43,057 nt of DNA from Octopus bimaculoides (lineage: Eukaryota), in NCBI RefSeq assembly GCF_001194135.2, contig NC_068993.1, positions 65,023,781 through 65,066,837 of the forward strand, written 5' to 3'. Of this stretch, positions 1-43,057 are shown piece by piece (the stretch's first letter is position 1; every line of letters starts with the position of its first letter). The notes under the pieces were generated by a model that saw only the letters and a program-made list of their open reading frames with translations, did not search any database and was not told where the DNA came from. A program made the translations under genes and the position numbers.

Positions 1-303
1 TCTGTTACCAAATTATCTTTCCTTCTCCACCTTCATACAATTTCACTCTCCTCATGCACTACGCTTACCTTTTCCCTTGCATTCTTTTTACCTAACCACC
101 TACACATCTTTCTTTCACTTTTTACCTCATCACTATATCGTTCTTAGTATTCTTTCTCTCTTCTCTGTTACCAAATTATCTTTCCTTCTCCACCTTCATA
201 CAATTTCACTCTCCTCATGCACTACGCTTACCTTTTCCCTTGCATTCTTTTTACCTAACCACCTACACTTCTTTCTTTCACTTTTTACCTCATCACTATA
301 TCG
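1..303. repeat. Pyrimidine-rich tandem duplication, period 163 bp
   Basis: Bases 1 to about 140 recur at 164-303. The two MHSFYLTTYT ORFs start 163 bp apart. Confidence 0.85.
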
Positions 304-954
304 TTATTAGAATTCTGCTGTTCTTCCCCACTTTTGTACATTGTCGTTCCCTGCTCTCCTCTTCTTTTCCCCCAACTTGTATGTACCATTCATCACCCCA
401 CCCATTGTCCATTATTTACTACATCCATATCTCAACCCCACTCAGTCACTGTAGTGGTTGGGGTAGGATTGAGGTATGGAGGAAAGGGGAAAGGTAAGCA
501 TACTGCATGGGGAAACTGAAATTGTATGGTGGTGGAGAAGGAGAGAATTTGGTAACACGAAAGGATGATCGCTGCAAAATGTGGATGGAGAGATGATAAA
601 TATCTTGCCTCCAGCATATTCCTCATCCCTCAACGCTTCATTCATAATACTCACCCATTCCTCACTCTCCTTCTACACTCTTGCAACCTCTACCTTTCCA
701 TGCTCTCTCTCTTCTATCTCCACTCACTTCTATTCGCCTTGTATCTTGAGGATTCGTTCTGATACCTCATCACTACTATTTCATCTCCCTTTCCAGCTCT
801 ACCTTTGTTAATCCCACCCACTATGCTATACTCTAAGTAGCTATGTAACCCCTCTAAAGCAATAGATTTGTGTTCTGATCCTTTCTATCATACTTTAACC
901 TCTCATCTAACATAGAGCTGCCTCCCAATTAGTCCACAGAAATCTTACTCTTGC

Positions 955-1157
955 AAGCTGATGACGACCTCACTAGTGCAGGTGACCTGCAAAAAGCACC
1001 CAGTACACTCTGTAATGTGGTTGGTGTTAGGAAAGGCATTTAACTGAAGAAGCTGTGCTAACACAGTTATTGGAGTACTGTTGCCATCCTCGGATCTGTC
1101 AGATTCTATTAAATCATTTAATCCATCCAGACAGATGTTAAAAAATGAATACGATGG
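955..1157 (+). mobile_element. Degenerate RTE-tail short repeat (octopus-type SINE or LINE 3' end)
   Basis: aaaaagcacccagtacactctgtaatgtggttggtgttaggaaaggcat...cagatgttaaa resembles the cleaner copies at 14290 and 28487. Confidence 0.7.
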
Positions 1158-1653
1158 TAGTGGCCTGTGTGATCTCAGAGAAATTTGAAAGTTATTTCTA
1201 GTGAATCAAGGCTTCTTTGTTTCTTCCATTTTTGGTAAAAAGATTACTGTTAGCAAGAGAGCAATAGTATAATTATGTTATTGAGGCCAACAAATTGTAG
1301 TGCTAGCTCACTTGTCATTTGATATTCAGTTTTATCTTGGCAACGTTCATTTTTGCACTTCATCTATCTGTGGAGTTCAAGAAATAATTAATAATACACT
1401 TGGTTTCAATTCAAATAATTATATTACCTTTATCAAAATTGTCTTCCTCTTTTAAGATGGCTGGGTGTAATTTGGAGATTTGGCTCCTGTTTCTAGCAGG
1501 TCAAGTAGTCACAACTTGTTAACTCAGAAAATAGCATTGTTTCAAATAGCTTTTGCTGGTAATTGTGTTTAGGTTGGGCATTTACAGAGGATATTGAGTT
1601 CTTTTTGCAACCTAAGTATTTTATTATTTTGTTTTGTTTACTTTTTCTTTTAG

Positions 1654-1782
1654 ATTTTTGATTGCCTGTGCTTGTGGTGATAAAGTAAATTCCAATGATA
1701 CAGATTTGGACTACGAAAGTTTAGGACTAGCCAAAAATCATGCTTACTCAGTGTTGGATGTTCAGGAGGTAGAAGGAAACAG
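1654..1782 (+). CDS. CAPN15-like: Calpain-15/SOL-like protease, first exon in window (CysPc domain, catalytic His); upstream exons lie outside the window
   Basis: Acceptor ttttcttttAG, donor AG|gtgagg, 129 bp, phase 2/2. Translates FLIACACGDKVNSNDTDLDYESLGLAKNHAYSVLDVQEVEGNR, which aligns to human CAPN15 [32 protein letters not shown]. His codon at 1739-1741. Confidence 0.93.
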
Positions 1783-1959
1783 GTGAGGAGTTTTGTTCTT
1801 TGTTAAATATTGATTTCTAACATATTCACAAGGTTTCCTGAGGTTGACAGGCTAAATTTGTAGCTGGGGCAAAGCTTCAGCCAGCCAAGGGTAACTAGGT
1901 GGGAGAGCAATGAGGTAGACAGGGCTATAAAAGAGAAGTGACAGGTTTTAGAAACAGTA

Positions 1960-2420
1960 GATGGACAAGAGGTTTATATAGCAAGAGCAGAAACTGAAAG
2001 GAAGTGGTTTACCAATGTCTTACAGCATGAGGTGTTCCAGATAGCAAGACAGTTTATAACACAGAGCGTGTATGGGGGTAGATAATGATGTACTTCCACT
2101 TTGTGATTCTGAAATGCTAGAGTCAAGGAAGTGCTACTTTTAAAGGCTATTAAATGGGGAAAATGTAACATTGACCCAACTGAGGGACTAGCTATCCTAC
2201 TTGACAGCAGTATGATAGATAAGGCAATTTGGGATATGAAGACAGGAAACCCTTGTTCCATCTGGAATTGTGCTGAGCTGCTTAAAATATTTGACAGAAT
2301 AGATTATAGCCTCATGCAACTGTCATCCTCCATTTACACCACATGTCCATATCAACACAGTCTTCTCTCTGCATCTTGAGTAAATGTCTTCTAATATAGC
2401 ATCAGGCAAACTAATGCATT
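1960..2420 (+). mobile_element. Decayed RTE LINE fragment (between endonuclease and RT)
   Basis: Broken frames EVFQIARQ and LCDSEMLESRKCYF resemble the RTE fragment at 13380 (FIDSETKEVWKCYFDRLNVE). Confidence 0.5.
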
Positions 2421-2877
2421 GGGTGTGAGTTTGGTTGATGGAAACTATGCTGAAGTCCACATTACAAGTATGCATTTGTATGTGTGCATGCACACACACC
2501 CACACACCTATCGATATTCCAAAGCATCACTTATTTTGAGCTCTTTGAAACATTGATCTGATCTTTACATTTCTTGATGACATTGTTTTGTGCTTTCAAA
2601 GACTTGTGGAATAAAAAAAAAATGCCCTTAACTGTAAAATGAGTTGGCAACAGGAAAAACATTTGGCCGTAAAATCCTGTCTAATATAATTTGACATGCC
2701 AGCATGGAAAAATGAACATTAAATGAATGAACAGATAAAGGTATTGGTCAAGCTTAGTAGAAGATATTTGCTGAAAAGTGTTACATAGTAGTATAAAACT
2801 TAGAAGCAAACCTCTTAACCATAAATCTATCTTTGGTGGTTTTTATTTATTTATTTCTAAATTTTTAATGAGTGTGC

Positions 2878-3050
2878 TCAGACCTTGCTGGTGCCACGTA
2901 AAAATCACCCAGTCCACTCTGTAAAGTGGTGGATGTTATGAAGGGCATCCAGCCATAAAAACCATGTCAAAACACACAGTGAAGAATGGTGCAATCCTCT
3001 GCCTTGCAAGCATGGAAGACAGACATTAAATGATAGTGATGATGATGATT
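2878..3050 (+). mobile_element. RTE-tail short repeat
   Basis: gccacgtaaaaatcacccagtccactctgtaaagtgg..gaagggcatccagcc..gcatggaagacagacattaaatga followed by a (TGA)n tail. Confidence 0.75.
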
Positions 3051-3349
3051 TTTTAAAGCTTTTTAGAGACTCACTGTATGTAATGACGAGGACAGAATTT
3101 GAACCACAAACCACATATATCTTGACTGATTGTATACTGATTTAAGTATTCTACACTCATGTTGACATCCTGTGCTAAGCATTTAATATAAGTTATAACC
3201 TTAAGACCTTTAGCTACAATCTTGGCTTTGGCTGCACTCAATCACAATGAACCAATCAATATTGAAACTATAATAATAAGACTTCAAAAGCATGAAAAAC
3301 ATTATCTGATAATTTAATCCATTAACTATTTATTGACTTTCTTTTCCAG

Positions 3350-3508
3350 ACTTCTCCAGATTCGTAACCCTTGGAAATGCTTCAGTTGGAAAGGCAAATG
3401 GTCCAATGATTCTCCACTTTGGGACACTATTAATCCAGCAACTAAACATAATCTACTTGCAAGGTGTGGTGATGGAAAGTTCTGGATGTGTTTCAAAGAT
3501 GTCCGAAG
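3350..3508 (+). CDS. CAPN15-like: Calpain-15/SOL-like exon 2 in window (catalytic Asn)
   Basis: cttttccAG|...AG|gttaat, 159 bp, phase 2/2. LLQIRNPWKCFSWKGKWSNDSPLW...GDGKFWMCFKDVRR contains the calpain RNPW and W.G.WSD motifs. Asn codon at 3366-3368. Confidence 0.95.
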
Positions 3509-3779
3509 GTTAATATCTTAATTTAATGTTCTTTGTTGTTGTTGTTGACAATGATAATGTGGCGGGTGAGTAGTGTGGTCAATGGTGGTGATAGGGTGGT
3601 GATGGCGTGGTTAATTTCACATAAATACTTTGTCATGTTACTGCAGGAAATTACTCTGAAAGAAATCTTTGCAGAAAGGTGAGTAGATTGATTACATTAT
3701 GTTATCACAGTTTTGTGAGATTTGGCTGTTTTTTCTAGCATGTGGATAGCCTGCTTGAAGGCCTGAGGGTATATATATT

Positions 3780-4146
3780 ACTCTTTACTTGTTTCAGTCA
3801 TTTGACTGTGGCCACGCTGGAACACCGCCTTGTAGTCGAACAAATCAACCCCAGGACTTATTCTTTGGATGCCTAGTACTTATTCTATCAGTCTTTTTTG
3901 CCGAACCGCTAAGTTACGGGGACGTAAACACACCAGCATTGGTTGTCAAGCAATGTTGGGGGAACAAACACAGACACACATACATATATATATATATACA
4001 TATATACGACGGGCTTCTTTCAGTTTCCGTCTACCAAATCCACTCACAAGGCTTTGGTCGGCCCGAGGTTATAGTATAAGACACTTGCCCAAGGTGCCAC
4101 GCAGTGGGAATGAACTAGGAACTATGTGGTTGGTAAGCAAGCTACT
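3780..4146 (-). mobile_element. tRNA-derived SINE (octopus family), 5' end lost in gap
   Basis: Reverse complement reads agtagcttgcttaccaaccacatagttcctagttcattcccactgcgtggcaccttgggcaagtgtc (B-box-like), an internal (TA)n, and a tail ending aatgactgaaacaagtaaagagta. Confidence 0.85.
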
Positions 4147-4426
4147 NNNNNNNNNNNNNNNNNNNNNNNNNNNNNNNNNNNNNNNNNNNNNNNNNNNNNN
4201 NNNNNNNNNNNNNNNNNNNNNNNNNNNNNNNNNNNNNNNNNNNNNNNNNNNNNNNNNNNNNNNNNNNNNNNNNNNNNNNNNNNNNNNNNNNNNNNNNNNN
4301 NNNNNNNNNNNNNNNNNNNNNNNNNNNNNNNNNNNNNNNNNNNNNNNNNNNNNNNNATATATTATTATTATTATTATTATTATTATTTATATAATAATAT
4401 ATATAATATATAATAATATATTATTA

Positions 4427-5342
4427 TTATTATTATTTTCTTGTTTACGTTTTTTTTGCAATCTCCTGTACCCAGATATGCACCTATATACACAGGTAGA
4501 CGTAGGTATGCACATACCTGTACGTATATATGCATATACTCATTTATTATTTGTTTTATATGAATGAACGCCTGCGTCGTCCCTGTTGTAAGTAGTTTTT
4601 TCAACTTTATATTTTCTGACGCGACTCTATCTCTTTCTCTATCACTTTTCCCCCCTCTCGTTCTTCCTCTGTTAGTACTACGTATCTCTCTTTACCCCTC
4701 TAGTTCTTCCTTCTGTTACTACTATATCTCTCTCTTTCCCCTCTCGTTCTTCCTTCTGTTACTACTATATTTCTCTCTTCCTCTCGTTGCTCACCTATTC
4801 TTCTACTTCCTCCCCTTGTTTCTCCCTCTACCACTCTCTCTCTTCCTTACCCCTCCCTGGTCACATGTTTCCGGTCACTAATCCTTTTCTTCCTTGGCTA
4901 TCGCCGAGCAAACACGCGAACTTACTTCGTCCCGGCTTTCAGTTCGTGTCTCACAGCGTTCATATACACATAATTTTTCACGTCTGGCCACATAGCCTTT
5001 TCCGTTTGTTTTCCTGTCTTGTTTCTTGTCCGCCACTACATTCCTCCATGGCACAGGTTTAATTTGNNNNNNNNNNNNNNNNNNNNNNNNNNNNNNNNNN
5101 NNNNNNNNNNNNNNNNNNNNNNNNNNNNNNNNNNNNNNNNNNNNNNNNNNNNNNNAGCTGATGAAGGAAAATGTTCTCTATGTGGCTTGTGTGTTTTCTG
5201 TACTCTGGTTATTATTATTTTCTTGTCTACGTTTTGTTTGCAATGTCCTGTACCCAGATATGCACCTATATACACAGGTAGATGTAGGTATGCACATACC
5301 TGTACATATATATGCATATACTCATTTATTATTTGTTTTATA
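4427..5342. repeat. Pair of ~135-bp imperfect direct repeats (4427-4560 and 5210-5342), unclassified
   Basis: ttattattttcttgt.tacgttt...cctgtacccagatatgcacctatatacacaggtaga.gtaggtatgcacatacc occurs twice with several substitutions. Confidence 0.8.
4655..4790. repeat. ~43-bp pyrimidine-rich minisatellite, about 3 copies
   Basis: The unit ctctcgttcttccttctgttactactatatctctctctttcc starts at 4655, 4698, 4741 and partially at 4781. Confidence 0.75.
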
Positions 5343-5799
5343 TATACATATATATATATATATATATTTCGCAAAAAAAAAAAAGAAAAAAAATTTCCAG
5401 GAGGGGAGTAATTGAAATTTCTAAAATGCGATTTTTTGAAAAAAAAATTTTCGGAATCGGATCCTCCATAACCAAAAACATGGGATTCCATAAAAAAAAA
5501 AATCAATATATATCCATTTTACTGGAAGTTATGACAGAAAAATTGGATCTTGTGAATTTTCTGAAAGTCCCCTCTTCTTCCCCCACTCCGGGTTGTCAGC
5601 TTGCATGTTTTTTTTTTCCTATTCATTTTCCACAGACTTGTTAACACACCCCAGGCTAGTTTGTTTATTTATTTATTTTTTGTTCCCAGGTGAAGGTCTT
5701 TATATTGACCGATGCTTCTTATGTCCCAAAATTATCAGAGGAACTTCTATATATTGTTTTGGCATGGTTTCTACAGCTAGACGTCTTTCCTAAACTCAA

Positions 5800-6300
5800 C
5801 TCCTTTACAGAGTGTACTAGATGCAGTAATAGTGAAGTTGTCTTGTAACTTGCAAGTTTAAAAAAGCCTACACAACTGAAAGGGAGATTAGGATGAAGGG
5901 TGATGACGTTAAATGAAGTACTAAGAAAAGTTAAATGATAATGGGAGGAAGAGATTTATTGTGTTAAAAGAGTATTTGTGAATGGGGAAATAAGAGATGT
6001 CAGTGTTGAGCCCTGAGGAATGGACATGAGAGGAAAAAGAAGCCAAAGAATAGTATCAGGAGTTACTGAGAAAGAGGACTATGGTAAAGATGATAGTGAG
6101 TTGAGTAGGTGAGGTCTAGTGATATGTCACATGGTTTTGTGTCCATTTTCTATGGCAGCATGAGATGATAGTGTTTTGATAGGTCCCTGTCAGTCTTTAT
6201 TGAATAGCCCTTGTAGACAAATGAGAGGACTTTATCTTGCTCAGATATCACATGGTCTCTATGACTTCCTAATACTCACCACTTTACTGACTGCATTTTC
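5800..6300 (-). mobile_element. Highly decayed CR1/L2-like RT fragment
   Basis: Minus strand reads SIPQGSTLTSLI, similar to the GVPQGSVLGPLLF RT motif. Little else is recognisable. Confidence 0.35.
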
Positions 6301-6976
6301 ATGACAACCCTGCAGACCTCATGCACTCAACAATAATACGAAAGAGTCTTCTCAGCTCTGTTGTCTTTGTTCAATGTGCCAGTTACACACGCACGCTCTC
6401 TCTCTCTCTGCTGCAGGAGTTGCTGTGTGGTAAGAAGTTTACTTTCCAACTTTTATTTCAGGTTCAGTTCCCCTATGGGGTTCTTAGAGCAAGTGTCTTT
6501 TAGTATAGTCCTAGGCCAACTTAAGCCTAGGACTATAGTATCTACCTAACCCTATTTAGTGGATAGAAACTTGAAGAAGCCCATCATATATGTGTGTGTA
6601 TGTGGGCATCAGTCTTGACAGCGCTTGACTGTATTAGACAAGTATCACCTTCATGCGAGTGGTATCCTTCATTTCCAATCTTCTTGGAAACAAGTGAGGA
6701 CTGGTGACATGAAGGGCATCTGGCCATAGAAAATATGCCCTAACAAATTCTGTACAACCCATGTTGGCATGGAGAAGTGGACAAACATTAAAACAATGTG
6801 TGTTTGTGTGTGTGTGCATTGTATGTGTGCTTAAGTTACTTCTAGACTGATGCAAATTAACAATCTTCATGGAATTGTCCTATTATTCTTTTTACTTTCT
6901 GTACCTTATTGAATTAATATAAAAGGATTTCATGTGATAGTAAAAAAAAAAAAGGTCATATGTTTATATTATGCAG

Positions 6977-7138
6977 AAACTTCAATAACATGGAAGTGTG
7001 CAAAGTCTGTCCAGATTGGCATGAAATGGGAATCCAAGGGAGATTTTTATCTCATGCAAACATGCCATTAAAAGTGCACATTTTGACTGTTCATAAAACT
7101 GCTGAATTTGATTTTTCCATCTACCAAAATGACAGAAG
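6977..7138 (+). CDS. CAPN15-like: Calpain-15/SOL-like exon 3 in window (end of CysPc domain)
   Basis: atgcAG|...AG|gtgagt, 162 bp, phase 2/2. NFNNMEVCKVCPDWHEMGIQGRF...AEFDFSIYQNDRR corresponds to CAPN15 [21 protein letters not shown]...LEFALFQEGSR. Confidence 0.9.
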
Positions 7139-7183
7139 GTGAGTTAATATGTTGTCCAGTTGATGTATTGATAATAATAATAA

Positions 7184-7412
7184 TAATCCCCTAAAGGTAC
7201 AAGGTTTGAAATGTAGCAGAAGAGGACAAGTCAAGTACATCAGCCACAGTGTTTCACTGGTACTTAATTTACTGACCCTGAAAGGATGAAAGGCAAAGTC
7301 AACTTTGGTGGAATTTGAACTCAGAACATAAAGGTGGATGAAATGCCACAAAGCATTTTGCCCAGCCCCCTAACGACTCTGCCAGCTTACCCACCTTGAT
7401 TAATAATAATAA
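7184..7412 (-). mobile_element. tRNA-derived SINE (second octopus family)
   Basis: Reverse complement reads gtaagctggcagagtcgttag...gttctgagttcaaattccaccaaagttgactttgcctttcatcctttcagggtcagtaaattaagtaccag, with A-box and B-box-like motifs. Confidence 0.8.
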
Positions 7413-7729
7413 TAATTTTAGAAGGTATAATGGTTGTGAGGTATTAAGGCATTGAATTGCTAAAAGCAAATGTAAATTTAATCTCACTGGAATGGGTGTA
7501 TTGTTACCTAAGGCTCGTCTGGTAGTTGTATTTACTTTACATGAACAACAATGACAACAGAGTACCACTCCTTCTTCACAGTTGATAATATTAGAAGAGC
7601 ATTCATTTGTAAAAACATCTATTTCAACAGAGATTATCTTACATAAACATGACACTGTAAGTATGACAGTGGAAAAAATAAACCAAAGGTTTTATTTCCT
7701 AGCACAGATCAAAAGTAACCTGTTTATAA

Positions 7730-8200
7730 CTTTTCCCAAATAGTTCAGGCAAGCATCCAAGATGCCAGTCCAGTGATTCACTGGCATTAAAGAATGGAAT
7801 GTTCCTAAGAAGACCTACTGATACCTGGAGAAATCTTGCCACCCCACCCCTGTTGGGATGTAGGTAGCTACTAGTCTGAAGGTATGGCCTAAGATGTTAG
7901 TCACTAATTTACTACCTTCTGGATTCAAGAAGATTGTCCATATTGCAAGATCTAGCCCTTTCCAAAACAACATAGCAACTTGACCTCCTGATCCAACTTA
8001 ATTTGGAGATGCATACACCTCAAAATCATCAAAGATGGACATGAGAGCTTAGGCCTTGGAAATAATTCTGGTTTTGTGAATGGCCACCACATCTATATCT
8101 CATGACCTGAAGTTGTTGATTATGCGGCCTATTCATAGAGAGGCCATGTTGCCTAAAAGTGAAGACTGTGAAAGGAACCACTTATCTCCTTCATATGAAA
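7730..8200 (-). mobile_element. L1/Tx1-like AP-endonuclease fragment
   Basis: Minus-strand frames DIDVVAIHKTR and GLDLAIWTIFLNPEGS, homologous to the + strand copy at 22945 (SLDHEIRAILVPEGKLVV). Confidence 0.6.
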
Positions 8201-8274
8201 AGACAGTTCTGTCCTTCTGGCTAGTTGTAAGAATTTCCAAGAGTAGTGATGATAATAATGATGATGGTAGTGTT

Positions 8275-11200
8275 GGTCCATCCATCCATCACCCAGTGTT
8301 TTAAATCCAGATTTTGTCCCCGTTGATGAGGGTGGCCAGATCTACCTCAATGCCATAGCAATCGCCTTCACACCATCTCACCATCTTGCCCAGTTTTGGG
8401 TGTCCTCCTTTTTCAAACCAACCCTCCCAATCTCCTCCTCCACCTTTTCCTCGGTCTACCTTGCTTTCATGCTCCATTTACCTTAAATGCAATCANNNNN
8501 NNNNNGGTCTACCTTGCTTTCATGCTCCATTTACCTTAAATGCAATCACCCTCCTCAGAACATGCCCTTCATCCCTCCTCAACACATGCCCATACCACCT
8601 CACTCCATTCGCCCATTCCAACCATTCCACCGCTTCCTCCAACCCCAGCATTCCCTGAAAATCCTCAATCCTCCTCTTATCAAACAGCTGCACCCTACAC
8701 ATTCCTCTCACCATTGCTCTCTCGGTCCTTCCCAAAAGTCTCTCTCCCTCAGACACCATATTTCACTTCCATACAGCATTGCAGCTCTCACGCAACTCTT
8801 ATAGACCCTTCTTTTCATATTTAAGGAGAACTTTTTCCCATATAACAATACTCCACATTCCCTGAACTTCACCCAGCCAATTCTTGCTCTTGCTGTCACA
8901 GCTGTTTCACACCCATCACTTACATCCACTCTATCTCCCAGATAACAAAACCCTCTCACCGTTTCCACCTCATCACATAGCGTTACCTTTGGTTCTGCCA
9001 GCCCTGCAGTTCCTTTCTCACATCTTCCACAAACAAACTCTCTCGCCAGTGTTGGGGTCGCCTTCTTCATTTTAGTACACCTACCATGAACCCATTTCTC
9101 ACATCTCGTACACAACACCACAATTTCCATTACCCTCCTCTCACATACACCACATGGGTCCACCATTCTCACTAACACTTTTCCTTCCACCTCACCCACC
9201 ATCACCTTTGTCTTCCTGATATTTATCGTCAAACCCTTCCTTTCAAATGCCTCCTTCCATTTCCAAAACGTCTCCCTCATTCCCTCCATTGTCTCACTCA
9301 TCAGAACAAGGCCATCCCCATACAGTATCTCCATTATTAATTCCTCTCTTGCACTCTCCATCACTACATCAACCACTATTGCAAGCGACAAAGGTGACAA
9401 CACAGATCCCTGATGCACACCAACTTTCACCGCAAACTCCCGTGACAGTTCTGATCCAGTTCCAACTCTTGTCTTTACCCCCTCATACAAACTCATCACT
9501 GCCCTCACTATTACTTCTAGTACACCTCTCTTCCTCATTGCCCACTCAATCACTTCCTTGGAACCTTATCAAATGCCTTCTCCAGATCAACAAAGCACAT
9601 GTACAACCCCTTCTCCTTATCTTGGTATTCCTCTTGCAATCTCCTTACAATAAACACTGCATCTATTGTCCCCCTTCCTGGCATAAAACCAAATTGCATC
9701 TCATCCACATCCACCCCATTCCGAATTCTCCTCTCCAACACCCTTTCCACTATCTTCATTGCATGCTCCAATAACTTCACTCCCTTATACGCCCCACAAC
9801 TCATTGCATCCCCCTTCCCTTTGAAGGTCGGTACCACCACACTACTGCCCAATCATCTGGCATTCCTCTTCCGTCCAGCACACCCTGGCAGAGCTCCATC
9901 ATCACAACAATCCCTATCTCTCCACTTGCAGTTATCATTTCCACACTTACCAGCTGCTTTTCCTGTTTTCGTTTCCTTCATTACTTCTTGACTAACCCTC
10001 TCCACTGGCCCCTTTACCACAGCAACTTCCACCCTCTAATCCCATTCATTCTCCTCATTCATAATTCCCTTCATGTGCTCCTTCCAAACTCTTCCCTTGT
10101 CCTTCTCACTAATATTCAACCTTCCATCACTCCTCCTCATGCATCTTCCTCCCTCAACATCTCTTCCATCTTTTTTTCATTGATTTAATAAACCTAAACA
10201 CTCTGTCTGGGTTCTCATCCAGCCTGCTCAACCTCTCCTCAGCTTCCTTCCTCATTGATCTTGCAACCATTGCATCCCTCGTCTCCTTGTTCCAGCACTA
10301 TGTATCTCTTCGATCTCTCCTACCTTTCGTCCTTCCACTCACTTCGTCACATGCCTTTCGTACCCTTTCCTTAAAAGACTTTCACAAATTCGGTGCATCA
10401 ATGCTTACCATCTCCGCAACTCTTTCCTCAAACCTTGCTCTTGTTTCTTCTTCCTTCAGTTTCCACACCTTTCTCCTCTCAACTGTTCCCATTCTCACAC
10501 AACTTTCTTCTTATCCTAGTCAGCAACCACCAACCTGTGCTACAACTCCCCCTGGTATTGTCTTCACATCTATCAGCTACTTACTATTTTTCCTACCAAC
10601 CAACACAAAATCAATCTCTGTCTCATTCCATCCGGCACTGAAAGCAACCTTCTTTTCTCTGTTTTCCTAAACCCCGTGTTCGCCACACACAACTCTTTCT
10701 CATCACAAAACTCCAACAGCATCCTTCCTTCTACATTTCTTTCCCCAATTCTGTTTCCTCCCCCCCCCCCCATGCACACCCTCAAAGCCCTGGATCCATT
10801 TCCCAACATGTCCATTAAAATCACCCATACCCAAAACCAATTCATCCAAATTATGTAAGTTCAACCCATTCGCCCCATTTCATCAAAGAACCACTCTTTC
10901 TCAGCGATCCCTCTTCCACTTTGCAGACCCTAACCCACAAATCACCCTCACCACTTCTTCCTCAAATGCTAACACTACTGTCATCACTCTGTCACTCTTT
11001 CTCCTGACCTCCACCATCTTCTCACAGATTTCTTCCTTCACCAAAACTCCCACACCTCCAGTCCCCTTACTATTTCCTGACTACCACAACTTGTACCTTC
11101 TTCCTTTGACTCCTACAAATCTTGCATCCTGGCCCCTCCACCTAGTCTCCTGCACACAGCATACATCCACCCTCCTCTTCCTCAATTCCTCACATACCTC

Positions 11201-11450
11201 AGTTCCCCTTCCATGCAGACTGCCCACATTCCAACTTCGCAACCTCACCCCAAGCTTCTCCACAGGCCTTCAGCCATCATTAAAGTCAAGTCATGCTTGC
11301 ACAACCCAAGATGAGGGTATTCACCTTCCTTTTTGAGGAATGGTGCCCATTCTCCTTTGCTATCATGAGGCTTTCTTGGAGCTAGATTTTCTACGGGGAG
11401 CATGCCCTTGCTTATCCCCAACCTCAGTTTTTAGACATGAGTGGTCCTGA
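8275..11450 (-). mobile_element. Nearly full-length RTE LINE (APE + RT + PHD finger + thumb), frameshifted and inactive, antisense in calpain intron
   Basis: LRSWNVGSL..VDVCCVQETRW (APE); EMQFGFMPGRGTIDAVF..FVDLEKAFDKVP; VHQGSVLSP; the YADD motif is degraded to YGDG; FCYLG; MLYGSEIW; 3' tail of (TGGA)n near 8275. The 5' boundary is approximate. Confidence 0.93.
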
Positions 11451-11577
11451 GACCAAGGCCACTATGACGATTTTTAAGAAATGTGGTGGTAAACTAGCTC
11501 AGGAACGCAGGGACACTACCCACTGAGACCCCTTTGTAGTGTTTAAATGCATCTCTCCTGTATCTGTGAACTCCTAG

Positions 11578-11760
11578 TTTTTTTTTTTTTTTTTTTTTTT
11601 TTTTTGCCATAATGTTTTATTTCTTTTGAGCACTTTCTTTTCTTACTTAGTTTCCTTGTCTCCATTGTCACACAACATGTCTGAGTGGTCTGAAAGTGCA
11701 GCAGAGGCAGGTCTTGGGTGGAAGTAGAGTTGTACTTTAGTCCTGTTCATTTTGTCATTG
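11578..11760 (-). mobile_element. Polyadenylated retro-insertion 3' end of unknown origin
   Basis: On the minus strand, AATAAA (11621-11616), a 10-nt spacer and an A28 run (11605-11578). Confidence 0.45.
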
Positions 11761-12578
11761 TTTTGGGGTATTATACTGGAGATTTAAAGGGAGCGGATTA
11801 ATTACTTGATTTCAACACTTCATTGTTTTATTTTATTGACCCCTGAGAGATGGTAGGCAAATATGATACTGGCAGAATTTGAGCATAAAGTGCCACTAGT
11901 ACTGCATGACATTTTGTCTTAAGATTATGCCAATTCACCAACTTGATGGGAAAAAGAAATTATATTTTGTGAGAAACTTATATGTTTGACTCTTAGGAAT
12001 ATAAACTTTTTATGTCTATTGAAAATAAGCCACTATTTTTTCATATCGAGTTTGGTAAGGTCTTGAATGTAAAGTTTATCTTTTCTTGGTTAGTGTCACA
12101 GTGTATGTGTCTGTAATAAAGTGTAATTATCTTACTGCTGTAATCTGCAACACTGAGTCAGTTCTTAGTCATACTTATTTCGTTTATTCAGCCAATACGC
12201 TTGGTTGAGAGGACTAGGAATAACAATATGCGTTGCACCCTTTGAAGTGAATAGCTTTGATTTCTCATGAATAATAAATTTACTTTTGATAGTGGTTTAA
12301 CCTCATAAGTCTTGATTGAGCATATCTACGATTCAAGGTGTTCTCCATAACTTATTTTTTCTGCAAATATAGAGTATATGGGTAAACATTATCAATGTAA
12401 TCTTTTTCTTTTATTACTATAGTGTAATTTAAGAGGAATTTTAGCTGCTATTTCTAATAGGTTGAGTGGATACAGAACCCTACCTTAGTTTTTGTGATGG
12501 TGGAGTAGAAAAAACTTTTAAATTTGTTTTATTTTATGACAAATTATAAATGTTATAAAAAATTTTTTCATTCTTCAG

Positions 12579-12778
12579 AAGCTGTTTTAAAGATGGGAAA
12601 CCTTGGTTACCTGTTGATATTTTGCTGCTTGTATTTAAGTACAACCAAAATGGTAAATGTATTTTGGGTGACTTAGTAGTATGTCGGCGAAAGATACAAT
12701 CTCACATGAACTTGACTAATGTATTAGAAGTTGGAAGGTATGCTGTTATCTGCTTGGGTTTTAATCATTGGGAAGTAG
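12579..12778 (+). CDS. CAPN15-like: Calpain-15/SOL-like exon 4 in window
   Basis: ttcttcAG|...G|gtaagt, 200 bp, phase 2/1. SCFKDGKPWLPVDILLLVFK...LEVGRYAVICLGFNHWEV corresponds to CAPN15 LLDLCILVFR...LEPGEYAVVCCAFNHW. Confidence 0.9.
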
Positions 12779-13199
12779 GTAAGTCATTCCTACATCACAT
12801 CTTTTATTCATTTAAATTTTCCTATTGTTTGAAAAGAGAATTATCTTTTCTTTCTGGCAACTCTTTAAATGAAATAATTTAAAAGCCAAATCAAAGCAGA
12901 TGATTTTGTTTTCTTTTCATTTTTGCTCTAATTGTGATAATTTTTTAAAGATTTCTATACTCTTCTATTGGTTTCAGTTTTTAGGCTGTGCTCATGCTTT
13001 CACTCCACTTTCAAGCATCTTAGTCAATTTTGTCTGTCTCTGTTCTTTGTCTAGTACTTAATTTATTCAACTTCTTTGTCTTTCTAATTTTACTTTATGC
13101 TGAAGGCGAGGTTTGAGCCAGATCAAATGTAGTGGTGAAACAGGGAAATAGAAGAGCCTTAAAATAAAAAATAATCTCGGTAAGACTAGAAAATAGGTG

Positions 13200-13960
13200 C
13201 AGCCAAGAATGCTGTTCTCTATTTTCAAATTGTCTTATGGGGGGATGCTAGGCAAGGGAAAAAATACAATGTGAGAAAATTGCCAATGTTCTATGATGTA
13301 AGGATCAGGGGAATATGGTATTTTGGATTACAAGGCAGGTAACTAGAGCCATGTTATTGTGGCTGAGAAATGTGTACAAATAGATAGTAGTACTGTTGCA
13401 TTTATTGATTCTGAAACAAAAGAAGTATGGAAGTGTTACTTTGACAGGTTGAATGTGGAATATGCATTAGAAAAAGTGGGTCTTGCTAGCATGGTCTTGA
13501 AATTGCTCTTGAAATGCTTAAATGGCCCAATGGGATATGGACTACTCAGCTGTGTAGTAAATGAAGTTCTACGTCAAAGTGTCATATCCAGTAACTGGTA
13601 TCACATCATGTTAAACTGTTATAAGAACAAAGGAGATGCCTTAGAGAATGGTAACTACAAAGAAATCAGATTGTTTGAGAAACTCATGAAAGTTGCAGAA
13701 TGATTGCTCTGTTTATTTGAGAGAAAATCAGCTGAGCTGAAATACAATATGGTTTGTGCCAGGAATAACTACTACTGATGCCATCTTCCTAGTGAGACCA
13801 CTGCAGGAGAAATACCCAGCTAAAGCTAAATTGCTATACCTAGCCTTTGCCAACCTGGAAAAAGTTTTTAACAAAAATTCTTCACTCAGTGGTCTATTGA
13901 GCACTGAAGAAATTTGGGCTTGGGGGGGGGGAGTAAAGGAATGGTTTGTGAGAGTCATAA
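13200..13960 (+). mobile_element. Decayed RTE LINE fragment (RT N-terminal part)
   Basis: NCYKNKGDALENGNYKEIRLFEKLMKVAE and PGITTTDAIFLVRPLQEKY..LYLAFANLEKVF. Confidence 0.85.
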
Positions 13961-14289
13961 ATGTGCCTATTTTTTTTTCTGGGGCAGTTTATAGTTTTAG
14001 TTGTTGACTGTAGTTATTCTGGGGATACCTAGCATATAGTTAATTACATTGACTATTATTATTTTTTTAATACTCATTTTACTAATCCTGGAAGGTTGAA
14101 GAGCAAAGAGTCCTGGAACCAGATATGAAGTGTAAACAAATCCTTTAGCATACTTTGTTCAGTGTTTTCTGATTACCATTAATATCATGCAATTTTTCTT
14201 TTTGTTCTTTTCCTTTTTTAATGAGTGTTTACTCAACCCTCTGCCACCCACTAACTGGAAAGTAGGAATGAAAACTGAGACCTTATGTG

Positions 14290-14434
14290 TTTGGCGTTAG
14301 GAAGGGCATCCAGCTGTAGAAACTCTGCCAGATCAGATTGGAGCCTGATGCAGCCATCTGGTTTGCCAGTCCTCAGTCAAATCGTCCAACCTATGCCAGC
14401 ATGGAAAGCGGATGTTAAATGATGATGATGATGA
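14290..14434 (+). mobile_element. RTE-tail short repeat, well preserved
   Basis: ttggcgttaggaagggcatccagctgtagaaactctgcc...gcatggaaagcggatgttaaa then (TGA)n. Confidence 0.9.
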
Positions 14435-14479
14435 AGCCTTGAGCCTCTTTATTTTCTAAATGTTAAATCACATTATTCA

Positions 14480-14935
14480 ATGTATTCATCCACTTTAAGC
14501 TCCATCAGCATCATCTGTACTGGCTTGGTCATGCATATTGCATGCTGGATGGGAGGATCCCAAAAGACCTCCTGTATGGGGAATTGGCCTCTGGCACAAG
14601 AGCACAAGGATTACCTCAACTTTGTTTCAAGGATGTCTGCAAGAGAGATATGAAATCGCTTGAGATGGGAGGATGTTGCAAATGATCACCCACACTGGAG
14701 ACAAATGTTGTGAAAGTGTTTGAAGCGAGCGGAATAAAAACAGGAACTCACCACCAAAGAAAAGCGTGCTCAACAGAAGGAAAAACCAGTAGCACCTGCT
14801 GAGAGCTCCTTCACTGTATGTATTACTGCCACTCCCATGTGGGCCTCTATAGCCACAGCAGATGCTACACCACCATCAACAACTGACACAATTTCTTCAG
14901 GCACAGATCCATGGCTCTCAAAACCGACAGATGCC
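14480..14935 (+). mobile_element. 3' end of a BovB-like RTE subfamily
   Basis: WLGHAYCMLDGRIPKDLLYGELASGTRAQGLPQLCFKDVCKRDMKSL starting at 14521, a C-terminal CHSHVGLYSHSRC zinc-finger remnant, and a ccatgg...gatgccta tail. Confidence 0.8.
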
Positions 14936-15564
14936 TACATTAAGACGGAAAAGTGTGATTTGAAGGAAATTTGGCTGTCAACTTATATGTCAAGTAACTG
15001 CATAGAGACTCCTCTATCAGTTTACCTATGCCAAAAGTATTAGTTGTGACAGTGAGCAAAGATGATCAAATAAGTAGGATATTGGACAACTAGCTTATAG
15101 GCTCACAATTCCTCTACTGTTATTCCAAAACTATATTGTTCAGGTGAAATATATATTTCTAAAATGGGCTTGACTAAGGACCATGTTGTAGTGGGTATAC
15201 ATACAAGTTGTGATGATATCTAGGGCTATATTTTGTGTATTTTCTAATTTGACTACATGTGATACCTGTAATTGATTTAGCCCTTTGCCTGTTCAATGCA
15301 TTTTCAAAAGTTTCTCCTAACATCTAAGTATTTTCTCTGACTTTTAGTTAGTCCTTGTTTTATATGTTCTGAGTGATATAAAGATTTCCTTTCGTAAGTA
15401 CCAAGTTGGACTGGTTGTTGAAAAAATTGGGAATGTGTATCATGCATAAAAAATGGACATCAAGGAGATATGTCCTGTGTATCACATGTACAGGACAAGT
15501 AAAAGTGAAGTTTATGTAACAATTTGGTTTCTTAAATCTTTTACATGTACTATATATATATATA

Positions 15565-16030
15565 TAGTGTGTCACAGAGACCCGTCAAGCCAAGTCAAAT
15601 CATAGTTGTGGCTGATGTTGGTGTCATGTAACTGGCAGCCATGCCAGTGGCATGTAAAAAGCACTTTTTGAGCATTGGGGCTCATGGAGGCAAAGTGGCT
15701 GATGCTGGTAGCATATGAAAAGCTCCTTTCAAGTGTTGACCCTCACAGAGGTAAGGACTGAGACCTCTGGCATTGTGTCATGTTTGAGAAGACCCATCAA
15801 GCCAAGTAAAATTGCAGTCGTGGCACATACTGGTGTCATGCAAATGGCACCCATGCTAGTTGCGTGTAAAAGCATCTATTACACTCTTGGGGTTTTTGGT
15901 GTTAGGAAGGGCATCCAACCATAGAAACCCTGCCAAATCAGACAAATGGAGTCGGGTGCAACCTTCCAGCTTGCCAGCCCTGTCAAACCATTCCACCCAC
16001 GCCAGCATGGACAACAAATGTTAAATGATT
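15565..16030 (+). mobile_element. RTE 3' UTR/tail-derived repeat with an internal duplication
   Basis: agacccgtcaagccaagt...gtaaaaagca occurs twice (15578 and 15790), followed by aggaagggcatcc...cagcatggacaacaaatgttaaatga. Confidence 0.7.
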
Positions 16031-16059
16031 ATATATATATATTCGCCATGATAGATCGC

Positions 16060-16240
16060 TGTCCACTACATTTATATTTTTTTCTCCTTGTTTTTCTCCT
16101 TATTTCTTTGTGTTCCTTTCAGTTGAAAAGCATAGCTCGAAACGTCAAAGACTTTCTCTATTCCCGAGCGTTAAACTAATACATCCATTTGTTGTTTACA
16201 CCACCTGTCTTCGTCTGTTGTTTTTTTCGTAAATTCTCCC
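16060..16240 (+). mobile_element. Penelope-like element terminal fragment with decayed hammerhead-like motif
   Basis: ctttCAGTTGAaAAGCataGCTCGAAACGTCaaag has the layout of a minimal type I hammerhead, typical of Penelope pseudo-LTRs. Confidence 0.5.
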
Positions 16241-16254
16241 ATATATATATATAT

Positions 16255-17478
16255 ACAGAAAACAACTTCTGTCTCATTCCAGGGAGAAAAACTAGAGGTA
16301 GTTGATAGCTTCCGCTATTTGGGTGACCAAGTTAGTAGTGGGAGTGGGTGCGCTGAAAGTGTAGCTGCTAGAATAAGAATAGCCTGGGCAAAGTTCAGAG
16401 AGCTCTTACCTCTGCTGGCGACAAAGGGCCTCTCGCTCAGAGTAAAAGGCAGACTGNNNNNNNNNNTGTCTTCGTCTGTTGTTTTTTTCGTAAATTCTCC
16501 CATATATATATATATACAGAAAACAACTTCTGTCTCATTCCAGGGAGAAAAACTAGAGGTAGTTGATAGCTTCCGCTATTTGGGTGACCAAGTTAGTAGT
16601 GGGAGTGGGTGCGCTGAAAGTGTAGCTGCTAGAATAAGAATAGCCTGGGCAAAGTTCAGAGAGCTCTTACCTCTGCTGGCGACAAAGGGCCTCTCGCTCA
16701 GAGTAAAAGGCAGACTGTATGACGCATGTGTATGAACAGCCATGCTACATGGCAGTGAAACATGGGCTGTGACTGCTGAGGACATGCGTAAGCTCGCAAG
16801 GAATGAAACCAGTATGCTCCGATGGATGAATAATGTCAGTGTGCATACCCGACAGAGTGTAAGTATCTCGAGAGAAGAGTTGAACCTAAGAGGCATCAGT
16901 TGTGGTGTGCAAGAGAGACGATTGCGCTGGTATGGACATGTGGCGAGAATGGATGAGGATAGCTGTGTGAAAAAGTACCACACCGTAGCAGTTGAGGGAA
17001 CCCGTGAAAGAGGCAGACCCAGGAAGACCTGGGATGAGGTGGTGAAGTACGACTTCTGAGCTTTAGGCCCCACTGAGGCAATGACTTCTGACTGAGACCT
17101 TTGGAAAGATGCTGTGCGTGAGAAGACCCAGGAAGCCAAGTGAGACCAAAATCCAAGGCCTCTGCCAGGGATAGACCAAAATCCAAGGTCTCTGCCAGGG
17201 ATGTAGCCAGCCCACTTATGCGTAACGTTCCTTCTTTGGACACTAAACTCCGCTTGCGAAGACCTGTTGAGGCAAGTGAAATCGAAATCGAACTGAATTT
17301 GTAGACTGGCACCCATACCAACGTCTTCATTGAACACTAAACTCCGCTTGCGAAGAACTGTTGGGGCAAGCGAAAGCGAAATCATGATGGCACGAGTACC
17401 AGTAAATCACTAAGAGCACCTTCCGAGTGTGATCGTTGCCAGAGCACCAGCTGTCTGGCTTTCATGCCGGTGGCACGT
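16255..17478 (+). mobile_element. 5'-truncated, relatively young RTE LINE (thumb region and 3' UTR)
   Basis: GEKLEVVDSFRYLGDQV..ARIRIAWAKFRELLPLL..RLYDACV*TAMLHGSETW..RRLRWYGHVARMDE..RGRPRKTWDEVV. The 3' UTR has 30-bp and ~95-bp internal duplications and leads into the tail repeat at the gap. Confidence 0.93.
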
Positions 17479-17759
17479 NNNNNNNNNNNNNNNNNNNNNN
17501 NNNNNNNNNNNNNNNNNNNNNNNNNNNNNNNNNNNNNNNNNNNNNNNNNNNNNNNNNNNNNNNNNNNNNNNNNNNNNNNNNNNNNNNNNNNNNNNNNNNN
17601 NNNNNNNNNNNNNNNNNNNNNNNNNNNNNNNNNNNNNNNNNNNNNNNNNNNNNNNNNNNNNNNNNNNNNNNNNNNNNNNNNNNNNNNNNNNNNNNNNNNN
17701 TGATGATGATATATATATCATCATCGTTTAATGTCCGCTTTCCATGCTAGCATGGGTAG

Positions 17760-17960
17760 GCAAATCAAAATTAAAAACAAGATAAACAACAAAAGTCAAG
17801 AGGATGTACATGCTGAATGTATTAGACTGATGCTCAGAGAAAGCCTAAGATGGGGAAAAAGTGGGGATGTGGTACTTCGAGCATAGCTCTTCATCAGAAA
17901 GAGGCAAAAGCTCAGAGAGACAGAAAGGAATAGTCTGAGAATAACAGGTCAATACATGGC
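17760..17960 (-). mobile_element. Penelope-like terminal fragment with hammerhead core CTGATGA
   Basis: Minus strand reads tctttCTGATGAaGAGCtatGCTCGAAGtac, the same layout as the 16116 motif. Confidence 0.5.
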
Positions 17961-17969
17961 TGAAAAATA

Positions 17970-17970
17970 A

Positions 17971-18016
<46 letters not shown>

Positions 18017-18070
18017 GCGCGCGCGTGTGCACACATACATACATACATACATATATATATATATATAAAT
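17970..18070. repeat. Compound microsatellite (CT)n(GC)n(CATA)n(TA)n
   Basis: Directly visible. Confidence 0.9.
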
Positions 18071-18994
18071 TTATGTATATATTAATATTATCTCAGTTTT
18101 AAAAAAACTTGACAATGTAAATATGTTAATAGTTACCATGGGTAGCAAAATTCACACAAAAAAAAAACAGGATATCACACCCGTTTTATAGGTAGAGATA
18201 CCAAGTTAAAGCGATGTATTTTGAGTAGATATGAATAATAATAATAAAGTTCCTTTAATTCCTACATATGTTTCAAAATGTATGTGCACTCTACTCCAAA
18301 GAAGTAAGAGGTGCTGGAATTGCACAGATATTCATTGTCAGGGAACCAACATATAGAAGCAAGACAAATGTGAAATGATAAGGTTACTTACGAGTTATAA
18401 TATTATATGGCCAAGTAAGTGACCATTAGAAACAAGAACACTGGTTTACATGGAGTTATAACGGGACGGAGGCTGTAAACGCTATACTAATGATTTAAAT
18501 TAAATGATTGAAATAAGGGAAGGCAAAATGGATCACAGTAAAGTAAACAAAACACGGGTACCTTAAGTGGAGTTCTGGTTTTAGGATACCTTCTTTCTTC
18601 TTTCTCGTCAGTCTTAGAGGTTCTGTAACAAGCCATGATTACTGCCTTCTGTCTTGGTTGAAAGAAGAAAAAAATGTACGTCTGCATGTTTATCCATGTG
18701 TGTGTGTGTATGTAATATTTATATATAACAGAGAGGGGGGAGGTTAAGCAATATGCTGAAGCTCTCTGGTTAGCTCTTTGTTATAGTAGAATGTTCACAT
18801 GTAACCTATGTCTACCACCAGTTGTATGTATTTGGATAAAATCTGCAAAGAAAACGTACAGTGAACAGTAAGTACACGTAACTAACAGAAAACATTCTCT
18901 CTACACCTTCCCCTTATAAATGTTCAGTGTTGTGTTAATGTAATCTATATTATTTCCATGTCCTCACATTCAAAATTATTATTCTGCTTTATAG

Positions 18995-19167
18995 GTAATT
19001 CTACAAATCCAAATCTGAATTCTGATCCTATTCCATACAGACTTGTACTCCACTGCATTAAAGCCTTTATTCTGAGAGAGATGAAGTTGGCATCAAGTTA
19101 TGATGATTACTTTCTTCTGGCTGACACCATCATAAAACTCGTGCTTACTTTAGGCAAAAAGCAAACG
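18995..19167 (+). CDS. CAPN15-like: Calpain-15/SOL-like exon 5 in window (SOL-homology region)
   Basis: ctttatAG|...ACG|gtaata, 173 bp, phase 1/0. GNSTNPNLNSDPIPYRLVLHCIKAFILRE...FLLADTIIKLVLTLGKKQT corresponds to CAPN15 HVLAVYSSRLVMVE...TLADAIILL. Phases match both neighbouring exons. Confidence 0.85.
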
Positions 19168-20099
19168 GTAATATGCAATTACATTTATTAATTTCTACTG
19201 TAGTTTAGTCCTAGGTGTCACTACTGATCAAGCAAGTGTGTAATTGGAGGTAAAGCTGTCTAGCCTGACTATCATGGATTTACTGTGTTAGGAACTCTGG
19301 ACCACTTCCAATATGTCCCTTTTAAGATGGTGGTTAAGCTTTGTGGGAGATGTAGCTGCTATTCTTAACCTGTTGATCTATCACATTGAAGCTGCTCCAT
19401 TAATCCAAACTCCTTTCTTATTAGCACGTTTGATCAGTTGACAACTTACTCAGTATTTTCATTTTTATTGTGACAAAACAAAACTGTCTTTAGCTCCTGC
19501 TTTTGGAAGAAGATTGTGTCCTTATTAAGGTTGCAATCAAGCAGAATCATACCAAATGCCCAAATGGTTTTTATCCTTGTCCTTCACATTGAGTTTAAAT
19601 CTCACTCAAATCAATTTTGTCTTTCATTTTTTTCGGGTTGATAAAAAAAAAATGTACCAGTTATTATTAGTGTTGATGCAATCAACTCTACCACTTCTAT
19701 GAAAAGTGATGAATTTGCACTAAAATTTGAAGCAATTCCTATTAAGAGCAGTGGATTGGCTGAATCCTTAGAGCACTGGAAAAATTTCTTTGCAGCATTT
19801 CTTCTAGCTGACTATGTTCTGCATGCAAAACCAGCCAACACCAACTTTATTTTGACTCTGGAGAAATGGAAAGTAAAGTACAAATCAAATATTAGATTTG
19901 ATGGTATTGAATATCCAACTGTCCTTAAAATTGTTGGCCTTAAATCATTATTATAGGGTGGAGAGTTTTCAGAACTGTGACAGCATCAAACAAAATGATT
20001 TGTTATATTTGTTTTGGCTTTTTTTTACGCTGAGTTCCAATGCCAGCATGGAAAACAGATGTTAAATGAGAATGATAACTATTACAGACATGATAACTA

Positions 20100-21650
20100 T
20101 TACATGCTGGGATGTTGTCTTGAGGTTTAGTGTCATCATGTCTTCTCAAATCTCAAGAATCTTTAAGATTTTTGTAGAATAGAGGATGGTACATTTCTGC
20201 TGGACATCTATAAATGTCTCACTTCTGATATGCTGCAGCCTCTTAAGCAATAATTTGGGTGTTGTGCCAAGTGCTCCAGTTACCACAAGAATAATTATCA
20301 TCTGAGTCTTCCACAATCTCTTCATTCCTCTTGTTAGGTCCTGGTATTTCTCTCACTTTTCAATTTTTATTTTCTCCTCTACAATCATGTCTGCTCTTGC
20401 TTCAATAGTATGGCCATTCTTTGTGAGATCTCATAAAATCCTGTAATTCTTATTCTCCATCATAGCCTCTGCTTCATATTCATACCACTTTTCTGTTACT
20501 TTGAATCTAGACATTTGGCTAACATCTCAATACCTATACAGTCATGCCTGCACATAAACTGTTTTTACTAGCTTACTGCATTTAGTGAAGAGGTAGTTGA
20601 TGTTTTTGTTTCCTTTATTGAAGATTCTGTATTTGCTCTCCAACTGAGTTTCATCAATCTTTACCTTTATCAAATTCATCCCAATAGCTTGTTCCTGAGC
20701 AGCTATGGTTAGCTCTTGGGTTTCGATTTCTGGCTTTTGTCCATCAGTCACAACAGGCATTTTTTACTACCAACAGTTTGTTGCGTGAATTGACCATGTA
20801 ATTTCTTTTTTTCCATCAACTTGTTCTGTCATTTTTCCTATTCTTGAACTCTGTTGTTTCAGTAACTTATTGGACATTTCAAGCCACTAATAGTATTCTT
20901 ACTTCACTGCACACCACAGAGTTTTTTCAAACCCAAGATTGCAGTACTGATGGTGTCTTCTGCATTTAGCCATCCTCTGCCTTTTTCCTTTCTCGATAGG
21001 TTTGAGCTGGTCAGTATTACTTTTAGGATGGTGTGCATTGTGCATTCTGAGCAGCTTCCTACTTCTAACTTCTGTAGCTGTCTTCGTCCATATGAATCAC
21101 TTGGTTTATTTACACCTTGGTTTAGGCAAATTCATAGGTAGGCCTGCATTTCTTCTATATACTTGTTAGTGGGATTAATATAATACTGTGTATTTTCATG
21201 CTTCCTAATGATTCATTTGCACATGTTAGTTCTACTTCCCAATCACTTTTCCAAAAAGCTGTTTGTCTTCTCATTGACTTCACACATCTGTAGGCACTCC
21301 AACAGCCATCAGTATGGAACGTTGTTGTAAGCCTCTTTGTAGTGTTTCAGCCAACAACTAAATTCTTCTTTCTTACTCGTGTCTCATTTAGTATTCGACT
21401 ATTTATATACAGTAGATCAGCATTTCCCCTTGACTTCTTTCTACATCCCTTTTCCTCTGCCAACAATAGACTCTCTTCTAGAAAGCTATATACCTTATCT
21501 GCTGTGAAGCCAGATGACAATTTTCAGAGTAATGGTTAGAACATAATTGGTGTATAATTACTGATTTACCCTTCTTCTCTTTGTTCTTCTGTATAAACAC
21601 TCCGTTTCTTTTTGTCATCCATGTTGATGTTCCATTTTCTATACAGTCAA
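20100..21650 (-). mobile_element. Decayed R4/Dong-clade non-LTR retrotransposon (RT remnant and restriction-like endonuclease)
   Basis: Minus strand gives EEKGCRKKSRG; ETQELTIAAQEQAIGMNLIKVKID; KWYEYE..RIL*D..IEARADMIV..EKYQDL..KRLWK..VVTGALG, the layout of R4/Dong elements with a C-terminal RLE. Internally deleted. Confidence 0.75.
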
Positions 21651-24600
21651 GAAGAAATGGTTAAATATAGTTGTGTATACTCGAAATTTTTTAGCCAGAA
21701 TCCCTGACCATCATCTGGTCCAGAGACTTTCCAATTTGGTATACAGATTGATCAGGAAAGTATCGAAGCTATCCCTGATCTGATCAACTACCCTAATGGT
21801 GCACAACTGAGGGTAGAAGTTGAGATGCACATTTGTGGTGAGACAAACCACTTAAAGGTTTTCTGCCCCATAGAAAGAAAACAAAAACACCCAATACTGC
21901 AGACACCTCAAATAACATCAACATCAAAAGCAACAGCAGTACCATCACCAACTACAACACCATCAACAGCACCAGCTTCAAGAATAGCATCACCTAAAAC
22001 CACACCAGTATCAACAGAAGGAGCAGCAGAAGAGATTTATTCAACAACATTAGCAGCAAGCACCAGTACCACACCTGAGAAAAATAAGACCATCACTTGC
22101 ACCATCGCAAGTAAAAGAAGCCTTACCCAGCACCAGTCAAGCAGACCACCAACTTAGAAATGCAGGACTGTGCAGATCTACTTCTCTCCCCTACTATAGA
22201 TTTCTCTGACTGAAAATTTGTCTCGCAAGGAAAGCATTTTGACAAAACCACCAAAATGTGTCTTGATGAAAGAAAAAAGAAAAACATTACAAAATATGAA
22301 GTACAAGACTAAAAATAAAGAGATTTGAGGAGGAATCAGAGAAACCAACAAACCATCCTCCACCCATATACTCTACATCAACACAATTATAAACATCTCT
22401 AACACTACAAACACCTGAACAAACAAAAACACACAGCAATCCAGACCAACAACATGAACAGCACTCCCAAGATATCATCAGTTACACGATCATAGATACA
22501 AAAACAAGAACTTAATAAAACATATTCAAAAATACACAGTCATTGCCCTAAATGAATACATCACACACCTGCATAACACCCCTATTTTCATAAGAGTTAT
22601 AAAAACAACAATAACAAAGTTAACAAACTGAAAGCAAAATATCAGAAAGGAATGGGAGATTTCTGTTGATCATAAACAAAAAACGCTACTAAAGATTGCT
22701 TGTGAAGACACCCGCAAATAGCTAGGACAGAACACATTTCTCTCCCTAGAAATACAGTTATTCTCTTCACTCTCCTTCTTTCTGACAAATATGGTCTTGT
22801 TCAGAATAGGCAATATAAATGCACATGACCTGGTGCTACCTTGGAAATGGGTCCACCTTCTCAATAACCTCAGGTGACTAAGTATATTTTTGGTGAATAC
22901 AAGAATTACCTCTATATCAACTGGGAATAGGGAGTGGAACAGCAGTGTTTCAGAGAAGTCTAGATCACGAGATAAGGGCCATTCTGGTCCCAGAAGGTAA
23001 GTTAGTTGTCATAGATACGAATAGTAGTGACAGGGGTACTTTCAGACTGGTGTTTGTTTATGCCCCAACAAGGGAAGGACAGCCAGATTTCTTCAGCCAT
23101 CTGGAGGTTTTGCTGAGAATGTCTTAACCTTTAATGCTAATGAGTGACTGGAATGCTATCTTGGATGCACATTTAGATTGTGTGGGGCTAGCTGTTTGAT
23201 GAGAGGTGTACAAAAGCCTTGTAAACCCGCTCAGACGTTTTCAATTGTCTGACAGATACTGATTGGATTTCCCAAATGTGCTAGTGTGGACATGGATGAA
23301 CCACATCAGGTCATCTAGGTCATATCTAGATAATCTGTAGATCAGTAGATAAGGTTAGCATAAGTTGTACACTTTTTAAGATCATCGGCTACATAACCAT
23401 AAGTTTGTGATCTGCACAGTCAACTTAGATAGGCAAGGACCTGGCTACTGGAAGCTGAATGCATCACACCTGGCATGACAAGGTTAGTCATCAACGACAA
23501 ATGGTGGTTTGAACTGAAAAGGGCATTAGTAAGGCATTGGCAATAGAAAGAAATAGAGGGCAAACTTAGTTAAAAACTTAGAAGAAGCACTCAGAAAATG
23601 CATCATAACTGATGTGCTCATGATAAAATTGGCCGTGGATCAATTCTTCAATGCTAAGCATGAAGGATGCATTGTCAGAGCTAAGGCATTTGCTCTAAGA
23701 AATGAGGTGCAGGGGTGCAACATGGAAACAAAGCCACAATTCAGTCTTTTGTGGATCAAAATAGGTGTTTGGTACTCAAGCCTGAGCAGATATGTGCTGC
23801 ATTTCAGCAGCACTTTGCCCAACTGTTTGAGATGAATGGTAGTCCACAATGTAAAAATGGGCTGCATGGGGAAGGGAAATTGCCTTGTTTGGTAGCCTAT
23901 AAGCAGATATCTTCTGCAACTTTCAGCAAAATGGGAAAATTCCTAGATCAGTGAGTCAAGGAGCAGTGGTACTGATAAGAAAGGACTCAAACAAGAGGGA
24001 CCGAATAACATCCCAACCAGATCTATCCACCACAACTTCCACCTCATGTGATGCATCATACTCAATGGGTTAAGACGCTGGCATGGATGAGGTCCTGATG
24101 AATTTGGATCAATGAAAAGCCTGTGATAGGATTGATTACTAATGCTTGGCAGCCATTCTCATGGTGGCCAGTTTTGTTTCCCTTTTCTGTAACTGGATTG
24201 CCACAATGTAGAGCAACATCTTGGTAGTTTGGGTAAATGGTTACTTACCAGAAACATTCAGTATCATATACCTTGTCTGTCAAGGGTGTTCACTGATGTC
24301 TTTTCTCTCTATGTACTGACTTTTAGAGCCAGTCTGGTGTCAACTCAGCTGGGTTTGTCTCAGATGTGCACACAGCAACAAAACTGTTCTGCATTCTCTC
24401 ATCCAGTGTGCAAGCATTGCTCACTTGTTGGTTCATGTCAGACAGCTGCTTTAATGTGCAGGATGGGTCCGGCTATCAGCTGAGTCTATTGTGAAGACTA
24501 TTGCCACATTCCTTTGGCCAAGAAAGGCAGGCAGTGTTTATTTATCTTGTGAATGTAGAAAAAGAAGTTATGTGGTGAACCAGGTTAAAACGTCTAGACC

Positions 24601-24965
24601 AATACTTTCCTCTTTGGGCAAGTCTTCATCAACTTTATCAAGTTTCACTTGAAAAGAAAGTTGAGGGAAGTGATGTCTCCCAGCAATTTTTTGTTTGGAA
24701 GGTGGCTGAACTGGCCTACACTAAGCATGTACTTATAGATTGAAGGAAGGCCATATGGAGAGAGCACTTGCCTTAGTGGTCAGTAGTTTAGTGGGGTCTC
24801 CATGAGCAGCCCTAGGAAGGCTCCCTCTGTTGGAGAATTTTTCATTATTAGAATTTATATTATTACTGTTTTTACTTTTCCCACACTTCTCTATCTAATC
24901 CCACTTTTTATTGTCCTGTACTGTCCCCACTGATTTTTGTGAACCCTGAGTGGTAAATAAAGAAA
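21650..24965 (+). mobile_element. Decayed L1/Tx1-like LINE (ORF1 zinc knuckle, APE, most of RT deleted, C-terminal zinc motif, 3' UTR)
   Basis: HICGETNHLKVFCP (CCHC knuckle remnant); FRIGNINA; FRLVFVYAPT..DWNAILD; GPGYWKLNAS (L1/Tx1 signature); CLRC..TVLHSLIQC; AATAAA at 24956-24961. Confidence 0.8.
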
Positions 24966-25059
24966 GCATTATTATTATTTTTAATTATCAGTGAGGACTG
25001 GCAGAATCGTTACAGAGTAACAAATACTTTACAGTGATTTTTTCTTTTTTCTTTCCCAG

Positions 25060-25235
25060 ATTGCTGAAAATGTTCAGATATATTGTTTCTCAAAAGTAGG
25101 GACAATAATTATGGCAGAAAACAATTCCAGTTATACTCCAGTAACAGTATATATTAATGGAAATGATAAGTCCAGAAACATTGTGTCAAGCAGAGGGTCG
25201 TTTACTACAGCAGATACTGTACCTCCATTGCATCG
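25060..25235 (+). CDS. CAPN15-like: Calpain-15/SOL-like exon 6 in window (SOH domain)
   Basis: Long pyrimidine tract, cccAG|...CG|gtgagt, 176 bp, phase 0/2. IAENVQIYCFSKVGTIIMAENNS...RNIVSSRGSFTTADTVPPLHR matches CAPN15 NVVSTRGSLRTQDSVPPLHR. Confidence 0.93.
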
Positions 25236-25479
25236 GTGAGTTCATTTTCTTTGCTGTTGTCATTGTTGTTGTCCCTTTTTCTCATTAGCTAGGATAAATT
25301 TAGTGTGTAGGTAGGCATTCACCAAAGCTTGCTTTTTGGGCCCCTCCTCTTCACTATTTTCCTGTAGAGAGGAATTTAAGACTGGCTGTTCCTGGAAGCT
25401 ACTATATGCTGATGTTCTTCCCCTCAGCAAAATCTGTAAAAAAAAATTAGAAAAGAAATTGCAGGTGTGGAAGCAAAAC

Positions 25480-26290
25480 CTATAACCAAAGAGTTTTAAA
25501 TTTAACTTAGGAAAGAGTAAAGTTTCTAGTAAGCAAGAAAACAGACAGGACCCTATCCTGCGCAGGTAAATGGCCCTCTCACCATGTAGGAAAGGTGAAG
25601 TATCTAGTGTAAGCTATGGACACACAAGAGGTACTCTGAAATTGCAGGAAGTTTAATGGAGAAAATATATTTTGTTGGTGGCAGATGATGTACAGGTATT
25701 ATAAAGTCTGAGTTCCTATAGGATATTGGTCCTCTTAAATTCTCTGGTTTTCTTTGAGAGGTAATAGCTAGTTTTTGTTACCTAATTAGCAATGGAGGAG
25801 GATATTCTAAAAGTTTAGTTACTAGAATGGAGAAAGTTCAGAGAGCTATTACCTGTTAGCAACAGAAGGTCTCTCTCTCTCTCTCTCTCCAAATGAAAAG
25901 CAGATTATATGATGCTTGTGTGTGTATAGTGATGCTATTTAGTAGTGCGATATGGACTCTGAATGCAGATGACATGCAAAGACTAGAATGGAATGAAACT
26001 ACTATGCTCTGTTAGATGTGCAGAATTAATGTGCATGTACAACAAATTGCAAATGTATTGAGAAAAGTTTGACGTCAGAAGAATCAGATCTAGCATGCAA
26101 GAGAGAAGACTGCATTGGGTTGGTCCTGTGACACATATGGATGAGGACAGTCTCATTGCATAAACAAGTGCTGATCACTTAAAGTGGCTGGAGCTCATGG
26201 GAGAGGTAGACCCAAGAAGACATGGGTTGAGATATTGAAGGCTGATTTCAAGATGTTGAGCCTTACAGAGGAGATAACAAAGGACCAAGC
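25480..26290 (+). mobile_element. Decayed RTE LINE 3' part with PHD remnant
   Basis: NLGKSKV, GKWP..CRKG, CKLWTHKR(Y)S, FV(G)GR*, KFRELL, RLYDACV, ERRLHW.G, GRGRPKKTW. Confidence 0.8.
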
Positions 26291-27069
26291 TGACTCAGGG
26301 CCATTATGGTAAAAATGATATCCTAAAACCACTCAGATATGTTTGTATGTATGAGGCCATTTGCCCACTCCTCTCTCCCTGACATATCAACCATTCCTCC
26401 CCCAACATCTATGGTACTATGTGGTTGCTGTACTCACTTGCAAGCAATATTGTATGTATTACATCCCATAACCTTCCAAACAGTATTCCCCCACCCCTGA
26501 ACTACCCAAACTATTTCAACCAATGACCTCTTTTCTCTGCCTTTAGCCACTGCTCTTCTCCTCCACCAGCTCTATTATATTCTATTCTAAACACCTCTCT
26601 GTTATCATTACCTCTCATATCCACCATCATAGCCACACCACTGTATATCACTCTCTCTCTCTTTCCCTTTCCACACTTGCTACACCTAATTAGACATCAT
26701 TGTATTACTTTCTATATTTTAGTTTTCCTGAGCCACTCCTTTATCCCTCACTTGACATCTCTCTGCATACTGCTATTTTCCATCATTTACACCCTTTCCT
26801 TCCTTCTTCTTCACCCACTAAGCTCCACCTCCATTTGTTTATTACCTTATCACACTCTTTCTCATCCCATCCTTGTTCCTTGAGAGTTTGCTTTAGGATC
26901 CCTTCACTACCTTTGTTTCTTTTTTTTCTCCCCCTCACATGTATACCTCCACTATAGCAAGACACCTGTGCTTATCCCTCTAGCATACTTTAGCCTTTCA
27001 ACATCTGGCATACTGCCACTCATCTTCACCTTCTCTCCATTCTCAATTCTTTTCTGCCTTACTAGTACC

Positions 27070-27245
27070 ATTGATGCCAAAAAAGCACCCAGTACACTCT
27101 GTAAAGAGGTTAGCATTAAGAGGAGCATCCAGCCATATAGACCATACCAAAAATGACGGAGCTCAGTATGGCCTTTGCAGCTCACCAGTTTGTTGTTAAA
27201 GCATCCAACCCATGTCAGCATGGAAAGCAAACATTAAATGATGAA
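27070..27245 (+). mobile_element. RTE-tail short repeat
   Basis: aaaaaagcacccagtacactctgtaaag..gagcatccagcc..catccaacccatgtcagcatggaaagcaaacattaaatgatga. Confidence 0.75.
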
Positions 27246-28486
27246 AATAAGCACCACACTGAAATAATTACTGAGGTCAGTGGAATCCACTAATGATTTC
27301 AAGGTGTTACTCCAGCATGGACACAGCCTTATGATTGAAACACTGACACACATCAGAGTGTAGTGGGTTTTAAAATTTCTCTTTTTACACGAGCTCTAGC
27401 AAGGTTGGCATGCAGCTGGCAGGACTAAACTTCCTATTGACTGAGTGGAGCTACAGTAGAGGGTGAGGTGGCTGTGTACTAAATGAGGCATTAAAGTATG
27501 AGGGAAGGGACCAAAACAGGACAGGAGTTATATGGCTACTTATTGGTGCAATGGTGGTAAAATAGCTATTCAAAGAGAGGGTGGGTGTGACCATAGTGGA
27601 ATTGGGACGAAATAAGAATATCAATGGTGTGGTGTCAGAATGGATCCTCAAGGTAGAAGTGAGTCAAGACAGAAAAACATGTGGGTGATGGGGATAGAAA
27701 ATGGGCTATGGATGAGTAGAGGTTGCATGAGTGTGTTGGAGATGGAGAATGGGGGAAGGGCTGAATGTAATGAAGAATAAGTGTTGATGGATGTTAAAGA
27801 GGAAAAATAGGAAAGCGTAGGTGACATCTGTAGAAAATAGGGGTAGGTTTGAGGGTTGGGTAGTGGTTGAGGGTGACTAAGGATATGATTTGGGGGAAGT
27901 GGGGGAGATGATTGACAAAGCAGAAAAGAATGGAGTTCAAGAGTTCAAAAATACTGATGTTACTGATCACCTAGATGAGTTGGAAGGGCTGCATCTTTCT
28001 TGCATTTAATTTTTGATTTAGTTCTCCTGGTTGGATGTTCTTTCTAACACCAAACATTTTACAGTGTCCTGGATGCTCTTCCTATTGGACCAACACTAGG
28101 GAAGTTATGTGAAGGACATGACTAAAGGGGTGTAATTGCCACTTGTCTCTGCTCACTTGCTGGCCCCTTTACAGTGTAGTAAGCAAGAATGAATGGTGAG
28201 TGATATGAGCTGAGTGATGAGGGTTACTTAGAATTCTGAAATATATATTTAGGACACTGTAAGGCTAAGAGTATAGGTTGATGAAAATGGAGCGAGGGTA
28301 CTCAGGATGTGTGGAAGAGAAAGTGTTTGCAGATTATATCATCACCATCATTGTCGATAGTATTGTTTTAACATCCATGTTTTATGCTTGCATGGGTCAG
28401 ATTAAAAAACTTTGGACCAGAGTTTTTTTATGGCTGGGTGTTGTTACATTGCTTCCTTCTAGGCAATGTAATAATCCCACAGTCTA

Positions 28487-28821
28487 TCATCATCATCATC
28501 ATCATCGTTTAACGTCCGCTTTCCATGCTAGCATGGGTTGGACGATTTGACTGAGGACTGGTGAAACCGGATGGCAACACCAGGCTCCAGTCTGATTTGG
28601 CAGAGTTTCTACAGCTGGATGCCCTTCCTAACGCCAACCACTCAGAGAGTGTAGTGGGTGCTTTTACGTGTCACCCGCACGAAAACGGCCACGCTCGAAA
28701 TGGTGTCTTTTATGTGCCACCCGCACAAGCCAGTCCAGGGGCACTGGCAACGATCTCGCTCGAAAATCCTACAGGAGCCAGTCAGGCGGTACTGGCAACG
28801 GCCACGCTCAAAATGGTGCAT
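28487..28821 (-). mobile_element. RTE 3' UTR/tail copy, well preserved, continuing into a gap
   Basis: (CAT)n-cgtttaacgtccgctttccatgctagcatggg...ggatgcccttcctaacgccaa; about 92% identical by eye to the reverse complement of 14290-14434. Confidence 0.9.
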
Positions 28822-29664
28822 NNNNNNNNNNNNNNNNNNNNNNNNNNNNNNNNNNNNNNNNNNNNNNNNNNNNNNNNNNNNNNNNNNNNNNNNNNNNNNN
28901 NNNNNNNNNNNNNNNNNNNNNNNNNNNNNNNNNNNNNNNNNNNNNNNNNNNNNNNNNNNNNNNNNNNNNNNNNNNNNNNNNNNNNNNNNNNNNNNNNNNN
29001 NNNNNNNNNNNNNNNNNNNNNNNNNNNNNNNNNNNNNNNNNNNNNNNNNNNNNNNNNNNNNNNNNNNNNNNNNNNNNNNNNNNNNNNNNNNNNNNNNNNN
29101 NNNNNNNNNNNNNNNNNNNNNNNNNNNNNNNNNNNNNNNNNNNNNNNNNNNNNNNNNNNNNNNNNNNNNNNNNNNNNNNNNNNNNNNNNNNNNNNNNNNN
29201 NNNNNNNNNNNNNNNNNNNNNNNNNNNNNNNNNNNNNNNNNNNNNNNNNNNNNNNNNNNNNNNNNNNNNNNNNNNNNNNNNNNNNNNNNNNNNNNNNNNN
29301 NNNNNNNNNNNNNNNNNNNNNNNNNNNNNNNNNNNNNNNNNNNNNNNNNNNNNNNNNNNNNNNNNNNNNNNNNNNNNNNNNNNNNNNNNNNNNNNNNNNN
29401 NNNNNNNNNNNNNNNNNNNNNNNNNNNNNNNNNNNNNNNNNNNNNNNNNNNNNNNNNNNNNNNNNNNNNNNNNNNNNNNNNNNNNNNNNNNNNNNNNNNN
29501 NNNNNNNNNNNNNNNNNNNNNNNNNNNNNNNNNNNNNNNNNNNNNNNNNNNNNNNNNNNNNNNNNNNNNNNNNNNNNNNNNNNNNNNNNNNNNNNNNNNN
29601 NNNNNNNNNNNNNNNNNNNNNNNNNNNNNNNNNNNNNNNNNNNNNNNNNNNNNNNNNNNNNNNN

Positions 29665-31567
29665 ATGCGTGAGACTACGCATGCGCATGGCGTTACTACA
29701 GGGCTCCCTCGCCAGTGCGAGAAACGCACGATAAATGAAATCTGTTAGAACACCTGAGGCAGGATGGCCACTGAAAAACCACCCACAAGATGTAGCACAA
29801 AACACACACAAAGAAAAATGAAAGAAATGAAATGTACACTCGTGTGATACATGCATGCAATGTACAAATGAAAGAAAAACATGCAATATGGGCAGTAAGT
29901 GCCACCTAGTAAAAAAAAACAAATGAGACAATGAGAAAACAAATCGTGATGACAACTGTCCAGGAAACTGGAATCACGGAATGTGAAAGTCTGAGTGTTT
30001 GTTTTTACTGGAAGGAAAGAAAATGTATGAGTGCACAAGTGTGTGAGAAAAAAACACAGAACAAGTGAAAGTGTCTGTAGTATAGACTGTGAAAAGTCCC
30101 AAAACACCGAGATAGAGAAAACCAGTTCGTATTAAAATTCCACAAGGACAGTACATTGATGAAGACGTCTGCGCAGGAACTGCTATAGCTGTGTTCTGTA
30201 TGTGTGGTGGTAATGATGTTGACAGTGGTAATGATCTGTTGAAACTTGGTGACGTCGGGGGGAATGCTTGTAGTTGGTAGTAGTAATTGTTGTCGTCACG
30301 GTGGTAATCTTGGTTGAGCGAAGCTGGTGGTGAAAAAGCTGTTCGTTCATGAGTGTTTGAAGAGGTACACTTTTACAGACGATCGACAGACAAATCTCTG
30401 TACGACCATTAGCGAAAACCTTGAAAAAAAATTTTCTTAACCCAAGATGAAAAAAACGACCGTGCGAACTCAAAAAGGAGAAATGGTGACGAATGGAAAA
30501 ACAGAGGACTCCTTTAATTTAAACGTGTCACACGGTCGAACACCAAAATATATATCAAAGATGATATACAAGTAATTACGTTATACTACGAACATTAGTG
30601 AATTCGTAAATACCAGTAATGAGACGATAGAAAAAACAACCGTATGAAATGAATAACAAGAGTTATTGTGTGGCATAAAAGATGTATGTGAGAGTGTGAA
30701 TGCGACACATATAAGANNNNNNNNNNNNNNNNNNNNNNNNNNNNNNNNNNNNNNNNNNNNNNNNNNNNNNNNNNNNNNNNNNNNNNNNNNNNNNNNNNNN
30801 NNNNNNNNNNNNNNNNNNNNNNNNNNNNNNNNNNNNNNNNNNNNNNNNNNNNNNNNNNNNNNNNNNNNNNNNNNNNNNNNNNNNNNNNNNNNNNNNNNNN
30901 NNNNNNNNNNNNNNNNNNNNNNNNNNNNNNNNNNNNNNNNNNNNNNNNNNNNNNNNNNNNNNNNNNNNNNNNNNNNNNNNNNNNNNNNNNNNNNNNNNNN
31001 NNNNNNNNNNNNNNNNNNNNNNNNNNNNNNNNNNNNNNNNNNNNNNNNNNNNNNNNNNNNNNNNNNNNNNNNNNNNNNNNNNNNNNNNNNNNNNNNNNNN
31101 NNNNNNNNNNNNNNNNNNNNNNNNNNNNNNNNNNNNNNNNNNNNNNNNNNNNNNNNNNNNNNNNNNNNNNNNNNNNNNNNNNNNNNNNNNNCGGGGGTCA
31201 CCAGTATAGGAAAGTTGGTTATACATCATTAGATGTATACCTGACCTTCCTATATAAAATTAAAGAATATATAACGGAACGCTGAACTCCAGACTATCAA
31301 CTTAAACAACACTTTATTTAGGTGGTAAACATATACATCTTTAGTTCTTGCTGTTACAGCTTCTGTTGTGTGTGAGCATAGTTGTTGGGACGTGGGTATG
31401 TAGTTGCAAGCGAGCTGTCGAGTGTAAGTCCGAAAGATGTAGAGAGACAGCTTATCACGTCCATGCTCATGGTCGGCCAACCGTAAAAGAGATAGAATTA
31501 AGCGGGAACGCTTGGCTGTTTAATTCCACGCATGCGTGAGACTACGCATGCGCATGGCGTTACTACA
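29665..31567 (-). mobile_element. Internally deleted Gypsy LTR retrotransposon, copy 1 (5' LTR 31205-31567; 3' LTR mostly in gap, ending at 29700)
   Basis: The LTR starts TGTAGTAAC. PBS TGGTGACCCCCG lies at 31203-31192 and a PPT-like GGCGAGGGAGCCC abuts the 3' LTR. Integrase C-terminal remnant FFKVFANGRTE.LSVDRL near 30365-30430. Confidence 0.8.
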
Positions 31568-31726
31568 AGCCTTTTGCTTAAAAATATTACATAACACCCA
31601 AGATTTATCAAGAATCCCAGTCCTGCCTTTGTGGTGGACTTCAAACAAAACTCAATCATTTGTATGAACAGTAAGGCCTTTGTCTACACTCAGCAAGCAC
31701 ATATGAAGATAAGAGGAAATACAAAC

Positions 31727-31829
<103 letters not shown>

Positions 31830-32501
31830 AAAAATTGACAAGCTTCTTTCAGTTTCTGTCTTCAAATTGCACTCACATGGTATTGCTTGACCCCTATGGT
31901 TGTATTAAAGGATACAAGCCAATAGTGTACATGCTGCAAGGCCCTAACCACATGGCTTTGAAGTGAACTTCTTAACCATACTGTGTTGCCATAAAAAATT
32001 TGGACAATCTTTTTAATGATATCTAGAATGACTATTATCTAATGTTTTTTATACATTTTAAATATAGTAGAAATTAACTGCTATTTTCATCATGCTGAGT
32101 GACTGTTGAGTGTACTAATTACTATATTTGTTTCTACTGTCCCACTTTTTGTGCACGTGGTCATTCAAAGAGTTATTTTATGTTTGTCTCTTCTCTCTTT
32201 TGCCATTCTCTCTCTCTTTCGCTCACAGAGAGAGAGAATTTAATCTTAGAGGCAAAAAGACTCTGCATATACCTTTTCTGTTTTTTGGAAAAAGTGTCAG
32301 ACAAAGCATTTTTAATTTATGTGTGAGTGAGAGACTGTGCATTGTGAGGTGAACAACACTAAGACAGTTGATAGCCCTCACTTGCAATGGCCTCTTCGCA
32401 TTCTTGAGATTGAAATATTATTATTGCTTAAGATAACCCTGAGACTAGGGTCATGTTGTAATATTTACCAGCCTCTATATATAATTATATTTCTTTTTCA
32501 G

Positions 32502-32646
32502 ACAAGTTATAATGATTTTCACACAGAGAGAAAATGCCTACTACCGTATAAGTTACAATACAAAAGCTGATTTTAAGGCTAACTGTGTTAATTATCCTCC
32601 ATTGGGCCTACAAGTTAAAGCTCTGCACTCACCACGCCCTATATAA
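32502..32646 (+). CDS. CAPN15-like: Calpain-15/SOL-like terminal coding exon
   Basis: ttctttttcAG acceptor, phase 2. QVIMIFTQRENAYYRISY...NYPPLGLQVKALHSPRPI then TAA at 32644-32646; matches the CAPN15 C-terminus QVLVILSQLE...PPLTPEVAGLHGPRPL*. Confidence 0.92.
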
Positions 32647-32734
32647 AAATGAAAAATAACGGCAGCAACAAGACTTCAACTGTTGGTGAGTTAGCTGAAA
32701 GTTAAAATATATTCAGATATTCATTAGTTCAACT

Positions 32735-33442
32735 GGCACTATCATGCTATTAGCTGTCAGAAGTGAAAGTGCTCACTGCTAGTGAAGTATCTGCCTGTCT
32801 GCCTGCATGCCTGTTGCTGGCCTGTCGATTCTTTGGCTACTGACAGCTAATACCATGACTGGGTGGAGCGAGCTATATGTCTGTCTGTCTGTCTCTCTCT
32901 CTCTCTATCTATCTATCTATTACTCGAAAGTTATTGGAACAAATTTGACACCTATATCCATGCGTTTGAAAACACAACACAGAGTATAAGGGTACTACTA
33001 AAGCAGAGTGGTCCCGAACGCGCAGTCGCGCGTCCACCTTATTAGAAAACACAAATTTAATATAAAAACATATTTCCTGAAATTGCAAATTATTTAAAAT
33101 ATAAAAATATAATTTTCAACNNNNNNNNNNNNNNNNNNNNNNNNNNNNNNNNNNNNNNNNNNNNNNNNNNNNNNNNNNNNNNNNNNNNNNNNNNNNNNNN
33201 NNNNNNNNNNNNNNNNNNNNNNNNNNNNNNNNNNNNNNNNNNNNNNNNNNNNNNNNNNNNNNNNNNNNNNNNNNNNNNNNNNNNNNNNNNNNNNNNNNNN
33301 NNNNNNNNNNNNNNNNNNNNNNNNNNNNNNNNNNNNNNNNNNNNNNNNNNGTAGTACCCTTATACTCTGTGTTGTGTTTTCAAACGCATGGATATAGGTG
33401 TCAAATTTGTTCCAATAACTTTCGAGTGATAGATAGATAGAT

Positions 33443-33475
<33 letters not shown>

Positions 33476-33626
33476 TATAGCTCGCTCCGGCCAGTCATGG
33501 TATTAGCTGTCAGTAGCCAAAGAATCGACAGGCCAGCAACAGGCATACAGGCAGACAGGCAGACAGACAGATACTTCACTAGCAGTGAGCACTTTCACTT
33601 CTGACAGCTAATAGCATGACAGTGCC
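32735..33626. mobile_element. Foldback/MITE-like DNA transposon with TIRs of at least 264 bp in the calpain 3' UTR
   Basis: 32735-32998 is an imperfect reverse complement of 33351-33626. Termini are GGCACT...AGTGCC, with flanking GTTCAACT (32727-32734) and GTTCAACC (33627-33634) as a 7/8 TSD. Confidence 0.8.
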
Positions 33627-33635
33627 GTTCAACCT

Positions 33636-33641
33636 AATAAA
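33636..33641 (+). promoter_or_regulatory. Candidate polyadenylation signal of the calpain gene
   Basis: First visible canonical AATAAA after the stop codon. It would lie about 90 nt after the stop if the foldback insertion were removed. The gap at 33121-33350 could hide another signal. Confidence 0.4.
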
Positions 33642-35719
33642 ATCGTATTTAAATTATCATTTTATTAAAAACATCAAAATTTAAATATAAAATCTAATAA
33701 TCTTGATAGATGCTAACAATAAAGAAGTGGATGCATCTTGCATTTGTGAGGTACCGGATTTGATTCTACTGTTTGGCATCTTGGGAAAATATATTTTACG
33801 ATATCCTTGGACCAACCCAAGCATTGTGTGAAAATTTGGGTTGTTTAGAGTTAATTCCTCCCTGATTAAGCAGACATCTCATTAGGGCATTCTGGCAACG
33901 ACTGTCTCCTTTTTTAATTCAGATAAATTTTGTATCTGTGACTACCTCATCCATTGTGTCCTTCTCTCTCTCTTTTGAAGATAGAGCATCTATCGTCAAT
34001 GAATGACACAGTAACTTCCTTGTTGACGTCAAAGCACATCAGAGTGTGCTTTACTCAGTGAACCAGCTTTGTCTGAGTGATGATTATCTTACAGGTCTAG
34101 TTAAGTAATCACATAGAAGTAAGGTATTTAGGATGTTATGGTTTGCTAAACTATATAGCAGGGTTATTTCTGTCTGACTTCATGAAGACAAAAATTTGTC
34201 AACAAAATAAGTTGTATATCAGAGAATGATCAAAATAATTATCTTGTATTAACTATTTGTCTAGTTAAATACGTCTTCAAATCACATCCTACCGTATTAA
34301 AGGAAGAGTCACTGCCCAATGTAGTTGTATGTATAAATCAACATTTTACATCTACTTTCCATGTTTGCTAATATTAAAAAGGTTTTCTTCAACCCAGTAG
34401 CCCACCATTTATTGTTCCTTTGTCAGCACCCTGACGTTAGCTTTCTTCACTTCTATCATGTCTTGAAGTTTCCTGTTCCAGCCACTTGGATCTCCTGATA
34501 CCTCTTTTATATGACTATTAGTATCCATGCATATTACATAACTATATCACTTCAGTATCTTGCAGACCACACCTGATTTCTTTTGTGTCCAGTATTTCTT
34601 TTAAGCTCATATATACCTTGTCGCTCATTCATCCTAATATTCCACATATAACAGAGCATGCTTATTTCATTTTTGACTTGTTTTTTCAAATCCCCTGCAT
34701 TCGTTAACTCAAATCTCACTACCATGTAATTTCACACTTTGTATATAAGCATTGTTTAATCTACATTTACTCAGAGAGAGAATGAATGCCCTTGATGTCA
34801 GCAAACGCAATAGCGCCTTGAACTTATTTCACCCTATTCTTATTCTGACTATTATCCTTTTGAAGCACTTCTCTTCATCACTGATTAGGTTGCTTTGGTA
34901 ATGGAAGTTATAACCAATTTTTGTGGGGCCTTCTAAGCATTAAAAGGAGTTCATTTTACTGGTGCTCTGACGTCCAACTACATGTGTTATATGTAAAACC
35001 TTTTTGCTGTTATCTTGCTTGTGATCCTTGTACACCTCTTGTGCACAGCAATATAGAATTGAATACTCTGTAAGGAATTCTTCTCATTCCTCTTTTGTAT
35101 GCCAAGCATTGCCACTTGCTTTTTTGCTATTTACTAAAACTTTAGTCTTTAAGTTTACTCAGGCGCCTTGCAATTTTAGGTTTTGTTTCTATGTCTGAAA
35201 TTTCTTCTAAATCTTTCACAGAATCCACGGTCAATACTAGGTCATCAGCATGGGCAACCAGTCTATGTCTAAGAAGTAAGAGGAGCTGAGATCAAGGCAT
35301 ACCTCCACACTAAATTTATCACACTCGTTACCAACATTCACTTAGCTAACATCTCTGTTCATGAATTGCAGTGCTCACACAGCTTGTTTTCTTTGAGACT
35401 AGCAGACTACAGCTTCTGGTACCCTGTCAAAGATCTTCTCCAGATAAACGAAATGCTAGGTAGAGATGTTTACTCTTAGCTAAAAACTTCTTCTCCTGCA
35501 GTTGTTTCATTAGGAAGAAAGCATTAATAGTAATCCAGCCTGGCACAAATACAAACTGTTTTACTTCTAAACTGTTTCTCTTCCTAATCAATTGTTTGTT
35601 ACTTCTAAACTGCTTCTCTTCCTAATTAATTGTTTGTTACTTCTAAACTGCTTCTCTTCCTAATCAATTGTTTGTTACTTCTAAACTGTTTCTCTTCCTA
35701 ACCAATTGTTTGTTACTTC

Positions 35720-37373
35720 TATAGGAATAGTGGTTACACACCATTAGGTGTGCACCTACTTTCCTATATTAAATTAGAATGAACGGAAGGCAGAACTCCA
35801 AACTATCAACACAACAATATTTATTTAAGGTAGAAAATAGACAGCTTTACTCTTGGTTGTTGAGACGCCTTCTGTGTGTGAGAACATGGTTGTTGAGACG
35901 CCGGAATGTTGATGTGAGCTGTCTGGCGTGAGTTCGAAAGATGGAGAGAAGGCTTGACACGTCCATGCTCAATGCTGGCCAGGCAAGAAAGAGAAAGAAA
36001 ATAGCGGGAACGCTTGGATGTTGAATTCCACGCATGCGTGAGTCTACGCATGCGCACAGCGTTACTACAGGGCTCCCCTTGCCAGTGTGGAACGCACGAT
36101 AATATAATTTTTGGAGGAACGCCTGAGGCAGGATGGCCACTGAAAACCACCCACAAGATGTGGCACAAACACACACAAAGAAAAATCAAAGAAATGAATG
36201 TACACTTGTGAGATACATGCATGCAATGTTTCTGAAAGGAAAGAAAATATATGAGTGCACAAGTGTGTGTGTGAGAGAGAAAAAAACACAGAACATAGTA
36301 AAAGTGTCTGTAGAGAAAAAATCCAGTTCGTATAAGAGTTACACAAGTTGAATGTCTGTACTCAGNNNNNNNNNNNNGTCGATGCGAGTTGCGACCTGTT
36401 ACCTGGTACTAAATATCCTAGTCGGCTAGCTCTGACTGTTGTGTGTGAGTGGATATTCCACTCATACAGTGAAGATAAAACCGAGTGTGTTGATCTGGTG
36501 TGTCCCTGGTGGTGGGGTTGTTGGCGCACGGCATTGTGGTAGACAGTACATTGGTGGTGAAAACGTCAGCGCTGGAACTGGCTATAGCTGTGTTCTGTAT
36601 GTGAGTGGTGATAATGATGTCATGTTGACGCTGTTGGCGACGTCGGGGCGATGCTTGTAGTTCGTCGTGGTTGTTATTGTCGACGGCGTTGGTGGTCATC
36701 TTGGTTGGACGAAGCTGGTGGCGAAAAGGCTGCTTGGTGATAATGGTGTTTGAAGAGGTACGCTTTTACAGACAGTCGACAGACAATCTCTGTACGACCA
36801 TTAGCGTTGACCTTGATGAGTGGCATTGCTGGAAAATGCTGTCATGAATTCGAAGTTTTATAGGAAAGTGCCGTAGTTACGTATGTCAGCGGCGGCAGTG
36901 TAGTATTATTGGTTGGTAGTCCAGAATCCATGGCCGCGTTTGTTCTATAGTTGGGGTCACTATAGGAATGCGTTAAATAGCTCAGCGGGCTGCGTGTTTG
37001 AATCACGTCGGAGGGTCACCAGTTATAAGAAAGTGGGTTATACATCATTAGATGTACACCTGCTTTCCTATATTAAATTAGAATGAACGGAACGCAGAAC
37101 TCCAAACTGTCAACATAACAATATTTATTTAAGGTGGAAAATAGACAGCTTTACTCTTGGTTGTTGAGACGCCTTCTGTGTGTGAGAACATGGTTGCTGA
37201 GACGCCGGAATGTTGATGTGAGCTGTCTGGCGTGAGTTCGAAAGATGGAGAGAAGGCTTGGCACGTCCATGCTCAATGCCGGCCAGGCGAGAAAGAGAAA
37301 GAAAATAGCGGGAACGCTTGGATATTGAATTCTACGCATGCGTGAGTCTACGCATGCGCACGGCGTTACTACA
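35720..37373 (-). mobile_element. Complete non-autonomous (TRIM-like) Gypsy LTR element, copy 2
   Basis: Two 350-bp LTRs (37024-37373 and 35720-36069, ~95% identical), CTTC TSD (35716-35719 and 37374-37377), tRNA-Trp PBS, PPT AAGGGGAG, AATAAA within the LTR, and a 954-bp interior with an integrase-tail remnant (KVNANGRTE.VSVDCL). Confidence 0.9.
36988..37021 (-). promoter_or_regulatory. Extended primer-binding site complementary to the tRNA-Trp 3' end
   Basis: The + strand reads GGCTGCGTGTTTGAATCACGTCGGAGGGTCACCA versus vertebrate tRNA-Trp GGCTGCGTGTTCGAATCACGTCGGGGTCACCA (recalled). It begins 2 nt inside the LTR boundary. Confidence 0.85.
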
Positions 37374-40300
37374 CTTCTAAACTGCTTCTCTTCCTAATCA
37401 ATTGTTTGTTACTTCTAAACTGTTTCTTTTCCTAATCAATTGTTTGTTACTTCTAAACTGCTTCTCTTCTTAATCAATTGTTTGTTACTTCTAAACTGTT
37501 TCTCTTCCAAATCAATTGTTTGTTACTTCTAAACTGTTTCTCTTCCTAATCAATTGTTTGTTACTTCTAAACTGCTTCTCTTCTTAATCAAATGTTTGTT
37601 ACTTTGTTACTGTCATAACTTGGTCCATTAGTTTTTGCAGTTTTTTCTTTCTAAAGCATCTTCTTTACCCCTGTAGTAGTAATTGATGGTTATACCATTT
37701 TGCCAGTCATCTGGGTATGTCCCTGTGTCTGGTTGAGTGAGTGAGTGACTGACTGACTGACTAACTACTTTACTAGATATTGTCAGCATCTCACCAACTA
37801 TCCCTCTTAGATCTGCTACCTGCTTTTCATCATACTGCCTTAATTGCTGGTCCTTTTGATGAACATTCTTGAGATAGTTCCTCTTACATATTTTTCACAT
37901 TCAATAACCTCCTGTAGTCACATTTTCCAGCCTCTTTCTTTTCAGTGTCAGCTAGGGTAAATGCATCATATCATATTGAGCACACTTTTTCCTAACAGTG
38001 TCTTTACTCAAATTAAAAGTCTAGTTTTGCAGTCAGGTGCACATCACATCTCTGGCCATCTCATTACAATCTCTAGCTTTGTTTCTCTTTATGCTATATA
38101 ATTTTGTTGGCTAGCTTCTCTTCTATGTGCTTAATGTTGTTCTTTGTCCCCCACTTTCTTCTGATATTGCCAGGCTTTTCTTTTAGCATTTATGACTCTA
38201 CAGTAATATCCCACCACCATGTTACTTTACATCTGGGTGGAATCTTGCTACATCAACAGATCGGGTCTGTAGTAAACTGAACTAACTAATCTGTGTTGAG
38301 TAGTACATTTGTCACTGGAAGAAGTTACAATAAGTTGTGAATATTGTTTCTGAAAAAAGAAAGTCTAGATGATCCTGGTTGAATACCTCTGGTCATATGT
38401 TTACTTGATCAGGCCTGGGCTCTCTTTTTATTATTATTATTATCTATTAGTCAATGAGGAAGGGTAGTTCTTTGGCCTTTTATAGGATCTTCAAGAGAGG
38501 ATACCTTACTTGCTACTACCAGTCTGGAGATTGAACCTGAATGCTTGCAACAGATTGGATTCTATTAAAAGTATCCAAGGACTAGGTGGTGATGTTAAAC
38601 TGAGTGAAGGATTAAGTCTACAACAGCAGCAACATAACAGTATGTTTGTGACATAATAAATAAGAGCATTACCACCATTAGCTTAGAAATAGATTCTTTG
38701 TTCAAATCCAATCCAGTAATTAGACATACATGTAGGAATGAAGTATCCAATGACAACTGGAAACATTATTAATAGAAATGTAGCATAGATGTAAATATTA
38801 CTTAAAAAATGTTTCATTGTAAAAAAAAAATGATGTTAATTAGTCCAAAAAATGTATTAACAAAAACTTGAATATTTAATCAACGTAAAATTTTATTCTA
38901 TTTGGGATATACATAAATTAACCTCATTGAATTAACAGCAACATTAATGTTTTCTAAATCACTTACATTTTTCAAATTTTGTTTTTCTTTCAGTGTTTTG
39001 CAAACATAAAACATCTCTTGTAGATTAAAATGTTATTGGAAGAAATGGTACATGACAATTTTCAGGAAAGCAAGAAAATTTTGATTAAAATTCCACTTTT
39101 AACTATCAATTTTAATATCAACTTTTTTTTCTATAATTGTTAGACATTTCACAGCATCTGACAATCTGCAAATTAGGAATTTAATTGAAAGCAGTGCTTA
39201 AGCTGAAACTTTTCCACCAGGTTTGTGTGGTTATATTTCATTGTTAATATATCCACCTTGAGAAAGAAAAAAAACTAATTTACAAAGGAGTGTTTTAATA
39301 TGCAGCCTATATGATGAAACATTTCCTATTGAGTGCAATAAGATGTTCCTCATATGAAATATATTCAATGATGTGAAAAAACAAAGACACAATGGTTTTC
39401 TCTTGTGCTACATATAAAAGGATATGCATGTGAATGTATATGTGATTTTAGAGAAATATTCTGACCTATTTGTTTTTTTTTTTCTTATTGAAGAATTAAC
39501 TTTTAACTTGAAGACACTTTTGTCAATTTTTTTGAGGAAAAGGTGAGGATCAGTGATAATAGAAAAATATTTTTTAATCTTTTTTTTATGAATGTCTTTT
39601 ACATTGAACCTACTATAGTAGCTAAATTAGTTTTGAAATACTGGCAGGATATTTAAAAATATAACCATAAGAAAACACTAACAATAGTAACAATAATAAC
39701 AAAGAGGTTTAATTCAATATTGGATCCTAAATATTTCTTCAGAAGTGTATGAAGGATTCTATATTTGAGCCCCTCACTCCCACCCCAAGAAAACATTTAT
39801 TTTCAGTAATAGATAACAATATTCTCAAACAGTTCAGGGATTTTTTGTGAAAGATGTGCAAGATATTAGGTTAAATTATTAAAGTGAAGTCTTGAACAGA
39901 TGTTTGGATCAACTTTTAAGTAATTATTGTGATGAGAATACCTGGTTACAGTGTAAATAAAGCCTATTGCAAGTATATTTATTACGGTCTGTGATAATAC
40001 TAAACTAGTTTGTAAATGTTACCAAAATTCTTAACTGGTATGTTAGTTGTGATATTAAGATATTAACCCAGTGAATAAAAGCAATATTTATGTTAATGTT
40101 TTCTTATTAAAAATGTACTTAAATGTTATAAGATCCTAATATATTTGTTGCCTAAAATTATGATGAGACAAATTATCATTGGGAGACTTCCAATGCTGGT
40201 TTGCCTATATTTTTACTAGCATGTAATTTAATATACATGCAACTCTCTACAGAGAGAATGAATTCAGATAGAAAATAAATAAAACATTCTTCTCTTTGTT

Positions 40301-41571
40301 AAAATTGCCTTTCTTCCTAATATTTAATCAAAAATCATTTATTGGAAACATATAAAAATTGGTCCCCCCAAAAATTGGTCCCCCCAAAAATTGGTCCCCC
40401 CAAAATGACCAAAGCTGAAAGCATATGTATGATTGAAAGTATCTGAAATCTAAGTAATTCAAAAATTTATGAGAGTATTTAAAACATTGTCTTTTAAATC
40501 ATTCCCTTTCCTTGTCACTGAAGAAAATTAGTTTATCTATTTACCACTGCCGAAATTACTATAAAAACAAAAATTTATACATTTTTTTTAAAAAACAAAT
40601 CTTTGTTTTTGTTAACATTTTTTTCTCTCTTTTGATATAATCTTTTGATTGTTAATTTCAATAAAGAAATTTCTTTTTACTGTGTTTTTAAAATCATAGC
40701 ATAATTTATATTCGTTCACGAAAGAATTTTTTTCAATTCACAAGTGTTATTGTTATTAATGTTCATAATTATGAATCTCTAAAATTCAACATTTTAAAAA
40801 TGTTTTTAAATATATTTCCTTTATTTGTTATGCAATAAAGCTTGCACATCCTCACAATTTTAAATAGATAAAAAAAATAGACTCTTTGTCACTTTTTGAA
40901 ATTATGTTTTCTTTGTAGTTTAAGCAATTAACTCAAATGAATTCTTTTGAGCTAGAGATTTCAATGTTTATAATTATCAAGCTGTGAATTTTGAAAATTA
41001 ACTTAGAGAAAAAGATCATTATAATTACTTTTATCTCTTAAATTTCAGTTTCAAATAAATTAATCTAAAGTTATATTTTATATTAAGAAACAGAAAAGGT
41101 CATGATAAATAAATATAAACAGCTCCTTAAATTTTTTTTCTTTTTCATCTCTTTTCCACTTAATCTCAGCTAAAGCAGATAAACATTACTGCTCATATGA
41201 AACATATATCTATTAAATATCTAGAAGTATCTAAGACACATAACATTGTATCTGGAAGCATCTCTATTTGAGATAATTTGTCATATTAATAAAGAGATGA
41301 AAAAACATCTTTGTTCTGTACATCATCAAATTAATTGCTCAAATATCTTATTAACAAACTTCGAAATAAGATGAAAGTTTAAAATTTGGAGCCTGAAAAT
41401 ATAATGCTACGACAGTATGCCTGCACTGAGGTTATAAACACTAAGCTAACAAGTGAGCCATTACCAGCTTACTCATTATACTAGAAGTAGTGACCAACAC
41501 CCATTGTCTTAAATGGAGATGTTGAACAATGCTGTCTCTAATACAAAAGTTAGGATGGTGTCTGCCAAAAC

Positions 41572-41705
41572 TACATCATCATCATTTAGCGTCTATTGTC
41601 CATACTGGCATGGGTTGGATGGTTTGACCAAGGCTGGCAAGGAAGGCTACACCAAATCCTATGACCGCGAGTCCGCTGCCCTAACCACTGGACCATTGCG
41701 CCGCC
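41572..41705 (-). mobile_element. Short chimeric SINE: tRNA-like head joined to the RTE-type tail
   Basis: Minus strand reads GGCGGCGCAATGGTCCAGTGGTTAGGGCAGCGGACTCGCGGTCATAGGA, then tttggtgtagccttccttgccagcc...ccaacccatgccagtatggacaatagacgctaaa and (TGA)n. Confidence 0.65.
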
Positions 41706-42040
41706 CGGTGCCGGAAAAACGTGTCCGGCGGCGCAAGTATGTGACTGCGGACGTAATAACGTACCTGGTACCGCAAGAATGTGCCCAGGGCTGCTCTTAC
41801 GTGCCTGGAACCTCAAGGTGTCCGGCGCGGCAAGAACATGACTGGGGACGAAATAACGTGCCTGGAACCGAAAAGACTGCAAGAAGGTGCCTGAGGCCGT
41901 AAGAACGTACCCTGCGTCGCAATCACGTGCCCGGCGCCGAAAGAACTAGTCCAGCGCTGCAAAACGTTACCGAAGCCGCAAGTATATGACAGGTCGCAAT
42001 AAGGTGTCTGCAACCGCAAGAACGTGCACACGAAGAGAAC
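41706..42040. repeat. CpG-rich degenerate ~20-bp minisatellite (~17 units) with a 97-bp higher-order period
   Basis: Consensus is approximately AGAACGTGCCTGGCGCCGCA. The block gtgtccggcg..gactg.ggacg.aataacgt.cctgg.accg recurs at 41721 and 41818. Confidence 0.75.
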
Positions 42041-42940
42041 TAACGGACGTACGTGCATACGAAGAGAATGAACGGACGCACGTACGTTCGTTTTCTTGTT
42101 CGAACGGACGTACGTACATACGAAAGAACGAACGTACGGTACGTGCGAAAGAACGACGAAGCGAACGAACGAACGTACCTTGCGTCCGTACGTACGAACA
42201 AACGAATCAATGTACGTACGTACGCCCGTACGTAAAAACGAACGAACAAACGATAGAAAGAAAGAACGTACGTACGTACATACGAATGAATGAACGTACG
42301 AACTACGAAGCGAACGAAAGATCAAACGAACGAACGTACCTTACATCCGTACGTGCGGACGAACGACCTACGTACGAACGAACGAAGGTACGTACATACG
42401 TACGAACGGACGAAGGAACGAAATAACGAATGTCCATACGTACGTACGAATAAACGAACGAAGGAACGAAAGAATAAATGAACGAATGTACGTACGTAAT
42501 TAAGAACGAATGAACGAACCAAGTATCGAACGAACGAACTCGCGTGCGTACGTACCTAAGAACGAACAAACGAACGGATGAAGGTACAAACTAACGAACG
42601 TACGTACGTACTAATGATCGAACGAACGTACGTACGTACGTCCGGAAGATGGAACGAACGTACGTACGAAAGAAGGAAAGAACGAACGAAACTAACGAAC
42701 GGACGAAAGAACAAAAGAAGAAACAAACGAACGAACGAAAGTACTATAGAACGAACGATCGAAAAAAAGAACGAACGTACGTACGTACGAACGAACGATA
42801 GAAAGAAAGAAACAAATGAACAAAAGAACGATCGAACGAACGTACACACGATCGAACGAACTAATGAACAAACGAACGTACGTACGTGCAAACGAAAGAA
42901 CGTAAGTACGTACGTACGAAAGAACGAACGAACGTACGTC
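42040..42940. repeat. Mixed (ACGT)n/(ACGA)n tetranucleotide satellite
   Basis: Directly visible; it produces the spurious VRSF/ERTN ORFs. Confidence 0.92.
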
Positions 42941-43057
42941 ACCACCGCCGCCATCATACATCGCCCTCGTCACAACCGCCGCCATCATACGCAACCCTCG
43001 CCACCAACATAGATCACCCTCGTCACCACCGCCGCCATCATACATCACCCTCGTCAC
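42937..43057. repeat. ~31-bp tandem repeat running off the window end
   Basis: cgtcaccaccgccgccatcatacatcrccct, about 4 units. Confidence 0.85.

Follow-up and report, generated by a model that had tools for sequence, protein, structure and literature searches.

The calpain-15 gene of Octopus bimaculoides carries a foldback transposon in its tail, 88 nt past the stop codon of one of its alternative last exons, which would be read through to give a long RNA hairpin in the primary transcript and which is a candidate for retention in a mature mRNA. The insertion lies in a stretch of 43,057 nt (hereafter the window), where the first-pass annotation had placed an inverted repeat at positions 32735-33626. 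Both a repeat finder and the alignment of the two arms recovered the repeat at exactly these positions, and it was the sole long near-perfect inverted repeat when the whole 43-kb window was scanned. The left arm (32735-32998, 264 nt) starts with GGCACTATCATGC and the right arm (33351-33626, 276 nt) ends with GCATGACAGTGCC. Global alignment of the left arm to the reverse complement of the right gave 259 matches, 5 mismatches and 12 gap positions, i.e. 98% identity and an arm divergence of 1.9%. All 12 gap positions fall within microsatellites, (TCTGCCTG)n and (TCTG)n(TC)n(TATC)n, three microsatellite lengths being different between the arms. Each of the 24-34-nt pieces taken from the arms has exactly two copies in the window, one on either strand, where shuffled sequence predicts 0.00 copies.

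The two arms mirror each other in their finer structure as well. Both ends read GGCACT[A/G]TCATGC..., giving GG...CC termini, and each arm repeats its own terminal motif, in inverted orientation, some 90 nt further in. In the left arm this sub-terminal inverted repeat spans 32742-32858 (32742-32769 pairs with 32831-32858 at 86%), with its mirror in the right arm at 33494-33522 and 33592-33620; the only other repeats within the arms are microsatellites with periods of 4 and 8. Inward of the left arm lies a segment of 122 nt that is partnerless in the assembled sequence (32999-33120), consisting of a GC-rich palindromic stretch followed by an A/T-rich tail, the latter with AATATA/TATAAA variants and neither AATAAA nor ATTAAA. 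This segment borders an assembly gap of 230 N (33121-33350, estimated length) at the centre of the palindrome, and the right arm begins exactly at the other edge of the gap. Because it is the gap, and not a loss of complementarity, that limits the pairing of the arms, the 264 bp are a lower bound, as was proposed in the first-pass annotation (a hairpin of at least 264 bp); in a symmetrical element, the arms would be longer than 386 bp. The total length of the element, about 0.9 kb, is likewise an assembly estimate that includes the gap. The region is non-coding and reading frame is therefore irrelevant to the element: its four stop-to-stop ORFs (55-68 aa) had no Pfam match, with the gap estimated at just 230 nt, and no Rfam family was matched between 32400 and 34000 at a permissive threshold.

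The host gene had been recognised as a calpain, an identification that the ortholog cluster and the exon mapping now refine to calpain-15, a SOL-type calpain. Two plus-strand ORF pieces match Peptidase_C2, the calpain catalytic domain, in Pfam. An exhaustive search of representative proteins with two of the exons led to an 822-aa protein (P0001, 96% identical), whose 90% cluster comprises calpain-15 isoforms from O. sinensis, O. bimaculoides and O. vulgaris. With tblastn, seven exons were located on the plus strand (1622-1783, 3345-3509, 6975-7139, 12577-12786, 18991-19170, 25060-25236 and 32500-32643). The gene product combines RanBP-type zinc ribbons at the N-terminus, a Peptidase_C2 core and a CalpD_C (SOL-homology) C-terminus, all as Pfam families. 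The introns of the gene also contain ORF fragments which by eye resemble degraded retroelements of reverse-transcriptase type (8711-9565, minus strand; 16175-17056, 13347-14004 and 25758-26309, plus strand), the retroelement-like ORF on the minus strand being 285 aa long. A long low-complexity tandem array at 41800-43057 is open in several frames on both strands, with ERTNERT.../VRSFVRS... translations.

The 3' end of calpain-15 is organised as a set of alternative last exons. The penultimate coding exon (25060-25236, plus strand; 100% identity to P0155 and P0151 by tblastn) ends in a CG/GTGAGT donor that joins either 32502 or 38994. The proximal terminal coding exon (32502-32646, plus strand) follows a ttttcag acceptor, encodes ..QVIMIFTQ...HSPRPI, stops at TAA 32644-32646 and is 100% identical to the C-terminus of O. 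bimaculoides calpain-15 isoform X1 (P0155, aa 775-822). About 6.3 kb downstream, annotation and tblastn place a distal alternative terminal coding exon (R/VLQT*; 38994-39009, plus strand), which is used by isoforms X2 of O. bimaculoides and X3 of O. sinensis (ending ...PPLHRVLQT). An older O. bimaculoides gene model has a further annotated alternative C-terminal exon at 39145-39198, also on the plus strand (HFTASDNLQIRNLIESSA). The VLQT* exon is conserved in three Octopus species, at 65310-65324 of the O. sinensis locus and 61968-61982 of the O. vulgaris locus, and in all three the distal exons are in the correct phase relative to the donor at 25236 and have AG acceptors and polypyrimidine tracts. 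These distal terminal exons share the donor at 25236 with the exon at 32502, which makes the latter the proximal partner in a pair of alternative last exons. The distal exons had been missed in the first-pass annotation; going by the gene annotation, the element is intronic in their isoforms. In O. vulgaris, one annotated isoform (P0156) departs from the proximal exon beyond ..DFKAN and terminates in the distal exon, read in another frame. We considered whether the annotated range of the gene reflects a long 3' UTR and rejected this, as the range ends exactly at the stop of the VLQT isoform and thus gives the extent of the coding sequence.

The corresponding loci of two relatives, obtained by look-up of the longest isoforms, supply the empty sites of the insertion, as was foreseen when presence or absence in related species was suggested as a check: the element is absent from O. 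sinensis (L001) and from O. vulgaris (L002). Against both loci, one alignment of the window stops at 32733 and another starts at 33627, with an overlap of 7 bp between them. Both empty sites read ...TTCACCAGTTCAACCTAATAAAATC... and contain the 8-bp target GTTCAACC once. In O. bimaculoides the right copy of the target-site duplication (TSD; 33627-33634) is GTTCAACC as in the empty site, and the left copy (32727-32734) is GTTCAACT, whose last base is unlike the target, so that the two copies are identical at 7/8 positions. An insertion with long terminal inverted repeats (TIRs) and an 8-bp TSD, as had been described, is therefore borne out, with one TSD position changed. The distance from the stop codon given in the first-pass annotation was also correct, as 88 nt (32647-32734) separate the TAA from the left arm. 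Because the empty sites carry a single target and the right TSD copy matches it, the inverted arrangement is a true insertion rather than an artefact of mirrored reads or scaffolding.

Insertion probably took place in the O. bimaculoides lineage, after its split from O. sinensis and O. vulgaris. The flanks of the element differ between species by 5.4-5.9% substitutions, and an insertion after the split is favoured because the arms have diverged by only 1.9%. If the arms were alike at the time of insertion, these values would date the event to roughly the most recent third of the period since the species separated. O. sinensis and O. vulgaris are mutually close and count as a single outgroup lineage, and parsimony alone allows a precise loss in the sister lineage; it is on the arm divergence that we prefer insertion over precise excision. 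Within 11 nt of the left flank (32722-32734), three positions have C in the sister species (CACCAGTTCAACC) and T in O. bimaculoides (CATTAGTTCAACT), one of them in the left TSD copy, which may be ordinary divergence.

A separate block of about 3.3 kb (34953-38258) is also present in O. bimaculoides and absent from O. sinensis, where both of its junctions map to about 64557 of L001. The block has internal direct repeats (35561-36069 resembles 37024-37604 at 94-96%) and is related to 29665-31567 of the window. The proximal stop and the distal exon are separated by about 2.15 kb in the sister species versus 6.35 kb in O. bimaculoides; the extra length is made up of the foldback and this block, which together triple the distance.

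The element is assigned to the non-autonomous class II (cut-and-paste) transposons with a foldback architecture by its inverted repeats, its TSD and the empty site. It has TIRs at both ends and a TSD with a single target at the empty site, and no capacity to code for a transposase. Its superfamily, for which the first-pass annotation suggested Mutator/foldback or hAT, may be considered in the light of several known types. The hAT elements typically produce an 8-bp TSD and have short TIRs (about 10-25 bp) that start with YARNG; the TSD of the octopus element agrees with this, whereas its GGCAC start and its arms of at least 264 bp do not. Arms of several hundred bp are typical of Mutator elements (MULEs), in agreement with the long TIRs seen here, but their TSD is usually 9-11 bp, and 8 bp lies at or below the lower edge of that range. 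The Drosophila Foldback (FB) elements have arms composed of tandem 10/20/31-bp subrepeats and a 9-bp TSD. Like FB, the octopus element is non-coding, with very long inverted arms, internal repeats and a short or absent centre; it is set apart, by description, by arms made of microsatellites with one inverted sub-terminal motif and by its 8-bp TSD. A CACTA reading of the terminus (..CACTAT..) was rejected, as the TSD is 8 bp instead of 3. Autonomous Merlin elements encode a DDE_Tnp_IS1595 transposase. According to PMC8101967, which summarises Feschotte 2004, Merlin elements have TIRs of 24-462 bp, a conserved terminal 5'-GG and a TSD of 8 or 9 bp. The arms of at least 264 bp fall in the Merlin range of TIR length, the GGCAC... 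start has the conserved 5'-GG, and the 8-bp TSD (7/8 identical) is within 8-9 bp. Judged by the GG termini, the 8-bp TSD and the long TIRs, Merlin would be no worse a fit than hAT, Mutator or Foldback, none of the three traits being exclusive to Merlin. Under the Repbase rule, a non-autonomous element is classed by the termini (positions 1-11) that it shares with an autonomous one (PMC4455052).

Further copies of the element were sought with three exact or near-exact patterns and with low-stringency BLAST, and none was found in the window or in the three octopus loci (about 190 kb of octopus sequence), the window giving only microsatellite matches and the loci L001-L003 nothing. In the JGI metagenome collection, the sub-terminal motif CATGGTATTAGCTGTCAGAAGTG had one match (L004 1646-1668, Ga0056126_10014915), which extends over only 23 nt and was set aside as chance, one chance match being expected for a 40-bit pattern on a rough estimate of the size of the collection. 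A degraded retroelement ORF (..CGVCGRSDCGNLIHGISCQKWVHKKCSGIKG..) encloses the match, and a YADD reverse-transcriptase motif is close by.

Two explanations would do away with a single palindromic insertion, and both turn on the unread centre of the element. The readable sequence consists of two contigs that were joined across the gap by scaffolding, and the same gap is present in GCA_001194135.2. The window is identical at a fixed offset, N gap included, to the O. bimaculoides locus L003 on chromosome CM046613.1; the newer release consists of the same contigs, re-scaffolded with the gap kept. A gap exactly in the centre of a palindrome could betray mis-scaffolding or chimeric or mirrored reads, the true locus having one arm or none, and gaps of this assembly merit suspicion in general: at two others in the window (10 N each, 8496-8505 and 16457-16466), the sequence after the gap is also found 43 nt and 251 nt before it, respectively, which looks like unmerged overlapping ends of contigs and hence artificial duplication. 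The foldback differs from these cases. Its arms are not copies of one another, with 5 substitutions and three different microsatellite lengths, an argument already made in the first-pass annotation against a mirrored read and one which our alignment upholds. Furthermore, each outer junction of the element lies inside a contig, and both flanks align collinearly to the O. sinensis and O. vulgaris loci, in which they abut with the 8-bp target present once; the adjacency and the inverted orientation of the two contigs are therefore backed without recourse to the scaffolder, and an error of scaffolding is not expected to yield adjoining flanks and a single target in the sister species. We regard an assembly artefact as scarcely credible, and the gap is most simply a consequence of the palindrome. 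It is also very unlikely that two short transposons, inserted head to head or nested, took the place of a single foldback. Such a history could be read into the sub-terminal inverted repeat that each arm has of its own, the outer 125 bp or so resembling a small MITE, and into the unread centre. Nevertheless, a single TSD brackets the entire structure, the identity of the arms continues over 264 nt, far past the MITE-like module and up to the edge of the gap, and the octopus sequence available (about 190 kb) has no solo copies. One foldback element, inserted once, is the reading that we carry forward.

The arms are predicted to form a very stable structure in any transcript that contains both of them. 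The predicted fold of the readable sequence has a free energy of about -540 kcal/mol and 266 inter-arm pairs, including perfect helices of 103, 56, 48 and 31 bp, in keeping with the duplex-forming arms that had been envisaged from the sequence. The left half alone folds no better than its shuffles (z = -1.45), and the local sub-terminal hairpin appears in the fold. According to this prediction, the duplex would be intramolecular, long and nearly perfect, which are the properties of an ADAR substrate. In Metazoa, hyper-editing tracks long, nearly perfect duplexes formed by inverted repeats (PMC5625713; see also PMC9989829). O. bimaculoides has a hyper-editing rate that is exceptionally high and a likewise exceptionally high proportion of loci capable of forming long near-perfect dsRNA, 4.4 x 10^-3 of random loci (PMC5625713). 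Palindromic repeats are edited without a partner, for instance the hyper-edited Harbinger repeat of Xenopus (PMC5625713), which is a palindrome on its own, as is the octopus element. The inverted Alu repeats in 3' UTRs and introns of human transcripts (PMC526178, PMC3458544) are likewise transposon-derived and give an intramolecular, long and near-perfect duplex within a protein-coding transcript unit; they are two independent copies of a retroelement, whereas the octopus duplex comes from one element. In human cells, inverted Alu pairs in 3' UTRs are reported to affect translation and not localisation (PMC3458544). The Drosophila hpRNA loci, a source of endo-siRNAs, offer a further parallel, as the octopus element would likewise be a long inverted repeat which Pol II transcribes and from which siRNAs could be diced; it differs from them in lying inside the tail of a protein-coding gene, and from the Alu and Harbinger systems in its place, which is past the stop codon of an alternative last exon and ahead of the poly(A) signal.

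How much of the hairpin would reach mature mRNA depends on the choice of poly(A) site. The first 80 nt past the stop (32647-32726) contain weak variants only, AATGAA at 32648 and AATATA at 32706. The first canonical AATAAA after the stop (33636-33641, plus strand) has CA and a T-rich stretch behind it, and 82 nt on lies a second one (33718-33723, plus strand); both signals are present in O. sinensis and O. vulgaris. The first AATAAA had been described as lying 1 nt beyond the right TSD, which agrees with its position relative to the end of the TSD at 33634. The proposal that the insertion pushed the original signal downstream is also sustained, as regards this candidate AATAAA, by the comparison of the three species: where the site is empty, it stands some 90 nt past the stop. 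The readable sequence from the stop to 33636 has neither AATAAA nor ATTAAA; the 230-nt gap could hide a canonical signal, and weak AATATA/TATAAA variants occur at 33059-33106 in the A/T-rich core of the element. Conservation of an AATAAA between species about 5.6% apart is weak evidence of its use. The sequence downstream is about 91% identical between species, equal to the intronic baseline of 86-91%, and we rejected this conservation as a sign of a longer UTR. Exact look-up of proteins (P0001, the 44-aa ORF MIFTQ...PRPI, P0153 and P0151) recorded no transcript and no independent genomic contig. In O. sinensis and O. vulgaris, a canonical AATAAA is found about 4 nt after the stop (L001 ~63161-63175), where O. 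bimaculoides has AATGAA (32647-32655); the proximal poly(A) signals may thus differ between the species apart from the insertion.

We propose the following sequence of events. When the distal exon at 38994 is used, as the annotation has it, RNA polymerase II would read through the element, and because transcripts with the distal exon must cross it, the pre-mRNA would contain both arms. Pairing of the arms would yield a near-perfect duplex, 264 bp long or more, of the type that ADAR hyper-edits, and in isoforms with the distal exon the element would be spliced out with its intron. In transcripts with the proximal exon, continued use of the AATAAA at 33636 or at 33718 would leave the hairpin in the 3' UTR; once the arms fold, the insertion would be looped out and the original upstream UTR set beside the AATAAA. 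On balance, we lean towards a mature X1/X3 mRNA that carries the whole hairpin in its 3' UTR through one of these two signals.

A hairpin confined to the pre-mRNA is a less likely outcome that still deserves serious consideration. Proximal transcripts may be cleaved before or inside the element, or usage may have shifted to the distal exon; in one variant of this explanation, the insertion weakened the proximal site and the mature mRNAs lack the full duplex. The AATATA at 32706, which lies 24-29 nt before the insertion point and is also present in the sister species, could serve earlier cleavage, as could the AATATA/TATAAA variants in the core or a signal within the 230 unread nucleotides, and the distal terminal exons are present and conserved. 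Set against these possibilities are the lack of a canonical AATAAA or ATTAAA from the stop to 33636 in the readable sequence, the position of the first canonical signal, directly past the element and followed by CA and a T-rich stretch, and the predicted folding of the arms, which would place the upstream UTR next to that signal. We consider very improbable a co-option of the duplex as an editing-, Dicer- or temperature-sensitive switch that governs the localisation or translation of calpain-15 mRNA or the choice of its C-terminal isoform. The element does occupy the very interval that separates the stop of the proximal alternative last exon from its poly(A) signal, the predicted duplex is very long, and ADAR activity in this species is strong (PMC5625713). 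However, the insertion is young and species-specific and bears no sign of constraint, its arms have already diverged by drift-like changes, structures of this kind are very common in the genome, at the frequency among random loci given above (PMC5625713), and the human inverted Alus are a precedent for altered translation and not for altered localisation (PMC3458544). Also very improbable is the specific form in which the foldback, at the proximal last exon of a neural SOL calpain, acts as an RNA-structure switch peculiar to O. bimaculoides, the formation of the duplex, its unwinding by ADAR or its dicing setting the use of the proximal versus the distal exon. If this were true, the switch would shift the ratio of the full-length protein, with a complete CalpD_C, to the form truncated at ...VLQT, possibly in a temperature- or tissue-dependent manner. 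The preferred reading remains a read-through hairpin with retention in the proximal mRNA as a candidate, and its net effect on the gene is most likely neutral to mildly deleterious, with no evolved function.

Taken alone, the element is one more transposon-derived inverted repeat in the tail of a gene, and the finding is a well-documented case of a common class, as palindromic repeats capable of forming dsRNA are known to be exceptionally abundant and hyper-edited in O. bimaculoides (PMC5625713). It also accounts for an assembly gap and marks a place that calls for long reads. What lends it interest is its location beside a poly(A) signal at an alternative last exon, together with its host gene and the empty-site controls in two sister species. 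Calpain-15 is important for neurodevelopment (PMC12002525), and the calpain family, SOL-type members included, takes part in synaptic plasticity in a mollusc (PMC5650170). Three close Octopus species with the same calpain-15 tail, only one of which has a palindrome of at least 264 bp, ending 9 nt before the first canonical poly(A) signal, constitute a natural experiment, and their comparison bears on the effects of a duplex on poly(A)-site choice, the use of alternative last exons, editing, small RNAs and expression.
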